Both the position numbers and the translations under genes were made by a program. The notes below the pieces were generated by a model that worked only from the letters and a program-made list of their open reading frames with translations, searched no databases and had not been told where the DNA came from. 64,000 bases of DNA from Nitrospirae bacterium JdFR-86 (GTDB lineage Bacteria > Nitrospirota > Thermodesulfovibrionia > Thermodesulfovibrionales > JdFR-86): contig MTOV01000002.1 in the NCBI GenBank assembly GCA_002011815.1, positions 3,246 through 67,245 on the forward strand. The letters are read 5' to 3'. Of this stretch, positions 1-64,000 are shown in pieces; position 1 is the first letter of the stretch; every line of letters begins with the position of its first letter.

Positions 1-483
1 TTTAACAACAGCCACACCATCACAGCCACCTATATAAGCATTCCTTTCTATCATCGGAGCAAGGATAGGATGCATTCTCCTTGCACCGAAACTTATAACA
101 GGTCTTTGTCCTGCAAGTTTTTTAAAGCGTGCTGCCTTTGTAGCAACACCAGAGGCCTGACATATCAGCCCTAAAATAGCGGTCTCGTAAACACAGAAGT
201 CCTGATACCTGCCCTCTATTTCCATTACAGGCTCATATGGATAAAACACCGTGCCTTCCCTCAGTGCCCTTACTTTTATGGGAAGATGCTTCATCAGATA
301 CATCGCCTCTTCAAGCCCTGCAAACACAGCCCACTGCCAGCCATCAGGAAGACTCTTTGCAATGAACTCGGCTTTGACAACAGGGTTTACCCCCTTTGCC
401 TTGAGAATCTTCAGGCTTCGCTCAAAATAAACATCCGTAATCTTTCCATCTAAAATATCCTTCGGCTCTGCTGTATGAAACAT
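1..483 (-). CDS. pncB: nicotinate phosphoribosyltransferase-like protein (N-terminal part; 3' end runs off the window)
   Basis: Own translation of the minus strand from ATG 483..481 gives MFHTAEPKDILDGKITDVYFERSLKILKAKGVNPVVKAEFI..., open to the window edge. A GAGGTG Shine-Dalgarno lies about 8 nt upstream. The gene is adjacent to a nicotinamidase gene (NAD salvage pair). Confidence 0.6.
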   Translation of the reverse strand, partial: MFHTAEPKDILDGKITDVYFERSLKILKAKGVNPVVKAEFIAKSLPDGWQWAVFAGLEEAMYLMKHLPIKVRALREGTVFYPYEPVMEIEGRYQDFCVYETAILGLICQASGVATKAARFKKLAGQRPVISFGARRMHPILAPMIERNAYIGGCDGVAVVK

Positions 484-512
484 ATTCTTTTTCACCTCAA
501 CTTATTACATTA

Positions 513-1037
513 CTACTCTATCTTAACACCCATTACGTTTTTCATTATTCTCAATGCTGCATCATGGTCTTCTTTTGAAATCCCTGCCACGGCATCCTCA
601 ACCACTGTAACCTTGTAATCCCTCAGGACTGCATCAGAGGCAGTAAACATAACGCATATATGCGTCACGCATCCGGTAAGTCTAAGACTGTCCACGTTTA
701 ATTCCTTCAGTTTCCTATCGAGTCCTGTGCCGTAAAAGCCGGAGTAGGTAGTCTTCTCTATCACTATATCCCCTTCCTCAGGTTTAAGCTCATCCACGAC
801 TTCGGCTCCTTTCGTGCCCTTAACAGCATGTGGAGGCCAGCCGAATTTGGAAAACTCCTTGTCATCTGGAGCATGACTGTCACAGACATAAATTACAGGA
901 GATTGAGTTGCTCTTGCCTTCTCGATTTCTCTTTTAATATTAGGTATCACTTTCCGCGTTTCAGGCACTTCCAGAGGAGCACCCTGGAGAACGAAATCAT
1001 TAAGCATATCTATTATTATCAATGCCTCTTTTGCCAT
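513..1037 (-). CDS. pncA: nicotinamidase / isochorismatase-family cysteine hydrolase
   Basis: 174 aa. It has the isochorismatase-like N-terminus ALIIIDMLNDF and the catalytic Cys context LTGCVTHICV. The neighbour is a NAPRTase-like gene. Confidence 0.7.
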   Translation of the reverse strand: MAKEALIIIDMLNDFVLQGAPLEVPETRKVIPNIKREIEKARATQSPVIYVCDSHAPDDKEFSKFGWPPHAVKGTKGAEVVDELKPEEGDIVIEKTTYSGFYGTGLDRKLKELNVDSLRLTGCVTHICVMFTASDAVLRDYKVTVVEDAVAGISKEDHDAALRIMKNVMGVKIE

Positions 1038-1055
1038 CCCCCACCCCTCCTGTGT

Positions 1056-1538
1056 TTATTTGTTAAACTTCTTCCTAAGAGCCTTTTCCACATTGTCAGG
1101 CACAAGGCCTTTGATAGAGCCACCAAATGACGCTACTTCTTTAACCATTGTAGAGGTCAAAAATGAATACTCTTCTGAAGGCATCATGAACACGGTCTCC
1201 ACATCGTAATTAAGCCTTCTGTTCATAAGCGCCATCTGAAGCTCATACTCAAAGTCAGAGACCGCCCTGAGTCCCCTGATAATAGCAACCCCTTTTCTGG
1301 ATTTCACATAATCAACCAGAAGCCCGCTAAAGGTCTCAACCCTTACGTTCTTACAGTTCTTGACTGCATCCTTAATCAGCTTTACACGCTCTTTAAGTTT
1401 AAAAAGTGGGCTCTTCCTCGGATTGTCTGAAACCGCTATGATGACCTCATCGAATATCCTTACACCTCTTTCTACAAGGTCAAGATGCCCGTTGGTGACA
1501 GGGTCAAACGTCCCTGGATAAATGGCAATTCTTTTCAT
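1056..1538 (-). CDS. coaD: phosphopantetheine adenylyltransferase
   Basis: 160 aa. It carries YPGTFDPVTNGHLD (the T/HxGH nucleotidyltransferase motif). The start overlaps the rsmD stop by 4 nt. Confidence 0.9.
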   Translation of the reverse strand: MKRIAIYPGTFDPVTNGHLDLVERGVRIFDEVIIAVSDNPRKSPLFKLKERVKLIKDAVKNCKNVRVETFSGLLVDYVKSRKGVAIIRGLRAVSDFEYELQMALMNRRLNYDVETVFMMPSEEYSFLTSTMVKEVASFGGSIKGLVPDNVEKALRKKFNK

Positions 1539-2095
1539 CCTACCTTCCTGTAAAGAGTTAATGTCGTATCACCGTATTTATACGTCTTCTTTTTGCTGAG
1601 ACACCCGACTTCATCAGGCAGGGTGTTTTTCGTAAGATGCTCTGCAATAACCAGAGCATCCTCATTAAGCACTTTAGTTTCTGCAAGAACAGGAAGTATT
1701 GTCTCAAGCTCGTCTGAATAATAAGGCGGGTCAAGAAAGACTATATCAAATGCTATGCCTTCTGAGACAGCACTCTTAATAAAACTTTTTGCCTTTTTTT
1801 TAAGGATTATTGCTCTCGGACGACAGCCACAACCGCTCAGGGTCTGCTCTATGGCATCCGCCTTCTTTTTGTCTGCTTCAATGAAAAAAACAGTCTTTGC
1901 CCCACGGCTCATAGCCTCTATGCCCACAGCACCAGTGCCTGCATAAAGGTCAACAAAAACCGACTCTTTAATCCTCTCCCCTATTATGTTGAAAATCGAC
2001 TCCCTGACCTTCGAGGACGTAGGCCTTAAAGTCCCGTCCTTTGAGACTCTGCATAAAATCTTTCTGCCTTTTAATTTACCTGCTGATACTTTCAT
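1535..2095 (-). CDS. rsmD: 16S rRNA (guanine-N2)-methyltransferase RsmD-like
   Basis: 186 aa. It has the SAM-binding motif VDLYAGTGAVGIEAMSRGA and the FLDPPY motif. It forms the conserved rsmD-coaD pair. Confidence 0.8.
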   Translation of the reverse strand: MKVSAGKLKGRKILCRVSKDGTLRPTSSKVRESIFNIIGERIKESVFVDLYAGTGAVGIEAMSRGAKTVFFIEADKKKADAIEQTLSGCGCRPRAIILKKKAKSFIKSAVSEGIAFDIVFLDPPYYSDELETILPVLAETKVLNEDALVIAEHLTKNTLPDEVGCLSKKKTYKYGDTTLTLYRKVG

Positions 2096-2151
2096 ATTTT
2101 TGGAACACCCACCCCGAATGATACTTCCTGGCTCACTGCATTATTACATCA

Positions 2152-2192
2152 TTCCACAATTCCACCATTTCACAATTCCACAATTCCACCAC
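2152..2192. repeat. tandem octamer repeat (TTCCACAA/TTCCACCA, about 5 units)
   Basis: Direct reading gives ttccacaattccaccatttcacaattccacaattccaccac. It lies 57-97 bp upstream of the rsmD start. Confidence 0.85.
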
Positions 2193-2223
2193 GATGTATA
2201 TTACATTATAAGATATACCGCTT

Positions 2224-2288
2224 CAAGGGGACATGGTCCCATTCTCCAGGGACACAGTCCCATCTTTCAGGGACACAGTCCTACTCTT
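2224..2288. repeat. 3 tandem units of about 21 bp, each containing a 5-bp-stem palindrome (GGGAC-ACA-GTCCC)
   Basis: The units are caaggggacatggtcccattctc / cagggacacagtcccatcttt / cagggacacagtcctactctt. They are related to the in-frame repeat in waaA at 63510..63572. Confidence 0.85.
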
Positions 2289-2329
2289 AAATCTAGAATC
2301 GCCGATGGAAGCAGATAAAGGACTGAAAA

Positions 2330-2620
2330 GGCTGACAGTATTGGTCTTCACTCATTCTCGAAGAACACCCTATTCAAACTTGTTACTTTTTTGCTTGCCC
2401 AAAAAAGTAACCAAAAAAGGGCACCCAAGGAAAATCTCCGGGCGTTCCGCTCAGTCTGCCTCCGCTGAATTAATTCAAACTCGGCTTCGCCTCAAACACG
2501 AATTAATTCTTAACGCTTCGACATCCTTCGCTCCACTGAGATTTTCCAATGGGGTTATAAGGTTTACACCAATGCTGCCAGCATTAACAAAAGTTCTAAC
2601 GGTAAATTTCAGATGTATCA
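2330..2620 (-). repeat. structured intergenic repeat, copy A (inverted relative to copies B-D)
   Basis: Its reverse complement aligns almost base for base with 9381..9661. Termini are GGCTGACAGTATTGGT ... ACCAATGCTGCCAGC. Confidence 0.9.
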
Positions 2621-2660
2621 AAAGCTGGCACTCTCCCTCTTATTCCTGTTTTAATATACC

Positions 2661-3773
2661 GTGGCTATGGTTATCGTTAAAAACTCATCTTATGAATACA
2701 AAGAACTAAGGACAAACGTCTTTGAGATATTGTCACGCCTTGATGACAACCTTATAAAAGAAGGCTCGAAAGTTATCATAAAGCCGAATCTCCTTACCGC
2801 ATCCAGACAGGACAAAGCCATTACAACCCATCCGCTTGTAATAAAAGCCGTTACAGAGTATGTAATCGCCAAGGGCGGAAGACCGCAGATATCAGACAGT
2901 CCTCCGATGGGCTCGTTTGACAAAATTATCAATGTATGTGGCTTAAAAGACGCACTTCATGGGATGCCTGTAACAATCAGGGAGTTTAAAACATCAAAAC
3001 CAGTTCAAACAGAAGGAAAATTCAAAAATATAGAACTCTCAACCGATGTGCTTGAGGCAGATGTTATCATAAACCTGCCTAAACTCAAGACCCATTCCCA
3101 GATGGGACTTACCCTTGCTGTAAAAAACCTCTTCGGCTGTGTCATAGGGATTAAAAAACCCCAGTGGCATTACAGAGTGGGAGAAAACAAAAACCTGTTT
3201 GCAGAACTGCTCGTTACGATTTATAAAATCCTCTCACCCTCCATTAACCTCATGGACGGAATACTTGCAATGGAAGGAGACGGTCCGGGCACAGGAGGCA
3301 CTCCAAGACATATAGGAGTCCTGATAGGCAGTAACGACGCACTGTCCATGGATATGCTCGTGTGCGAAATGCTCGGCATCAAACCGCTTTCCATCCCCAT
3401 AAATAAAATCGCTGATAAGATGGGACTTGCAAAAGACTTTACTGTCTCAGGCAAAGTGCCTGCTGTAAAGGACTTTATCATGCCTTCCTCAACTGACCTG
3501 CTTTTTGGACCTAAATTCGCACACAAACTCTTAAGACGCCACCTTACGAGCAAGCCTGTAAACATTAAAAACGCCTGCAAGCTCTGCAACGAATGCGTTA
3601 AGATGTGCCCTGCTGAAGCACTCAAAAACCAGGGGAAACACCTTGAATTCGATTACGAAAGATGCATCAGATGCTACTGCTGCCTTGAAATCTGCCCGCA
3701 CGCCGCCTTGAAAAAACAAGAACCTTTTTTGAAAAAAACACTCGAAAGATTCTGGGACTTAAGATACAGATAA
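2661..3773 (+). CDS. DUF362-type protein with C-terminal 2x[4Fe-4S] ferredoxin motifs
   Basis: 370 aa. It has a DUF362-like VIIKPNLL...THP region plus CKLCNECVKMCP and CIRCYCCLEICP. The start is GTG 2661 or ATG 2667. Confidence 0.7.
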   Translation: MAMVIVKNSSYEYKELRTNVFEILSRLDDNLIKEGSKVIIKPNLLTASRQDKAITTHPLVIKAVTEYVIAKGGRPQISDSPPMGSFDKIINVCGLKDALHGMPVTIREFKTSKPVQTEGKFKNIELSTDVLEADVIINLPKLKTHSQMGLTLAVKNLFGCVIGIKKPQWHYRVGENKNLFAELLVTIYKILSPSINLMDGILAMEGDGPGTGGTPRHIGVLIGSNDALSMDMLVCEMLGIKPLSIPINKIADKMGLAKDFTVSGKVPAVKDFIMPSSTDLLFGPKFAHKLLRRHLTSKPVNIKNACKLCNECVKMCPAEALKNQGKHLEFDYERCIRCYCCLEICPHAALKKQEPFLKKTLERFWDLRYR

Positions 3774-3784
3774 TTACAGAAATA

Positions 3785-3901
3785 GCTGGCAGGACTGGTA
3801 CTGAACGGTTTTCAGCATCACGCCTCACGGTGAGGCGTGATGCTGCCTCGGAGGCAGGCTGGATGCCTGCCGAGAATGAGTGAAGACCAGTCCTGCCAGC
3901 C
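3785..3901 (+). repeat. short variant of the structured repeat (same inverted termini, different interior)
   Basis: GCTGGCAGGACTGGT ... ACCAGTCCTGCCAGC form a perfect 15-bp terminal inverted repeat. The interior holds a 33-nt perfect palindrome at 3813..3845. The CGAGAATGAGTGAAGACC module is shared with the long copies. Confidence 0.85.
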
Positions 3902-3946
3902 TTTACAGGAATTGAATACTCTGCTTTGAATGCTTTATCCTAAGAC

Positions 3947-6574
3947 ATGAAGATAGAAGCCTATCTCGTACCCCCGGGTGTAAAGGACTTCACAGAGACG
4001 CTCCTTCAGAAGGCTCTCAAAGACATAAAGGGTAATGATTACTCGAGTATTCTCTATATAGCCCCTACTACACAGTTGATAAATAACTGGCGCAGAGTCT
4101 TTCACGAACACACAGGCAACTGCTACATCCCACCAAGAATAATGACACTGAAACAACTGTCAAGAAGACTTTATTACACATACGGAGACAAAATCATCAT
4201 ACCAAAAGCCCTCATACCAGTGCTGATATCAGAGCTTTCAGAATGCGGTATGGGCTTTGCCACCATTGTGGCTGACTTTATCGAGGAACTAAAACAGCAA
4301 TACCCTCTAAAACCCCTTGAATCAATTAAAGATAACCTGATTGAAGCATTCACCGGATTCGAAATCCCTGAGGAAGTCATAAAAAGAGCCTTGAACGCAT
4401 TTGACACGTTCAGCAAATACACAGAAACCCTTAACAACCATAACCTCATTGACGAAAACGACGCCCTCACACTCTCATCACACATCGCCGGGAAATATCT
4501 CAAAACAGAAACCCTCATCCTCGACGGATTCTACGAGATAACCCCTGCTGAAGAACTCCTTATCAATACCCTTATAACTAATGCAAAACAGACAATTATA
4601 AGAATCCCTATTAGTGGAATTAATGATGATTTATCATATTGTTATTCGAAATCTTTAAAGCAAAACTTTAATATTGAGCCTGTGCTTGTCCATCCTGATG
4701 GAACGCCCCGGAAGCTCTACTATTACGCTGCACCTTCTATTGAAGAAGAAGTCGAGGCGATAGCAAGGCATATCAAGGGGTCTTTCATCTCAGGCAGACT
4801 AAGAAACCTTGACAATACATTCGTTGTGTTCCCTTCCTTGTCCCAATACAGGGATATAGTGGAAAGGGTCTTTAAACGGTATGGGATACCTTATAATATA
4901 GCCCCGAAAAAATACTCTGAAACCAGAGCATATCTCGACCTCCTGAGCCTGCTCGAAGCCATCTCAGAAGACTACCCAAAACTCCTGTTTTCAAGATTCC
5001 TTACATCACCTTATTTTAAAAACATCCCTGAGGACATCAAAAAAACCACACCCAGAATATGCCTTGCCTCAGGAATCGTAAAAGGCAAGGACTCATGGCT
5101 TAAGGCATTCAAAGACAACGGCACCTACACACAGGGAAACAAGATATTCAAGACCCTAAAGCCTCTTGAATTTATAAAAAATAAAGCAAGTTATGGCGAT
5201 TATCTTAAAGTAATTTATGATGTTTTGGATGCCTTTGGTTTCTCTCCTCCGGATGATTCTGAGGCAATGGACAGTGTTTACAGAAGGGCAAAGCTTCTTG
5301 ACAGTGTTCTTGAAAAAGACACGGATCTTGCAGGGTTTACTGAGATTCTTAGAAAGCTTCTTAATTTCGCGCCAAAGGATGAGGAAAAGGCAGGAGTCCG
5401 GATTGACGAGCTGTTCAATGTCAGGGGGCTTGAGCCTGAATTCCTTTATCTCGGAGGTCTTAAGGACGGAGACATCCCTTCAAAGCCGGAGATAGACTTC
5501 CTTCTGCCTGACAGTGTCAGAGGCAAGCTCGGGCTTGTTGACCTTAAAAGATTCCTGCACCTTCAGGAGCACATCTTCAGGCGTCTTACAGTATCTGCAG
5601 GAGGGCTTTATATGTCCTACCCTTCGATGGAAGGGGACAAGTTCTTCCTGCCTTCCATATTCCTTTCAGAGGCAGAAGAAAGGGAAGAAAAACTCTTTGG
5701 CGTGTTCTCAAAAGAGGAAGATATGTTGAGAAAAGGCAGAACCCCGCTTTCAGAGCATATCAAGGAAATCAAAGGCATCCAGAGGTTTACTGAAAAATCC
5801 GTCTTCAACGTAACTGACATTGACGATTACAGGAGATGTCCAAGGCGGTATTTCATAGAGAAAGTCCTCGGGCTTGAGTATCCTGAGATAAAAGAATACG
5901 AAATAGAGGCAATGACCATAGGAAGTATCGCCCATGAGGTAATGGAAAGGCTTATAAGCGATACGATAGAGGACTTTGAGACATTTACCAGAAAAGCCGA
6001 AGCCATACTGAATGAAGTCCTTGGCAAATGGCACATCGAAAGCTATTTCAAGGAGCTTATAAAAGAGTCATTCCTTGATATTCTCCCTGAGATTTACGAA
6101 CTGGAGGAAGGCATAAAATCAGACGGCTACTCCTTCAAGAGCGCTGAATATGTTGTAGAAGGAGAACCTGTAAAAGGGATAAAACTCAGGGGAAAGATAG
6201 ACAGGATTGACGCTAAATCAGACAATGTGGTTCAGGTTATTGACTACAAGACAGGGGCAGCAGACCTCAGCGGCACCCAGACGCTGAAAAAAGGCGCTAC
6301 GCTTCAGCCTTTTCTCTATGCTGCCATGCTTAAGACAATGGGCATGTCGCCTGAAAGGGTCGGCATATATTCCCTGAAAGACATCAAGCTTAAATGGCTT
6401 CCGGGGAAAAGGGACAAAAAAACACTGGATGACTATATAATCGCTTCGCTTAAGTTTCTTTCGGAAACAGTAGAGGGCATGCGTAAGGGGGATTTCACCG
6501 CCCTGCCCCTTAGTGAGCAGACATGCAGGAACTGTCATGAAAGCCCTTATTGTCCGTATATACAGAGTGCATGA
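3947..6574 (+). CDS. AddB-like PD-(D/E)XK nuclease subunit with Cys-bracketed (Fe-S type) nuclease domain
   Basis: 875 aa. The C-terminal GKIDRID...VIDYKTG nuclease motif is flanked by CPRRYF and CRNCHESPYCPY. No clear Walker A was seen. The stop overlaps the downstream helicase start (ATGA). Confidence 0.7.
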   Translation: MKIEAYLVPPGVKDFTETLLQKALKDIKGNDYSSILYIAPTTQLINNWRRVFHEHTGNCYIPPRIMTLKQLSRRLYYTYGDKIIIPKALIPVLISELSECGMGFATIVADFIEELKQQYPLKPLESIKDNLIEAFTGFEIPEEVIKRALNAFDTFSKYTETLNNHNLIDENDALTLSSHIAGKYLKTETLILDGFYEITPAEELLINTLITNAKQTIIRIPISGINDDLSYCYSKSLKQNFNIEPVLVHPDGTPRKLYYYAAPSIEEEVEAIARHIKGSFISGRLRNLDNTFVVFPSLSQYRDIVERVFKRYGIPYNIAPKKYSETRAYLDLLSLLEAISEDYPKLLFSRFLTSPYFKNIPEDIKKTTPRICLASGIVKGKDSWLKAFKDNGTYTQGNKIFKTLKPLEFIKNKASYGDYLKVIYDVLDAFGFSPPDDSEAMDSVYRRAKLLDSVLEKDTDLAGFTEILRKLLNFAPKDEEKAGVRIDELFNVRGLEPEFLYLGGLKDGDIPSKPEIDFLLPDSVRGKLGLVDLKRFLHLQEHIFRRLTVSAGGLYMSYPSMEGDKFFLPSIFLSEAEEREEKLFGVFSKEEDMLRKGRTPLSEHIKEIKGIQRFTEKSVFNVTDIDDYRRCPRRYFIEKVLGLEYPEIKEYEIEAMTIGSIAHEVMERLISDTIEDFETFTRKAEAILNEVLGKWHIESYFKELIKESFLDILPEIYELEEGIKSDGYSFKSAEYVVEGEPVKGIKLRGKIDRIDAKSDNVVQVIDYKTGAADLSGTQTLKKGATLQPFLYAAMLKTMGMSPERVGIYSLKDIKLKWLPGKRDKKTLDDYIIASLKFLSETVEGMRKGDFTALPLSEQTCRNCHESPYCPYIQSA

Positions 6575-9381
6575 TGGAAAAATATCTTGATGTAACAAAA
6601 AGCGTAATAATCTCCTCACCTGCAGGCTCAGGCAAGACCGAAAAGCTTGCCAGACGCTATATAAGCCTCTTAAACAACGGTTCTGACGTGGAAAAAATCC
6701 TCTGTATTACCTTCACAGAGAAGGCAGCAGCAGAAATGAAACAGAGGATATTAAGCATCCTTGAAAAGGAAGACACTCAGTTGTTTGAAAAAATCAGGGA
6801 CAAGATTCCCCTTATGCGCATATCCACTATTCATGCCTTCTGCCTGAAAATCTTAAAGAGGTTTTCCATTGAACTCGGGCTTGACCCTTCGCTCACTGTA
6901 ATGGACGAGCTTACTGCCCATTCCCTCTGGACAGAAGCCGTATACGAAAGCCTCATGGCTGAAAAAGAAAACCCGTCTGATTTCTTCCATATGATAAAAG
7001 AAAGAGGCTTAAGAGGATGGAACGCCCTCCAGAGGGCACTTGAAGAACTGCACAAAAAAACCCCCTATCCTGAGATGATACTGAAGGACGGGCTTCCGCC
7101 TGATGGAGACAGTAAAAGGATTCTTGAGTTATACGGAAAATGCCTGCACAGATACAAGCAGAAGAAGGCACAGAAGCATCTGCTTGATTTCGCTGACCTT
7201 GAGATGCTTGCTTATGAAGCCCTCTCCAGAGGTCCTGAATGGCACAATATTCTTTACTCTTTTGACGAACATACAGACCACATACTGGTAGATGAGTTTC
7301 AGGATACGAACACACTTCAGTGGAAGATTATAGACAAGCTCACAGAGGAGTGGCGTTCAGGCATCGGGGCAAAAAAAGACCTGGGGAAAACGCCTACGAT
7401 ATTCCTTGTCGGAGATGAAAAACAGTCCATATACCAGTTCAGAGGCGCTAATGTAAGCATATTCCATGAGGCAAAGGAAAAATTCTCAGAGTGGCTGGGC
7501 AAGGAATACCATTTCATAGAGGTCAAGGAAAACTACAGAAGCCTTCCTGCAATAACAAACTTCACAAACAGCCTGTTCGGAAAGCTCATGTCCCCTGAAC
7601 TCATCGAAAGCTGGAAGACGAAATACACGCCTTTTGAGGCGACAAGGCAGGGAGACGGCAGAGTTGAACTCATACTGCTTGAAGGTGCTGAAACCACAAA
7701 AGAGACACGCACGAAAGAAGCCTCTGTGCTTGCAAAGGCAATAAAGTCCCTGCATGAAAGATACGAGATATACGACGGAGACTCCAGAAGACCGTGCAAT
7801 TTCGGGGACATGGCAATACTTTTAAGAAGGAGAACCCATCTCGGGCTTTTTGAAGACGCCTTAAGAAAAGAGGGCATTCCGTTCATAGTGCTTAAGGGTA
7901 TGGGGTTTTATGAAGAGCCTGAGACAGCAGTGCTAAGAGAGTTTATCTGCTTTATCGTAGACCCTTCGGACGAATACAGTCTTTTCTGTCTTCTCAGGTC
8001 TCCTCTATTTTCAATAGACTACAAAACCCTTTCACGGCTTGTCACAGGCAGGAAGCCGCTTCTTGAAAAACTAAAATCATCTGAAAACAAAAAGCTCAAA
8101 GACGCAGTTGGTGTAATCGAAGGCTGGCTCAATGCGAGCGGTCACACCCCTTTGCCCATGCTTCTTGAACAGGTATTCCTCGATACCGGCGCATGGGTGT
8201 ACTACTCGGAAAAACAAAGGCATGCAAACATCAAAAAATTCATAAACATGATTGAGTCGTTCGAGGCACAGGGACTTTCTCCTATAGAGATAAGGGAGAA
8301 ACTTTTAAGACAGCGTCATGCCACAGAGGTCGCAAAAGCAAACATAAATGCAGAAGGAATGAATGCAGTAAAGATAATGACCATACATGCAGCCAAAGGG
8401 CTTCAATTCCCAATGGTGTTTATACCTTCCCTGGATGAAAGCACAAGCCCAAGAAGCAATTCCGTAGTCATAGACTACGAAGGGGAAAACATCATCTTCA
8501 GCTATGAGGAAGAGCTTTCAGCAAGGAAAAAGAACCCATATTTCACAAAGAAGAAACTCAAGGAGCTGGAGGAAGAAAAGCGCCTGTTTTATGTAGCTGT
8601 CACCAGAGCCATGGACTATCTGTGCATGCTGGGCTCAGTCAAAGAGGGTAAAAAGCCTCAGGGAAGGCTTGCTTATCTTGATGATGCCTTTGGAATCTTA
8701 AACAAAGAAAAAGACAACCCTGCTGATTTACCGTTTCAAGTGCTTTCTGAAGAAGATGTATCCAAGCGGTATCAAAAAGCAGGACTAAGGCTTACTGATG
8801 CTGACACGTTCATAGATGCACCTGTTTATACAGAGCCGGTCTCATACGAGCCGAAAGCAACGTGGCGGGATGTAACCGAGGACACAGACATAAGAGTAAA
8901 GCACGGCGAGGACTGGGTAATAATAGGAAGCGTGATGCACAGGGTTTTTGAAGAACTCTCAAAAGGCATATTAAAAGAAGAACACATAAAGGAAAGAACA
9001 TCTCATCTTTTGCGTGCTGAGGCAGCAGCAGACGACAGATATCTTAACGCCATACTCGATGACATCGAAAAGCTCAAAGCACACGGCTATATGAAAGACA
9101 TAATACTGCCTCGTAAAGACTCCTTTGCCGAACTACCGTTTATCCTTGAGAAGGGAAAAAGCATCTTCAGAGGGAGAATAGACAGGCTGATTATCCAAAA
9201 GAATACTGCCCTCATCTATGACTATAAGACCTTTCCTGTGAAAGACAAGGAGATGCCTGAACTCATTGAAAAATACCGGTTTCAGATGGAGATTTACAAA
9301 GAAGCCGTGGAAAGGCTTTTCTCCCTAAGGACAAAGGCACTTCTTTTGTTCACGCACACACCTGAGGCAGTAGAGATATAA
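6571..9381 (+). CDS. AddA/UvrD-family SF1 helicase with C-terminal nuclease domain
   Basis: Helicase motifs are SPAGSGKT, VDEFQDTN, FLVGDEKQSIYQFRGA and TIHAAKGLQFP. The C-terminal GRIDRLI...IYDYKT is a PD-(D/E)XK motif. I prefer ATG 6571 (ATGA overlap with the upstream stop) over the TTG at 6550 in the ORF track. Confidence 0.8.
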   Translation: MMEKYLDVTKSVIISSPAGSGKTEKLARRYISLLNNGSDVEKILCITFTEKAAAEMKQRILSILEKEDTQLFEKIRDKIPLMRISTIHAFCLKILKRFSIELGLDPSLTVMDELTAHSLWTEAVYESLMAEKENPSDFFHMIKERGLRGWNALQRALEELHKKTPYPEMILKDGLPPDGDSKRILELYGKCLHRYKQKKAQKHLLDFADLEMLAYEALSRGPEWHNILYSFDEHTDHILVDEFQDTNTLQWKIIDKLTEEWRSGIGAKKDLGKTPTIFLVGDEKQSIYQFRGANVSIFHEAKEKFSEWLGKEYHFIEVKENYRSLPAITNFTNSLFGKLMSPELIESWKTKYTPFEATRQGDGRVELILLEGAETTKETRTKEASVLAKAIKSLHERYEIYDGDSRRPCNFGDMAILLRRRTHLGLFEDALRKEGIPFIVLKGMGFYEEPETAVLREFICFIVDPSDEYSLFCLLRSPLFSIDYKTLSRLVTGRKPLLEKLKSSENKKLKDAVGVIEGWLNASGHTPLPMLLEQVFLDTGAWVYYSEKQRHANIKKFINMIESFEAQGLSPIEIREKLLRQRHATEVAKANINAEGMNAVKIMTIHAAKGLQFPMVFIPSLDESTSPRSNSVVIDYEGENIIFSYEEELSARKKNPYFTKKKLKELEEEKRLFYVAVTRAMDYLCMLGSVKEGKKPQGRLAYLDDAFGILNKEKDNPADLPFQVLSEEDVSKRYQKAGLRLTDADTFIDAPVYTEPVSYEPKATWRDVTEDTDIRVKHGEDWVIIGSVMHRVFEELSKGILKEEHIKERTSHLLRAEAAADDRYLNAILDDIEKLKAHGYMKDIILPRKDSFAELPFILEKGKSIFRGRIDRLIIQKNTALIYDYKTFPVKDKEMPELIEKYRFQMEIYKEAVERLFSLRTKALLLFTHTPEAVEI

Positions 9382-9661
9382 AATTACCGATAGAACTCTT
9401 GTTAGGGCTGGCGGCATTGGTGTAAACCTTATAACCCCATTGGAAAATCTCAGTGGAGCGAGGGCTGCCGGAGCGTTAAGAATTAATTCGTGTTTGAGGC
9501 GGAGCCGAGTTGGAATTAATTCAGCGGAGGCAGACTGAGCGGAACGCCCGGAGATTTTCCTTGGGCGCCCTTTTTTGGCACTTTTTTGGGCGAGCAAAAA
9601 AGTGCAAGGGATTTTGAACAGGATATTCTTCGAGAATGGGTAAAGACCAATACTGCCAGCC
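9381..9661 (+). repeat. structured intergenic repeat, copy B (most complete)
   Basis: 15-bp inverted termini are GCTGGCGGCATTGGT / ACCAATACTGCCAGC. The interior is a long imperfect hairpin followed by the hairpin GCACTTTTTTG-GGCGAG-CAAAAAAGTGC. It begins at the addA-like stop codon. Confidence 0.9.
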
Positions 9662-9727
9662 CTTTCAACTCCTTGCCAGTTTTTCTATCAGCGATTCCAG
9701 ATAGAGATATAGCCGTTTATAGCGATA

Positions 9728-9736
9728 TGCTAAAAT
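9728..9736 (+). promoter_or_regulatory. extended -10 element (TGcTAAAAT), 6 nt upstream of the oppB-like ATG
   Basis: Read directly. No Shine-Dalgarno lies between it and ATG 9743, and no good -35 is present. Confidence 0.35.
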
Positions 9737-9742
9737 AAAAAA

Positions 9743-10723
9743 ATGCTTCTCTATATTCTGAGAAGGCTTCTTTTGATGATTCCGCTTCTGTTTGGAATCA
9801 CCATCATCTCCTTTACCGTAATACATCTTGCCCCTGGAAGCCCTGTTGGAGTGCAGACAGAGATGTCGCTTAAGGCATCTGCACAGGCAAGGGAGAATCT
9901 GAAAAGACTCTACGGACTCGACAAACCCCTGCACATACAATATCTGAACTGGGTTAAAAGGTTTGTCAAACTCGATTTCGGAAAGTCCTTTGTTGATGGA
10001 AGAAAGGTAACAGACAAGATTCTCGAACGCATACCAAAGACACTGCTTATCAATGTGCTTTCAATCATACTGATATTGCTGATAGCCATTCCCATCGGGG
10101 TTCTTTCGGCAGTAAAGCAGTACTCCCTGTTTGACAAAATCGCCACTGTATTCGTATTTATAGGGTTTTCCACGCCTTCTTTCTGGCTTGCACTTCTTTT
10201 AATGATACTGTTTGGTGTGCAACTTGGGATTCTTCCTATATCAGGCTTTCAAAGCATAGATACCTCAGGGATGAGCACTTTCGAGAGAATCCTTGACATA
10301 GCCAAGCACCTGATACTGCCGGTGAGCATCTCAGCATTCGGAGGCATAGCCGGCATGTCCCGTTACAGCCGTTCAAGCATGCTGGAGGTCATAAGGCAGG
10401 ACTATATCAGAACGGCAAGGGCAAAAGGGCTTAGTGAATCAAGGGTAATCCTGAGGCATGCTTTTAAGAACGCTCTTATGCCTATAGTGACGATTCTGGG
10501 CTTGTCAGTGCCTGCACTAATAGGCGGAAGCGTTATCTTTGAAACCATATTTGCGATACCCGGGATGGGACAGCTTTTTTATGCTTCGACCATGGCAAGG
10601 GATTATCCAACTGTCATGGGCATACTGGTCATAGGTGCTGTCTTAACCCTGCTTGGAAACCTGATTGCAGACATATCGTATGCACTCGTAGACCCAAGGA
10701 TAAGGATAAAAGGCAGACAATGA
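9743..10723 (+). CDS. ABC transporter permease, oligopeptide/dipeptide (OppB/DppB) type
   Basis: 326 aa and polytopic. The N-terminus [24 protein letters not shown] and the overall pattern are typical of DppB/OppB permeases. It overlaps the next permease gene by 4 nt. Confidence 0.8.
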
Positions 10724-11574
10724 GGCTTATCACTGTTACATGGAAAAGGTTTAAACGGAACAAGCTCTCGGTGGCAGGAGCAATCACTGTAATTGCTCTT
10801 ATGATTATTGCCATTTTAGCTCCGGTCATTGCCCCTTATGAGCCGACTGCCATTGACATCAACAACGTGCTCTCACCACCGAGCAGTGAACACCTGTTCG
10901 GAACGGACGACCTTGGCAGGGACGTGCTTTCAAGGATGATATGGGGAAGCAGGGTCTCTTTAAGAGTAGGCTTTGTTGCCGTGGGCATCGCCATAACTAT
11001 TGGAGTTATCATCGGTTCGATAGCCGGGTTTTACGGCGGAAAAGTGGACGCAGTGCTTATGAGGTTCGTTGACATAATGCTTACGTTTCCGACCTTCTTT
11101 TTGATTCTTGCGGTGATAGCCATAATGGAACCGAACATCTCCACAATCATGATTGTCATAGGAGTAACAGGCTGGATGGATGTTGCAAGGCTTGTAAGGG
11201 CAGAGTTTCTTACTCTTAAGGAAAGGGACTTTGTGCTTGCTGCAAAGGTCTCTGGCGCAAGCAACCTGAGGATTATATTCAGGCATATCCTGCCGAATGC
11301 GCTTTCACCGGTGTTCGTAGCAGCTACATTCGGCGTTGCCGGTGCAATACTGGTGGAGTCAGGGCTTTCATTTTTAGGGCTTGGTGTTCAGCCTCCGAAT
11401 CCGAGCTGGGGCAATATCCTCACTGCTGGAAAAGACAACATAGAAGTGGCATGGTGGCTTTCGTTATATCCTGGTCTGGCAATCCTCATTACAGTGCTGA
11501 GCTACAACCTTGTAGGCGAAGGACTCAGGGATGCACTCGACCCAAGGCTCTGGGAAACAGAAGAAGAATCATAA
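10720..11574 (+). CDS. ABC transporter permease, OppC/DppC type
   Basis: 284 aa and polytopic. It has a DppC-like N-terminal region ([20 protein letters not shown]). Confidence 0.8.
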
Positions 11575-11579
11575 AATCT

Positions 11580-12140
11580 TTATTGTCCCTGGAAGTCTTT
11601 AATCGTTAGTATGGAATATACTGGATAGCCGAGTTTTTCGACGTTTTCTTTTCCGTTCTGTTCGCATCTGTCAAGCACCACAATCACTGCAAGAACGTTC
11701 AAGCCTGCCTCTTTTGCTATATTGATAGCCTTGATGGTAGAGCCTCCGGTAGTGAGCACATCATCCACTATGATTACATCATCGCCTTCTTTGACATTGC
11801 CTTCTATCTGAAGCCCTCTTCCATGGGTCTTCGGTTCTTTTCTTATGACAAACGCCTCAATAGGGTTACCTTTAAGATAAGAGCAATATGCAGTGGCTGA
11901 TGCTACAGGGTCAGCACCCATTGTCAAGCCCCCTACTGCTTTCGGCTTCAAGCCAAGCTTCTGAATCATGTCGTAAAGGAGGTTGCCAATAAGGTATTGC
12001 CCTTCAGGGGAAAGTGTAGTCAGCCTGAGGTCGAAATAAACATTGCTCATCTTGCCTGAGGATAACCTGAAGATAGGCTTGTCACTTTTTAAAAACGAAT
12101 GTGTCTTGACGTAGTTTATAAGTCTTTCTTTATTATCCAC
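11580..12140 (-). CDS. pyrE: orotate phosphoribosyltransferase
   Basis: 186 aa. It has the PRPP-binding loop VIIVDDVLTTGGS and a type I PRTase fold pattern. Confidence 0.8.
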   Translation of the reverse strand: MDNKERLINYVKTHSFLKSDKPIFRLSSGKMSNVYFDLRLTTLSPEGQYLIGNLLYDMIQKLGLKPKAVGGLTMGADPVASATAYCSYLKGNPIEAFVIRKEPKTHGRGLQIEGNVKEGDDVIIVDDVLTTGGSTIKAINIAKEAGLNVLAVIVVLDRCEQNGKENVEKLGYPVYSILTIKDFQGQ

Positions 12141-12221
12141 AGCAGGGAAATTCTATCAAAGCAGAGATTTAAAATACAACTCCCAGAAACGCCGATAGAA
12201 AAACAAACAGGGAACTTATCT

Positions 12222-12482
12222 AACCCCATTTGAAAATTTCAGGCTGACGAGGTCTGCCGAAGGGTTAAAAAATTTTAGTGTGTTTGAGGTCGATCCGACC
12301 GAGTTTGCAGAAATTTTACCGGAGGCAGACCGAGTAAGCCGCCCGGAAATTTTCATGGGGCGCCCTTTTTTGGCACTTTTTTGGGCGAGCAAAAAAGTGC
12401 AAGGCATTTTGAACAGGATGCCCCTTCGAGAATAAGTGAAGACCACTGCTGTCAGCATTAACAAGAGCTCTACCGGCAATTT
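12222..12482 (+). repeat. structured intergenic repeat, copy C (left terminus missing)
   Basis: It is collinear with copy B from AACCCCATTTGAAAATTTC onward. Stems carry compensatory changes. The right terminus is ACCACTGCTGTCAGC plus ATTAACAAGAGCTCTACCGGCAATTT. Confidence 0.85.
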
Positions 12483-12500
12483 CGGGTCAACCCGATTTCC

Positions 12501-13199
12501 TTGACAGACAACGTGTTTAATGGTATAACATCTCCTATGCTCATAAGGGTATTTTTAATATTCTGTTTGCTGTTATTAATGGCGTCCACTTCATATGCCG
12601 ATGTCTATAAGTACACCGACGAAAACGGTGTTATCCATTTCACAGACATACCACACGCAAATGCAAAAAAGATAAAAACCGTAAAAAGAGAAAACAAGAC
12701 AAGCGACAAGAATTACGAAAGCATAATAAACAAAGCGGCTGACAAATACCGCATTGACCCCATGCTCATCAAGGCGATTATAGCGGCTGAATCGAACTTC
12801 AATGCCCGTGCAGTATCGAAGAAAGGCGCAATGGGACTCATGCAGCTTATGCCGTCCACAGCCGTTGCCATGGGCGTGCTCAATCCATTTAACCCGGAGG
12901 AGAACATAGAAGGTGGAATCCGGTATTTAAAGCATTTACTTGAGAAGTTTGACGGCGACCTCAATCTTGCCCTTGCGGCATACAACGCAGGACCAACAAA
13001 TGTCAAAAAATACGGCAATGTACCGCCGATAAAAGAAACACAAAACTACATAAAGAAAGTATATTCTTTTTACAAGGGGAGTAAACGCATCCCGCAGCCG
13101 TCTAAACACCGCACTGTCATCTACAAGATTGTGCTTAAAGACGGAACAATACTTTTTACCAATTCAGGATTTTACAGAAAAAAGCCATCAAGACTTTAG
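12501..13199 (+). CDS. lytic transglycosylase (SLT domain) with DUF4124-like N-terminal domain
   Basis: It has VYKYTDENGVIHFTD, the SLT catalytic region AESNFNARAVSKKGAMGLMQLMP, and AYNAGP. The real start is probably ATG 12537, which gives the signal peptide MLIRVFLIFCLLLLMASTSYA. Confidence 0.75.
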   Translation: MTDNVFNGITSPMLIRVFLIFCLLLLMASTSYADVYKYTDENGVIHFTDIPHANAKKIKTVKRENKTSDKNYESIINKAADKYRIDPMLIKAIIAAESNFNARAVSKKGAMGLMQLMPSTAVAMGVLNPFNPEENIEGGIRYLKHLLEKFDGDLNLALAAYNAGPTNVKKYGNVPPIKETQNYIKKVYSFYKGSKRIPQPSKHRTVIYKIVLKDGTILFTNSGFYRKKPSRL

Positions 13200-14180
13200 A
13201 TGCACAGTTCTATTCAGGAAGAGATTTTAAAACTAAAGGAACAAAAGCGTGCCCTGATACTGGCGCATAACTATCAGAGGGACGAGGTGCAGGAGATAGC
13301 CGATTACACCGGCGACTCGCTTGAGCTTTCACGTACTGCCTCGACCATAGACTGCGATGTAATAGTGTTCTGCGGGGTTAATTTCATGGCTGAAAGCGCC
13401 TCGATTCTTTCCCCTGAAAAGACCGTGCTTTTGCCTGAAATCGGAGCCACTTGCCCAATGGCAGACATGATAAGGGTCAATGCTCCGAGAAAGCTCTGGA
13501 AGACATTTCCAGGCTATGAAGTGCAGCCCACGCTTGTTTTTCCGCCGGAGTTTACCCTGCGTGACATCAAGGCAAAATACCCGGGTGTGCCTGTCGTGGC
13601 TTATGTCAATACTACGGCAGAAGTCAAAGCGGAAAGCGACATATGCTGCACATCAGCCAATGTCGTAAAGGTCGTTGAATCACTGCCTGATGAAAAAATC
13701 ATCTGCATTCCTGACAGAAACCTCTCGATGTGGGCACAGAAAAACACGAAAAAAGAGATTATCGCATGGGACGGTTTCTGCCATGTGCATGACAGGGTCA
13801 CAAAAGAAGACGTAATCAGGGCAAGAAAAGAACACCCGAACGCAGTATTAATGGCTCACCCTGAATGCAGACCTGAAGTGCTCGAACTCGCAGACCATGT
13901 AACAAGCACATCAGGAATGTTGAGGTTTGTAAAATCATCCACTGAAAAGGAATTCATCGTGGGCACAGAACTCGGGCTCATGTACCGTCTTAAAAAAGAC
14001 AACCCTGACAAAATCTTTCATCCCCTTAGAAAAGACATGATATGCCCGAACATGAAAAAGACCACACTTAAGAGTGTCCTCAGGGCACTGAAAGAGATGA
14101 CACATGTCATTAAAGTCCCTGAGGACATAAGAATCCCTGCCAAAAAAGCACTTGACAGAATGCTTGAGATAAAGACTTAA
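13200..14180 (+). CDS. nadA: quinolinate synthase
   Basis: 326 aa. Motifs include ILAHNYQ, FCGVNFMAE, CPMADM, YVNTTAEVKA, HPEC and STSGM. Confidence 0.85.
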   Translation: MHSSIQEEILKLKEQKRALILAHNYQRDEVQEIADYTGDSLELSRTASTIDCDVIVFCGVNFMAESASILSPEKTVLLPEIGATCPMADMIRVNAPRKLWKTFPGYEVQPTLVFPPEFTLRDIKAKYPGVPVVAYVNTTAEVKAESDICCTSANVVKVVESLPDEKIICIPDRNLSMWAQKNTKKEIIAWDGFCHVHDRVTKEDVIRARKEHPNAVLMAHPECRPEVLELADHVTSTSGMLRFVKSSTEKEFIVGTELGLMYRLKKDNPDKIFHPLRKDMICPNMKKTTLKSVLRALKEMTHVIKVPEDIRIPAKKALDRMLEIKT

Positions 14181-14752
14181 AATTTCACTTCAGGTGCTTC
14201 TTTTTCAGCCTCCGGCACTTCGTAATACTCAGCAGGACCTATACCGGCAAGGGCTGCAAAGAACCTGCCGAAGACCGTCCTGATATAGGTATTCAGCATC
14301 TGGACTGCTTCGTTATAACGTTTTCTTTCCACTGCTATCCTGTTTTCCGTGCCTTCAAGGCTATCCTGAAGCTTAAGGAATGACTCATTGGCTTTAAGCT
14401 CAGGGTATCTTTCCTGCAGAAGAAGCAGTCTTGAGAGCACCCCTTCAAGACGGTTTGCTGCTGCAATCTTGTCTTTTACGTCTTTTGCCTGAAAATATTT
14501 AGTTCTTGCCTCTGCAATATTTTCAAAGAGCTCTTTTTCATGCGCTGCATAGCCCTTGACTGTTTCCACGAGATTCGGGATGAGGTCATATCTTCTTTTC
14601 AACTGGTTTTCGACCTGTGCCCACTTGCCCTTGACGTTCTCATCCATTGCGATGACATTGTTATAACCCTTGATGAGCCATCCGAAGATACCGAAACCGA
14701 TGAATAAAACGATACCGATAACTATCAGCGTAATCTTCAACCCTTTAGACAT
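14177..14752 (-). CDS. LemA family membrane protein
   Basis: 191 aa. It has one N-terminal TM helix and a LemA-like body (NVKGKWAQVENQLKRRYDLIPNLVETVKGYA). The stop overlaps the nadA stop convergently. Confidence 0.8.
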   Translation of the reverse strand: MSKGLKITLIVIGIVLFIGFGIFGWLIKGYNNVIAMDENVKGKWAQVENQLKRRYDLIPNLVETVKGYAAHEKELFENIAEARTKYFQAKDVKDKIAAANRLEGVLSRLLLLQERYPELKANESFLKLQDSLEGTENRIAVERKRYNEAVQMLNTYIRTVFGRFFAALAGIGPAEYYEVPEAEKEAPEVKF

Positions 14753-14783
14753 CGAATCCCCTCCTCTTTATCAGTTTATTATT

Positions 14784-15575
14784 TTACCATCCGCCTGTAG
14801 CACCACCGCCGCCGAAGCCGCCGCCTCCGCCACCGCCGAAACTGCCAAAGCCTCCGCCGCCGAAACCACCGCCACCGAAACCACCGCCCCAGTAACTTCT
14901 TCTTCCGCCCATTCCTGAAAACAGCAGAATCAGAAGCAGCAGCCTTGGATGCCTTATAAATAATATTACCAGACCTATAAGAACAAGAACCGAAAGCAAC
15001 GCACTTAAAAGACTCGGCTTGCCGGCAGGTCTTCCGCCATAGCCTCTTGTGTAAACAGGCCTCAGCTTTGGCATGCCTGTTATCTCAACCCCGTGCTCTT
15101 TTGCAATCTCCCCTGCTACTGCAAGCACTGCTGCGGCTATGCCGTTTGAGTAATCACCTTTTCTGAAAAACGGCACGATATACTGCCTGCCGATAGTCCC
15201 CACAAGGCTGTCAGGCAGTATGCCTTCAAGTCCGTATCCTATTTCAAACCTGTATTTCCTTTCTTTCATTGCGACCAGAAGCAGTGCGCCGTTGTCCTTG
15301 CCTTTCTGCCCGAGTTTCCATTTCTCTGCAACCTCAAGGGAAAAGTCCTCTATAGCCCTGCCCTCGAGTGTATCTATGGTCAGAACGACCATCTGCGCTG
15401 TGGTCTTCTGCTCAAGCTCCTGAAGAAAGCCGTTGAGCTTCATCTCAACGCCGTCATCCACGATACCTGCCATATCAACCACATACCTCGGCGGTACTTC
15501 AGGTATCTGAAGAGCAAAGGCAAGTGAACTGAATAAGACTAAGACAATGACAAATAGGCTATATCTTAATTTCAT
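14784..15575 (-). CDS. TPM-domain (YgcG-like) membrane protein with Gly-rich C-terminal tail
   Basis: 263 aa. It has a signal peptide, a TPM-like domain (VVDMAGIV...QMVVLTIDTLEG), a TM helix and a GGGFGGGGFGGGG tail. The LemA/TPM pairing is common. Confidence 0.7.
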   Translation of the reverse strand: MKLRYSLFVIVLVLFSSLAFALQIPEVPPRYVVDMAGIVDDGVEMKLNGFLQELEQKTTAQMVVLTIDTLEGRAIEDFSLEVAEKWKLGQKGKDNGALLLVAMKERKYRFEIGYGLEGILPDSLVGTIGRQYIVPFFRKGDYSNGIAAAVLAVAGEIAKEHGVEITGMPKLRPVYTRGYGGRPAGKPSLLSALLSVLVLIGLVILFIRHPRLLLLILLFSGMGGRRSYWGGGFGGGGFGGGGFGSFGGGGGGGFGGGGATGGW

Positions 15576-16305
15576 CTACTATCCTTCCGAGTTTTTCTGT
15601 AGCAGCGTAGTAATCCTCAAAAATAGTGTTAAGTTCTTCTATGGAGAGTTTTTTCTTCTCCTTTTTCTCCCAGAGCACTTTCTCAAACACATTGCAGTCA
15701 ACTCCTGTGACTTCGGACAATACCTTAATAACATCGTGCTGAAGCACAGGCGGTTGTTTCCCGAACAGCAAGATAATTCCCCTGAAAAGCGGCATGTATC
15801 CTGCAATGGAGCTTATAAAGCCTTCTGTAAGCGTCTTTGTATCGCCAAGTGATGAGATATACCCCTGTCTTAGCCAGATGAGTTTTGCTTTCAGTTCTCT
15901 TTCGCACTGGTGTCTGAGGTCGCTTATATGTATTTCTATGTCCTTCAAGATGTCTTCTCCAAAGACTGTCTCATGAATGAGCTTGAAGCTCAAAAACTCT
16001 ATTGGGAAGACATCAGTGGAGCTTTTGATATACTCAGGGGTCATTATAAGGGGTGCAGCCACTTTCTTCTTTCCGTATTTTTTGCCTCTGGGCGCAATCA
16101 CCTCAAGGAACTTTAAGTCCATCTTTTTAAGCACAAAAATGGAGTTGACATCAGATGTCTTGGGATTAAAGTCATCTGTTATAGAGCTTCCGACGATGTG
16201 GATGGAGTGGATGTTGTCCCTGTATCCGGAAAGCACCTCCTCGAGGAACGGCTTTATACGCTCCGAGACCTCTGGCTTAAGCCTGTCAAGTTTTAGCTCT
16301 GACAT
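15559..16305 (-). CDS. hypothetical protein, possible nucleotidyltransferase-fold N-terminus
   Basis: 248 aa. VGSSITDDFNPKTSDVNSIFV resembles the GS-x(n)-D-x-D NTase motif, but with Asn at the second acidic position. A GGGGG Shine-Dalgarno lies 6 nt upstream. The stop overlaps the TPM gene start by 17 nt. Confidence 0.4.
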   Translation of the reverse strand: MSELKLDRLKPEVSERIKPFLEEVLSGYRDNIHSIHIVGSSITDDFNPKTSDVNSIFVLKKMDLKFLEVIAPRGKKYGKKKVAAPLIMTPEYIKSSTDVFPIEFLSFKLIHETVFGEDILKDIEIHISDLRHQCERELKAKLIWLRQGYISSLGDTKTLTEGFISSIAGYMPLFRGIILLFGKQPPVLQHDVIKVLSEVTGVDCNVFEKVLWEKKEKKKLSIEELNTIFEDYYAATEKLGRIVDEIKI

Positions 16306-16333
16306 TCATACCCCCATAAAGAGTTAATTGTTA

Positions 16334-16342
16334 ATTATAACA
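16334..16342 (-). promoter_or_regulatory. extended -10 (TGTTATAAT on the minus strand) upstream of the NTase-like/TPM/LemA operon
   Basis: Read directly. It lies 29 nt upstream of ATG 16305, and the -35 is weak. Confidence 0.35.
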
Positions 16343-16474
16343 ATATTCAGTAGCTTGTTCACGCTTTAAATTCCAGCCAGCATCAAAATCCCAGGCTTAA
16401 AGGCAGAGGCTGATTTAGATACTTCCATTCCGGACTGTTCTTTTCAATACGGCAGGCAATGCTATGGAGAGCTG

Positions 16475-16921
16475 TTAATCTTGAATCTTTGACCTTGATT
16501 TTGCGATTCCTTTCTCAATATCAGAAAAAAATCTGGCAGTTGATTTACTTTGAATAACACTGGGACAAGCGAGCTCAACCAAGACCTCTAATTTTTCACT
16601 AAACCACCGCAGGTCATTAAGCATGGAAGGTAAGGCAAGAGTCACGAGATAATTAACTGCACGAACAAGTAAATTAGGGTCACAACCCTGATCGTTAATA
16701 AATTCAAGATATCTGACAGCTTCTTGAAAATAAGTGTCTGATACTTTTTGTATTTCCGCTAAATCGATTGGGGTTGTTTGCCATATAGCAATTCTGGCCA
16801 TTTCATCACAAGCAGAACGTAAAGCTTCCTCGTCTAACCCCCTGTGAGATGGAAAATGGGACAGTTGTACTTTTCTCTCCTCCCTCATTTCCCCTTTTGT
16901 CCTCTGATACAAGCAGGACAA
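16475..16921 (-). CDS. hypothetical protein (no recognisable motifs)
   Basis: 148-aa ORF from a TTG start, with an alternative ATG at 16888. It is flanked by noncoding DNA on both sides. I saw no motif I can name. Confidence 0.35.
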   Translation of the reverse strand: MSCLYQRTKGEMREERKVQLSHFPSHRGLDEEALRSACDEMARIAIWQTTPIDLAEIQKVSDTYFQEAVRYLEFINDQGCDPNLLVRAVNYLVTLALPSMLNDLRWFSEKLEVLVELACPSVIQSKSTARFFSDIEKGIAKSRSKIQD

Positions 16922-17038
16922 TTTTAGGTTGTAATTTACAAATTATTTACAGCCAAGTCAAGCAGTTCTTTCAGGAAAAACTCTTCATTTACGAAGTGCT
17001 ATCTGGTTCTAAAACTTATAAGGCCTGTGGCACGGAGG

Positions 17039-18346
17039 TCAATTGCCCCCTAAAAGTATAGAGCCCTGTGTAAAGAATGTTCCTGCTACTGAGGCGGTCA
17101 TAAGGCAGGCAAGGGTCGCAGCAAGAAGTGCTCTTAAGCCGACTGCCGAGAGGTCTTTTGTTCTTTCAGGCACAAGTGCAGCTATACCGCCTACGAATAT
17201 GGCAAGCGAGGCAACATGGGCAAAACCGCAGAGGGCATAAGCAGCAAGAAAAGCCGAACGCGGCTCTTTAATTGCACCGGAGGAAAGCACAACCTGAAGG
17301 TCTTGATAGGATTTTACCTCTGTAGCAACGGTTCTTTCGCCGATTATCTTTGCTACCTCAAAGGCATCAGAAGGCGGAACACCTATAACAAGAGTAAATG
17401 GATAGAACACATAACCTAAAAGCCCCTTTAGTGACCAGTCTATCTGGATGCCGAACAGGCTGTTCAGCCTCATCCCGACGCTTGTAAGAAAAAGGTCAAT
17501 CAAGGCTACAAGACCTAAAAAAGCCAAAAGCAGTGCCACGATTCCAAGCACGAGTTTAAGCCCTGCGTTTGCACCGTTTATAATCGCCTCTATAAGGGTG
17601 GATTCTTTTTCATACTGTGGGGTTACCTCTATTCCGAGTGTTTCGGGTTTTTCCGTCTCTGGCAGGATGAGTTTGGACATCACTATAGCTGCAGGTGCTG
17701 AAAGTATGGATGCTGAGACCAGATGCCCTGCTATCGTCGGGAACACGCCCTGAAGTATAAAGACATAAAGCGCCATAACGCTTGATGCAATGGTTGCCAT
17801 GCCTGCCGTAAGTATGGTGCATAACTCCGAGCGTGTCATTCCGGTAAGATACGGGCGGATTGTCATCGCGGATTCGATTCCCACGAAGATGTTGCTTGAT
17901 GCGCACAGGGATTCTGCCCCGCTTATTCTCATCAGCTTTGTGAACAATTTAGAAAAGACTTTTATCAGCCACGGCATCACCCCGACGTAGTAGAGAATAG
18001 CCATAAGGCTTGCAAAAAACACTATTGTAGGCAAAGCCTGAAACGCAAGGAAGAATCCAAGAGACTCCTCCCCCATCTCATTCGTAGTGCCCGGTGGCAG
18101 TGCAAGTCTTCCGAAAAGAAACCTTGTGCCTGCGCTTGCACTGTCAAGCACTTTTACAACAACGTCGTTTATGAACAGGAATATCTTGGTGCCGGCAGGC
18201 AGAACAAATATGAACAGTGCGAATATGAGCTGAAGTAAGACTCCCCAGAAGACAACACGCCAGTTGATTGTCCTTCTGTCAGAGGAAAGCACCCACGCAA
18301 AAGTCAGCAGGATAAATATTCCTGCAAAACTTACGAGGTTATACAT
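17039..18346 (-). CDS. nupC: concentrative nucleoside transporter (NupC/CNT family)
   Basis: 435 aa and polytopic. The central region SNIFVGIESAMTIRPYL..MTRSELCTILTAGMATIASSVMALY matches the conserved NupC core as I recall it. Confidence 0.8.
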   Translation of the reverse strand: MYNLVSFAGIFILLTFAWVLSSDRRTINWRVVFWGVLLQLIFALFIFVLPAGTKIFLFINDVVVKVLDSASAGTRFLFGRLALPPGTTNEMGEESLGFFLAFQALPTIVFFASLMAILYYVGVMPWLIKVFSKLFTKLMRISGAESLCASSNIFVGIESAMTIRPYLTGMTRSELCTILTAGMATIASSVMALYVFILQGVFPTIAGHLVSASILSAPAAIVMSKLILPETEKPETLGIEVTPQYEKESTLIEAIINGANAGLKLVLGIVALLLAFLGLVALIDLFLTSVGMRLNSLFGIQIDWSLKGLLGYVFYPFTLVIGVPPSDAFEVAKIIGERTVATEVKSYQDLQVVLSSGAIKEPRSAFLAAYALCGFAHVASLAIFVGGIAALVPERTKDLSAVGLRALLAATLACLMTASVAGTFFTQGSILLGGN

Positions 18347-18354
18347 CAGTTTAC

Positions 18355-19431
18355 TTACCCGCCTTTACGTCTTTCACCCATGATTACCCTTATCATCTCC
18401 CTTGGTATATCATGCAAAGGAAGGACTTTATCAGCAGCATCTGCATTTATCACCTCAGCAGGCATGCCAAAGACAACGGATGTCTCCTCTGATTCCGCTA
18501 TTGTATAACCTCCTCTTGCTTTTATTTCGAGCATACCCTGTTTGCCGTCATTTCCCATACCGGTCAGCACTATACCCATTGTCCTTCTTCCGAACCGTTC
18601 GGAAGCAGACGCCATCATGGTGTCAATAGAGGGTATGTATCTGTCCTCGTATGCAGATTTTTTCAAGGTCACATATGTTTTCTGCCCCCTGGGTTTAAGA
18701 ATCATATGGTGTCCTCCAGGGCAAATCAAAACCTTGCCTTTTTCGATCTCATCACCGTCCTCTGCCTCTTTCACACGCACACTGGTCAGTTTGTTAAGCC
18801 TCTCGGCAAGAGACCTTGTAAACCCCTTCGGCATATGCTGACTGACAATCACCCCTGATGGAAAATCCGCCGGCAGTTTTGTAAGTATAATCTGGAGCGC
18901 TGGCGGTCCTCCTGTTGACGCACCAATAGCAACGACCTCAACATCTCCCCTCTCAGGAGGAATCTCTGCCGGTTCTTTAATCTGCTCTTCAAGAAGCTGA
19001 AGGTTCTTGCTGAGCACGTTCATATTGAGGTCTTTTATTCCCTTAACCTTGAGCAGAAGGTCTTTCTCTATGTTCTTCAGCTCTGCAGAAGCTCTTTTGG
19101 AAGGCTTGGCTATAAAGTCAACTGCTCCGAGTTCCAGTGCCTTGAAGACTGTCTTTGCATCTGAGTATGAGCTGACCATTATAACCGGCGTAGGCTGCTG
19201 CATCATAAGCCACCTGAGAAAACTAAAGCCGTCCATCTCAGGCATGTCGAGATCAAGGGTTATAAGGTCAGGCTTGAGTCTCAGGGTCTTTGCAATGGCG
19301 TCAATACCGTCTGAAGCCAACCCTATAACTTCTATATCAGGGTCGGTCTCCAACATATTTTTTATGGTCTGCCTGCTGAATGCGGAATCGTCTACGACAA
19401 GGACTTTAACTTTCTTGCTCATCTTCCCCAC
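18355..19431 (-). CDS. cheB: chemotaxis response regulator protein-glutamate methylesterase
   Basis: It has an N-terminal receiver (VLVVDDS, DLDMPEMDG) and a methylesterase domain (GASTGGP, GMGNDG). Confidence 0.9.
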   Translation of the reverse strand: MGKMSKKVKVLVVDDSAFSRQTIKNMLETDPDIEVIGLASDGIDAIAKTLRLKPDLITLDLDMPEMDGFSFLRWLMMQQPTPVIMVSSYSDAKTVFKALELGAVDFIAKPSKRASAELKNIEKDLLLKVKGIKDLNMNVLSKNLQLLEEQIKEPAEIPPERGDVEVVAIGASTGGPPALQIILTKLPADFPSGVIVSQHMPKGFTRSLAERLNKLTSVRVKEAEDGDEIEKGKVLICPGGHHMILKPRGQKTYVTLKKSAYEDRYIPSIDTMMASASERFGRRTMGIVLTGMGNDGKQGMLEIKARGGYTIAESEETSVVFGMPAEVINADAADKVLPLHDIPREMIRVIMGERRKGG

Positions 19432-20321
19432 ACCAGTTTAAAAAGAGTTTCATCTGACATCGAGACAACAGCCTTCCTGGGTTTCTGATAGACCATATCA
19501 CTCTTTAGATGCTTCAATGCAAAAGCCGTGGATATACTTATAAGAGATTCAGCGTGTCCCAATAGCAAATAACCTCCTTCCGAGAGAATTTGATAGAAGT
19601 TATCTATCAGTTTTTTCTTTGCATCGGTATTAAAATAAATAAGCACGTTTCTGCAGAATATCACGTCTACCTTCCCGATGAGTCTTACCTTAGACGGATC
19701 AAGCAAGTTAAGGCAGTTGAAGCTTACAAGTTTTTTAACCTCATCTTTTATCTTGAAGCCGCCTTGAACTTCCTCAAAATACTTCCGGATGTAATATTCA
19801 TCTGTAGTCCTGAACGAGTTCGCTTTATAAATACCTTTTCTTGCCCTCTGCAGAACCCTTTGATTTATGTCGCTTCCTATAATTTCAATGTTCCATCCGT
19901 CGAAATAGTGGGCTCGCTCAAGCATAAGCATGGCAATGGTATAAGGCTCTTCACCTGAAGAACAGCCTGCTGACCATATCCTTATTATTCTTGAATCTTT
20001 CTTCAGGTTCTTGAGTTCTTCGCATATCTCATCGATGAATGCATTCAGCTGGTTCTGCTCTCTGAAAAAGTAGGTCTCATTTACAGTAAGAACATCTATT
20101 ATAGCGGAGAACTCTTCCTCCTTCTTTTTGTCGTAAAGGAGGAATCTGTAATAGTCCCTGAAGTTTTCAAGCTGGAGAATTTTAAGTCTTCTGCTGAGTC
20201 TTCTCTGGATGAGATATTTCGAATCGTCATCAAAGTATATACCGCAGTAATCTGAAATTAAATCCCTCAGCAGTCTGAATACGTCTTCAGGTAACGGTAT
20301 GAACTCGTCTCTGCTAACCAT
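19419..20321 (-). CDS. cheR: chemotaxis protein methyltransferase
   Basis: 300 aa. It has a CheR N-terminal helical domain and a SAM methyltransferase domain (RIWSAGCSSGEEPYTIAM). Confidence 0.9.
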   Translation of the reverse strand: MVSRDEFIPLPEDVFRLLRDLISDYCGIYFDDDSKYLIQRRLSRRLKILQLENFRDYYRFLLYDKKKEEEFSAIIDVLTVNETYFFREQNQLNAFIDEICEELKNLKKDSRIIRIWSAGCSSGEEPYTIAMLMLERAHYFDGWNIEIIGSDINQRVLQRARKGIYKANSFRTTDEYYIRKYFEEVQGGFKIKDEVKKLVSFNCLNLLDPSKVRLIGKVDVIFCRNVLIYFNTDAKKKLIDNFYQILSEGGYLLLGHAESLISISTAFALKHLKSDMVYQKPRKAVVSMSDETLFKLVWGR

Positions 20322-22302
20322 TTATATAATTTTCTATCACCTTTCTGACCACAGGGTCTTCTTCTTCGTCAAACATTTTTTCTATTTCCTTTCTTACATC
20401 GCTTTGGGAACTTCCACCGAGCACCTCCACTGCAGCCACCCGTGTTGCCCAGTCCTCATCCTTAATGAAAGGCAAGATGTTGTATTCAACGTTTTGAAAA
20501 CCTGAAAGCGCTTTTATTGCTGTTCTTCTGATTTCTTTGTCTTCAGAGGAGAGCATTCTTATCAGTGCTTCTCTTGCTTCTTCGCCTCCGAGCTTCCCGA
20601 TAGCATCTATTGCAGAGGTAACAACAAAGCCGTTTTCATCCGAGAGAAGCTTTACTAAATTCGGGACTGCTTCTTTTCTGCCGAGCATACCAAGCGCCTT
20701 TGAGGCTGCAACCCTTACCATATCATCAGAGTCCTCGAGCAAAAGGCAGAGATGTTCAACCGATGCCTCCCTGCCTCTTGCACCAAGACTTAAAGCTGCA
20801 GACACTCTTATCTCAGGGACTTCATCAGTCAACGCCTGTATGAGATATTCCATCGAATCCTCTGTATCTATCAAAGACAGAGCTTTAACAACCGCCTGTC
20901 TTACCGAGACATCATCATCTTTTAGTGCAAAACCGAGGGCAGGAACCATTTCAGGCAGGGCAAGCCTACCAAGAAGCAGAGCGGTATTTTTCCTCAGCAC
21001 CGGATTTTCGCTATGAAGACCTTTCATAATCTCTTCTATATCAAGCCCGTCTTTGAGCATGCTTAGAGCCTCTACTGCAGACTCCTGGACATCAATGTAA
21101 GGGTCTGTGAGAAGCTCTTTTATGGCATTTACCGCTCTGTAGTCCCCTATATTCGAGAGGCACTTTGCCGCAAGTGACCTGACATGACCGTCTTCATCCC
21201 TTAGGAGCTCTATCATAATATCGTAATAAACAGGCGAAGCAATGTCAGCGGCAACATCACATATAAAACGCTTGAGTGTGGGGTCTTCGGACTTAAAAAG
21301 CGGCACAAGTGATTCAGGTTTTTCTTTTCCTATAAACAGCAGTGCTTTTTTGACATCTTCTGCAAACTCTTCGTCTGTGGACAACTCAAGCAACGGGATA
21401 AGTGCCTTTTCGTCTTTCAGTAGCCCGAGAAGGAGTATTGCAGAGCCTCTTACCTCAGCCCTGCTGCTTGTTGCATGGGCAAGCAATATATCAATAACTT
21501 TGTCACCGAAAACCTTTCTAAGTGTGCCGGTTATAAGATTTTCCTCAACACCCTTGTGGTAAAGCATCTCAATGGCTCTTAGTGCTTCCTGCTGGACTGC
21601 CTTTGATTTGTCAGTGATAAAGCGCACTATACGTTCAAGGGATTCTCCATCTCCGAGCACACTCAGTGCTCTAAGGGCGGGTTCTCGCAGGGTGGATTTA
21701 TCAAGTGCTCGCAAGAGGGCAGGCACTGCCCGTCTGTCGCCTATTCTTCCGAGTGCTTCTGCTGCCGGATATGCTGTCCAAAGGTCATCGCTTTCGAGTA
21801 TATCAATAAGGGCGTCTACAACTAAAGCTTCTTTTATGTTGCCGAGGTTTTCAACTGCAGATGCGCGCACATTTTCATCCTCATCCTTGAGCGCTTCAAT
21901 CAGAAGAGGAACAGCTTTTTTGTCACGCACGTGGCCGATTATATCAATAATAAACTTTCTTACATCATTGTTAGATGTATCGAAAGCCTCTATCAGGTAA
22001 TCGGTAATCTTTCTGCCTAATCTGGTGAGTGCTTCCATTGCCGAGTTCCTTGCACCTGCATTGTCTTCAAGATAAAGGAGCTTGATAAGTCCGTTTATAT
22101 ACGACTCGACAGGATACTCTTCAAGCAGGATATCCACTGCTGTTTTCCGCACCCTCCAGCTTGCATCCTGCATTGCCATAAGAAGGAGTCTAACGGCATT
22201 CATCGGTTCGACAGCCCCCAGATGCTTTTTAAGCATCAATACTGCCTGCCGTCTTATTTCAACATCCTCGTTACTTAACTTTTCTTCTATTTCTTCAATC
22301 AT
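20314..22302 (-). CDS. HEAT/PBS-lyase-type repeat protein
   Basis: 662 aa made of many tandem repeats of about 31 aa, of the form ..VRxxAaxALGxiGd... It is embedded in the che operon with overlapping junctions. Confidence 0.8.
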   Translation of the reverse strand: MIEEIEEKLSNEDVEIRRQAVLMLKKHLGAVEPMNAVRLLLMAMQDASWRVRKTAVDILLEEYPVESYINGLIKLLYLEDNAGARNSAMEALTRLGRKITDYLIEAFDTSNNDVRKFIIDIIGHVRDKKAVPLLIEALKDEDENVRASAVENLGNIKEALVVDALIDILESDDLWTAYPAAEALGRIGDRRAVPALLRALDKSTLREPALRALSVLGDGESLERIVRFITDKSKAVQQEALRAIEMLYHKGVEENLITGTLRKVFGDKVIDILLAHATSSRAEVRGSAILLLGLLKDEKALIPLLELSTDEEFAEDVKKALLFIGKEKPESLVPLFKSEDPTLKRFICDVAADIASPVYYDIMIELLRDEDGHVRSLAAKCLSNIGDYRAVNAIKELLTDPYIDVQESAVEALSMLKDGLDIEEIMKGLHSENPVLRKNTALLLGRLALPEMVPALGFALKDDDVSVRQAVVKALSLIDTEDSMEYLIQALTDEVPEIRVSAALSLGARGREASVEHLCLLLEDSDDMVRVAASKALGMLGRKEAVPNLVKLLSDENGFVVTSAIDAIGKLGGEEAREALIRMLSSEDKEIRRTAIKALSGFQNVEYNILPFIKDEDWATRVAAVEVLGGSSQSDVRKEIEKMFDEEEDPVVRKVIENYING

Positions 22303-22329
22303 CTCTTGTTTTTAAAACTCCATGTTTTG

Positions 22330-25182
22330 TCAGAGCATGCCCATTTTTAACATCATCTGTCTTATACCGTCGTAGTCTTCGTCTCTTGCATCAGTAAATC
22401 CGGTATAGCTCTTGTCTATTGCGCTGAGTATAGCTGCACTTTCAGGAACCTTGTCATTGAGCTTTTTCAGAACAGACTTAAGGGCCTCTGCTGCTGCGGC
22501 ATCAAAAGAACTGCTAGCACAGATATTGAATTCAGGTATCTCATCGGAGAACTTTATGAACCTCAAGCCCTGGTCTTTGAACCTGAATGCAGTGCTTTCC
22601 TTAACGCCTCCTGCATCGAACTCCCCTTTCAACACTGCCCTGACGATATCATCATGGTGACCGAGGTAGTTATAGTATGAAAGGTCTTTAAGGTCTATGC
22701 CCTCTTCAAGAAGCATTGCTCTGGGCACGATGTGGCTGGATGTCGAATGGACGTCTCCAAAAGCGAATGACCTGTTCTTTATGTCTTTCACAGACCTTAT
22801 ATTGCTGCCTTCCTGCGTGATTATCACTGAGTGATGATAGGGTTTACCGTCTCTGAGTGCTTTTACAAGGAGTCTTGCTCCGTATGTTTTATGCGCCTCG
22901 ATATAGGTATGCGGGGTCATATAGCATAGCTGTGTGATTCCCTGCCCCAGCTCCCGCACTGCGGTCTCATAATCCGGAGCTACTTTAAGCTCGAACTTCT
23001 TGCCGAGTTCCCTGCTGAGATAATCTATAAGCGGAGTGAATTTCTTATACATGTCTGCAGGAGACTCCAGAGGCACAACACCAAATCTTATAATCTCTGT
23101 AATTCCATCTTCGTAAAGCTTAAATTTTTCCATTTCCATGCTTACGAGTTCTGAGTCTTTTACCAGTTCGCGCAACAGTTTATTTATTCTGAATGCAAGG
23201 TCGCGGTTCTCACTCGGAATATTCTTTATCTTTTCTATAGACGCCCATATCTGATTAGAACCGACTTTCTGCTCATAGATAGCCCTTGATATCTGCTGGC
23301 TCTTGTCGGATATCATCTCTACTGCCTTTGATATCTGTCTGCTGCTTGCAGCCTGCTGTTCTGTAGATATATCTACCTGATGTGATGCATCTCTCATTCT
23401 TTCCGCAGCTTTTATGATAAGGCTTACTCCTTTTGACTGCTCTGAGGTTGCCTTTGCAATCTGTCCTACCATGATTCTGACACGCTCTATGGCTTCTGAC
23501 ACGTGTCTTGCAGCCCTTGCCTGCTCTGTCGTAGAGCGCTCGATGGAATAAGCCATCTCAGAGGACAACTTGGAACTGTCAAGTATCTTCTTCAGGGCAT
23601 CCGATGACTCTTTAGTAAGCTCAATCCCCTCATTAACGGAAACCAGTCCGTCCTCCATTGCCTCTATCGCATCCTTTACTTCCTGCCTGACGGACTGTAT
23701 AAGCTGCGATATCTCCTGCGTGGACAAAGCAGTTCTTTCTGCAAGGTCTTTTATTTCATCTGCAACTACAGAGAAGCCCTTGCCGTGTTCACCTGCCTGT
23801 GCAGCAAGAATTGCAGCATTAAGAGCAAGAAGGGTTGTTTGGTCTGTAATCTCGTCTATCACATTGAGTATTTTGCCTATTTCTTCTGACCTGCCTCCAA
23901 GTTTCCGTATAGCACCTGCAGTCTTTTCCACAGAGACCTTTATCTTTTGCATTCCCTCCATGGTCTTGTTCATAGAGGTCACACCAAGCGTTGATGCATC
24001 ATCCGCAACCTTGCTCGAAAGTTTAGCTGACTCTTTGGCACTCACTTCGACTTCCTTTATGGAAGATATTATTTCTTCAACAGAGGAGAGCGTCTCATCA
24101 GACACCCTTGCAAGCTCTTCTGCGTTTTGTGCAACTTCTTTTATAGTGGCAGACAGCTCTTCTATGGATGATGAAGTAGCTTCGATTCCACCGGACAGTT
24201 CATGCGTAAGGTTTGTTACAGAGCTGATACTTGTAGCCATCTCTTCCATTGAAGCGGCGGTCTCTTCGACTGATGCAGCAAGGCTTTCTGTGCTTTCAGC
24301 TATTTCTGTTATAGCTGCGTTAAGCTGATCCATAGAGCTTGATATATCGGCTATTGCTTCGGCTTCAAGCTGTGTGCTCTCGACAACTTTTCGTGACTCG
24401 TCTTCAACCATGTCAGAGGTGTTCGATATCCTCTTTGACACCTCCTTAACCCTCTGAAGGATACTGCTTATGGATTGAAGTGATTCTTTTATTGATTTAT
24501 CAAGCCTTCCAATTTCATCATTTGTTTTTATCCCTGTATGAAATGAAAGGTCGCCTCCAGCCATTTTTGCAGCGCTATACTCCAATGTCTTCAGAGGGGT
24601 TATAACGAACCTTCTTATTATCCACCAGAAGATACTGCCCAGGACTCCTATACCAATGAGACTGCCCACCGCAACCATAAGTAAAAAGTTCGCTATTTTT
24701 TCGTATTCTTTTTCCAGTGAAACAGAGACCTTCACAGCACCTATTATTGATTTTTCAGGGGCGTGGCATCCCTGACATGAAGGCAAGTTTTTAAGCGGGC
24801 GATAAAATATAAGGGTTTTTCCTTTTTTAACTGTGATGTGAGTGCCTGTTGATACGATAGTTTCCAACGCCTCTTTTTCAACTGGAGGGGCATCAGGCTT
24901 AAACGCCTCTCTTCCTTCCCAGTTGTAAACTTCTATTCCTTCAAAACCGCTTACTGACTTAAGGTCTTCTATTAAAGGCTTTGCCACCTCTGCCTTACCT
25001 TCGAGCATAGTTCGCTCGATGCCTTTTGTAATCACCTTGGCAGTGGCTTCCAGTCTACTCTCAGCAAGGGAGTAAATATCAGCCCTTTCGACCATAAGCA
25101 CAAGAAAGCTCGTCACCGCTACTCCGACTATGAGTATGGCGATACCTATGCCCAAAATCTTAAATTCAAGTTTCTCCTTCAT
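22330..25182 (-). CDS. methyl-accepting chemotaxis protein: periplasmic CxxCH (Tll0287/DUF3365-like) domain, HAMP, long signalling domain, C-terminal PhnD-like substrate-binding domain
   Basis: 950 aa. Two TM helices flank an approximately 135-aa domain with [20 protein letters not shown]. The MCP hairpin tip is [34 protein letters not shown]. The last approximately 260 aa carry PhnD-family hallmarks (FGVVPLESP...[18 protein letters not shown]). Confidence 0.85.
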
Positions 25183-25200
25183 TAGGGAGCCCTCCTAACT

Positions 25201-25830
25201 CTACGAGTCATTGATCGTTGCCTCAAATTTTAATATCTCTTCTATATGAATGATAGAGATAAACCTATCTCCCAGGACTGCAACTCCATCTATAAATTTT
25301 GTCTCCTTTTCTGTCAGATGAGCAGGCGGTTCATGTATGTCACTGGCAGGGACCCTTATCACACTCATACTTCTGTCCACCAGCACACCTATTGACCCTT
25401 TCGGTCCTTTAAGTATCACTATCTTTTTTTTACCCTGCCCGTTACTGTCGCTGATAAAAAGCCTTTTTTTGAGGTCAACTACAGGGATTATCTTTCCCCT
25501 GAGAGAAGTAATTCCGAGCACAAATGGGTCTGTCTTGGGAACTCTGGTTATTCTCTGCAGTCTGAGTATTTCCTCGACATCAGAGACTCTGAATGCATAA
25601 TCTTCCTTTGACAATTTAAATGCCAGAAGCTCAATTATCTCTCCTGCCTCTTCTATTTTAGCATCCAGATTATCCGGAGGTTTCTCGGTCTTTGTTTCCG
25701 GCTCTGTGTGTCTGGGGAGAATATCAGCTTTTGACTGACGTGACTCTCTATCCTTGTCTGTCAAGGATTCCCTAATCTTGGTCTGTGCTTTAACGTCTTT
25801 TAGCTTTTTCCTTATTTTGGCTATATCCAT
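25201..25830 (-). CDS. cheW: CheW-like coupling protein with a charged N-terminal extension of about 75 aa
   Basis: The CheW domain is ELLAFKLSKEDYAFRVSDVEEI...GITSLRGKIIPVVDLKKR. I prefer the start at MDIAKIRKK (25830) over the upstream ATG at 25896. Confidence 0.8.
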   Translation of the reverse strand: MDIAKIRKKLKDVKAQTKIRESLTDKDRESRQSKADILPRHTEPETKTEKPPDNLDAKIEEAGEIIELLAFKLSKEDYAFRVSDVEEILRLQRITRVPKTDPFVLGITSLRGKIIPVVDLKKRLFISDSNGQGKKKIVILKGPKGSIGVLVDRSMSVIRVPASDIHEPPAHLTEKETKFIDGVAVLGDRFISIIHIEEILKFEATINDS

Positions 25831-25933
25831 AAACCTACTTTTCGTGGAAAAACCTACTAATTTTCTCACAAAACGACAAAAAATGTAAAGTTGCATTGAC
25901 TAACATGGGCAATAGATATTATCTTTAAACACC

Positions 25934-26608
25934 ATGAAATTATTTCTCTTTGACATTGACGGCACGCTGATAGATTCAGGAGGGGCAGGGACGAGGGCTC
26001 TGGAGCTTGCCTTTAAAGAGCTATTTTCCATAAGACACGCCTTCCAGGGAATCGCCATGGCTGGCAAAACAGATATTGAGATAATCAAAGAAGCCCTCAA
26101 CAAGTATCAAATACCTGCAAATGACGGGGTAATACCAGCGGTCACCAGCTCTTATCTGAGGCATCTCAGCGTGGAAGTGCACAATGACAGGAAGCACCTG
26201 AAACCCGGAGTCAGAGACGTGTTGGACAGGCTCAGCGAAAGGCCTGATTGCCACCTCGGTCTATTGACAGGCAATATTGAAGAAGGCGCAAGAATAAAGC
26301 TTGGCGCTTTTGACCTAAACCGCTACTTTTCTTTTGGAGCATTCGGAAGCGACAACGAAGACAGGAGAAAGCTCCTACCTCTGGCAGTCAAGAAATTCAA
26401 AAATATTACCGGTAAGACTGTCAATTACAGCAGTTGCATAGTGATTGGCGACACGCCACGAGATGTCCACTGTGCAAAACCCTATGGAGCACTGTCCGTG
26501 GCTGTTGCCACAGGTCCTTATGCTGTAGAACACCTCAGGGAAACAGGTGCTGACGTTGTGCTCAGAACCCTTTCAGACGGGGGCGCACTGTTTAAACTAT
26601 TAGACTAG
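25934..26608 (+). CDS. HAD-superfamily hydrolase (phosphoglycolate phosphatase-like)
   Basis: 224 aa. It has HAD motif I (LFLFDIDGTL) and a C-terminal GDTPRD motif. Confidence 0.7.
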   Translation: MKLFLFDIDGTLIDSGGAGTRALELAFKELFSIRHAFQGIAMAGKTDIEIIKEALNKYQIPANDGVIPAVTSSYLRHLSVEVHNDRKHLKPGVRDVLDRLSERPDCHLGLLTGNIEEGARIKLGAFDLNRYFSFGAFGSDNEDRRKLLPLAVKKFKNITGKTVNYSSCIVIGDTPRDVHCAKPYGALSVAVATGPYAVEHLRETGADVVLRTLSDGGALFKLLD

Positions 26609-26624
26609 AAGCACTAAATACAGC

Positions 26625-28622
26625 CTACTTCTGTTTTTTAAGCAGTTTTTTCGCCTGCTTTACCACATTCTGGACAGTAAAGCCGAGCTTTTCAAAGACC
26701 ACTTTTCCAGGTGCAGATGCGCCAAATCTGTCTATGCCTATAACAGAGCCTTCCAGCCCGACGTACTTATACCAGCCGAGTGTTGCCCCTGCCTCTACAG
26801 CCAATCTGTTTTTCACATCAGGAGGAAGAACCTCATCTTTGTATTTTTTAGGCTGGGCTTCAAAAAGCTCAAAGCTTGCCATGTTTACGACCCTTACATT
26901 AACTTTGTTCTTTCTTAAAATCTCTGCTGCTTCAAGACACAGATGAACCTCAGAGCCAGAGGATATCAGGATAACATCCGGCTTTCCTTTTGAATCTGAA
27001 ATAATATAGGCTCCTCTTTTCAGGTTTTCTGCTGGTGCATAAACAGTGCGGTCTATAACAGGCAGTTTTTGTCTTGAAAGTATTAATGCCACAGGTCCTT
27101 CTTTATGTTTAAGAGCCACCTTCCATGCCTCTATGGTCTCGTTTGCATCCGCTGGTCTGATAGCCAGAGAATTTGGCACGGCCCTTTGGATAGTAAGCTG
27201 TTCTATTGGCTGGTGCGTAGGTCCGTCTTCGCCGACTCCTATAGAGTCATGCGTAAAGACATATATAACATGAGTCTTCATGAGAGCAGAAAGTCTTTTG
27301 GCAGGACAGAGATAATCAGAAAACACAAGGAATGTTCCACCGTAAGGAATCAGCATCCTGCTGAGTGCCATACCATTGAGAATAGCCCCCATTGCATGTT
27401 CTCTTACTCCAAAATGGATGTTTCTACCAGCACTTCCCGGTGAGAAGTCCGGGTATCCTTTCAGGTATGTATTGTTAGATGGAGCAAGGTCTGCAGAGCC
27501 GCCGACAAGTTCAGGGATAGCACCGGCAACGGCGTTTAAGAACTTTCCTGATGCACTTCTTGTTGCCACCGGACCATCCTGAGGCTTAAATTTGGGAAGG
27601 TTCTTTTCCCATCCTTCGGGAAGCTTTCCGCTTATAAGGTCGTTCCATTTTTGTGCAAGCTCTGGATATCTCCTGCTGTATTTCTTAAACCGGTCTTTCC
27701 ACTGTTTTTCAAGGGCTTTACCTTTTTGTATGGCTTTTCTCATGTGCGTTAAGACTTCTTTAGGGACATAAAATTCCTTTTGCGGGAAACCCAGTCTCTG
27801 CTTTATGAGCCTTATTTCATCTTTTCCAAGCGGTGCGCCGTGGGCAGCGGCTGAGTCCTGTTTATGAGGGCTTCCGTATCCAATATGGGTTCTGGCTATA
27901 ATGAGCGAAGGTCTGTGTCTTTCGTTCTTTGCCCTTCTGATGGCTTTTTCTATGCCTTTTAAGTCGTAGCCGTCAACCCGTTCTGTATGCCAGCCGTATG
28001 CCTGAAATCTCTTTTGAACGTCTTCTGTAAACGCCAGGTCTGTAGAGCCTTCTATTGTAATTTTATTATCCGAATAAAGATAAATAATCTTTCCGAGTTT
28101 CAGGTGACCTGCAAGAGAAGCAGCCTCAGAGGAAATTCCCTCCATGAGGTCTCCGTCGCTTACAATGCCGTAAATATGGTAGTCAATGATTGGAAAGCCG
28201 GGCTTGTTAAACATCTTGGAAAGATACCTTTCAGCCATAGCCATGCCAACGCCTGTAGCAAAGCCCTGTCCCAAAGGACCTGTTGTGGTTTCTATGCCGC
28301 AACTAAGGCAGTATTCAGGATGCCCGGGCGTCTTGCTTTCCCACTGGCGAAAGTTCTTAATGTCATTTAAAGAGATATTATGACCAGTTAAGTACAAGAG
28401 GCTGTAAAGTAGCATTGAGCCGTGTCCTGCAGACAGCACAAACCTGTCCCGGTTCTGCCACGCAGGGTTCTTTGGGTTGTGTCTCAGGAATTTTGTCCAG
28501 AGCACATAAGCCATTGCTGCATCGCCCATCGGCATACCTGGATGCCCTGACTTAGCACGCTCTACTGCGTCTGCAGAAAGCATCATTATGGTTTTTATGC
28601 ACAGCTCATCAATCTTGTTCAT
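26625..28622 (-). CDS. tkt: transketolase
   Basis: 665 aa. Motifs include [19 protein letters not shown] and [26 protein letters not shown] Shine-Dalgarno is present. Confidence 0.9.
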
Positions 28623-28788
28623 TTAGCCTCCAGATTTATTTTTTACCGGCAGTCCTGACCACTGCAATGAAACCCGGCAACCGGCAGAGAATTATCTCAT
28701 ATAGAGTTTATGGAATTCAAGGGATTTGAACTCGTCCAGATACATGTAAAACGGAAACAGGTTAAAGAAGATGTTGGCTCCAAATGCC

Positions 28789-28818
28789 ATTGCAATTTTT
28801 GGATGATAATGGTATAAA
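28789..28818 (+). promoter_or_regulatory. candidate sigma70-type promoter (TTGCAA-18-TATAAA) for the sensory island
   Basis: Read directly in the AT-rich segment. The -10 lies inside the first 17-bp direct repeat. Confidence 0.3.
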
Positions 28819-28848
28819 TATATTAATTTTTTATAAATATATTAATTT
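28813..28848. repeat. 17-bp perfect direct repeat TATAAATATATTAATTT x2 (spaced 19 bp)
   Basis: Copies are at 28813..28829 and 28832..28848, read directly. Confidence 0.9.
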
Positions 28849-28888
28849 ATATTTATTTTACTAAAATAACAATTTCTCGGAGCTGTTT

Positions 28889-28932
28889 CTTCTATCTTGA
28901 ATGTAAACTCTGTAGATGTTTTAAGATAGAAG
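28889..28932 (+). promoter_or_regulatory. 10-bp perfect inverted repeat (CTTCTATCTT ... AAGATAGAAG) in the 5' region of the first PAS gene
   Basis: Arms are at 28889..28898 and 28923..28932 with a 24-nt loop. It ends 21 nt before ATG 28954, just upstream of the GAGGGA Shine-Dalgarno. Confidence 0.5.
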
Positions 28933-28953
28933 GGACAGTGAGGGAAATACTCC

Positions 28954-30900
28954 ATGAAAACCAAAGTTAAAACAAAAACTGAATATAAGGGGAGGAAGAA
29001 GTCCTCGGGGCTCACAGATAAATTCTTTAAGACCATTCTTGACAGTATAAACGACACAATCTCCATCATTAATGTTCGTGATTTCAGAATAACCGCAGTC
29101 AACAGTGTTTTTCTTAAAGAATTCAAGCTGAAAGAAGAGGAAGTCATAGGGAAGACCTGTTACGAAGTAACCCACCACCGGACCGAACCGTGCACACCGC
29201 CGGACAATACCTGCCCCCTTCTTGAGACCCTCAAGACCGGCAAACACTCAAAAACCGAGCATATACATTACGACAAGAATGGTGAAAAAACATATGTAGA
29301 GGTCTCTACATCGCCGATATACGATGGAAACGGAAAGATTATACAGGTCGTCCATGTAGCCAGAAACATCACCGAGCGCAAAAAGGCAGAGGAGGCGCTG
29401 TCGCGGGAGTTAAGAGTCAACTCGGCAATAGCCGAGCTGTCCAGCGCACTCATCTCAACGATGTCGATTGATGACCTTTCATACATAGTGCAGGAGAAAG
29501 CCAAGAGTCTTACGGACAGCACGCTCGGTTATGTAGGCTATATTGACCCGCACACAGGTTATCTTATCTGTCCCACGCTTACCAAAGACATCTGGGAGAC
29601 CTGTCAGGTTACAGCTAAAGGCACAGTGTTTGAGAAGTTCGCCGGTTTGTGGGGGTGGGTATTAGAAAACCGCAAACCTCTCCTGACCAACACACCAGCC
29701 GATGACCCGCGGTCATCAGGAATTCCGCAAGGGCACATACCAATCAAACGATTTCTGTCTGCCCCTGCACTCATTGGTGAAATGCTCGTCGGACAGGTGG
29801 CAGTAGCCAACGCAGAGCGTGACTACACTGAACGGGACCTTGAAATGATAGAACGCCTTGCTGCACTTTATGCAGTAGCCGTCCAGCGAAAATGGGCAGA
29901 GGAAGAATTAAAAACCCACCGCGACAACCTTGAGTACATGGTAAGGGAACGCACTGCAAAACTAACTACTGCCAATAAGCGCCTTAAGCTCGAAATTACC
30001 GAACGCAAACAGGCAGAAAAAGAACTGAAAGAATCAGAAGACAAATTCAAAAGTCTGGCTGAGGAATCACTGGTCGGTGTTTATCTCATACAGGACGGGT
30101 TGTGCAAGTATGTTAATCCGAGGTTAGCCGAAATATTCGGCTATACAGTAAAGGAACTGATAGACAAAAAAGGTCCCAAGGATGTAGTTCTGCCCGAGGA
30201 CTGGCCGATTGTCGAGAAAAATCTCAGAAAACGGATATCAGGCAAGGTCAAATCCATCCATTACGAGTTCAGGGGAGTGAGAAAGGATGGAGAGGTTATA
30301 CATGTAGAGGTTTACGGTTCCCGGACAACATACAATGGCAAGCCAGCCATTATAGGGACCTTGCTGGACATCACCGAGCGCAAGAAAATGGAAGAGCTTC
30401 TTCTTCGGTCCAAGCAGGACTGGGAAGACACATTCAACACTATCACCGACATGGTCACCATTCATGACAAGGACTTCAATATAATACGCGCTAACAAGGC
30501 CGCTGAAAAAATACTCGGGCTGCCTTTTCTGGAAGTCAAAAAAGCAAAGTGCTATAAGTATTACCACGGAACAAACTGCCCTCCTGAAAATTGCCCCAGC
30601 TGCCAGTGTCTCAAGACAGGAAAGCCCACCACCTTTGAAATGTTTGAGCCTCATTTGAATATGTTTATTGAAATCAGAGCCATCCCACGCTTTAACAACA
30701 ATAACGAACTTGTAGGCTTAATCCATGTTGTCAGGGATATCACCGAGCGGAAAAAAATAGAGGATGAGCTTAATAAGAGAGTTGAAGACCTTGAAAGATT
30801 CTACGACCTGGCTGTGGACAGAGAACTCAAGATGAAGGAACTTAAGGAGGAGATAAGACGACTGAAAGCGGAACTTTCCCGCTACAAAGACAACTGCTAA
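28954..30900 (+). CDS. multi-domain sensor without recognisable output: Cys/His-PAS, GAF, PAS, Cys/His-PAS, C-terminal coiled coil
   Basis: 648 aa. PAS ends are marked by ITERKK motifs. The Cys/His motifs are CYEVTHHRTEPCTPPDNTCP and CYKYYHGTNCPPENCPSCQC. The GAF-like middle has PLLTNTPADDPR. The tail is FYDLAVDRELKMKELKEEIRRLKAEL. Confidence 0.75.
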   Translation: MKTKVKTKTEYKGRKKSSGLTDKFFKTILDSINDTISIINVRDFRITAVNSVFLKEFKLKEEEVIGKTCYEVTHHRTEPCTPPDNTCPLLETLKTGKHSKTEHIHYDKNGEKTYVEVSTSPIYDGNGKIIQVVHVARNITERKKAEEALSRELRVNSAIAELSSALISTMSIDDLSYIVQEKAKSLTDSTLGYVGYIDPHTGYLICPTLTKDIWETCQVTAKGTVFEKFAGLWGWVLENRKPLLTNTPADDPRSSGIPQGHIPIKRFLSAPALIGEMLVGQVAVANAERDYTERDLEMIERLAALYAVAVQRKWAEEELKTHRDNLEYMVRERTAKLTTANKRLKLEITERKQAEKELKESEDKFKSLAEESLVGVYLIQDGLCKYVNPRLAEIFGYTVKELIDKKGPKDVVLPEDWPIVEKNLRKRISGKVKSIHYEFRGVRKDGEVIHVEVYGSRTTYNGKPAIIGTLLDITERKKMEELLLRSKQDWEDTFNTITDMVTIHDKDFNIIRANKAAEKILGLPFLEVKKAKCYKYYHGTNCPPENCPSCQCLKTGKPTTFEMFEPHLNMFIEIRAIPRFNNNNELVGLIHVVRDITERKKIEDELNKRVEDLERFYDLAVDRELKMKELKEEIRRLKAELSRYKDNC

Positions 30901-31910
30901 TGAATAAAGAGATTGCTTGCAGAATGCTCGGTCAACATATAAACAGCTGGCAGTCCCTTCTCGATGCCCTGCCCCATCCAGTGTTCGTTCAAGATACGGA
31001 ATACAACATCGTAACGGCAAACAGAGCGTTCATCGGTCTCTATGGAAAAAACGGTGATGTCAGGGGCATGAAATGCTACCAGTTACTTCACGGGAAAGAC
31101 AAGCCGGTAAAGAACTGCCCTACGGTAAGAGTGCTGAAAACCGGAAATACGGAAAGGTCTGAAGTCCATGAAGACTCCAATGGGAGGGTTCTGCTCATGA
31201 TGACATCCCCCATAATTGAAGACAACAGCATTATAGGCATCGTCCATTCGTTCACGGACATAACAGAATTAAAAAAACGGGAACGCGCCCTCCAGAGAAC
31301 CAGGGAAGCCTTCCTCAACATGCTTGAGGACATACACGAGTCATACACGGAACTCGAAGACCTTTTTATAAAACTCATAAAGGCACTTGTTAATGCCTTG
31401 GATGCAAAGAGTCCGTGGACAAGAGGTCATTCCGAAAGGGTGGCATCATACGCAGAGCAGATTGCAAAAGAGATGGGGCTTGATGAAGACGAAATAAAAA
31501 ATCTTCAGCTCGCAGGACTTCTGCACGACATCGGGAAAATAGGCACTTACGATTCCCTTCTGGATAAGCCCGAAAAACTCACAGCCGAAGAGTTCGAAAT
31601 CGTAAAAAAGCACCCTGACCAGGGTGCGGCGATTCTTCAGGGAATAAAACAATTAGCAGACGTAATCCCCATAATCAGACATCACCATGAAAGGCTTGAC
31701 GGAAAGGGATACCCTGACGGGCTTAAAGGAGAAGAGATACCACTCAGTGCGAGAATTCTCCATGTGGCTGACTCATTCGACTCGATGACAGCAGACAGAC
31801 CATACAGACCATCCCCTGGCAGAGAATATGCCATATCCGAATTGAAAAAACACAGCGGCAGGCAGTTTGACCCTCAAGTGGTCGAGGCGTTCTTAAAAAT
31901 TATCGACTGA
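30900..31910 (+). CDS. Cys/His-PAS plus HD-GYP domain protein (putative c-di-GMP phosphodiesterase)
   Basis: 336 aa. It has CYQLLHGKDKPVKNCP, then HD-GYP hallmarks (GLLHDIGKI, HHHERLDGKGYPDGL). The start forms a TAATG overlap with the upstream gene. Confidence 0.8.
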   Translation: MNKEIACRMLGQHINSWQSLLDALPHPVFVQDTEYNIVTANRAFIGLYGKNGDVRGMKCYQLLHGKDKPVKNCPTVRVLKTGNTERSEVHEDSNGRVLLMMTSPIIEDNSIIGIVHSFTDITELKKRERALQRTREAFLNMLEDIHESYTELEDLFIKLIKALVNALDAKSPWTRGHSERVASYAEQIAKEMGLDEDEIKNLQLAGLLHDIGKIGTYDSLLDKPEKLTAEEFEIVKKHPDQGAAILQGIKQLADVIPIIRHHHERLDGKGYPDGLKGEEIPLSARILHVADSFDSMTADRPYRPSPGREYAISELKKHSGRQFDPQVVEAFLKIID

Positions 31911-31981
31911 TTGTTGTTAATATAGCTAAAATCAAGATGATAAGTTCCCGTTGTTTATTAACTTTTTCGTTTGGAAAAAGC

Positions 31982-32009
31982 TTGACACACCCTATCGGTG
32001 TGATATCTT
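31982..32009 (+). promoter_or_regulatory. candidate promoter (TTGACA, 16-nt spacer, extended -10 TGATATCTT)
   Basis: Read directly. It lies inside the TTG-started ORF extension, which supports ATG 32065 as the true start. Confidence 0.35.
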
Positions 32010-32064
32010 CTCATATAGGAGGCCTAACAATACGTTGCCACTTCGAAACAGAGGCATCTGGAAA

Positions 32065-33117
32065 ATGATACTAAGAAAGAAAGAGCTTTTAAAAATAGAA
32101 GACCCTTGTCTTTTGCTTCACAGCCTATCACAGACTTACCTCAAAAACGGTGCTTTTAAGAATGCACTGAATATCACTGTTCAGAAGACTAAAGAATTCT
32201 ACAGGTCAGATTTTGCAACGATATTTCTTTCTGAAGAAGATGGAAAAAACCTCACAATCGAAGCGGACTACGGACGCAAAAATAACAGAACCCACATAAA
32301 AATACCTATTAACTCCGGAACCCCCGAAGGATTTGTTTTTCTAAACAAACAATCTGCTGTAATCACAGACATTACAAAGGAAAGCCGTTTCAAGATAGCA
32401 GAACCAATCAGAAAAGACGGAGTAAAAAGCGGCATTTGGGCGCCTATGATTGTAGATAACCATCAAGCTCTGGGGGTTATCAGTGTCTGTTACAAAAAGA
32501 CAATAGACGTGCCAGCGTTTGTCGTATGGTTTCTGGAAACAATTGCAAACAGTCTTGCGGTTTACATCAAAAAAGAGAAGACTTTGCAGGAGGCTATGCA
32601 AACAAATACCTTTCTCACCTCAGTTCTTGAAGGAATGGGAGAAGGGGTCGTTGTCGTAGACCGGGATTTCAAAATCCTCAGGGCAAACAAAAGCTACTGC
32701 ACTAAGGTCAAGATGAGCTGCAGTGAAATAGTAGGCAGGTATTGCTATGAAATTTCTCATCATCTGTCAAAGCCGTGCTACGAGGCAGGCGAGGAATGCC
32801 CTGTAAAAGCAGCCTTTGAGACAGGTTACAGCCGCAGGGTAGTGCATACACATCTCGACAAAGAGAACAAACCCACTTACTTGGAAATCATTTCATATCC
32901 CTTAAAGAACATGGCGGGCAATATAACATCTGCAATCGAAGTGTTTACAGATGTTACTGAAAGGGTTGCCCTTGAAGAAGAGCTGAACAAAAAAATAAAA
33001 GACCTTGAAGAATTCTATGACATGGCAGTGGACAGAGAACTGAAGATGATAGAGCTCAAAGAGGAGATACAGCGTCTCAGAGAAGAGTTAGAAAATCTAA
33101 AAAAGGAAAAGCAGTGA
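32065..33117 (+). CDS. GAF plus Cys/His-PAS sensor with C-terminal coiled coil, no output domain
   Basis: I prefer the start at MILRKKELL over TTG 31951. The PAS domain has CYEISHHLSKPCYEAGEECP. The tail FYDMAVDRELKMIELKEEIQRLREEL is paralogous to the tail of the 28954 gene. Confidence 0.7.
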   Translation: MILRKKELLKIEDPCLLLHSLSQTYLKNGAFKNALNITVQKTKEFYRSDFATIFLSEEDGKNLTIEADYGRKNNRTHIKIPINSGTPEGFVFLNKQSAVITDITKESRFKIAEPIRKDGVKSGIWAPMIVDNHQALGVISVCYKKTIDVPAFVVWFLETIANSLAVYIKKEKTLQEAMQTNTFLTSVLEGMGEGVVVVDRDFKILRANKSYCTKVKMSCSEIVGRYCYEISHHLSKPCYEAGEECPVKAAFETGYSRRVVHTHLDKENKPTYLEIISYPLKNMAGNITSAIEVFTDVTERVALEEELNKKIKDLEEFYDMAVDRELKMIELKEEIQRLREELENLKKEKQ

Positions 33118-35252
33118 GATTTAAAATCCCGTTTACAGCCAGCCTGATAGGGGCGCTGACCGGTTACCTCATACTTTCGCCGTTTACAATGTATGTCTCT
33201 CATGTTGTGCACAGGTATCAGTCGCCTACTGATATGAGCGTTTATAAAGTCTTTCTGCCTGAGTTCTGGCAATGGGCAGTGTTTTTTGTGATTTTCGGCA
33301 GCATTGCAGGTCTTGTCATAGGCATGCTCTACAAGAGTATAAGAGAGCGGACATCGGAAATCAGAGAGACAAAAAATTACATGGAAATGCTTTTCAACAG
33401 CGTCGCCGACGGGATAATAACCATTGACCGACAGTATAGAATCAAAAACGCCAACAAGGCATTCCTTGATATGACAGGCTCCACCCGCAACAAGGTAATA
33501 GGCGAATATTGCTACAAAGTCTTCCATAGAAAGGATAAGCCGTGCAGCGGCGCTGAATACAGCTGCCACCTTAACGATGTCTTTGAATCAGGAAAATCCA
33601 TGACAGCCGTTCATACGCATCAGGACAGAAAAGGCAATTTAATACTTACCGAGATCACATGGCATCCACTCAAAGGCAAGGAAGACCAAATACCGCAGAC
33701 TGTCGCCATCATAAGGGACATAACCATGCGTAAAAAAAATGAAGCAGACCTAAAAGCCGCTTTGGCTTACGCCGAAAGCATCGTTGAAACCATACACGAA
33801 CCACTTATTGTTCTTAATGCGGACTTTCGCGTCGTATCGGCAAATCGTGCATTTTATGAAACCTTTATGGTTGCCCCGGAAGAGACAGAAAACAAGCTTA
33901 TTTACGAACTCGGCAACCGGCAGTGGGACATTCCAGAACTCAGAAGACTCCTCGAGGACATCATTCCCCAAAATACCAGTTTCAATGATTTCGAGGTCAC
34001 ATATAACCTCCCAAACGTCGGCACCAAAACACTACTGCTTAATGCCCGCCGCATCCGCCAGAAGGGAAAGGGCACCGACATGATACTGCTTGCTATCGAT
34101 GACATTACCGAACGCAAGCAGCTGGAGCAGAAGATAAAAGACTACACCTTGAATCTCGAAAACATGATAGAGGAAAGGACAAAGGAGCTTAAAGAGTCGG
34201 AGAAAAAACTCAGAAACATAATGGAAAGTGCTCCAATCGGTATTGTGGTGAGCACTCCCGAGGGTGAAATCATCGAGGCAAACCCTGCCATGCTTAAAAT
34301 GTTCGGCTATGACACGAAAGAAGAGTTCTTAACGCAACGGGCTCCTGACTGTTATTACAATCCGAAAGACAGGGAGCGTTTTATCGGACTCATCGAAAAG
34401 GGCATAGTCAGAGACTTTGAGGTGCAGTTTAAGCGCAAAGACGGCAGTATCTTCTGGGGGGCGATGAGCTCTATAACCCAGATGACCAAAACCGGAAAGA
34501 CTCAGTTCATCAACACAATACAGGACATCACCAAACGCAAACAGGCAGAACAATTAGCGCGCGAAGCACAGGAAGGACGCATTCGCGCTGAAAGACTCGC
34601 TGCCATCGGGAAACTCTCATCGGCAGTAGGACATGAATTAAGAAATCCCATTGGTGCCATAAACAATTCCATTTACTTCCTGAAAATGGTTTTAAAGGAG
34701 CCTTCTGAAAAAGTAAAAAAACACCTTGACATGATAGAGGAACAGGTAAAGTTGTCAAATGAAATAATTACCGACATGCTTGAGTTTGCAAGAGGAAGAG
34801 AACCTGTCATGGGAGACATCGACATCAACAACGTATTAAAGGAAAGCATTGCACAGGCTACCGTGGCAGAGAATATAGAAATCAAGACTAATCTCGACCC
34901 TTCTGCCCCAATCATAAAAGGCGACAGGACTCAACTCACTAGGGTATTCAACAACTTGATATCAAACGCCCTCGACGCCATGCCGCAGGGAGGAATGCTT
35001 TCGATAACCATCAGAGCAAATCCTAAGGACGCCTCCTTAGAAGCCGTATTTGAAGACAACGGCACAGGAATCGCCAAAGAGAACCTTAACAAGATATTCG
35101 AACCTTTGTTTTCCACAAAGACAAAAGGCATTGGTCTGGGGCTGAGTATATGCAAGATGTTCGTGGAAAAACATGGAGGGACAATTGAAGTCAGCAGTGA
35201 GATAGGAAAGGGCTCAACCTTCACTGTAAAGCTTCCGCTTAAGAAGGCTTAG
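33114..35252 (+). CDS. membrane-anchored PAS x3 sensor histidine kinase
   Basis: 712 aa. It has 2 N-terminal TM helices. The first PAS carries CYKVFHRKDKPCSGAEYSCH. The H-box is SAVGHELRNPI, and N/G1/G2 boxes are NLISNALDA, DNGTGI and GIGLGL. The start forms a GTGA overlap with the upstream stop. Confidence 0.85.
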   Translation: MRFKIPFTASLIGALTGYLILSPFTMYVSHVVHRYQSPTDMSVYKVFLPEFWQWAVFFVIFGSIAGLVIGMLYKSIRERTSEIRETKNYMEMLFNSVADGIITIDRQYRIKNANKAFLDMTGSTRNKVIGEYCYKVFHRKDKPCSGAEYSCHLNDVFESGKSMTAVHTHQDRKGNLILTEITWHPLKGKEDQIPQTVAIIRDITMRKKNEADLKAALAYAESIVETIHEPLIVLNADFRVVSANRAFYETFMVAPEETENKLIYELGNRQWDIPELRRLLEDIIPQNTSFNDFEVTYNLPNVGTKTLLLNARRIRQKGKGTDMILLAIDDITERKQLEQKIKDYTLNLENMIEERTKELKESEKKLRNIMESAPIGIVVSTPEGEIIEANPAMLKMFGYDTKEEFLTQRAPDCYYNPKDRERFIGLIEKGIVRDFEVQFKRKDGSIFWGAMSSITQMTKTGKTQFINTIQDITKRKQAEQLAREAQEGRIRAERLAAIGKLSSAVGHELRNPIGAINNSIYFLKMVLKEPSEKVKKHLDMIEEQVKLSNEIITDMLEFARGREPVMGDIDINNVLKESIAQATVAENIEIKTNLDPSAPIIKGDRTQLTRVFNNLISNALDAMPQGGMLSITIRANPKDASLEAVFEDNGTGIAKENLNKIFEPLFSTKTKGIGLGLSICKMFVEKHGGTIEVSSEIGKGSTFTVKLPLKKA

Positions 35253-35254
35253 AA

Positions 35255-36010
35255 ATGAGAATACTCATTGCAGATGATGACGCCTCTATGCGCGAGGGGT
35301 TAATTGACATACTCGAGGCATACGGCTATCAGGTGGACGGAGCGGTAAACGGAGCAGACGCAGTGGAAAAATGCAAAAACAATACATATGACTTGATATT
35401 CATGGACATGAAAATGCCAGTGATGAACGGAGTTCAAAGCTATAAGGAAATAAAGAAGATACTCCCTGAGGCGGTAGTTGTCATGATAACAGCGTATTTT
35501 CTCGAGGACCTGATAGCAGATGCATTAAAAGGCGGAGTATACGGCGTCCTTTATAAACCGCTCGACATTGACCGGATAGTGGAACTCATAGAGAACACGG
35601 ATAAAGGAGCGCTTGTAATGGTAGTAGACGACGACCCGAACACCCTCAGAACATTCAAGGACGTGCTCGAGAGAAAAGGACACCTCTGCTATACCGCCAA
35701 AGACGGCGAGGAAGCCATCCAGAGGGCAGAAGAGAAAAAATACAACATTATCTTCATAGACTTGAAACTTCCCACCATAAACGGGCTTGAGACATATCTG
35801 AGAATTCGGGAAGTAAACTCTAATGTCGTAGCGGTAATGATAACCGGATACAGAAAGGAAATGACAGGGCATATAGAGGAGGCGCTGAAAAGCACTGCCT
35901 ATACATGTCTGTACAAGCCATTTAACATGGACGATGTAATAAGGCTTGTCGAAGAGGTCTTAAAAAAGAAAGGGGGGATAAATAATGAAAAAAATCCTTT
36001 TAGTAGATGA
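35255..36010 (+). CDS. tandem double-receiver (REC-REC) response regulator without output domain
   Basis: 251 aa. Two receiver units are present: ILIADDD..FMDMKMP..YKPLD and VMVVDDD..FIDLKLP..YKPF. Confidence 0.8.
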   Translation: MRILIADDDASMREGLIDILEAYGYQVDGAVNGADAVEKCKNNTYDLIFMDMKMPVMNGVQSYKEIKKILPEAVVVMITAYFLEDLIADALKGGVYGVLYKPLDIDRIVELIENTDKGALVMVVDDDPNTLRTFKDVLERKGHLCYTAKDGEEAIQRAEEKKYNIIFIDLKLPTINGLETYLRIREVNSNVVAVMITGYRKEMTGHIEEALKSTAYTCLYKPFNMDDVIRLVEEVLKKKGGINNEKNPFSR

Positions 36011-36344
36011 CGACCGTGGAATCAGGGAATCCTTAAAAGATATACTTGAAAAGAAAGGCTATATGGTTGACTTCGCCACCAACGGAATAGAAGGAATGGA
36101 ATTGTTCAAAAAACATCGGCACCCTGTAGTTCTTGTAGACCTCGTGATGCCAGGACTTGACGGCAAAGGGCTTCTAAATGAAATCAAAAGAATCCAGCCG
36201 GAAACAAGTGTAATTGTGATTACCGGCTACAGGATTATAGGCAAAATGATCGAGACCCTGAGAAAAGACATCGTCTGTGTAATGGAAAAACCGCTTGATA
36301 TCGATTCTCTTCTTGAACGCATTGAAGAACTGCTGAAAGAATAA
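35985..36344 (+). CDS. single-domain (CheY-like) response regulator
   Basis: 119 aa with ILLVDDD, VLVDLVMPGLDG and EKPLD. An AAAGGGGGG Shine-Dalgarno is present. The gene overlaps the upstream gene by 26 nt. Confidence 0.8.
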   Translation: MKKILLVDDDRGIRESLKDILEKKGYMVDFATNGIEGMELFKKHRHPVVLVDLVMPGLDGKGLLNEIKRIQPETSVIVITGYRIIGKMIETLRKDIVCVMEKPLDIDSLLERIEELLKE

Positions 36345-37627
36345 TGGGGGATACAAGACCTAAAACCATATCTTGGTTAGCGGCTTCCATTGCCCTTCTG
36401 GGCTGGCTCATGCTCGGAGCCTATATTATCTATGAGTATAAAGAATATGGCTCTTACGTCATAAACCATTTTCTGTCCCCAAAGCCTACTGACATTATAT
36501 TCCATCTTTTAATGTTATTTATTCCTCTTATTTTTACTCTTATGGGTTATCTTGTAAACGAAAGAGCAATATTTCTTAAGAAAACCCTTCAGTCTGAAAA
36601 AAAGCTTGAACAGGTGTTGTCCGAGTGGAAAATGATTATTGATTCCATGCCTATTGGCGTCATGCTTATCGACAAGGATTTCAGCATTATCAGAGCTAAT
36701 GCCTATATTTCCAAGCTTACAGGAATATCTACCAAGGAGCTGGTATCCAAAAAGTGTTATGAGGTAATACACAAGCAGGACAAGGCAATAAACAACTGCC
36801 CGCTGGTTAAATCCATGGAAACACTTACTGGAGAGACACTCGAATATTATGACTCTGAACTCAAAAAATTTTTAAGGGTATACTGCTCGCCTCTTTTTGA
36901 TGAAAATGGCTCTATAAAGGCTTTTGTACACTCTTTTGTTGACATCACGGATCTGAAGGAAAAAGAAAGGAAACTTACAGAAAGCCGCAACGCCTTCCTA
37001 AACATGCTCAAAGACCTTGATATGTCTGTAAAAGAGCTAAGGGGACTGCTTAATGACCTTGTGCTTGCCTTTGCAAACGCTATTGATGCCAAAAGCCACT
37101 GGACAAAAGGTCATTCTGAAAGAGTTGCAAGATACGCTGCAGAAATCGCAAAAGAGATGGGCTTAAGAGAAAAAGAAATAGAAACATTGAAAACAGCAGC
37201 ACTTCTTCATGACATAGGCAAGATAGGCACATACGATGTAATACTTGACAAGCCTGAAAAACTCAGTCCGGAGGAAGCCGCACTTGTCAAACAGCATCCT
37301 GTCAAGGGCGTGGAAATATTAACGCCTATAAAGAAACTTCAGGATATTCTGCCGATAATCAAGCATCACCATGAAAGGATAGACGGAAAAGGATACCCTG
37401 ACGGGCTTAAAGGAGAAGAGATCCCACTCAGTGCAAGAATTCTTCATGTGGCTGACTCATTCGACTCGATGACAGCAGACAGACCATACAGACCATCCCC
37501 TGGCAGAGAATATGCCATATCCGAACTGAAAAAACACAGCGGCACTCAGTTTGACCCACAAGTAGTAGAGGCGTTCCTGAGGATTCTGAACAGACAAAAA
37601 CACAACTCTGCGGACAGTTCAGAATAA
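36344..37627 (+). CDS. membrane-anchored Cys/His-PAS plus HD-GYP protein (putative c-di-GMP phosphodiesterase)
   Basis: 427 aa. It has 2 TM helices, CYEVIHKQDKAINNCP, ALLHDIGKI and HHHERIDGKGYPDGL. The 3' approximately 210 nt are nearly identical to those of the gene at 30900. Confidence 0.8.
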   Translation: MGDTRPKTISWLAASIALLGWLMLGAYIIYEYKEYGSYVINHFLSPKPTDIIFHLLMLFIPLIFTLMGYLVNERAIFLKKTLQSEKKLEQVLSEWKMIIDSMPIGVMLIDKDFSIIRANAYISKLTGISTKELVSKKCYEVIHKQDKAINNCPLVKSMETLTGETLEYYDSELKKFLRVYCSPLFDENGSIKAFVHSFVDITDLKEKERKLTESRNAFLNMLKDLDMSVKELRGLLNDLVLAFANAIDAKSHWTKGHSERVARYAAEIAKEMGLREKEIETLKTAALLHDIGKIGTYDVILDKPEKLSPEEAALVKQHPVKGVEILTPIKKLQDILPIIKHHHERIDGKGYPDGLKGEEIPLSARILHVADSFDSMTADRPYRPSPGREYAISELKKHSGTQFDPQVVEAFLRILNRQKHNSADSSE

Positions 37628-37670
37628 AGGCGCACAAGGCACACAGCACTCTTATAGATACGCGCTCTCA

Positions 37671-37699
37671 TTGAAATAATAGCAGAGGTTATTTATTAT
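37671..37699 (+). promoter_or_regulatory. near-consensus promoter TTGAAA-17-TATTAT, ending 7 nt before the secA ATG
   Basis: Read directly. No Shine-Dalgarno is present, and the geometry implies a leaderless or near-leaderless secA mRNA. Confidence 0.45.
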
Positions 37700-37706
37700 A
37701 AATTAT

Positions 37707-40322
37707 ATGGTTCAGGTATTTTTAAGAAAAATCTTTGGGACAAAAAATGAAAGGGAACTAAAAAGACTCTGGCCCGTTGTTGAGAAGATAAATTCACTTG
37801 AGTCTAAGGTAGCAGGTCTTTCTGACAACGCACTGAGGGACAAAACCGAGGAGTTCAAAAGAAGGCTTGAAGCAGGAGAAACACTCGATGAACTCCTTCC
37901 CGAGGCATTTGCCGTTGTAAGAGAGGTTGCAAAAAGGGTTCTCGGAATGAGGCACTTTGACGTCCAGATACTGGGCGGAATCGTGCTTCATGAAGGAAAG
38001 ATTGCCGAGATGAAGACCGGCGAAGGAAAGACCCTGGTCGCCACCCTTCCTGTTTACCTCAATGCACTTGAAGGCAAAGGCGTTCATGTAGTTACTGTAA
38101 ACGATTATCTTGCAAAGAGAGATGCGCATTGGATGGGTCCTATTTATAACTTCCTGGGGCTTAGTGTCGGTGTTGTTGTGCACGGTTTAAGTGATGAACA
38201 GAGACAAAAAGCCTACGCTTCAGACGTCACCTATGGCACAAACAATGAGTTCGGATTCGACTACCTGAGAGACAACATGAAATATGACATTTCCCAGTAT
38301 GTGCAGCGGGAACTCAATTACGCAATAGTTGACGAAGTAGACAGCATACTGATAGACGAGGCAAGGACTCCACTTATAATCTCAGGACCTTCGGAAGACT
38401 CAACAGACAAATACTACAAGATAAACCGCATTGTGCCCAAACTCAAAAAGGACATTGACTTCACTGTTGATGAAAAGACCAAAACAGTCGTGCTCACCGA
38501 AGAAGGCAATACAAAGGTGGAAAAACTTTTAGGGACAGGCAATCTATACGATCCTGACAACATAGAGCTTGTGCATCATGTGCTTCAGGCGCTAAGGGCT
38601 CATCATCTTTTCAAAAGGGACGTGGACTATGTTGTAAAAGACGGCGAGGTCATTATAGTAGATGAATTTACAGGAAGACTCATGCCTGGCAGAAGATGGT
38701 CGGATGGGCTTCATCAGGCGATAGAGGCAAAAGAAGGCGTAAAGATAGAAAGCGAAAACCAGACACTTGCAACCATAACATTCCAGAACTACTTCAGGAT
38801 GTATAAAAAGCTTGCCGGTATGACAGGCACTGCAGACACAGAGGCAGAGGAGTTTGCAAAGATATACAATCTTGATGTAGTAGTCGTTCCCACTCACATG
38901 CCGATGATAAGGAAAGACCTTCCTGATGTCATATATAAGACGGAAAAAGGCAAGTTCAACGCCTTAATTAAAGAAATAGAGGAGCTTCATAAAAAAGGTC
39001 AGCCTGTACTGGTTGGCACCATATCCATAGAGAAATCAGAAATCTTAAGTCAGATGCTCAAAAAGAGAGGCATACCGCACTCTGTGCTGAATGCAAAATA
39101 TCATGAGAAAGAGGCTGAGATTATTGCACAGGCAGGCAGAAGCGGCGCAGTAACCATAGCGACCAATATGGCTGGAAGAGGCACCGACATCGTGCTCGGC
39201 GGCAACCCGGAGGGGCTTGCACGTGAATTCCTGAAAAACAAGAAAAACCCATCAGAAGAGGAAATAAAACAGGCACTTGAGAAAGCCAAAGAAATATGTG
39301 CCAAAGACAGGGAAAAGGTTGTAAAAGCCGGCGGACTGTTTATCATCGGCACAGAAAGACATGAATCCCGGAGAATAGACAACCAGCTCAGAGGCCGCTC
39401 CGGAAGACAGGGAGACCCTGGTGCATCAAGATTCTATCTGTCTCTGGAAGACGACCTGATGAGAATATTCGGCTCAGACAGAATAGCCGGTCTTATGAAC
39501 AAACTCGGCATGGAAGAAGACGTGCCTATCGAAAACAAAATGATTACAAAAGCCGTTGAAAACGCCCAGAAACGTGTTGAAGCACATAACTTCGATATAA
39601 GAAAACACCTCCTCGAATACGACGACGTGATGAACAAACAGAGAATGGAAATCTATGCCTTCAGACGTGAAATCCTGCAAGGTAAAGACCTGAAAGAACG
39701 AATCTATGGAATGGTTGAAGACACGGTTGACGAACTCCTGTATATATACTGCCCTGAGGAAAAACACAGCGAAGAATGGAACATAAAGGGACTTAAAGAC
39801 GCTGTATACGGCATATTCTCTGTCTCGCTGGATTCCCTGCCTACAGATACCGGTCCCCTGAGAGAGTTTCTCATTTCAGAGATAAAGGCGTTTTATGAGG
39901 CAAAGGAGAAGGAAATCGGAAGCGACATGATGCGCTACCTCGAAAAGATAATAATGCTTCAGGTGGTTGACTCGCAGTGGAAAGACCATCTCCTTGCAAT
40001 GGACCATCTCAAAGAGGGCATCGGGCTGAGAGGTTACGGACAAAGAGACCCGCTTACAGAATACAAAAAAGAAGCATTTGACATATTTGCAGACATGACA
40101 GACAGAATAGCCACAGAGACCCTCACAAGACTGTTCAAGATTCAGGTAAGACAGCCGGAGGAAATAAAAAGGACATCAAAAAGACTGAAACTCAGCTACA
40201 ATAGAGGTGAAGGAGGCGAAGTACAACAGCCAGTCACCAGAGGTAAAAAAATCGGAAGGAATGAGCCATGCCCATGCGGAAGCGGCAAGAAATACAAAAA
40301 ATGCTGTGGAGTAAATGCCTAA
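37707..40322 (+). CDS. secA: preprotein translocase ATPase SecA
   Basis: 871 aa. Motifs include [27 protein letters not shown] and [25 protein letters not shown]. The C-terminal zinc motif is [14 protein letters not shown]. Confidence 0.95.
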
Positions 40323-41694
40323 CATATTTCTCATAGGCAGCCGTGTAACAGGTTATGCTGACACACTTTCCTCAAAAGGATATAAAGTTCAGTGTTTTGA
40401 ATCAACTCCAAAGGCAATACAGAAACTAAACGATGCAAACCTTATAGTAATAGACAAGGACCACAAGGAATCACTGAAGGAACTCACAAAGGCGGCAAAG
40501 CGAATTCCAAAACTCATCATATCCTCCAGTACTTCCTCAACAAAGCTCAGCCCTTGGCTTAAAGAGCCATTTTCATACCCTCTGCACGAGCCTTCAAAGA
40601 GAGAACTTCTTAGCTTCATTGCCCGCATCCTCAAAGAGATGCAGGTATACAAGGAAAAAGAAAACCTAAAGAAGACCACTAGTCTTCTGAAAAAAGAGAT
40701 TGGGTTCTTTGAAGAAATAAACAAGATGCTTACCTCTTCACGGGACATCAATGAGATACTTGCTGCTGTAATGAAAAGAGTAAAGGCGATGACGCAGGCA
40801 GAGGCATGGTCAATACTCATCTTGGATGAAAACACCGGAGAACTTATATTTGAGAAGACTGAGGGGAAAGTAAAAAAGAAAGTAAAGAACCTCAAGTTAA
40901 AGCCCGGCGAGGGTATAGCAGGATGGGTTGCAAAGGAAGGGATTCCTGTTGTTGTTCCTGATGTATCCAAGGACAAAAGGTTCTCCAAAAAAATAGACAG
41001 GTATGCACACTTCGATACAAAATCCATCATGTGTGCGCCAATCATAAGCAAGGATAAGATTATCGGGGTATTGGAGGTAATAAATAAAAGAACAGGCGAA
41101 AGTTTTACAGAAGAAGACCTCAAACTGCTGACAAGGCTCGTAGACCAGGCGGCACTGGCTATTGAATGGCTGATGCTTTATCAGAAAATGGAAGAACTTG
41201 TGATTACAGACGACCTTACGAACCTGTTTAATTCGAGATATCTCAACAGAACCATAGAAACCGAGATACTCAGGTGCAACCGTTACAATACATCGCTGTC
41301 AGTGATATTCCTTGACCTGGATTATTTCAAGGAGATAAACGACACTTACGGACACCTTGTAGGCAGCAAGGCTCTGGTTGAGGTAGGACATCTGCTGATA
41401 AATCAGCTGCGCAGTGTGGATATTGTCGCCAGATACGGCGGGGATGAATTCGTTATCGTGCTGCCTCAGACCTCTCCAAACAATGCCGTAATGATTGCAG
41501 AAAGAATAAGAAAGAACATCGAACAGAATCTATTCCTTCAAAAGGAAGGATACAATATCAGGATGACCGCCAGTTTGGGGGTCGCCTCCTACCCGGAAAC
41601 TGCAAAGTCCAAGGAAGAACTGCTCAGGCTTGCAGATGAAGCCATGTACAATGTTAAACACCGTACCAGAAACGGCGTATATGCTATAATTTGA
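40315..41694 (+). CDS. diguanylate cyclase: degenerate receiver-like N-terminus, GAF, GGDEF with RxxD I-site
   Basis: 459 aa. [14 protein letters not shown] contains the I-site RxxD five residues before GGDEF. The GAF region is [17 protein letters not shown]. The gene overlaps the secA stop by 8 nt. Confidence 0.85.
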
Positions 41695-41695
41695 C

Positions 41696-42904
41696 ATGGC
41701 TCTCTTCAACTACGCGACCAAGGAAATAACCCTGAAGGTTGTATACTATGGTCCAGGACTGAGCGGTAAAACAACAAACCTCCAGTACCTCCATTCAACC
41801 ATGAATCCAGAAAGAAGAGGCAAACTCCTTTCTCTCTCTACAGAGGCAGACAGAACACTATTCTTTGACTTTCTGCCGATTGATATCGGAAAAATAAAAG
41901 ACTTCTCCATAAGGTTTCAGCTCTATACTGTGCCCGGACAGGTAAGGTATAACGCAACGAGAAAACTCGTACTGAAAGGCGCTGACGCAGTGGTATTTGT
42001 TGCAGACTCGCAAAGGGAAATGAGGGAGCAGAACATAGAAAGCTTCCAGAACATGAAAGAAAACCTCATAGCAAACAACATAGACCCTGACGATATTCCC
42101 ATCGTCCTTCAATACAATAAAAGAGACCTGAGCAACATACTCTCTGTGGAAGAACTGAACAGTGACCTAAACACCGGCTACTACCAGTTCGTATGTGCAG
42201 AAGCAGTAAACGGCAAAGGCGTAAACGAGACATTCCAGTTGATAACAAAACTCATGCTCGAACACATCTCCAAAAAACACAGAGTGGATATAGTGCCCCT
42301 CAGGGAAGAAGAAAAGCCTCCTGAGGAAGAATACATACTCGAAAGACCCGGGGTAGAAGAAGAGGTAATAAAAATCTCAGTGCCGGAAAAAGAAGAGCTG
42401 CTTGAAGAGGAAGAAGCAATACCTCCAGTCGAAGAAAAAGCAGAAGCCGTAGAGGAGCCACTGAAAGAAGAACGTGTAGAAATAACAGAGTTCGAAAAGG
42501 CAGCCATCACTGAAGAGGTCTTGGAGGAAGAAATACCCGAAGCCGAAAAACCAAAACCAGAAGCCTTAGAAAAAGAAGTCGCTTATGACATCGAAAAAAT
42601 AGAGACGCTTCTCAATAATCTTACAGAAATCTCTCATGACGTACACAGTGCTGTCTCTGACATCTTACTGGACTTCAAAGACATCAGAGAAGACATAAAA
42701 AGCTCAAGAGTGGAAGCGATGCTTGAGAATCTTGCATCAGTCTCTGACTCTATGAAAGCCACTGTCTCTGAACTTCTAAAGGAGGTTAAAGAATCAAAGA
42801 GGCAGCAGGATGAGATATTAAAACTTCTCAGAAACATAGACCGAATAATTGCCCAGGCATCAGAAGAGAAGAAAGGCCTATTTCGCCGTTTATTCGGCAA
42901 ATAA
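41696..42904 (+). CDS. MglA-family small GTPase with a C-terminal acidic/coiled-coil extension of about 205 aa
   Basis: Residues 1-195 are collinear with Myxococcus MglA as I recall it (KVVYYGPGLSGKTTNLQY, LYTVPGQVRY, VFVADSQ, QYNKRDL). After that comes an E/P/K-rich tract and a helical tail. Confidence 0.75.
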   Translation: MALFNYATKEITLKVVYYGPGLSGKTTNLQYLHSTMNPERRGKLLSLSTEADRTLFFDFLPIDIGKIKDFSIRFQLYTVPGQVRYNATRKLVLKGADAVVFVADSQREMREQNIESFQNMKENLIANNIDPDDIPIVLQYNKRDLSNILSVEELNSDLNTGYYQFVCAEAVNGKGVNETFQLITKLMLEHISKKHRVDIVPLREEEKPPEEEYILERPGVEEEVIKISVPEKEELLEEEEAIPPVEEKAEAVEEPLKEERVEITEFEKAAITEEVLEEEIPEAEKPKPEALEKEVAYDIEKIETLLNNLTEISHDVHSAVSDILLDFKDIREDIKSSRVEAMLENLASVSDSMKATVSELLKEVKESKRQQDEILKLLRNIDRIIAQASEEKKGLFRRLFGK

Positions 42905-42930
42905 TGCATGGTGTACTGGGACTACCGGAG

Positions 42931-43749
42931 TCAATTCTGTCTGTATTCGTGCAGGCACAATTCTCTTGAAGCGGCATCCACAAGGGATTCATCTATTATT
43001 TTTCGTCCTTCTCCAAACCCTTCAAGCAGGGCTGCTGTAGCCAGACTGTTTATCACTCTGGGCACTCCGCCTGAATATCTGTAAATGGATTTAATTGCAC
43101 CGTCGGTAAAAAGGGCGTCCTGTCTGCCGGCTACCGAGAGTCTGTGCTCTATGTAGCCTTTTATTTCTTCTTCAGACAGTGCTCCGATATGGTAAAAAAG
43201 CCCTATTCTCTGCCTTAGCGGCTGGTAGACTTTATGGCCCATCCTTCTTCTCAGATCAGTCTGCCCTACAAGGATAAGGCTAAGGAGATTTGTGTCATCG
43301 AGCTGGAAATTCGTAAGAAGCCTTATTTCCTCGAATGTCTCTTTCCTGGGGATAAGCTGTGCTTCGTCTATGATTATGACAGGTGTAATGCCGGCCTCGT
43401 AGTCTTCATAAACCTTTTCGTGTATGGCATCAAGAAGGCTGTCTTTGATGTTCCGCTGTATGTCTATTTCAAAGCGTTTTGCCACCACTCTGAGAAACTG
43501 TGCAGGAGTCAATCTGGGATTAAGTATAAGTATTATTCTGTATTTTTCGTTAAGGGAATCCATGAGGGCTCTTGTGAGTGTAGTCTTTCCGCAGCCGACG
43601 TCTCCGGTAAGCATTACGATTTCTTTTTCCTCAACTGCATACTGGAGCCTTGCCAGTGCTTCCTCGTGAGCCCTGCTGAGATAAAGGAAGGTCGGGTCTG
43701 GTGTCTTACTGAAAGGTTTTGTTTTTAATCCGTAGAACTCCTCATACAT
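42931..43749 (-). CDS. ExeA/GspA/MshM-like AAA ATPase
   Basis: 272 aa. The N-terminus FYGLKTKPFSKTPDPTFLY, Walker A GDVGCGKTT and Walker B VIIIDEAQ are present. The start overlaps the cheA stop by 8 nt. Confidence 0.75.
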   Translation of the reverse strand: MYEEFYGLKTKPFSKTPDPTFLYLSRAHEEALARLQYAVEEKEIVMLTGDVGCGKTTLTRALMDSLNEKYRIILILNPRLTPAQFLRVVAKRFEIDIQRNIKDSLLDAIHEKVYEDYEAGITPVIIIDEAQLIPRKETFEEIRLLTNFQLDDTNLLSLILVGQTDLRRRMGHKVYQPLRQRIGLFYHIGALSEEEIKGYIEHRLSVAGRQDALFTDGAIKSIYRYSGGVPRVINSLATAALLEGFGEGRKIIDESLVDAASRELCLHEYRQN

Positions 43750-45766
43750 GCACTGACCCTTTTCTCATCAATGTTCCTTCTATAATGGATTCCACATCAA
43801 GCACAAGGGTAACTTCGTGTTTACCTATCTCGGCTGCACCTGCAAAGTCCCTGATGCCCTTGAAATAATCCCCAAGGGATTTTACAACCACTTCGTGCTG
43901 ACCAACGATGTCATCAACGAGAAGTCCCATTCTTCTTTCACCAAAGCCGACTACTACTATAAAAGCCTTACCTGTAACATTGTCTGTGAGTTTAAATATA
44001 TCTTTCAGGCTTGTTACAGGCAGCATCTCACCTCTTAAGTTATAAACCATTCTGTTTTCTATAGTCTGCATTGCATCTTCCTGCAGGGTCAGAATCTCTG
44101 ATATGGAGGACAAAGGCACTGCAAAGACCTCTTTACCTGCTTTTACCATAAGTGCCTTTATTATAGCGAGCGTTATCGGAAGAGTAAGCGTAACAGTAGT
44201 GCCTATGTCTTTCTCGCTTACTATATCTACAAAGCCCCCGAGGACGGAAAGCCTATCTTTGACTATATCCAGTCCAACACCTCTTCCTGAAACCTCACTT
44301 ACGGTATCCTTTGTGCTGAAGCCCGGTGTAAAGATAAGCTCCAGAAGTTCCTTATCGTGCACTTCCTCATCTGCCTTGATTATGCCTCTTTCCACTGCCT
44401 TCTGTCTTATCTTTTCGGTATTTATTCCACCACCGTCGTCTTTTACTTCTATAACGACATGGTTACCCCATTGTGATGCCCTTAATGTAACTGTTCCTTC
44501 CTCTTTCTTGCCCTTGGCTTTTCTTTCTTCGGCAGGCTCTATACCGTGGTCTATGGCGTTACGCACGATATGCACAAGAGGGTCTATCACCTCTTCTGCA
44601 ATATATTTGTCTATCTCTGTATCCTCTCCGAACATTTCAAAATTAATCTTTTTGCCGACATCCCTTGAATGTCTTCTGATTACCTGTGCGAGTCTTCCAA
44701 ATATCTGTCCGATGGGCACCATTCTTATTTCAAGCACCTGTTCCTGAAGTTCCGCAAGTTTTCTTTGCAGTGTCTGAGTTATCTTATACATGTCTATAAC
44801 AAGAGGGGTATGTCCGTATGCCTCAGCCATCTCAGTCCAGATTCTTTTAACCGCACCCCTTGCAAGTGTAAGTTCGGCAATAGTACTAAGGACTCTATCG
44901 AGTTTTTCTATATCAACCCTTACTGTTGTAGTCGTTGTCTTTAAGGAAGGCTCTGCCAGCTGAGGGGGTCTTTCCGGTGGTTTGCCCGGGACAGGTTTTG
45001 GCTCAACAGCAGGTTTCGGCTCAACAGCAGGCTTTGGTTCAACAGCAGATTTTGGCTCAACGAGTGTATGAATCTCGAACTTCAGTGTTTCTTCAAGCTC
45101 TTTTAGAGGGTGAGAGCTGCCGAACATCAGATTGAAGCCTATGGAATCTTCAGGCAGTGCCTCAGAAACAGGCATTGTGGAAAGGAGTTCGCCGATGGAT
45201 TTTATCTTCCCCCTTACCTCCTCAAGCATCTTATCGAATTCGGTAAAAGGGAAAACAGCTTTTAAAATATATATACCTTTTCCTTCCTTCAGGTTGGTTT
45301 TCAGCCGGTGTTCTTCATACTCTGACAGAACCTTTAAAATTGACTCATCAATGACTCCTTCAAGACTTTGGGCTTCGCCTGCCTTGCTGATGGACTCTCT
45401 AAAGGCCTGTATTTCAGCCAGATAACCTGACACATCTGTCTGCCTTTTCTCTTTCACACCGTCAACGAGATATCTCAGCAAATCGATGTTTTTAAACAGA
45501 AAGCTTATGACATCGTCAGAGACAGCAATTTTGCCGAGGCGGATTTCATCAAGAAGGGACTCCACTGCATGGCTGAGGTCTGTTATACCCTGATGCCCGA
45601 AAAGTCCTGCAGTGCCTTTCAGGGTGTGTATGGCACGAAAGAGTGCGTTTAAAGAGTCAGGGTCTACGCCTTCTTTATATGTATCCTGGATTACAAGCAG
45701 CAGGCTTCCAGCTTCTTCAAGGATTTCTTCGGCTTCTGCGACAAACTCTTTCTCGGAAGATTTCAT
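43742..45766 (-). CDS. cheA: chemotaxis histidine kinase CheA
   Basis: 674 aa. It has the Hpt motif HTLKGTAGLFG, a dimerisation region, an H-ATPase domain (NAIDHGIE, DDGGGI, GRGVGLD) and a CheW-like C-terminus. Confidence 0.9.
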   Translation of the reverse strand: MKSSEKEFVAEAEEILEEAGSLLLVIQDTYKEGVDPDSLNALFRAIHTLKGTAGLFGHQGITDLSHAVESLLDEIRLGKIAVSDDVISFLFKNIDLLRYLVDGVKEKRQTDVSGYLAEIQAFRESISKAGEAQSLEGVIDESILKVLSEYEEHRLKTNLKEGKGIYILKAVFPFTEFDKMLEEVRGKIKSIGELLSTMPVSEALPEDSIGFNLMFGSSHPLKELEETLKFEIHTLVEPKSAVEPKPAVEPKPAVEPKPVPGKPPERPPQLAEPSLKTTTTTVRVDIEKLDRVLSTIAELTLARGAVKRIWTEMAEAYGHTPLVIDMYKITQTLQRKLAELQEQVLEIRMVPIGQIFGRLAQVIRRHSRDVGKKINFEMFGEDTEIDKYIAEEVIDPLVHIVRNAIDHGIEPAEERKAKGKKEEGTVTLRASQWGNHVVIEVKDDGGGINTEKIRQKAVERGIIKADEEVHDKELLELIFTPGFSTKDTVSEVSGRGVGLDIVKDRLSVLGGFVDIVSEKDIGTTVTLTLPITLAIIKALMVKAGKEVFAVPLSSISEILTLQEDAMQTIENRMVYNLRGEMLPVTSLKDIFKLTDNVTGKAFIVVVGFGERRMGLLVDDIVGQHEVVVKSLGDYFKGIRDFAGAAEIGKHEVTLVLDVESIIEGTLMRKGSVHV
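44994..45061. repeat. 18-bp tandem repeat x3.8 inside cheA (encodes the VEPKPA linker repeats)
   Basis: The units are ggttttggctcaacagca / ggtttcggctcaacagca / ggctttggttcaacagca / gattttggctcaac. They translate as KPAVEPKPAVEPKPAVEPKP. Confidence 0.9.
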
Positions 45767-46131
45767 AACTTAAGCAGGCTGCTTATTGTCTTTTGCAACT
45801 CTTCTGGTTGAAAAGGTTTTGTGATATATCCGTCTGCGCCAAGTGTCATGCCCCTTTTCTTGTCTTCTTCGCTTTTCTCAGTAGTGACTATAAGCATGGG
45901 GATGTGGCTGTAGCGGGGGTCTTTCTTTACAAAATTTATAAGCTCCAAACCATTTATATCAGGCATATTTATGTCTGTTATTATTAAGTCAAACTTATAG
46001 GCAGGAAGTTGTCTCAGCGCTTCAAACCCTGTAGAAGCTTCCACAATCTCGATTTCACCCAGCTCCTCCAAGATTGACCTCATCATGGCTCTGGTCGTTG
46101 AGGAATCCTCAACTATAAGTATATACTTCAT
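45763..46131 (-). CDS. cheY: CheY-like single-domain response regulator
   Basis: 122 aa with ILIVEDS, LIITDINMPDING and ITKPF. An AGGA Shine-Dalgarno is present. The stop overlaps the cheA start by 4 nt. Confidence 0.85.
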   Translation of the reverse strand: MKYILIVEDSSTTRAMMRSILEELGEIEIVEASTGFEALRQLPAYKFDLIITDINMPDINGLELINFVKKDPRYSHIPMLIVTTEKSEEDKKRGMTLGADGYITKPFQPEELQKTISSLLKL

Positions 46132-46154
46132 CCCCCCGTCCTATATACCAATTG

Positions 46155-46182
46155 ATTATAGAACAAGCATCTTAGATTTCAA
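46155..46182 (-). promoter_or_regulatory. near-consensus sigma70-type promoter for cheY-cheA-ATPase operon (TTGAAA-16-TATAAT)
   Basis: On the minus strand the -35 is at 46182..46177 and the -10 at 46160..46155. The -10 ends 23 nt upstream of the cheY ATG. Confidence 0.5.
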
Positions 46183-46408
46183 CTCATTTTAACAGATAAA
46201 ATCAGAAAATGTCATCAAGTCATTCCTGGACAATTTTATTCTTCTTTTCAGGGCGCATCGCAATTCATATTATACGAAGCGGATAAGATCTTGATATATC
46301 AACAAAAATTTAAGTGCTGTTATTTTGTTTTCACAATACTATTGACTTTAGCACCAAAAAGTTTGTAAAACTTAAAATTAAAATTTTCATGATACCTTTA
46401 TTTTTTAG

Positions 46409-46437
46409 TTGACACTTTTATCGTTTATGAGTATATT
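46409..46437 (+). promoter_or_regulatory. consensus-like promoter for the nuo operon (TTGACA-17-TATATT), ending 8 nt before the nuoA GTG
   Basis: Read directly. There is no Shine-Dalgarno before GTG 46446. Confidence 0.45.
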
Positions 46438-46445
46438 ACATCGTC

Positions 46446-46817
46446 GTGCCTGGTGAATATATTCCATCAGAGTATTTACCTGTACTTATTTTTATGCTGA
46501 TCGCCGGGGCGTTCGGTCTCGGGGCGTTAATAGTCGGTTCTATCTTCAGACCCCGGAGACCTTATGCGGAGAAGCTCACCCCTTACGAATCAGGCAACCC
46601 ACCTGTCGGAGAACCCAGATACAGATTTTCCGTAAAGTTCTATATCATAGCAATGCTCTTTGTCATATTCGATGTTGAAGCGGTGTTTTTGTACCCGTGG
46701 GCTGTAGTGTTTGAAAAGATAGGGCTTTACGCCTTTATAGAGATGATAATATTCATAGTTATTCTGTTTGCAGGCTATATTTACGCATGGCGGAAAGACG
46801 CCTTTAAATGGGACTAG
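46446..46817 (+). CDS. nuoA: NADH-quinone oxidoreductase subunit A
   Basis: 123 aa with 3 TM helices and the conserved region KLTPYESG...FDVEAVFLYPWA. The start is GTG, so its position is uncertain. Confidence 0.85.
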   Translation: MPGEYIPSEYLPVLIFMLIAGAFGLGALIVGSIFRPRRPYAEKLTPYESGNPPVGEPRYRFSVKFYIIAMLFVIFDVEAVFLYPWAVVFEKIGLYAFIEMIIFIVILFAGYIYAWRKDAFKWD

Positions 46818-46833
46818 AAGGAGGTGATGGCAG

Positions 46834-47352
46834 ATGGTCATAGACACAGTTGGTGTTGTTGAAGTAGAAAAAGGACTCAAGATAATCCCTGGTGCAAGCA
46901 CAATCATAGCGACGATAGACAAGATAGTCAACTGGGGCAGACTGTCTTCGCTTTGGCCAATGACATTCGGTCTTGCTTGATGCGCTATAGAGATGATGAC
47001 GACGGGTTCGTCACACTATGATCTTGACAGGTTTGGAGTTATATTCAGGGGCTCGCCCAGGCAGGCGGACTTCATGATAGTCGCCGGCACCGTAACGAAG
47101 AAGATGGCGCCCATTGTAAGGCGCGTATATGACCAGATGCCAGAGCCGAGATATGTAATATCCATGGGCAGTTGCGCCTGTTCAGGCGGAATATTCAATA
47201 CATACAGCACAGTGCAGGGCTGTGACAGTTTTCTACCTGTGGATATTTATATTCCAGGATGTCCGCCAAGACCTGAAGCACTTCTGGAAGGAATACTAAA
47301 ACTTCAGGATAAAATCAGGAAGGAGCAGTTCCGGTGGAGCCGCTTCAGATAG
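46834..47352 (+). CDS. nuoB: NADH-quinone oxidoreductase subunit B, with in-frame TGA at codon 49 (candidate selenocysteine; alternatively sequencing error or pseudogene)
   Basis: Own translation from ATG 46834 (GAAGGAGG Shine-Dalgarno at 46817..46824) gives ...[16 protein letters not shown][TGA][11 protein letters not shown]..., in the same frame as ORF 46993..47352. The rest is a full-length NuoB ([31 protein letters not shown]). Confidence 0.8.
46987..47019 (+). other. imperfect hairpin 7 nt downstream of the nuoB TGA (SECIS-like geometry)
   Basis: The lower stem is ATAG/CTAT, followed by an internal loop. The upper stem TGACGA/TCGTCA (46997..47002 / 47008..47013) is perfect over 6 bp. 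The apical loop is CGGGT. Confidence 0.4.
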
Positions 47353-47873
47353 CAGAAAAACTCAGAGAGAAGTTCCCTGAAGAAGTCATCTCGATAGATG
47401 AGTTCAGGGGACAGGTATCTGTTGTCATAAAGAAAGACAGAATACTCGATATTGCAAGATACCTGTACGATGAACCAGAATTAGACTTTGATTATCTGAG
47501 AGACCTTTGCGGTGTAGACTATCTTGGCAAGAAAGAGCCGAGGTTTGAAGTCGTATATCACCTTTATTCCATAAAGCACAGGCATATGATCAGGCTGAAG
47601 GCACAGGTTCCTGAAAACGACTGCACTATTCACAGTGTAATGCCTGTGTGGATAGGAGCTAACTGGCATGAGAGGGAATGCTTTGACATGTTTGGAATAG
47701 TGTTCAAGGGGCATCCTGACCTTAGAAGGATACTCATGCCGGAGGACTGGGAAGGTCATCCGTTAAGAAAGGACTATCCGGTAAAAGGACCTCCACCGGA
47801 AAAGGAATGGGAAGGGTTTAAAGAGGTTCTGGAGAAAGCAGAACGACTCAAGGAGTTTGAATGGAACAAATAA
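47334..47873 (+). CDS. nuoC: NADH-quinone oxidoreductase subunit C
   Basis: 179 aa with the NuoC/30-kDa subunit core (CGVDYL...FEVVYHLYS...[21 protein letters not shown]). The start is GTG and overlaps the nuoB end. Confidence 0.9.
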
Positions 47874-49066
47874 GGGACGAAGCTGCACCGCTTAAGACAA
47901 AAGAGCTCACTGTAAGCATGGGTCCGCAGCATCCTGCGACCCATGGAGTCTTAAGGCTCGTTTTAGACCTCGACGGCGAGACTGTTGTCAAGTGCACCCC
48001 TTATGTCGGCTATCTGCACAGGGGTGTGGAAAAGCTGGCGGAAAACAGAACATATCTGTCTGCCCTACCCCTTTCGGACAGACTGGATTACATCTCCTCG
48101 ATGGCAAACAATGTCGGATATGTAGTGGCTGTCGAAAGGCTGTTCGGAATCGAGCCCCCGGAAAGAGCAAAATTCATAAGAACAATAGTCTCAGAGATGA
48201 CCAGAATATCCAGCCACATAATATGGGTAGCCACACACGCACTGGACATCGGCGCAATGACCGTATTCCTTTATTCATTCAGGGAAAGAGAGTGGCTCCT
48301 TGACCTCTTCGAGATGCTCTGCGGTGCAAGACTCACGGTAAGCTATCCGAGAATCGGCGGAGTAAGAAACGACGTATCGCAGGAGTTTCTTGACAGCCTT
48401 TATAAATTCACAGAGGAATTCCCAAAAAGGATAGAAGAATATGAAACCCTTATAGACCAGAACCGCATATGGTTAAAGAGAACAAAGGGAATAGGGGTAA
48501 TCTCAGCAGAAGAAGCCATAAACTGGGGACTTACAGGTCCGATGCTCAGAGGCTCTGGAATACCTTACGATGTAAGGAAATTTGAGCCTTACGACGCATA
48601 CGACAAGGTGGAGTTTGAAGTCCCGGTAGGCAAAAACGGCGATGTATATGACAGGTATCGCTGCAGGATGCTCGAACTCAGGCAGTCAAACAGCATCATA
48701 AAGCAGTGTATAGAGAAACTGCCACCGGGTCCTATTATGGCGCCTGATGCTCCGAAATTCACACTGCCGCCAAAGGACAGGGTAATGAAGGATATGGAAT
48801 CCCTGATACATCATTTTGTTCTGATAACAAAGGGACCACTAACAGCACCTAAAGGTGAAATATACTCGGCAGTGGAGGTTCCGAAAGGAGAGCTGGGATT
48901 CTACTTTGTAAGCGACGGCACTGGAAAACCCTACAGGATGAGATTAAGGGCACCTTCGTTTGTTCATGCATCTGTGTTGCCAAGGCTCTGTGAGGGCTCT
49001 CTTGTAGCAGACGTTATAGCAAACATAGGCACAATAGACATTGTTCTTGGAGAATGCGACAGATGA
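47861..49066 (+). CDS. nuoD: NADH-quinone oxidoreductase subunit D
   Basis: 401 aa with [24 protein letters not shown] and a C-terminal DIVLGECDR. Confidence 0.95.
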
Positions 49067-49509
49067 AGGAACTCGATACGATAAAAGAAAAATATCCAAC
49101 TACAAGGGCTGCAATTCTTCCTGCTCTTTACATTGCGCAGGAAAAATTCGGATGGCTTTCGCCAGAGGCGATTGAGGAAGTTTCTTCCACGCTGAACGTG
49201 CCGAAAGCACTTGTAAGAGGAGTATCCACATTCTATGCAATGTATAAACATAAGCCTATGGGCAGGCATCTTATACAGCTTTGCACGAATGTCTCGTGCA
49301 TGATATTTGGTGCAGAAACTCTTCTGGAACTACTGAAGAATAAATATGGTCTTGAACCCGGAGGCACAACTGAAGACGGAAGGTTTTCACTTGTAATCAT
49401 GGAATGCATTGGTGCATGCGACAGAGCACCTGCAATGCTTGTAAACAATGATTTTCATAGTAACTTAGACGACAATAACATAACAGAGATACTGGAGAAG
49501 TATAAATAA
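49054..49509 (+). CDS. nuoE: NADH-quinone oxidoreductase subunit E (2Fe-2S)
   Basis: 151 aa with Cys ligands in LCTNVSC and [10 protein letters not shown]. Confidence 0.9.
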
Positions 49510-49511
49510 GA

Positions 49512-50783
49512 GTGGAGAGATATTTACTAAGAAACATAGAAAACGCAAATTCTGCTGACATAGAAGAATACGAAAAAGCCGGCGGCTACCAGAGCCTGAA
49601 AAAGGCACTTTCGATGGAGCCGAAGGCTATCATAGAAGAAGTGAAGAAATCCGGTCTTCGCGGCAGAGGCGGTGCCGGCTTCCCCACAGGAATGAAATGG
49701 ACGTTCGCATCCGCAGACCCGAAATTCCCGAAATACCTAATCTGCAACGCTGACGAAGGCGAACCCGGAACATTTAAAGACAGACCCATACTTGAGAAAA
49801 ACCCTCACCTGCTAATAGAAGGGATGATTATATCAGCCCATGCGCTTCAGGCCCGATACGGCTATATCTATTTAAGAGGCGAATACCCGCAGGCACGAGA
49901 GATTCTCGAAAACGCCATCAAACAGGCATATGAAAAAGGATATCTTGGGGACAATGTTCTTGGCAGTGATACAGGGTTTCACCTTTCTGTTCATCAGGGA
50001 GCAGGGGCATACATATGCGGAGAGGAGACAGCACTTATAGAGTCCCTTGAAGGCAAGCGTGGACAGCCGAGGATTAAGCCGCCCTTCCCTGTCAATGTCG
50101 GAGTATTCTCCATGCCCACAGTGGTAAACAATGTAGAGACGCTTTCCAACATTCCATACATCATTGAGATTGGAGCAGAGGCTTATTCAAAGATAGGAAG
50201 TCCTGATTGTCCTGGACCCAAGCTCTACTCAGTCAGCGGGCATGTGGAAAAACCCGGTGTTTACGAGCTTCCGATGGGCACTACCCTGAGGGAGATAATC
50301 TACACACATGCAGGCGGCATAAAAGGCGGAAAGAATCTAAAGGCAGTCATTCCAGGTGGAATATCTACACCTGTGCTACCTGCGGATAAGATAGACTGTC
50401 CGATGGATTTTGTCTCGATGCCAAAGCATGGAAGCATGCTTGGTTCAGGTGCAGTTATAGTCTTCGATGAAACGACATGCCTTGTGAAAGTATGCTGGAG
50501 GGCAATGAAATTCTTTGAGCACGAATCATGCGGTAAATGTACGCCGTGCAGGGAAGGCACCGGCTGGATGAGGTCTGTGCTTGAGCGTATAGAAAACGGT
50601 CAGGGTAAAGACGGAGATATAGACCTGCTGCTTGACATCGCAGGAAACATTGCAGGCAAGACGTTCTGCCCGTTAGGCGACGGTGCAGCAGTGGTGACGA
50701 TGAACTTCATAAAGCATTTCAGAAATGAATTCGAAGAACATATTACAAATAAAGGATGTATTCAGGGGACTAAGACAGCATGA
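49512..50783 (+). CDS. nuoF: NADH-quinone oxidoreductase subunit F (FMN/NADH-binding)
   Basis: 423 aa with GLRGRGGAGFPTG, CNADEGEPGTFKDR and the 4Fe-4S ligands ESCGKCTPCREG. The start is GTG. Confidence 0.95.
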   Translation: MERYLLRNIENANSADIEEYEKAGGYQSLKKALSMEPKAIIEEVKKSGLRGRGGAGFPTGMKWTFASADPKFPKYLICNADEGEPGTFKDRPILEKNPHLLIEGMIISAHALQARYGYIYLRGEYPQAREILENAIKQAYEKGYLGDNVLGSDTGFHLSVHQGAGAYICGEETALIESLEGKRGQPRIKPPFPVNVGVFSMPTVVNNVETLSNIPYIIEIGAEAYSKIGSPDCPGPKLYSVSGHVEKPGVYELPMGTTLREIIYTHAGGIKGGKNLKAVIPGGISTPVLPADKIDCPMDFVSMPKHGSMLGSGAVIVFDETTCLVKVCWRAMKFFEHESCGKCTPCREGTGWMRSVLERIENGQGKDGDIDLLLDIAGNIAGKTFCPLGDGAAVVTMNFIKHFRNEFEEHITNKGCIQGTKTA

Positions 50784-53380
50784 TTACTATAACCATAAAC
50801 GGCAGACAGATAAAACTTGAAAAACCGGTTACCGTGCTTGAAGCGGCAAAGATGAACGGGATACACATCCCGCATTTCTGCCATCATCCGCTGCTTGAGC
50901 AGTGGGGCGGTTGCAGGATGTGCCTTGTTGAAGTTGAAAAGATGCCGAGGCTTCAGACCGCCTGCACACTGACTGTAACAGAAGGCATGGTCATAAGAAC
51001 AGAGTCTCCTGAGATAGCACGGGCAAGAAAAGCAGTTCTTGAATTTCTCCTGATAAATCATCCTCTTGAGTGTCCTGTCTGCGACAAGGCAGGTGAATGC
51101 AAACTGCAGGACTACACAATGCAGTATGGTCCTACGGCAGGCAGGTTCGAGGAAGGCAAAAGAAAGCATCCTGAAAGCCTTGACGACCCCATAATCGTAA
51201 GGAACATGGAAAGGTGCATAATGTGCACAAGATGCGTAAGGATGTGTGAGGGGGTTCAGGGTGCCCTGGCTATTGCAGTTACAGGAAGAAGCAGTAAATC
51301 GTTCGTAGAGCCGTTCTCAGGAGGCAGGTATAACTGCGAATACTGCGGAAACTGCCTCACTGTATGTCCTGTGGGCGCCATAATGTCAAGGCTTCACAGG
51401 TATAAATACAGACCGTGGCAGATGGAGCATGAAGTAAAGACCGTGTGCTCCTATTGTGGAGTCGGCTGTTCAATGTTCGTTCAGGTCAGAGAAGGCTCAA
51501 TAATGAGGACGATGCCGAAGATAGGACTTGGCGTCAATAAAGGGCTTCTCTGCAGCAGAGGACGCTTTGGATACGAATACGTAAGAAGCAACGAAAGGCT
51601 TACTACCCCTCTTGTAAGGAAAGATGGCAGTCTCAAGCCAGCCACATGGGATGAAGCACTAAGCCTTGTTGCACATAAACTGAAAAACATAATGGAAAGA
51701 TACGGCGGTGAATCCATTGCCGGTATTGCCTCAGGCAGATGCACAAACGAAGACAACTACCTGTTCCAGAAGCTGATGAGAGCCGGACTCCAGAGCAACA
51801 ACATTGACTCTATCTCCCGGATGGGATTTGTAGGTGCTCAGAAATTCTTCGAGGGAATGCTGGGGCCAGGAGTTACTGCAAACCTAATCTCAGGAATAGT
51901 GCACTCTGACGCAGTGCTCGTGGTCGGAGGAGACCCGACACAAATCAACCCTATCCTGGGCATTCAGGTAAGAGGCGCATTCAGAAAAGGCACAAAGGTA
52001 ATAACCATAGGCTATACACCGGGTCTTAAGTGGCACAGAAGCACCGGGATTATGCCTATGCCGCAGACCGAAGGAGCAGTCCTTGCCGGACTGCTTTCCG
52101 GTGTTCTTAAAAACAAAACCCTTTCCGGAGAAAACAAAGAACTCGAAGACACTATAAGTAAATTTGACTTGCCTTCTCCGGATGAGATTAAAAACATCTG
52201 CAACATAAGCATTGACGAACTGACACAAGCCGTAACCGCATTGGCTGAAAGCTCATCTGCAATCATAATTGTCGGTCGCGATATCGTAACCCAGCCTGAC
52301 GGCGGCAACAATCTCCTGCTGCTGGGAGCACTGGCGTATGTCCTGGATGCAAGGATTTATCTTATGTCTGAAAGACCCAATGAACAGGGTCTTATAGACA
52401 TGGGTTGCATTCCGGACATGCTTCCTGGAGAAAGACCCCTTGCGATGGGAGGTTCCAGAAAAAGGTGCGAAGACATCTGGGGTGCTCCAGTGCCTGCAAA
52501 CGAAGGCTTAACACTGATGGAATTCATCGAAGGGGCACACTCAGGCTCTATAAAGGCAATGTATGTAATGGGAGAAAACCCGGCTTACAATCTCCCTGAC
52601 AGCCGTTTCGTAAAGGAAGCACTAGGCAAACTCGAATTCCTCGTGGTTCAGGACATTGTCATGACCGAGACTGCAGAGATGGCAGACGTTGTCCTGCCTG
52701 CAACAAGCTGGGCGGAAAAAGAAGGCACTTACGTAAATCTTGAAAGAAGAATCCAGCGCTTAAGACAAGCGATAGACGGTCAGGGAATGGATGACTGGAA
52801 GATAATCGCTGAAATCGGCAAGAAGATGGGGCTCAGAATGCCTTATAACTCAGCAGAAGACGTCATGGCTGAGATTGCAAAGGTCTCGCCGCTTTATTCA
52901 GGTCTTTCATACGAGGACATAGAACAGGGCACTGACCTCTGGCCATACAAAGGCGAGCCTTTAAGGCATATATCAATCGAGGATTTAAAACTCGAGGAGC
53001 TTTATAAAAAGCCGTCTGCACCTGAAGCCAAGCCTTTTTATCTGGTAATAGAAAAGCCTTTGTTCCACTCAGGGACACTAAGCAGACATTCCAATGCCCT
53101 AAACAGCATTTATCCAGAGCCTGTGGTTAGAATCAGTCCAAAGACAGCAGAAAAGCTATCGCTAAAAGACGGCGATATGGTGGAAGTGTCTTCAAGCAAA
53201 GGCAAAATCGCACTGCCTGTAAAAATAGACAGCAATCTTTTGGAATCAATGATTTTGCTTACGAACAACTTCAGGGATAAAGGGGCTATGGAACTTCTGG
53301 GGTATAAGATAGAGCCTGTAACAAAGGCTCCTGTTCTGGAAAGTGCTGAAGTTACAATACAAAAGGCAGGTGGCGTATGA
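50780..53380 (+). CDS. nuoG: NADH-quinone oxidoreductase subunit G
   Basis: 866 aa. It has an N-terminal 2Fe-2S region, HPLECPVCDKAGEC, CIMCTRCVRMC and CGNCLTVCPVGA, then a molybdopterin-oxidoreductase-like body. Confidence 0.9.
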   Translation: MITITINGRQIKLEKPVTVLEAAKMNGIHIPHFCHHPLLEQWGGCRMCLVEVEKMPRLQTACTLTVTEGMVIRTESPEIARARKAVLEFLLINHPLECPVCDKAGECKLQDYTMQYGPTAGRFEEGKRKHPESLDDPIIVRNMERCIMCTRCVRMCEGVQGALAIAVTGRSSKSFVEPFSGGRYNCEYCGNCLTVCPVGAIMSRLHRYKYRPWQMEHEVKTVCSYCGVGCSMFVQVREGSIMRTMPKIGLGVNKGLLCSRGRFGYEYVRSNERLTTPLVRKDGSLKPATWDEALSLVAHKLKNIMERYGGESIAGIASGRCTNEDNYLFQKLMRAGLQSNNIDSISRMGFVGAQKFFEGMLGPGVTANLISGIVHSDAVLVVGGDPTQINPILGIQVRGAFRKGTKVITIGYTPGLKWHRSTGIMPMPQTEGAVLAGLLSGVLKNKTLSGENKELEDTISKFDLPSPDEIKNICNISIDELTQAVTALAESSSAIIIVGRDIVTQPDGGNNLLLLGALAYVLDARIYLMSERPNEQGLIDMGCIPDMLPGERPLAMGGSRKRCEDIWGAPVPANEGLTLMEFIEGAHSGSIKAMYVMGENPAYNLPDSRFVKEALGKLEFLVVQDIVMTETAEMADVVLPATSWAEKEGTYVNLERRIQRLRQAIDGQGMDDWKIIAEIGKKMGLRMPYNSAEDVMAEIAKVSPLYSGLSYEDIEQGTDLWPYKGEPLRHISIEDLKLEELYKKPSAPEAKPFYLVIEKPLFHSGTLSRHSNALNSIYPEPVVRISPKTAEKLSLKDGDMVEVSSSKGKIALPVKIDSNLLESMILLTNNFRDKGAMELLGYKIEPVTKAPVLESAEVTIQKAGGV

Positions 53381-54390
53381 GTTTCTTTGAGACTATATTT
53401 GCTCCCGGGGCAGTAGATATTATGTTGAACATAGGGATTATCCTTATCAAGATTGCTGTCGTCGTTGGAATCGTAATGGCACATGTTGCATATGCAACGT
53501 ACTTTGAGAGGAAAGTCATCGGGCACATGCAGGTAAGGCTCGGACCTATGAGAGTAGGATTTCACGGACTTCTTCAGCCGATAGCAGACTTCACAAAGCT
53601 CTTCTTCAAGGAAGACATTATTCCGGCAAATGCAGACAAGCCGATATTCTATGTAGCCCCGGTGATATCACTGCTTGCAGCACTTTCGTCACTTGCAGTA
53701 ATACCGTTTTTTGAAGGGTTTGTGGTCGCAAACCTGAATATTGGGATTTTGTTCATACTTGCGATGTCTTCTCTTGGAGCATACGGTATTGTGATGTCAG
53801 GATGGGCATCGAACTCGAAGTACTCTTTCCTCGGCGGACTGAGGTCATCCGCACAGGTGATAAGCTATGAAGTTGCAATGGGGTTAAGTCTTGTAGGCGT
53901 TATGATAATGGCAGGCTCTATGAACCTTACGGATATAGTAAAGGCGCAGGAGGCATATCCGCTTAAGGCATTTATCTTTCCGCAGTTCCTTGGATTCTTC
54001 GTCTTTATAGTTGCCGCATTTGCAGAGACAAACAGAACCCCGTTCGACCTGCCTGAGGCAGAAAGCGAGCTCGTAGCCGGTTATTTCGTGGAATACAGCG
54101 GTATGAGGTTCGCCCTGTTCTATGCAGCAGAATACATCGGAATGATAATAATGGCATGTCTTGCATCAATATGCTTCTTAGGCGGCTGGAACGGACCTTT
54201 TGAGATACCCTATGTGCCGTTTGCATGGCTTTTGATAAAGGTGTATTTCTTCATATTCCTCTACTACTGGGTAAGGGCGACTGTTCCAAGATACAGATAC
54301 GACCAGTTAATGGGTCTTGGCTGGAAGGTTTTAATACCTCTTGCTCTTTTAAACATAACAATAACAGGACTTATAAAAATACTGGTGTGA
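53377..54390 (+). CDS. nuoH: NADH-quinone oxidoreductase subunit H
   Basis: 337 aa and polytopic, with ERKVIGHMQVRLGPMRVG and ETNRTPFDLPEAESELVAG. Confidence 0.95.
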   Translation: MSFFETIFAPGAVDIMLNIGIILIKIAVVVGIVMAHVAYATYFERKVIGHMQVRLGPMRVGFHGLLQPIADFTKLFFKEDIIPANADKPIFYVAPVISLLAALSSLAVIPFFEGFVVANLNIGILFILAMSSLGAYGIVMSGWASNSKYSFLGGLRSSAQVISYEVAMGLSLVGVMIMAGSMNLTDIVKAQEAYPLKAFIFPQFLGFFVFIVAAFAETNRTPFDLPEAESELVAGYFVEYSGMRFALFYAAEYIGMIIMACLASICFLGGWNGPFEIPYVPFAWLLIKVYFFIFLYYWVRATVPRYRYDQLMGLGWKVLIPLALLNITITGLIKILV

Positions 54391-54391
54391 G

Positions 54392-54943
54392 GTGCATGCA
54401 GTGAACGTCAAAAAGATAATCAAGACGGTATTTTTTACAGAGATAATCAAGGGAATGGCTCTGACCCTGAAGTCAATGTTTACACATGCGGTTACAAGGC
54501 AGTATCCAGAGGAGAAAAGGCCTGCAATGCCTGGCTTCAGGGGAATGCATGCATTCGTCCGTGACCCTGAGACAGGCAGGGAAAAATGCATCGCCTGCGG
54601 ACTTTGCGCGGCAATATGCCCTTCGCAGTGCATATACATCTACACCTCTGAGGGACCTGACAACAAGAAAGTCGCTGAAAGATACGAGATTGAGGTTCTG
54701 AGGTGTATATATTGTGCCTTCTGTGTTGAAGCGTGTCCAGTAGGCGCTATAGCGCTTACCGAGCACTTTGAATACTCTGATTACTCAAGAGATGCCCTTT
54801 ATATGGATAAAGAAAGGCTGCTTTCAAACTGGGATAAATACATGGCAGGACCCAGGGGTGAAGAGTACTTTAAAAAATTCTGGCATCCGGTCAGTGCTGA
54901 TTTTCAGGCATATGACGGACAGCCAGTGTTTAAAAGGGGATAG
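54392..54943 (+). CDS. nuoI: NADH-quinone oxidoreductase subunit I (2x4Fe-4S)
   Basis: 183 aa with CIACGLCAAICP and CIYCAFCVEACP. The start is GTG at 54392 or 54401. Confidence 0.9.
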   Translation: MHAVNVKKIIKTVFFTEIIKGMALTLKSMFTHAVTRQYPEEKRPAMPGFRGMHAFVRDPETGREKCIACGLCAAICPSQCIYIYTSEGPDNKKVAERYEIEVLRCIYCAFCVEACPVGAIALTEHFEYSDYSRDALYMDKERLLSNWDKYMAGPRGEEYFKKFWHPVSADFQAYDGQPVFKRG

Positions 54944-54945
54944 AG

Positions 54946-55455
54946 ATGTTACCTGAATTATTCTTCGGTTACTTTGCGGCAGCGATAATCATATTTTCAC
55001 TGATTGTTGTAACAAGACGGAATCCGGTGCACAGCGTGCTCTTCATGCTCATTCTGTTCTTCCACATTGCTGCTCTCTATCTGTTTCTTGATGCCGAGTT
55101 TCTTGCTGCCATACAGGTAATAGTCTATGCTGGTGCTATACTCGTGCTCTTCCTGTTTGTTGTTCTCCTATTGAATCTCAAGGAAGAAACACTAATACGA
55201 AGATATATCAATCAATGGCCCATGGGTGTGGTATTTGCTGTAGGGCTGTTTATATTAATGTTTATTTCAGTGAGATCGTTTTTGGCAGGACCTAAAGGGG
55301 AAATCAGCAGTGTTCTTACAGGACAGAGCAATGTCACAAATCTCGGCACGGTGCTTTACACAGAGTATCTGTTTCCGTTTGAGATAGCCTCTCTGGTTCT
55401 GCTTGTGGCAATTATAGGCGCAATCGTACTGGCTAAAAAACGACTTAAATCCTGA
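54946..55455 (+). CDS. nuoJ: NADH-quinone oxidoreductase subunit J
   Basis: 169 aa and polytopic, in the expected position in the operon. It has a NuoJ-like VVTRRNPVHSVLFMLILF. Confidence 0.85.
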   Translation: MLPELFFGYFAAAIIIFSLIVVTRRNPVHSVLFMLILFFHIAALYLFLDAEFLAAIQVIVYAGAILVLFLFVVLLLNLKEETLIRRYINQWPMGVVFAVGLFILMFISVRSFLAGPKGEISSVLTGQSNVTNLGTVLYTEYLFPFEIASLVLLVAIIGAIVLAKKRLKS

Positions 55456-55464
55456 GGAGAGCTT

Positions 55465-55767
55465 ATGGTTCCTTTACAGTGGTATATATGGCTTGCAACT
55501 GCGGTTTTTGCAATAGGGGTTTTAGGGTTTCTTACAAGAAGAAACATAATAATCATGTTCATGTCCATTGAGCTGATGCTAAATGCAGTAAACATAAGTC
55601 TGGTTTCTTTCAGTCATTATCTTCAGGATATGAGAGGACAGATACTGAGCTTGTTTGTCATCACAGTGGCTGCGGCAGAGGCAGCCATAGGGCTTGCAAT
55701 AATCATCGCCCTATTCCGGAACAAGGCAACTGCCCATGTTGACGAAATGGCAGAAACGAAAGGATAG
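55465..55767 (+). CDS. nuoK: NADH-quinone oxidoreductase subunit K
   Basis: 100 aa with 3 TM helices and [11 protein letters not shown]...[11 protein letters not shown]. Confidence 0.9.
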
Positions 55768-55772
55768 GTGCT

Positions 55773-57704
55773 ATGAAAAGTTATCAGTTAATACCGTTTT
55801 TACCGCTTGCAGCATTTGTAATTAACATTCTGCTCGGAAAGCGCATAATCAAGGACAAGGCGCACTGGATTGCCGTCCCTGCGGTTTTGGCTTCATGGGT
55901 TATCTCTGTCTTCACGCTGTTTGATGTCATAGGAGGCAAGGTCTTCAACGAAGACCTTTATACATGGATTATATCGGACGGGTTTATAGTGTCAGTAGGC
56001 TTTCTTGTAGACCAGCTTACTGCGGTAATGCTGATAGTTGTCACAACAGTGAGCAGCCTTGTGCATATCTACTCTGTCGGGTATATGCACGGTGACAAAG
56101 GCTACTACAGGTTCTTCTCTTACCTGAGTCTGTTTACCTTCTCGATGCTCATGCTCGTAATGGCGAATAATTTCCTCCAGCTTTATTTCGGCTGGGAAGC
56201 CGTGGGATTATGCTCCTACTTCCTGATTGGTTTCTGGTATGAAAAGAAGTCGGCATCTGATGCAGGCAAGAAGGCGTTTATAGTAAACAGGTTCGGTGAT
56301 TTCGGTTTTGGACTCGGCGTAATAATGATATTCCTTACGTTCGGCACTATCCATTACGAGCCTGTCTTTAATGCAGTCAATGGTATCGTTGGACAGAGCA
56401 TCAATATCCTAGGCTATGACATCAGTCTTGTAACGCTGATAGCACTCCTGCTTTTCTGCGGTGCAGTGGGCAAATCAGCACAGATTCCGCTTCATGTATG
56501 GCTTCCTGATGCAATGGAAGGTCCGACACCTGTCAGTGCGTTGATACACGCTGCAACCATGGTTACTGCAGGTGTGTTCATGGTCGCAAGATGCAATCCG
56601 ATTTTCAATCTTTCACATGTAGCCATGAACGTTGTTGCAGTAACCGGTGCAGTCACTGCATTGTTTGCAGCCACGATTGCCCTTGTGCAGAACGATATAA
56701 AACGGATAATAGCCTACTCTACTATCAGCCAGCTTGGATACATGTTCCTTGCCTGCGGCGTGGGTGCATATGCAGCAGGAATATTCCATCTTTACACGCA
56801 TGCATTCTTCAAAGCCCTCCTGTTCCTTGGTGCCGGTAGTGTGATGCACGCTATGGCAGGAGAGCTTGACATACAGAAGATGGGCGGTCTTAAAAAGTAC
56901 ATGCCGTGGACATACTGGACGTTCCTGCTTGCCTCATTGAGCATTGCAGGAATTCCGGGATTTGCCGGCTTCTTCAGTAAGGATGAAATCCTCTGGCAGG
57001 CTTATGCATCAGGTCCGCTGGGCAAGATTGTCTGGTTCCTGGGTGCGGTGACAGCACTGCTTACTGCGTTCTATTCATTCAGGATAGTGTTCGTTGCATT
57101 CCATGGAAAATTCCGCGGCACACACGAGCAGGAACATCACCTGCACGAATCACCAAAAGTAATGACCCTGCCGCTTGCAATATTGGCAATAGGCGCAATC
57201 ATCTCAGGCTGGGTAGGCATACCACCGCTTATTGGAGAATTCCTCGGAATCGAGCACTCTGACAAATTCGGTGCGTTCCTTGCACCTGTGGTCGGACATC
57301 CCCACGCCGAAGGGACACACGGAGAAGAAATATTCGTAATGCTTCTGTCTATCCTGTTTGCAGTCGGTGGAATAATCACTGCATTCTTCATGTACATCAA
57401 GAGACCAGAGATACCAGTGCAACTCGGCGAAAGCATGAAAACCGCCTACAGGGTGCTCTGGAATAAATACTACGTGGATGAGCTTTATCATCTTATAATC
57501 GTAAGACCTACTTTCTGGGTTGCACAAAGCGTTATAGTAGGGGTAACAGACGGAAAGATTATAGAGGGCATAGTCAACGGTGTTCCAAGAGCAATTGGCG
57601 GGTTCAGCGAGATACTGAGAAGGGTGCAAACAGGGTTTGCGCACCATTATGCAGCAGTAATGGCACTGGGACTTCTAATTATTATGATATTCCTTATACT
57701 ATAA
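55773..57704 (+). CDS. nuoL: NADH-quinone oxidoreductase subunit L
   Basis: 643 aa, antiporter-like, with FGWEAVGLCSYFLIGFW and WLPDAMEGPTPVSALIHAATMV. Confidence 0.9.
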   Translation: MKSYQLIPFLPLAAFVINILLGKRIIKDKAHWIAVPAVLASWVISVFTLFDVIGGKVFNEDLYTWIISDGFIVSVGFLVDQLTAVMLIVVTTVSSLVHIYSVGYMHGDKGYYRFFSYLSLFTFSMLMLVMANNFLQLYFGWEAVGLCSYFLIGFWYEKKSASDAGKKAFIVNRFGDFGFGLGVIMIFLTFGTIHYEPVFNAVNGIVGQSINILGYDISLVTLIALLLFCGAVGKSAQIPLHVWLPDAMEGPTPVSALIHAATMVTAGVFMVARCNPIFNLSHVAMNVVAVTGAVTALFAATIALVQNDIKRIIAYSTISQLGYMFLACGVGAYAAGIFHLYTHAFFKALLFLGAGSVMHAMAGELDIQKMGGLKKYMPWTYWTFLLASLSIAGIPGFAGFFSKDEILWQAYASGPLGKIVWFLGAVTALLTAFYSFRIVFVAFHGKFRGTHEQEHHLHESPKVMTLPLAILAIGAIISGWVGIPPLIGEFLGIEHSDKFGAFLAPVVGHPHAEGTHGEEIFVMLLSILFAVGGIITAFFMYIKRPEIPVQLGESMKTAYRVLWNKYYVDELYHLIIVRPTFWVAQSVIVGVTDGKIIEGIVNGVPRAIGGFSEILRRVQTGFAHHYAAVMALGLLIIMIFLIL

Positions 57705-57723
57705 ACCTTAATTCGGGAGTGAT

Positions 57724-59250
57724 ATGGAACAGATGAATACATTAGGTTATCCAATATTAAGCTCAGTGATTTTTGTGCCTATTATCGGCGCTATTCTAAT
57801 GCTGCTAATAAAACGGACAAATGAATCTCTAATAAAATGGAGTGCGCTTTTCTTCAGCATCCTGACATTTATTCTTTCGCTCCCCTTGTTTACCAATTTC
57901 GATAAGAAAACCCATAAAATGCAGTTTGTTGAACACCACGAGTGGATACCTGCATGGAACATAAATTACAGTCTTGGGGTTGACGGTATAAGCGTGCTTT
58001 TTGTATTGCTTTCCACGCTGATTACTATCACATGCGTTCTTGTATCATGGAATTCCATAAAGACCAAGCTTAAGGAGTTCTACATTGCGCTTCTGCTTAT
58101 AGAAGGCGCGATGATAGGTGTCTTCTGCGCCCTGGATTTCTTCCTGTTTTACATCTTCTGGGAGGCAATGCTCATTCCTATGTTCATTCTCATAGGGGTA
58201 TGGGGAGGACCCAGAAGAGTATACGCAGCGATAAAGTTCTTCCTCTATACGCTTGTAGGAAGCGTGCTCATGCTTGTCGGAATAATAGTGCTGTATTTTT
58301 ATGGTGGAAAGACGTTTGATATCCTTAAGCTCTCAGTAATGAATTATCCTTATTCTATGCAGCTGTGGCTTTTCTGGGCGTTCTTTGCAGCCTTTGCAGT
58401 CAAAGTCCCGATGTTTCCTGTTCATACATGGCTTCCTGACGCACACACAGAGGCGCCGACAGCAGGCAGTGTCATACTTGCCGGCATTCTCATAAAGATG
58501 GGTGCATACGGTTTTCTGAGGTTTTCGCTTCCGTTCTTCCCTGATGCCTCAAAGGCAATGACCCCTGTGATGATGACCCTTTCGGTAATAGCCATAATCT
58601 ACGGTGCAGTGGTATGCCTTGCACAAACGGATTTGAAGAGGCTCATAGCCTACAGTTCAGTAAGCCACATGGGGTTTGTAACGCTCGGCATCTTTGCAAT
58701 GAACGTGAATGGTCTTGAAGGCGGAATACTACAGATGATAAACCACGGTATCGTCACAGGAGCGTTGTTCCTTTCAGTGGGAATAATCTATGACAGAACC
58801 CACTCAAGAGAGATTGCAGACTACGGAGGAGTAGCCACAGTGCTTCCTGTGTACGCTGCATTCTTTATGGTATTTACGCTTGCCTCAATAGGGCTTCCGG
58901 GAATGAACGGGTTTATCGGTGAGTTCCTTATAATCTTAGGCGGGTTTGCAGCAAAGAAATGGGCAGGTGTGCTTGCGGCAACAGGCATAATCATCGGCGC
59001 AGCTTATATGCTCTGGCTTTATCAGAGAGTGTTCTTTATGGAAGTCAACCCGAAAGTCCAAGGACTTTCCGATGTCAACCTGAGGGAGATAATAACCCTT
59101 CTTCCAATGGTCATACTCATATTCTGGATAGGTGTCTATCCGAACACATTTTTGAGCTTCATGCATGTCTCAGTGCAGCACCTGATTGACAGGCTGAACA
59201 TCGGCACCGCACCTGAGATGACACTGGCAAAACTGCTCTTCTTTAAATAA
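57724..59250 (+). CDS. nuoM: NADH-quinone oxidoreductase subunit M
   Basis: 508 aa. FWEAMLIPMFILIGVWGG and HTWLPDAHTEAPTAGSVILAGILIKMG are collinear with E. coli NuoM as I recall it. Confidence 0.9.
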   Translation: MEQMNTLGYPILSSVIFVPIIGAILMLLIKRTNESLIKWSALFFSILTFILSLPLFTNFDKKTHKMQFVEHHEWIPAWNINYSLGVDGISVLFVLLSTLITITCVLVSWNSIKTKLKEFYIALLLIEGAMIGVFCALDFFLFYIFWEAMLIPMFILIGVWGGPRRVYAAIKFFLYTLVGSVLMLVGIIVLYFYGGKTFDILKLSVMNYPYSMQLWLFWAFFAAFAVKVPMFPVHTWLPDAHTEAPTAGSVILAGILIKMGAYGFLRFSLPFFPDASKAMTPVMMTLSVIAIIYGAVVCLAQTDLKRLIAYSSVSHMGFVTLGIFAMNVNGLEGGILQMINHGIVTGALFLSVGIIYDRTHSREIADYGGVATVLPVYAAFFMVFTLASIGLPGMNGFIGEFLIILGGFAAKKWAGVLAATGIIIGAAYMLWLYQRVFFMEVNPKVQGLSDVNLREIITLLPMVILIFWIGVYPNTFLSFMHVSVQHLIDRLNIGTAPEMTLAKLLFFK

Positions 59251-59262
59251 TTTCGACCATTT

Positions 59263-59601
59263 AAAACCCCCTTTGAAAATTTCAGGTTCATGAAGGAGAC
59301 CGGAGGGTTAAAAATTTTTGCATGTCTGAGGTCGGCTCGACCGAGTTCTGCAAAAATTTACCGGAGGCCGACTGAATGAACCGCCCGGAAATTTTCATGG
59401 GGCGCCCTTTTTGCGCTACTTTTTGGGCGAGCAAAAAGTAGCAAGGGGTTTGGGACGGAGACCGACCAATACGTTTGAAGCACTCTTTAAAAGTGGCTGT
59501 GCCACCGAGCAAAAAGTAGCAAAAGGGTTTTGGAAATTTCAGGAGGTTGAAGCAACTCTGTGCGAAGACTCGCTTCGAGGCGAAGCGTTAAGAATTAATC
59601 C
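59263..59601 (+). repeat. structured intergenic repeat, copy D (one core unit plus a rearranged partial second unit)
   Basis: The core is collinear with copy C (AAACCCCCTTTGAAAATTTCAGG ... GCTACTTTTTG-GGCGAG-CAAAAAGTAGC). A truncated terminus GACCAATACG follows. Then come a second GAGCAAAAAGTAGCAA and GGAAATTTCAGG...GCGTTAAGAATTAAT. Confidence 0.8.
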
Positions 59602-59619
59602 ATAGAGGCAGCGATGCTG

Positions 59620-61005
59620 TTACTTTTTAGCCCGCTTCAGTATTTCCCTTGCTGCAACTATGCCTGAGACCGATGCCTGAACAAGTCCCCTGCTTACACC
59701 AGCACCGTCACCCACTGCAAAAAGGTTTTTTACCTCTGTCTCGAGTGCTTCGGTAAGTTTAAGCTGCATGGAGTAGAACTTTACCTCAACACCGTAAAGC
59801 AGGGTGTGCCTTGAGTTTACACCAGGTGCGATTCTGTCCATTGCCTCAAGCATCTCAAGAATATCTGAGATGTATCTGTAGGGGATTACAAAGCTTAAGT
59901 CCCCGGGTGTGGCGTCCTTCAGAGTAGGCCTTACAAGTCCTCTTGAGAGTCTTTCAGGGGTTGAGCGTCTTCCCATACGAAGGTCGCCGAGCCTCTGCAC
60001 GATAACGCCACCGCCTAAGAAATTGGCAAGCCCTGCTATATACCTGCCGTAAGAGATAGGCTCATTGAAAGGCTCTGTAAACGTAGTGCTTACAAGAAGT
60101 GCAAAATTGGTATTGTTCGTTTTTCTTCCTGCATAGCTGTGACCGTTTACAGTCCAGATGCCCTTAAGATACTCCTTGACGACCTCGCCGTAAGGGTTTA
60201 CGCAGAACGTTCTGACCTTGTCGTCAAAGCTTTTTGAATAAAAAAGGAGCTTTGGCTCATAAGCTGCCGAGGTGAGATGCTCAAATACCGAGGCAGGGAC
60301 CTCCACTCTGACGCCTATATCCACAGGGTTTTTAAGCACAGAAAGCTTAAGCCTTTTGGTCTCCTCTTCAAGCCACTTCGACCCTTCCCTTCCTGGCGCC
60401 AGTATCACATACTCTGCTTGAATCTCAGTGCCGTCCTTAAGCCGCACCCCTTGGACTTTTTTATTTTTTACAATCACCTTTTCAACATCAGAATCAAATA
60501 TTGTTGAAACATGATGGTTCAGGTGCTTCTTCATGTTTTTCAGGACTTTCCCGCACCTGTCCGTGCCTATGTGTCTTATTCTCGTGGGAACGAACATAAG
60601 GTCATTTTTAGAGGCAAGTCTTTCAAGCTCCTGTATCTTCTCCCTGTCTCCGCCGTAAATCTTTTTGGGTGCGCCGAATCTCATGTATATCTTGTCCACA
60701 TAATCTATCAGTGATTCGAGCTTATCCCTTTCCATGTACCTCAGGAGGAAGCCGCCTATGTCAGGCGAAAGGTTGAGCTTTCCGTCGCTGAATGCACCTG
60801 CCCCGCCCCAGCCACTTAAAAGAGCACACTCACGACAGGCATTGCAGGAGATGTCCCTTAACTTCATAGGACAGTAGCGTTTGTCAAGGTCCTTGCCCTT
60901 TTCTATGATAAGTATCTTGAGGGACTTATCCCCCTTTATAAGCTCCAGGGAGGAGAATATGCCCGCAGGTCCGGCGCCAACAATGATTACGTCGTATTTT
61001 TTCAT
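59620..61005 (-). CDS. FAD-dependent oxidoreductase (uncharacterised dehydrogenase family)
   Basis: 461 aa. The N-terminal dinucleotide-binding motif is DVIIVGAGPAGIF, with a C-terminal GDGAG. Confidence 0.65.
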   Translation of the reverse strand: MKKYDVIIVGAGPAGIFSSLELIKGDKSLKILIIEKGKDLDKRYCPMKLRDISCNACRECALLSGWGGAGAFSDGKLNLSPDIGGFLLRYMERDKLESLIDYVDKIYMRFGAPKKIYGGDREKIQELERLASKNDLMFVPTRIRHIGTDRCGKVLKNMKKHLNHHVSTIFDSDVEKVIVKNKKVQGVRLKDGTEIQAEYVILAPGREGSKWLEEETKRLKLSVLKNPVDIGVRVEVPASVFEHLTSAAYEPKLLFYSKSFDDKVRTFCVNPYGEVVKEYLKGIWTVNGHSYAGRKTNNTNFALLVSTTFTEPFNEPISYGRYIAGLANFLGGGVIVQRLGDLRMGRRSTPERLSRGLVRPTLKDATPGDLSFVIPYRYISDILEMLEAMDRIAPGVNSRHTLLYGVEVKFYSMQLKLTEALETEVKNLFAVGDGAGVSRGLVQASVSGIVAAREILKRAKK

Positions 61006-61006
61006 C

Positions 61007-61420
61007 TTATTTACTGCCTATAAATTTTAAGGCGACTCTTCTGTGCCTTGGACCATCAAACTCACAGAAATAAACAGCCTGCCATGTGCCCAAAATAAGC
61101 CTGCCTTCGTCCACCGGAACATACTGTGAGACACCGACAAGAGTGGATTTGATATGGGCATCTGAATTTCCTTCACGATGATGATAATTCATCTCATAAG
61201 GTATAAGCTTTGACAGCATGTACTGTATGTCTCGCTGTACAGAAGGATCTGCCCCTTCGTTTATCGTAACACCTGCTGTAGTATGAGGCACATATATATA
61301 ACATACCCCGCTTTCAACCCGCGCCTCTTTGAGAATATCATTAATCCTGTCTGTAATATCAATGAATTCAGTCCTCTGCCTGCTTTTGACATTCAAATAC
61401 CAGAGCATAAAAACCTCCAA
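61007..61420 (-). CDS. YjbQ/UPF0047 family protein (secondary thiamine-phosphate synthase-like)
   Basis: 137 aa. HTTAGVTINE, HIKSTL and LGTWQ motifs are typical of UPF0047. Confidence 0.75.
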   Translation of the reverse strand: MEVFMLWYLNVKSRQRTEFIDITDRINDILKEARVESGVCYIYVPHTTAGVTINEGADPSVQRDIQYMLSKLIPYEMNYHHREGNSDAHIKSTLVGVSQYVPVDEGRLILGTWQAVYFCEFDGPRHRRVALKFIGSK

Positions 61421-61423
61421 TAC

Positions 61424-62446
61424 CTATCCTTCGGCTTCACCAAAATTAAACACCTCGTCATAAAACCCTTCATCCACCGAAAACTCAATACCAAGTGAAA
61501 TAAGATTAGCCGGGGTGTTAAAAACCCTGAGTCTCATTATATCTTTTTCCGTGGTGATTATCCAGTCAGCATTACTCTTCAAAGCGGCAGACCCTATGCG
61601 CCTGATGTCGCTTTCTTTATATCTGTAATGGTCTCTGTATGCACTGAATCCCTTGACAATAGCACCTGACGCCTCAAGCAAGGCTCTGAAAGACTCAGGC
61701 TCTGCAATTCCGCAAAACCCGTATACACTCTTGCCTGAAAGCCATTCAACCGGCAGTTGACCTGCAGAGGAAGTCATAACATAAGAAAGACTATGACCGG
61801 CTTTAAAAACAGGAGCTTGAGGATTATATCTTCTTATCTCATCTATTAGTTCCTGACAATCCGTATTCATGCTCTTTGTTATAACGATTATGTCAGCCCT
61901 TTTTATCTCTTTAAGAGGCTCTCTTAATGGTCCCATCGGCAGGAGTTTTCTGTTTCCGAACGGGTCTTGAGCGTTAATAAGAAGAATATCCTTATCCCTG
62001 AAAAGCCGCCTGTGCTGAAACCCGTCATCAAGAACAAAAAGGGGCACAGCCCCTCCTTCACGGCTTAAAACTCCTTCTTTAAGGGCATACATGCCGGCTT
62101 CATACCTGTCAGCGCCTTTTATAACAGGAACACCTTTTAGTTTTTCAGCCATCAGGAGAGGTTCATCGCCTGCGTCTTTTTCACTCATGGATTTGTCTAT
62201 AACACAAGGTCCTTTAACCCTGCCTTTGTAGCCTCTGGTAAGGACAGCAGGTCTGAATCCCCTTCTGAGTGCTTCCTTCACTACCGCCACTGTTGCAGGC
62301 GTTTTGCCAGTGCCACCGACAGTTATATTGCCTATGCTTATGACCCTTGCAGGCAGCCTCCTCTGCCTTCTGAGGTCATACGCGCTTTTAACCCTGTAGC
62401 CCAAATAATATAAGAATTCAAACAGCCCCAAGGTATTTCTCCACAA
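61424..62446 (-). CDS. lpxK: tetraacyldisaccharide 4'-kinase
   Basis: 340 aa with the P-loop ISIGNITVGGTGKTP and ILDDGFQH. It follows waaA with a 29-nt overlap. Confidence 0.85.
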   Translation of the reverse strand: MWRNTLGLFEFLYYLGYRVKSAYDLRRQRRLPARVISIGNITVGGTGKTPATVAVVKEALRRGFRPAVLTRGYKGRVKGPCVIDKSMSEKDAGDEPLLMAEKLKGVPVIKGADRYEAGMYALKEGVLSREGGAVPLFVLDDGFQHRRLFRDKDILLINAQDPFGNRKLLPMGPLREPLKEIKRADIIVITKSMNTDCQELIDEIRRYNPQAPVFKAGHSLSYVMTSSAGQLPVEWLSGKSVYGFCGIAEPESFRALLEASGAIVKGFSAYRDHYRYKESDIRRIGSAALKSNADWIITTEKDIMRLRVFNTPANLISLGIEFSVDEGFYDEVFNFGEAEG

Positions 62447-63713
62447 CCCTGACTGCCCTGTCCACAGCCCCGCTGTTCTTTTTCAAAAGCTCCTCGGCTC
62501 TTTTTCCAATTGACTGCCTTTTTTCAGGAGATGACAACAGTTCTTTTAAGACATCGTAAAGGTTTGAATTGTCAGCCCTTAGTGCGGCACCGGCACTGTA
62601 GAACTCTTCCACAAAGGGAAAGTTTTCCATGTGAGGTCCACACACCACCGGCTTGCCCCAGTATGCAGGCTCAAGCGGATTATGACCGCCATGCTCTATA
62701 AAACTGCCTCCGACTACAGCTACATCAGATATCCCGTACACAGATGAAAGCTCACCAATAGTGTCAAGTAAAACAACCATGCCTGAAACAGAACCCGAAA
62801 TCCTGCTTCTTCTGACATACAGAACTCCCCTTGCCTTTAGAAGGCTTTCAACCTCATCAAATCTCTCAGGATGCCTTGGAGCTATGATTAAATTCAAATC
62901 CTTGAAATCCTCCCTGAGCTTAACAAATACAGAGACCATTAACTCCTCTTCACCTTTATGCGTGCTTCCAGCTACAATCACCGGAGGAGTCAGGTTTTCA
63001 GCCCATGCTGGTTTTTCAAGTGATAGTTTAATATCGAACTTAAAACTCCCTGTAATTATTACATTTTCTTCCTTCGCTCCAAGCTCTATTATCCGTCGGG
63101 CATAGATGTCGTCCTGCATGCAGAACATGTCAACGTCCTGTATAACTTTTTTCATGAAGAACTTTATCTTCTTATAGCCTTCAAAGGAGTTGTCTGAGAT
63201 TCGTCCGTTAAGGACGACTACAGGTATTCCGTTGGCTTTGAGGGTTCTGAATGTATTGGGCCACATCTCAGTCTCAACAGTGACAAAAAGTGAAGGCTTT
63301 AACCTGTTTATTGCCCTTTTGATGATAAAACCCATATCAAAAGGCACATATATTACATCTGCCAGTCCTGAGAGGCGTTCACGTGCGACTTTCTGCCCTG
63401 TATCCGTTACAGTAGAGACTATTATCTTCAGGCTGGGGTGTCTTTCTTTAAGCGCTTTAATAAAGGATGAGGCAGCTATAGCTTCTCCCACAGAGACCGC
63501 ATGAACCCACAGAGTCACAGACCCATCCTCCAGAGTCACAGACCCTTTCTCCAGGGTCACAGACCCACCCTCCCTGATTACAGACACGTCTGGCACTGCG
63601 CCCAGTTTTTCACGCAGCCATCTTTTTCTTATGTCTTTCGGTCTTTTGTAGTATTCAAAAGGGAACAAAAAGACCTGAACTATAAGGTATATCAGACTAT
63701 AAAGCAGACGCAT
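62418..63713 (-). CDS. waaA: 3-deoxy-D-manno-octulosonic acid (Kdo) transferase, with an in-frame heptapeptide repeat near the N-terminus
   Basis: 431 aa. [24 protein letters not shown] and [14 protein letters not shown] are collinear with E. coli WaaA as I recall it. Confidence 0.85.
63510..63572. repeat. 3 perfect-period 21-bp tandem units inside waaA (encode [21 protein letters not shown]), plus a degenerate fourth unit to about 63590
   Basis: The units are cagagtcacagacccatcctc / cagagtcacagaccctttctc / cagggtcacagacccaccctc. Each contains a GxGTC-ACA-GACCC palindrome. Confidence 0.9.
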
Positions 63714-64000
63714 CTTTACCGGAACGAGACCCCTCGTCAGCTGGATTTAAATCGAACTGGAGGCTGTAGAGCTTTTTATAAATCCCGTTTGCAGCCAGAA
63801 GCTCATCATGGCTTCCGACTTCTACAATCCTTCCTTTATCAAGCACTATTATGCGGTCAGCCTTCTTTATGGTGGATAGCCTGTGGGCGATAACAAATAT
63901 TGTAGGCTGGCTGGCAGAGTTGCCAGAGGCAGGCTGTGTCCCTGCTATAAGCTCATCAAGGGCTTTCTGCACCATGAGTTCGGACTGTGTATCAAGCGAA
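63697..64000 (-). CDS. msbA: ABC transporter ATP-binding/permease, MsbA-like (C-terminal part; 5' end off the window)
   Basis: The frame is open to the window edge. It reads ..[17 protein letters not shown]...[33 protein letters not shown] (D-loop and H-loop). The stop overlaps the waaA start. Context is msbA-waaA-lpxK. Confidence 0.7.

Follow-up and report, generated by a model that had tools for sequence, protein, structure and literature searches.

A widespread, multicopy bacterial element that looks like an undescribed structured family, with a predicted pseudoknot and U.A-U triplex module

Introduction

Long cis-acting triple helices built with an A tract are found in eukaryotic long noncoding RNAs, in viruses, and in eukaryotic transposons. 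The pseudoknots of telomerase RNA and of the SAM-II, SAM-V, and preQ1-II riboswitches form three to four triples, have a ligand or catalytic role, and are present as single copies in fixed gene contexts. REP-like elements can be co-transcribed with their neighbors, and REPs can stabilize upstream mRNA; to our knowledge, families of the REP and MITE type are restricted to a species or genus. In a 2026 review, the long major-groove RNA triple helices of bacteria are those of riboswitches and a group II intron. Another multicopy element, MRSC-65-2, has a long covarying stem and dozens of copies per genome in diverse phyla, with an inconsistent orientation, and it is possibly relevant as DNA (Narunsky et al. 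2024, PMC11109978). It is described as one long stem in which UYCCGG recurs, and the paper makes no mention of a triplex (PMC11109978).

Here we analyze a 64,000-nucleotide stretch (the window) of a Thermodesulfovibrionales (Nitrospirota) metagenome contig, in which an earlier sequence-only reading had noticed a family of structured intergenic repeats. Like MRSC-65-2, this family is a multicopy long-stem element found in diverse phyla with inconsistent orientation.

Results

A repeat search of the window recovered the family (copies A and B are 90% complementary over 222 nt), and all copies are found where the sequence-only reading had put them, with the stems that it quoted present as described. 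The window contains four full copies (A to D), a frame-only variant (E), and one fragment adjoining D, and a fifth full copy lies ~8.3 kb past the window's right end on the same contig (Table 1). A degenerate 26-nt core pattern matches exactly four sites in the window, where shuffles expect 0.00, and each copy folds far better than its own shuffles (z, -4.3 to -5.6). The elements are mis-called as small hypothetical proteins, and no Pfam hits are on record for the ORFs called over the window elements.

Table 1. Positions of the repeat copies and their predicted parts, counted from the first letter of the window
Feature	Position	Strand	Remarks
Sites of the 26-nt core pattern	2419-2444 (-), 9545-9570, 12340-12365, 59382-59407		
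Copy A: TIR frame, long hairpin, and pseudoknot module	2293..2609	-	Ends by homology to B
Copy A, predicted pseudoknot/triplex module	2380..2426	-	Covariance model R1: 75.7 bits, E = 5.8e-16
Variant E: frame only, unrelated small inner hairpins	3772..3913	+	Arms 3772-3799 and 3886-3913
Copy B, left target-site duplication TAGAGATATA	9371..9380	.	Overlaps addA stop codon
Copy B: full element, 321 bp, at addA 3' end	9381..9701	+	
Copy B, subterminal inverted repeat, 5' arm GCTGGCGGCATTGGT	9407..9421	+	Pairs with 9646-9660, closing stem of fold
Copy B, long hairpin P0: base CCCC/GGGG, AU-rich outer stem, internal loops, variable apical hairpin	9435..9565	+	
Copy B, conserved apical motif UGUUUGAGG-(small hairpin)-CGAGUU	9491..9511	+	
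Copy B, predicted pseudoknot/triplex module	9563..9607	+	R1: 59.0 bits, E = 4.6e-12
Copy B module, 5' parts	S1a 9566-9570; third-strand U-run 9571-9576; Watson-Crick U-run 9582-9587		
Copy B module, 3' parts	S1b 9588-9592; AGC 9593-9595; A-run 9596-9601		
Copy B, subterminal inverted repeat, 3' arm ACCAATACTGCCAGC	9646..9660	+	
Copy B, right target-site duplication TAGAGATATA	9702..9711	.	
Copy C: full core, frame end types swapped relative to A and B, 5' subterminal arm missing	12182..12482	+	
Copy C, predicted pseudoknot/triplex module	12358..12402	+	R1: 59.0 bits, E = 4.6e-12
Copy D: core only, without frame	59265..59445	+	Begins 14 nt past nuoM stop codon
Copy D, predicted pseudoknot/triplex module, runs 5/5/5	59400..59445	+	R1: 49.6 bits, E = 7.3e-10
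Second-copy debris beside D	59500..59598	+	Sequence compared with copy outside window

A lineage-specific frame of ~320 bp with terminal inverted repeats (TIRs) surrounds copies A to C and the one beyond the window. When E is included, there are four framed elements in the window and one outside it, with element lengths of 142 to 321 bp. In A, B, and E, the imperfect terminal repeats are AAATTACCGATAGAA... at one end and ...TTCTATCAGCGATT at the other, and the subterminal repeats are GCTGGCRG... and ...CYGCCAGC; C lacks one subterminal arm, and D has none. The subterminal arms differ among A, B, and E, yet their pairing is kept, G.U pairs included. Relative to the core, the frame of C and of the outside copy is flipped compared with that of A and B. 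The 15-nt sequences that had been described as inverted termini are inverted repeats, but they are subterminal, and the true ends of A, B, C, and E are those in Table 1. Variant E, which had been taken for a short member of the family, has the terminal and subterminal inverted repeats of A to C and so shares the outer frame, but it has no structured core and the core model R1 gives no match to it. Copy D, which had been counted among the TIR-ended copies, has no inverted termini; its supposed tail is a duplicated 3' half of stem S2 (GAGCAAAAAGTAGCAA) followed by the 5' half of a second copy's long hairpin, of the same type as the hairpin in the copy outside the window. An independent assembly breaks within this debris.

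A perfect 10-bp direct repeat, TAGAGATATA, lies on either side of copy B, and 0.3% of random site pairs show one as good. A search for such target-site duplications, which the sequence-only reading had proposed as a check, detected none at A, C, D, or E; of the five framed elements, one has a duplication. The frame motifs are found only on this contig (0 occurrences among loci fetched from other contigs), and the window ORFs and the loci from other contigs yielded no autonomous element that shares its ends. The earlier statement that the window holds no transposase agrees with our scan, in which none appears among the 47 ORFs scanned (best 25 of 88 families listed). The suggestion of a MITE-like element is supported for the outer frame, with its TIRs and the direct repeat at B. 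The copies are composed of two separable parts, a cross-phylum core and a contig-specific TIR frame.

A full copy contains a strand-specific core of ~185 nt, in which an imperfect hairpin of ~130 nt (P0) is followed directly by a 47-nt module. Among seven full-length relatives, compensatory changes on both sides are present in 25 of the 54 predicted pairs, which bears out the earlier description of a multicopy family with covarying stems. The apex of P0 has a conserved motif, UGUYUGAR-hairpin-GAGUU, that is carried by 34 of 195 related copies, mostly 67 to 94 nt upstream of the module (~150 nt upstream in two), and that has 0 occurrences in both control regions. Unpaired motifs (UGUYUGAR...GAGUU, AGC, and ACCGGAGGC) are kept across phyla, and one 3' module is common to several different upstream architectures. 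Within a genome, paralogous copies keep their folds via many different compensatory changes, which suggests lasting selection on each copy and not neutral decay after insertion.

A metagenome scan and a genome scan together yielded 234 non-identical instances of the module. Since a single exact pattern ascertained all related copies, it fixed most of S1 and the loop in advance; it left free the base 5' of GCCC and the equality of run lengths. Based on the covariation described below, we read the module as an H-type pseudoknot in which S1 is YGCCC/GGGCR and S2 has 10 to 11 bp, with five variable bases and a U-run predicted to pair with an A-run and five variable bases. The loop-1 U-run, which is of equal length, would run parallel to the A-run within the major groove of the U-run/A-run helix, forming 5 to 8 consecutive U.A-U triples with an occasional C+.G-C triple. 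For example, the module of copy A is UGCCC-U6-G-GUUAC-U6-GGGCA-AGC-A6-GUAAC. We are confident that this anatomy and family assignment are very probably correct. The sequence-only reading had listed a "second hairpin" and "CCCTTTTTT" as separate features; they are the two halves of this one conserved module.

The covarying S1 Y..R pair is U..A in 122 copies, C..G in 72, and U..G in 2, while 26 of the 234 copies have a G..A mismatch at this position. All three runs are equal in length in 200 of the 234 copies (6/6/6 in 107, 5/5/5 in 77, and 7/7/7 in 16). In the outer S2 stem, 881 of 936 cells are paired across the 234 copies, and there are 93 G.U or U.G wobbles versus 7 C.A or A.C mismatches, which fixes the folded strand. 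Among the 120 genome copies, the paired fraction of cells is 97.0%, compared with 83.3% in shuffled sequences, the covariation score is 0.320 compared with 0.094 (the observed score was reached by 0 of 500 shuffles), and every slid pairing register is worse than the proposed one. There are also whole-helix S1 swaps (CUUGAU/AUCAAG, CCUCC/GGAGG, CGUCC/GGACG, and CACCC/GGGUG).

Nine copies have an A-run that is asymmetrically interrupted by G, and in eight of them the loop-1 run is a perfect parallel match (e.g., UUUUCUUU over AAAAGAAA with UUUCUUUU as the Watson-Crick strand, and UUCUUU over AAGAAA). An antiparallel third-strand match occurs in 0 of these 9 copies, and the third strand is uncompensated in one interrupted copy, L083. 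These cases may come from only two or three independent events. If S2 has n + 5 bp, our geometric reading is that a one-base linker should suffice after n triples, which fits the constant 5-bp outer stem. The covariation is that of an ENE/MALAT1-type triplex, with a parallel U-rich Hoogsteen strand, an A-rich strand, and a second U-rich Watson-Crick strand. The module is followed by an A-rich stretch of ~8 nt and not by a U-tract. G.T wobbles and T.A-T and C+.G-C triples are also possible in single-stranded DNA (ssDNA), such that the sequence alone fits either RNA or ssDNA.

The search of Rfam that had been recommended was run with Rfam 15. At the gathering score it gave 0 matches in the window and only three tRNAs among 20 related loci, that is, no match of the element to a catalogued family, and at E values of up to 10 or up to 1 it gave only microRNA and snoRNA noise. 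The Rfam 15 covariance models of SAM-II, SAM-V, preQ1-II, HEARO, IS605-orfB, and TwoAYGGAY had no match.

Further copies, another check proposed, extend far beyond one genome, with at least 233 related loci in public data. The module is multicopy in Bacteroidota, Thermodesulfobacteriota, Nitrospirota, Bacillota, Fusobacteriota, Latescibacterota, and Balneolaceae, and the core family is present in at least seven bacterial phyla. Carriers are also found within Desulfobulbaceae, Clostridia, and Negativicutes and include one Thiomicrorhabdus metagenome-assembled genome and Ilyobacter polytropus. No IMG/VR viral contig matches the collecting pattern, and the module is missing from the phage records and all but missing from plasmids. 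Four relatives with a NuoM identity of 82 to 86% have no core downstream of nuoM. Tandem arrays and nested debris occur, and assemblies break inside the repeat.

No recurrent partner gene was found beside the >230 loci, and no transposase, RAYT, TnpB, reverse transcriptase, or integrase recurs there; the largest cluster of neighboring ORFs is of sensor kinases (14 ORFs in 9 loci). The resemblance to REP/REPIN-RAYT systems stops at the missing recurrent RAYT neighbor and at the core itself, which is ~185 nt with a predicted pseudoknot and not a 20- to 40-nt palindrome. Nor was there a recurrent cluster of neighboring ORFs of the kind expected for a TnpB/IscB omega-RNA or other guide-RNA scaffold, which, some orphan copies apart, would lie at the end of its nuclease gene or beside it. 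The orientation of neighboring genes (++ 42, -- 28, +- 27, and -+ 26) is close to random, and the 28 copies that are antisense to both neighbors are intact. A close, long upstream ORF is co-oriented with the element in 31 of 40 cases, a count confounded by intergenic length, and the sense bias versus neighboring genes (++ 42 versus -- 28) is weak. In four Bacteroidales loci, the element is in the leader of a NusG-paralog gene.

Discussion

Based on its many copies in at least seven phyla and the lack of a match to any catalogued RNA family, the core looks like an undescribed, widespread structured element. Our best overall explanation, to which we assign a probability of about 0.45, combines such a structured family with a role as an exonuclease block and with transposition of the frame. 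The fold most likely forms in RNA, where the folded core would be an unusually stable plug in cis that stops exonucleases. A transcript containing the plug would be protected, as is the case with enterobacterial REP elements and with eukaryotic and viral MALAT1/ENE triple helices. This putative exonuclease-blocking function we put forward tentatively. Within this genome, the element would spread by transposition of the frame, carried out by a transposase encoded outside the window. If the element had an RNA function at the host level, a sense bias versus neighboring genes would be expected, and the weakness of the one seen counts against such a function.

A different possibility is that the element is purely selfish and that its fold matters only as ssDNA, recognized by an ssDNA-acting transposase or recombinase, with no host RNA role. 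This would account for the near-random orientation of flanking genes, for a multicopy family whose abundance is lineage specific and whose orthologous site is empty in relatives, for the tandem arrays and nested debris, for the assembly breaks inside the repeat, and for the duplication at B; the strand-specific wobbles fit one DNA strand equally. However, none of the mobility genes sought recurs beside the >230 loci, and viral contigs and phage records lack the element, as do nearly all plasmids. We know of no ssDNA transposon (IS200/IS605 or IS91) that makes a target-site duplication. The 10-bp duplication at B is unlike the products of such transposons and belongs to the separate TIR frame, which is on this contig only, whereas the core is kept across phyla. 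The compensatory changes by which paralogs keep their folds also argue for lasting selection on each copy, and we consider a purely selfish element unlikely. The core could also belong to independently transcribed small RNAs or ribonucleoprotein scaffolds, in which the apical motif and pseudoknot bind a conserved protein or machine and act in trans. The persistence of the unpaired motifs across phyla, the use of the same 3' module under several upstream architectures, and the intact copies antisense to both neighbors are all consistent with this. Against it, the surroundings of the copies showed no conserved promoter or terminator, a copy can begin right at a stop codon (B), and no candidate partner gene co-occurs locally. 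We regard trans-acting RNAs as distinctly improbable.

The sequence-only reading had suggested that copies B and D might double as terminators, and more generally the core could be an unusual terminator, attenuator, or insulator, in which the long hairpin and U-run stop RNA polymerase and the downstream hairpin modulates this. B and D do lie in sense orientation behind long operons, beginning 0 to 14 nt past their stop codons, and in some subfamilies (clusters 2 and 3) an alternative upstream pairing of YGCCC can bring the stem right up to the U-run. The four Bacteroidales loci in NusG-paralog leaders also point this way. The capsule-operon leaders of Bacteroides fragilis contain a terminator to be read through. 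NusG paralogs of this species enhance transcript elongation at pause sites in these leaders (PMC11685472). In the window copies, however, the GC-rich 5-nt spacer YGCCC separates the stem from the U-run, and a consensus terminator scan calls none of A to C and calls D only via a 5-bp side hairpin. The spacer covaries with its partner, GGGCR, on the downstream side of the U-run, so that selection acts on the read-through RNA, and the U-run co-varies as a third strand with the downstream U-run and A-run. The module has no U-tract after it, convergent and divergent contexts occur at nearly the same frequency (27 versus 26), and in 28 copies the element is antisense to both neighbors. A canonical intrinsic terminator fails on both anatomy (the 5-base spacer) and placement. 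The suggestion for B and D is not upheld by the spacer, the missing U-tract, or the near-random orientation, while the accompanying remark that A and C do not fit a terminator role is correct, as neither is downstream of a co-oriented gene. We give little credence to termination as the function of the core. Still less credible is a ligand-sensing riboswitch of the SAM-II, SAM-V, or preQ1-II type. Their topology is that predicted here, in which loop 1 of an H-type pseudoknot occupies the major groove of stem 2 (PMC6061858), but the Rfam models of these riboswitches are unmatched even at E values of up to 10, the number of triples ranges from 5 to 8, and genomes carry many copies, in either orientation and in unrelated gene contexts. 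This context effectively refutes the riboswitch reading.

Returning to the exonuclease-block explanation, the 47-nt module might be a bacterial counterpart of MALAT1/ENE that blocks exonucleases or a translocating helicase and that, together with the hairpin, would constitute a new RNA class; otherwise, it may serve as a handle for a conserved protein or mobility machine. The class would then have spread through at least seven phyla and been moved within genomes by local MITE-like frames. We propose this combination as a conjecture that is rather less likely to be right than wrong. If it is true, there is a new and abundant natural triplex with many copies per genome in multiple phyla, and one that is easy to study, being 47 nt long with several cultured carriers, among them Xanthocytophaga flavus NT2B1, Ilyobacter polytropus DSM 2926, and Salegentibacter holothuriorum DSM 23405. 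It would raise the questions of whether triplexes control RNA decay in bacteria, what maintains the folding of each paralogous copy, and how a noncoding core crosses phyla without phages or plasmids.

Compared with known systems, the core shares with telomerase RNA, SAM-II, SAM-V, and preQ1-II an H-type pseudoknot in which a U-rich loop 1 would form major-groove triples with stem 2. With REP/BIME, REPIN, and MITEs (Correia, ERIC, and RUP), the element has in common that it is short, noncoding, intergenic, and multicopy, with both orientations and long hairpins, and its likeness to MITEs specifically lies in the TIRs of the frame and the target-site duplication of one copy. In contrast to those families, the core keeps its sequence and fold across phyla, has a predicted pseudoknot/triplex and conserved loops, and shows compensatory change among paralogs, and no RAYT or matching IS element was found. 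The UYCCGG of MRSC-65-2 occurs here at 0.06 per long-hairpin-type element, which is of the same order as in the downstream control and sets the two apart by description and not by alignment (PMC11109978). MRSC-65-2 and the core, as compared by their descriptions only, may be the same family.

The module is also similar to MALAT1, MEN-beta, and PAN-ENE, in which two U-rich tracts and one A-rich tract of a single strand form stacked major-groove U.A-U triples with an occasional C+.G-C triple, closed by a G-C helix below and a duplex above, with the Hoogsteen strand parallel to the purine strand. This likeness comes from sequence, and the position of the RNA 3' end and the stabilizing role are putative; neither an RNase P step nor a poly(A) step is apparent for the element here. 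Unlike those RNAs, it is bacterial, multicopy, and dispersed, and at 47 nt it is a far smaller, minimal H-type pseudoknot. Its parts would map onto ENE+A in the order S1, U1, turn, U2, S1', short linker, and A tract, with the P2 stem-loop of the ENE corresponding to the 5-bp outer stem of the module.

Repeat family in the window

Repeat detection recovered the same multicopy family that had been proposed in the sequence-only reading, and all of the stems quoted there for its copies are found in the sequence. The window holds four full copies, A to D (Table), every one of which folds far better than its shuffles (z of -4.3 to -5.6), and a 26-nt degenerate core pattern has four sites there, versus 0.00 expected. 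The claimed stem covariation is borne out as well: of 54 predicted pairs, 25 have compensatory changes on both sides across the window copies and three relatives from other samples. The repeat family and its covariation are real. The stretch best conserved between the A/B and C/D subfamilies consists of the long hairpin's end and what had been called the second hairpin. A search of Rfam 15 with the family gave no match at the gathering score, nor at E values up to 10.

The window, which lies on contig Ga0314848_000003 (555 kb) of JGI metagenome 3300037583, is bacterial: its genes include AddAB, an SLT transglycosylase and a nuo operon (Pfam), and by its NuoM homologues (best identity 86%) it belongs to Thermodesulfovibrionales, Nitrospirota. 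These genes led to rejection of an origin in Methanosarcina, which the DITERK-type PAS repeats had suggested. The annotated ORFs that lie over copies A to D have no Pfam family on record and are probably spurious gene calls to which the repeats gave rise.

Table. Positions of the repeat copies and of the annotated ORFs over them (window coordinates unless stated)
Feature	Position	Strand	Remark
Copy A	2293-2609	-	full copy
Copy B	9381-9701	+	full copy
Copy C	12182-12482	+	full copy
Copy D	59265-59445	+	full copy
Copy E	3772-3913		frame without core
Fifth full copy, same contig	L240 (locus outside the window) 1310-1640; ~72,070-72,400 in window numbering	-	outside the window
ORF over copy A	2233-2709		158 aa
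ORF over copy B	9586-9738		50 aa
ORF over copy C	12280-12435		51 aa
ORF over copy D	59411-59605		64 aa

The core ends in a predicted pseudoknot

The core of the repeat is a structured unit of ~185 nt that consists of the long hairpin followed by a 47-nt module. In 234 non-identical instances, the module has the order YGCCC, U-run, G, 5 variable bases, U-run, GGGCR, AGC, A-run, 5 variable bases. The variable bases form the outer part of stem 2 (S2), in which 881 of 936 cells are paired, and the wobbles in this outer stem are 93 G.U or U.G versus 7 C.A or A.C, which indicates that the fold belongs to the strand that bears the U-runs. The base 5' of GCCC was left free in the search pattern; with the R of GGGCR it forms U..A in 122 instances, C..G in 72, U..G in 2 and G..A in 26. 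In other copies the whole of stem 1 (S1) is replaced, by CUUGAU/AUCAAG, CCUCC/GGAGG, CGUCC/GGACG or CACCC/GGGUG. Since S1 and S2 interleave, the module is an H-type pseudoknot. When 120 genome matches were aligned to a covariance model made from 52 copies, both helices had 97.0% paired cells, compared with 83.3% in shuffles, and a covariation score of 0.320, compared with 0.094 in shuffles; none of 500 shuffles attains the observed value, and all slid registers are far worse.

Two other readings of the module were rejected. Judged from the sequence, its spacings do not fit a sigma-54, sigma-70 or Bacteroidetes -7/-33 promoter, and a slippery-site (A AAA AAG) frameshift is at odds with run lengths of 5 to 8 and with the intergenic position of the sites.

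A hairpin always abuts YGCCC upstream of the module, and its form varies by lineage. The window form is ~130 nt long: its base is CCCC/GGGG, its outer stem is AU-rich, and the motif UGUYUGAR-[variable hairpin]-GAGUU lies at its apex. A scan of genome contigs with the base of the long hairpin gave no match, which suggests that this base is lineage-specific. The apical motif is present in 34 of 195 testable copies, mostly 67-94 nt upstream of the module, and is absent from both control regions. Its carriers are Desulfobulbaceae, Thermodesulfobacteriota, Bacteroidales, a Thiomicrorhabdus MAG and the window copies, which indicates that the entire ~185-nt core, beyond the module alone, is common to several phyla. 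Six copies in the one genome of Xanthocytophaga flavus retain their hairpins through differing compensatory changes.

A triple helix is predicted in the pseudoknot

The first U-run lacks a separate Watson-Crick partner, yet in 200 of the 234 copies it is as long as the second U-run and the A-run (6/6/6, 5/5/5 or 7/7/7). Such equal lengths could reflect either alternative pairing or a third strand, and we used copies with interrupted runs to decide between these. The A-run AAAAGAAA has the Watson-Crick strand UUUCUUUU and the first run UUUUCUUU; likewise, AAGAAA occurs with the first run UUCUUU and AAGAAAA with UUCUUUU. The first run is thus the mirror image of the Watson-Crick strand, that is, a parallel Hoogsteen match, and by sequence C+.G-C replaces U.A-U as the predicted triple in interrupted runs. 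Eight of nine asymmetric cases, across four different S1 sequences, have the parallel match and none has an antiparallel one, although these eight may go back to as few as two or three independent events. A Watson-Crick switch, in which the A-run would pair with either U-run, calls for identical rather than mirror-image interrupted runs, and we therefore prefer the triplex. H-DNA in duplex DNA is unlikely, because a cis A-run and, on the same strand, the S1 pairing are conserved too.

Loop 1 of an H-type pseudoknot leaves the junction next to the purine strand's 5' end and then follows the major groove of stem 2. For the module, in which the first U-run is loop 1, this path would be the geometry needed for a third strand. 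After n triples, one linker base could reach the far end of an (n + 5)-bp stem, and the constancy of the 5-bp outer stem would follow from this. Taken together, the alignments demonstrate a core that is structured and strand-specific and that has a predicted triplex pseudoknot.

Distribution across bacteria

We scanned metagenome contigs once and GTDB species genomes once with the pattern CCCTTTTTN{5,10}TTTTGGGCRAGCAAAA, which matched no fewer than 118 loci in the former and 115 in the latter. Carriers among the matches listed are, in Bacteroidota, Chitinophagaceae, Saprospiraceae/Haliscomenobacter, Flavobacteriaceae, Cytophagales and Bacteroidales, together with Desulfobulbaceae, other Thermodesulfobacteriota, Pseudodesulfovibrio, Ruminiclostridium, Ruminococcaceae, Phascolarctobacterium, a Nitrospirota MAG, Latescibacterota, Balneolaceae and a Thiomicrorhabdus MAG. 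By BLAST, the module is at six places on the Ilyobacter polytropus megaplasmid. Several carriers have many loci per genome, and in some of them ~195-nt units are repeated in tandem. Cultured carriers include Xanthocytophaga flavus NT2B1, Niabella hibiscisoli, Flavisolibacter ginsengisoli DSM 18119, Salegentibacter holothuriorum DSM 23405, Ilyobacter polytropus DSM 2926 and Pseudodesulfovibrio karagichevae 9FUS. The pattern is absent from IMG/VR viral contigs, and BLAST found no module match in phage records. The most conserved part of the repeat is not specific to the JdFR-86 genome, and the core belongs to a family that is multicopy, spans phyla and has no counterpart in Rfam.

In a Taibaiella MAG (L158, 1780-2505), four ~195-nt units lie in tandem with a module at the end of each; the last has lost the segment between the U-runs and reads TGCCC-T6-GGGCA, a deletion that resembles the outcome of run-to-run slippage or recombination. 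REP-like small palindromes, GGGGCRGAGCCCC, lie 3' of the core in related Nitrospirota and metagenome copies (L179, L006, L106, L112 and L194), and at L179 125-240 they are arrayed in tandem as ~38-nt units, each of which repeats the last S2 bases.

Frame and insertion sites

An outer frame with imperfect terminal inverted repeats (ends, AAATTACCGATAGAA) surrounds the core in copies A, B and C and in a copy 8.3 kb beyond the window. The 15-nt inverted repeat that had been described as the termini is present; it is subterminal in the frame and pairs as the stem that closes the fold. None of the frame motifs occurs in the loci retrieved from other contigs. Copy E is the same frame enclosing unrelated small hairpins, and in C and the outside copy the two types of end have exchanged sides of the core, compared with A and B, which indicates that frame and core are separable. 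Copy B alone has a putative target-site duplication: it lies between perfect 10-bp direct repeats, TAGAGATATA, of a length reached by 0.3% of random site pairs, and A, C, D and E have none. The insertion at B is on the addA stop codon, with TAG at the inferred empty site, predicted as ...GGCAG TAGAGATATA GCCG..., and TAA as the present stop. We conclude that the core has been dispersed locally on a MITE-like frame.

Copy D is a bare core that starts 14 nt after nuoM and is followed by debris from another copy. In four relatives whose NuoM is 82-86% identical, the core is missing 3' of nuoM and throughout 38 kb, and their intergenic DNA at nuoM is not alignable. In a Logan assembly of another run of the same strain (L241, SRR3723048), positions 12284-12425 are identical to the window over 142 aligned bases; this assembly ends inside the repeat of the D locus, which shows that the repeats fragment short-read assemblies. 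The fifth copy, the one outside the window, lies directly downstream of two tRNA genes and carries an additional small hairpin within the 5' strand of its long hairpin, an insert also found in the debris at 59533-59598.

The window has other repeats. Tandem 21-nt repeats, CAGGGACACAGTCCCATCTTT, each unit with a small palindrome, GGGACACAGTCCC, are at 2226-2280, adjoining copy A, and at 63489-63585, close to the window's right end. Two sensor-protein genes share segments (31387-31811 and 37071-37495) that are 72-79% identical, and a DITERK-coding 30-mer occurs six times in PAS-domain genes (29351-34553); both appear to be paralogous domain repeats of the ordinary sort. A CCGCCGCCGAA-type repeat at 14788-14916, with mixed 9- and 15-nt spacing, lies within a minus-strand ORF of the TPM_phosphatase family (14784-15575) and would encode a Gly-rich low-complexity tract.

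Genomic context and possible function

The genes flanking the elements are unrelated and housekeeping (175 Pfam families over 145 flanking ORFs). No family that might supply a partner gene was enriched when 1188 ORFs were compared all against all by BLAST, and sensor kinases are the sole recurring ORF family around the elements. A general link to NusG paralogs and polysaccharide leaders was rejected, as it is confined to four orthologous Bacteroidales loci (L052, L076, L093 and L169), the only ones with a NusG paralog (PF02357, 183 aa) near the element. At L052 and L076 this gene is co-oriented and lies 117-181 nt 3' of the point where the module starts; the ops-like GCGAAG at the NusG-paralog loci is part of a homologous hairpin strand. 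Among the other retrieved loci, sugar-transferase genes and Wzt-type ABC genes each recur at eight, which may hint at a link to polysaccharide-operon leaders in the Bacteroidales lineage.

The suggestion that copies B and D double as canonical terminators did not hold, given the 5-nt spacer, selection that sees the read-through RNA, and orientation. The ~8 nt 3' of S2 are A-rich, with no U-tract after S2. The orientation classes of neighboring genes are nearly even (++ 42, -- 28, +- 27, -+ 26), and the only bias, a close long upstream ORF that is co-oriented in 31 of 40 cases, is confounded by intergenic length. This nearly random orientation favors a serious rival explanation, in which the repeat is purely selfish and its role is at the DNA level. 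We infer instead that the fold acts in RNA, where the core, by analogy with REP elements and MALAT1/ENE triple helices, would be a very stable block to exonucleases.

Comparison with known systems

The module's motif is described in neither the Minerva preprint nor triple-helix reviews, and its literal sequence strings gave no match in literature text. The FopS sRNAs of Bacteroides were set aside, since their architecture differs and they are already in Rfam. MRSC-65-2 is a candidate described as a "single long stem" that is multicopy, occurs in several phyla and has a UYCCGG repeat (Narunsky et al. 2024, PMC11109978). The UYCCGG repeat is no feature of the core, and the paper makes no mention of a triplex, but MRSC-65-2 and the core may overlap to some extent. 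The bacterial triple helices listed in a 2026 review are riboswitches and a group II intron only. The core is kin to two known kinds of element, dispersed structured repeats and triple-helix pseudoknots.

Follow-up and report, generated by a model that had tools for sequence, protein, structure and literature searches.

A predicted selenocysteine codon at a cluster N2 ligand position of NuoB, recurrent among Thermodesulfovibrionia and other anaerobic bacteria

In complex I, the chain of electron carriers ends with the [4Fe-4S] cluster N2, which lies next to the quinone-binding tyrosine. Why, then, does the nuoB gene of Nitrospirae bacterium JdFR-86 carry a stop codon at the position of one of the cysteines that hold this cluster, and is that codon a lesion, a gene boundary or a signal for recoding? 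The window that we analysed is a stretch of 64,000 nucleotides of contig MTOV01000002.1, and all features described here lie on its forward strand. Direct translation of the nuoB frame leads from an ATG at 46834, located 16 nt past the stop of nuoA (which ends at 46817), through a TGA at 46978-46980 (codon 49) to a TAG at 47350-47352, and the ATG is preceded at a distance of 9 nt by a Shine-Dalgarno sequence (GAAGGAGG, 46817..46824). Read as one gene, on the basis of this translation and of protein models, the full-length coding sequence has 172 codons (46834..47352) with the predicted selenocysteine (Sec) at codon 49. The ORF listing as well as public gene calls present it as two pieces of 48 and 119 amino acids, and an exact look-up of the full-length protein with X at codon 49 gave no match in the protein collection.

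When codon 49 is translated as cysteine, the protein scores 259.8 bits against NCBIfam model NF005012 (cutoff 116) and 248.4 bits against TIGR01957 (cutoff 142.7), and it aligns end to end with solved NDUFS7/PSST chains and Thermus Nqo6 (E = 1e-61 to 1e-67). In these solved chains the TGA falls opposite the first C of FGLACCA[VI]EMM. The four N2 ligand positions in NuoB of the window are accordingly U49 (the in-frame UGA, 46978..46980, first of the tandem CC ligand pair), C50 (46981..46983, its second member; for the role of the tandem cysteines see PMC8042128), C114 in GSCA (47173..47175) and C143 in PGCPP (47260..47262), the last two being the third and fourth ligands by alignment. A preliminary description of this DNA had proposed the same start with its Shine-Dalgarno sequence, had placed the TGA on the first cysteine of the tandem N2 motif and had held the remaining nuo genes to be intact, and on all three points our reading agrees. 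The operon extends over 13 genes from nuoA to nuoM (46446..59250), including the NADH module nuoEFG; beside nuoB, intact nuoA, C, D, E, F, G, H, I, J, K, L and M are all present, and nuoM is not succeeded by nuoN, which is not adjacent. A reassigned genetic code, with TGA read as Trp or Gly, was also considered and rejected, since TGA is the commonest ordinary stop in the window and ends 26 of its 59 long reading frames. A scan of the window for other pairs of ORFs joined by TGA gave just adjacent-gene junctions and off-frame noise.

A base-call error or a recent nonsense mutation had been put forward in the preliminary description as equally simple alternatives to recoding. Such an error, in base calling or in assembly, or such a mutation, which would make nuoB a pseudogene here, needs just one substitution from TGC or TGT to TGA, and it would account for the splitting of the gene by gene callers; the hairpin downstream of the TGA, which by itself is not statistically stable, does not speak against it either. 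However, a 21-kb region is 100% identical between the JGI metagenome contig Ga0314848_000003 (555 kb) and the independently built Logan assembly of SRR3723048, both of which carry the TGA. The single TGA is the only lesion in nuoB of the window, with no frameshift, and we found neither a lineage-specific lesion nor relaxed constraint nor further lesions as would mark a pseudogene; both halves of the gene retain conserved residues while third codon positions vary freely, the pattern of purifying selection, and the remaining operon is intact as described above.

A further argument against an error comes from the recurrence of the same codon elsewhere. We searched the GTDB representatives, which number one per species and amount to 596 Gb, with the pattern TTYGGNYTNNNNTGATGYGCNNNNGARATG, corresponding to F-G-L-x-TGA-C-A-x-E-M, for which about 4 matches are expected by chance as estimated from information content, and obtained at least 119 matches in one-genome-per-species contigs. 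Among the matches listed, 118 of 119 are an in-frame nuoB with TGA at this codon and conserved flanks, in that the N-terminal part is conserved (...NW[GAS]R..S.WP.TFGLA) and the C-terminal part is complete, with 123-138 residues, and the 118 loci listed have nuoA (112), nuoC (108) and nuoD (97) as neighbours. The hosts among these matches are mostly Nitrospirota of the Thermodesulfovibrionales and Desulfobacterota in the broad sense (Syntrophaceae, Thermodesulfobacteriota, Desulfobacterales, Syntrophorhabdus and Caldimicrobium); also listed are Chloroflexota, represented by one MAG with two loci and by a second MAG, one Candidatus Udaeobacter MAG and the cultured isolate Thermodesulfatator autotrophicus S606. 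In each of three MAGs among the matches listed there are two separate Sec-type nuoB loci (L047 and L077, L037 and L114, L010 and L090). A metagenome scan with the context CAIEMMTTG, in which TGA, TGC and TGT were allowed, returned 102 TGC, 8 TGT and 10 TGA, and a cluster of the 119-residue fragment occurred in 34 blocks of the assembly collection, with TGA in 10 of the 10 contigs listed.

The preliminary description had pointed to the codon in related genomes as a check of its proposal, and the outcome is that nuoB has TGA at the same position in at least 118 other species and in many metagenomes. The nearest such relative among the retrieved loci (L107) has only 76.5% nucleotide identity to the window over nuoA-D, which implies that the TGA has been kept through long divergence. 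In the light of this recurrence and of the conservation on both sides of the codon, we regard error and pseudogene formation as already refuted, and we give them practically no credence.

The second outcome of that comparison is that close relatives carry cysteine and others TGA. A protein search with the Cys-substituted NuoB yielded, as the best 120, full-length homologs of 76-88% identity, of which 119 have CC at the site (encoded by TGC or TGT) and the remaining one GC. In the conserved core, the nearest Sec form is 94.9% identical to NuoB of the window and the nearest Cys form 93.5%. For 332 NuoB sequences placed on a rough UPGMA tree, at least 22 switches between Sec and Cys are needed under parsimony, and the Sec forms fall into at least 10 clusters at 80% identity; in one MAG the site is occupied by GGA (Gly) and the hairpin is intact. 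Interleaving of Sec and Cys on such a fine scale is the usual signature of a selenoprotein family.

If UGA is to be read as selenocysteine, a bacterial SECIS element is expected downstream of it, and a putative element is located at 46994..47015, as judged from its fold, from comparison and from published criteria. Its upper stem consists of 6 bp, UGACGA (46997-47002) with UCGUCA (47008-47013), and closes an apical loop CGGGU (47003-47007) with G at loop position 2; the lower pairs 46994/47015 and 46995/47014 lie below a bulged A46996. The stem begins 16 nt past the UGA and the spacing from UGA to loop is 22 nt, so the SECIS-like hairpin of the preliminary description (6-bp stem, loop CGGGT, 22 nt from the UGA) was correctly seen. 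The bSECIS model (Zhang and Gladyshev 2005, quoted in PMC13188914) specifies a loop of 3-9 nt, an upper stem of 4-16 bp, a G in the first two loop bases, a spacing to the UGA of 16-37 nt and an MFE of at most -7.5 kcal/mol. With a loop of 5 nt, a stem of 6 bp, a spacing of 22 nt and -10.4 kcal/mol, the hairpin of the window agrees with this published model throughout, and the comparison with bacterial SECIS criteria that had been suggested earlier is thereby answered in its favour. Rfam gave no match over the whole window at gathering thresholds, and at permissive thresholds around the site the only matches were C/D-box ones to AUGAUGA, attributable to chance, with no SECIS family among them. 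It should be noted that the fold of the single sequence has no greater stability than that of dinucleotide shuffles (z = +0.94), and for this reason the window alone is not decisive; it is by comparison alone that the putative element is seen to exceed chance.

This comparison covered 124 TGA forms, representing 49 distinct sequences in the 30-nt region, and all 124 fold into a hairpin directly after GARATGAT. The apical loop starts at +24 to +29 (taking the U of UGA as 1) in 121 of the 124, and a G is found among the first two loop bases in 123, versus 57 of 88 Cys forms, in which the structures are scattered. Thirty-four distinct versions of arm, loop and arm occur among the TGA forms, and all four Watson-Crick pair types are present at each of the six stem positions when pairs are counted per sequence (in Python), the register of the stem differing by 1-2 nt between clades. 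Individual clades thus have stems as different as UGACGA/UCGUCA, GCUGCU/AGCAGC, UUGCCA/UGGCAA, GCUACU/AGUAGU, GAUGGC/GCCAUC and CGGCCG/CGGCCG, and a further one has GGCCGC/GCGGCC with a bulged A. One match from Verrucomicrobiota has a weaker hairpin. When the strict bSECIS criteria were applied to the MFE structure of the whole region, 56% of Sec forms passed, while the share was 10% among Cys forms and 13% among recoded controls.

The preliminary description had allowed that a hairpin within conserved coding sequence might be fortuitous, and had named covariation among relatives as a way to find out. Besides covarying across clades, the hairpin is frozen at synonymous sites in Sec forms and not in Cys forms, which argues against a fortuitous origin. 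Permutation of synonymous codons within each gene showed the actual TGA forms to be more stable than their recoded versions, with a mean z of -1.26 for the 124 TGA forms versus +0.17 for the 88 Cys forms (Mann-Whitney p = 8e-26, a value that overstates independence because the sequences are phylogenetically related). The same contrast emerged when the peptide was held constant, that is, among genes encoding MMTTGSSH (45 distinct Sec-type DNAs versus 7 Cys-type DNAs). In the Sec-type DNAs, third-position entropy is 0.00 bits at stem codons +7, +8, +10 and +11 (ACG ACG. TCG TCA), 0.76 bits at loop codon +9 and 1.3-2.0 bits at flanking four-fold codons, while the same four stem codons have 1.0-1.95 bits in the Cys-type DNAs; a perfect stem occurs in 45 of 45 Sec genes versus 2 of 7 Cys genes. 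The latter two, L205 (TGT) and L243 (TGC), have kept the hairpin and look like recent conversions from Sec to Cys. On these data, selection maintains the putative SECIS-type hairpin in UGA forms alone.

A second alternative is that nuoB is a genuinely split gene, in which ribosomes would terminate at the UGA and initiate again at the AUG-AUG that follows 12 nt later, the resulting polypeptides of 48 and 119 amino acids assembling into a NuoB with a three-Cys N2 and the hairpin serving in pausing or re-initiation. Two in-frame ATG codons do follow the stop, and the databases carry both fragments as separate proteins; however, the ATG-ATG is part of the universally conserved EMM motif, which is present in Cys forms too. 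Our pattern scans were able to find TGA only, and to remove that bias we picked four clusters of 119-residue truncated proteins by protein similarity alone and retrieved their DNA. In each of the 18 contigs, which represent 7 distinct contexts, the site reads TGA; TAA and TAG do not occur there, and since any stop would serve a simple split gene, this result disfavours one. Moreover, the stop always falls exactly on the codon of a metal-ligand cysteine, loss of one ligand of the tandem pair destabilises N2 in Yarrowia (PMC8042128), and the G in the loop (123 of 124) and the fixed spacing are features specific to SECIS elements. We therefore consider a split gene very unlikely.

A further possibility is readthrough of the UGA, with a near-cognate tRNA inserting a standard amino acid (Cys, Trp or Arg) under stimulation by the hairpin and without involvement of selenium. 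Structure-stimulated UGA readthrough is known from other systems. However, TGC would provide cysteine at no cost and is what many close relatives use, and the geometry of the hairpin and its loop G match the bSECIS model for SelB binding. The taxa involved are, in addition, documented users of selenocysteine: Thermodesulfatator indicus has SelA, SelB and SelD and has a predicted Sec in place of a Cys ligand of the nitrogenase P-cluster (PMC3760896), and the selenoprotein MccSep is concentrated in Desulfobacterota and in the Nitrospirota class Thermodesulfovibrionia (PMC13510729), the same lineages that carry Sec-nuoB. Taken with these points, readthrough without selenium appears highly improbable to us. 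With regard to the machinery itself, none of selA, selB, selC and selD is located within the 64 kb of the window, in the roughly 13 kb of flank by which it was extended or in any of the retrieved loci, Pfam annotation of the larger ORFs of the window and of the extended flanks gave no sel genes, ARAGORN found no tRNA-Sec in the window or in any of the retrieved nuoB loci, and tblastn of these loci with an approximate E. coli SelD query gave no match.

Recurrence, pairing of Sec with Cys forms, covariation and agreement with the bSECIS model all support what the preliminary description had suggested, namely a Sec codon at the first N2-ligand cysteine followed by a SECIS-like hairpin. We estimate a probability of roughly 0.9 that the TGA in nuoB of the window is a genuine Sec codon and that nuoB is to be regarded as a predicted selenoprotein gene. 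In the mechanism that we propose, the UGA at 46978-46980 would be decoded as selenocysteine during translation, with the hairpin at 46994-47015 acting as the SECIS by which SelB, loaded with Sec-tRNA(Sec), is brought to a ribosome that has paused at the UGA; by analogy with the established bacterial Sec pathway, SelB-GTP would bind the apical loop and the upper stem (46997-47013). The product would be a NuoB of 172 residues with Sec49 in place of the first tandem cysteine. Judging from homology, Sec49 would ligate one iron of N2, and the terminal [4Fe-4S] cluster, electron donor to quinone, would thus have one selenolate ligand (Sec49) beside three thiolates (Cys50, Cys114 and Cys143).

What such a ligand might do can be considered in the light of work on Yarrowia, where the tandem pair is strained and its first member, C85, which corresponds to Sec49, is the more mobile of the two and is close to the quinone-binding tyrosine (PMC8042128). 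N2 has an unusually high, pH-dependent potential and a strained tandem-cysteine ligation, both of which have long been debated with respect to the coupling mechanism (PMC8042128). We speculate that a selenolate could shift the potential or the pKa of N2, relieve strain in the ligand geometry by virtue of a longer Fe-Se bond, or protect the cluster. If Sec has indeed been gained or lost many times, with at least about 20 switches on the rough tree, the selenolate ligand would be expected to give N2 a selectable property, be it potential, pKa, relief of strain or robustness.

The recoding mechanism envisaged here is conventional, while the protein family appears to be new. The preliminary description had known of no selenoprotein family comprising NuoB, and in keeping with this, NuoB (PF01058) is absent from the May 2026 inventory of 119 prokaryotic selenoprotein families and subfamilies (PMC13188914), in which the sole entry named NADH:ubiquinone oxidoreductase belongs to the unrelated NqrE-like family PF02508. 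NCBIfam release 20 contains no selenoprotein-specific NuoB model, NuoB is not mentioned in the main text of the BSepDB paper or in the main text and supplements of deep-Sep, and among the open-access papers searched we found none that links nuoB with selenocysteine. The Sec codon is thus probably both genuine and undescribed. By the same token, there is a good chance that NuoB represents a widespread, uncatalogued selenoprotein family, the first in complex I, in which a predicted Sec ligand of N2 has been gained or lost many times and whose hosts are many anaerobic Nitrospirota (Thermodesulfovibrionia) and Desulfobacterota and some Chloroflexota.

Apart from this one residue, NuoB of the window shares with canonical NuoB/Nqo6/PSST (NDUFS7) the fold family PF01058, the four-ligand pattern, the FGLA-xC-AxEMM motif and the place within the nuoA-M operon; every matched solved or characterised complex I has Cys at the first tandem position, where the window has UGA. 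Bacterial selenoprotein genes such as E. coli fdhF likewise have a UGA aligned with the Cys of homologs, a downstream bSECIS and TGA orthologs elsewhere, but the known ones differ from nuoB in their host family, NuoB lying outside the families catalogued in PMC13188914. A parallel in kind is the NifD of Thermodesulfatator indicus, Desulforudis and Desulfotomaculum (PMC3760896), in which Sec is predicted to replace a Cys ligand of an Fe-S cluster, as in NuoB. Both were identified by UGA, bSECIS and Cys homologs, and both occur in the genus Thermodesulfatator; however, Sec-NifD concerns an [8Fe-7S] cluster in another protein and pathway and is found in 3 species, whereas the cluster in Sec-NuoB is [4Fe-4S] and the species in our sample number at least 118. 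The [NiFeSe] hydrogenases, also present in anaerobic sulfate reducers, derive from the same ancestral small/large-subunit module as NuoB/NuoD, but the Sec of the hydrogenases binds nickel and belongs to the large subunit, the homolog of NuoD, while the Sec of NuoB is a predicted Fe-S ligand in the homolog of the small subunit. Against the NiFeSe small-subunit model NF045520, NuoB scores 23.7 bits, far below the cutoff of 470.

If the predicted decoding is true, a core respiratory enzyme would join the selenoproteome, and the energy metabolism of widespread subsurface sulfur-cycling bacteria would include a selenium requirement. Complex I would then contain a natural selenium probe at its heart, and the Sec and Cys orthologs would constitute a ready-made experiment on ligand-sphere tuning of N2, accessible to 77Se EPR/ENDOR and to redox titrations in which the two forms are compared. 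Cultured hosts exist in Dissulfurispira thermophila and Thermodesulfatator autotrophicus.

Genome annotation would be corrected as well. In hundreds of genomes and MAGs, the entry for nuoB is split or truncated or bears the label hypothetical, and complex I may for this reason be scored as incomplete in metabolic reconstructions. In D. thermophila, for example, nuoB is split, and its 119-residue fragment (BCB97029.1, found through its cluster in the protein collection) is entered as "hypothetical protein JZK55_19510".

The exact Sec-type hairpin ATGACGACGGGATCGTCA, which follows the TGA codon where nuoB very probably encodes selenocysteine, is retained in two Cys-type nuoB genes, L205 (Ga0187771_10230025; codon TGT) and L243 (ERZ4756920, 3148-3150; codon TGC), and these appear to be recent Sec-to-Cys conversions bearing a fossil SECIS. 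In a close relative, the nuoB locus L242 (GCA_016194315.1, JACQBV010000210.1; protein P0008), the SECIS hairpin is wholly intact despite a GGA (Gly) codon at the Sec position (1451-1453). GGA differs from TGA by a single base, and may reflect either a sequencing error on this 2-kb contig or a variant in which the ligand was lost. Three MAGs among the matches listed carry two separate nuoB loci each (L047 and L077 in JACREW01, L037 and L114 in CAMTVO01, L010 and L090 in CAYQJS01), and since both copies are Sec-type, the Sec copy in these genomes is not a decaying duplicate next to a Cys copy. The sole match from Verrucomicrobiota among those listed, L074 of Candidatus Udaeobacter (DATBDJ010000013.1), has TGA at the same nuoB codon, followed by an atypical, weaker hairpin with the loop GCCU; it is an outlier by both taxonomy and hairpin structure. 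Candidate explanations are a genuine Sec form, a pseudogene and an artefact of binning.

Gene calls from JGI, NCBI, ENA and Logan repeatedly split nuoB into pieces of 48-51 and 119 AA. In the cultured Dissulfurispira thermophila (locus L229; BLAB01000001.1, 2.45 Mb), the C-terminal fragment was deposited as a hypothetical protein (BCB97029.1). NuoB of the window also contains an additional cysteine beside the third N2 ligand, in the segment GSCACSGG (Cys114 and Cys116; 47173-47181), whereas the corresponding segment of Thermus Nqo6 reads GACASSGG, with one Cys fewer. The additional cysteine is shared by the Sec-type NuoB of Thermodesulfatator autotrophicus.

The last gene of the nuo operon is nuoM (57724-59250), which is not followed by nuoN (57724-59620); the operon at this locus therefore comprises 13 genes rather than 14. 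Downstream of nuoM, a 370-nt non-coding stretch precedes convergent minus-strand genes. This spacer holds a 24-nt direct repeat, CGAGCAAAAAGTAGCAA(G/A)GGG, at 59428 and 59506, another pair of repeats at 59272 and 59529, as well as an inverted repeat of 18 nt (59269-59286 and 59385-59402); no Rfam family matched its repeat-bearing part (59269-59552).

Two groups of chemotaxis genes are also present in the window. A CheA-CheY pair (43742-46131) lies immediately upstream of the nuo operon and is divergent from it, while the other group (18355-25896) encodes CheB, CheR, CheW, a 662-AA protein made up wholly of HEAT repeats and a 950-AA MCP fused with a phosphonate-type periplasmic binding domain.
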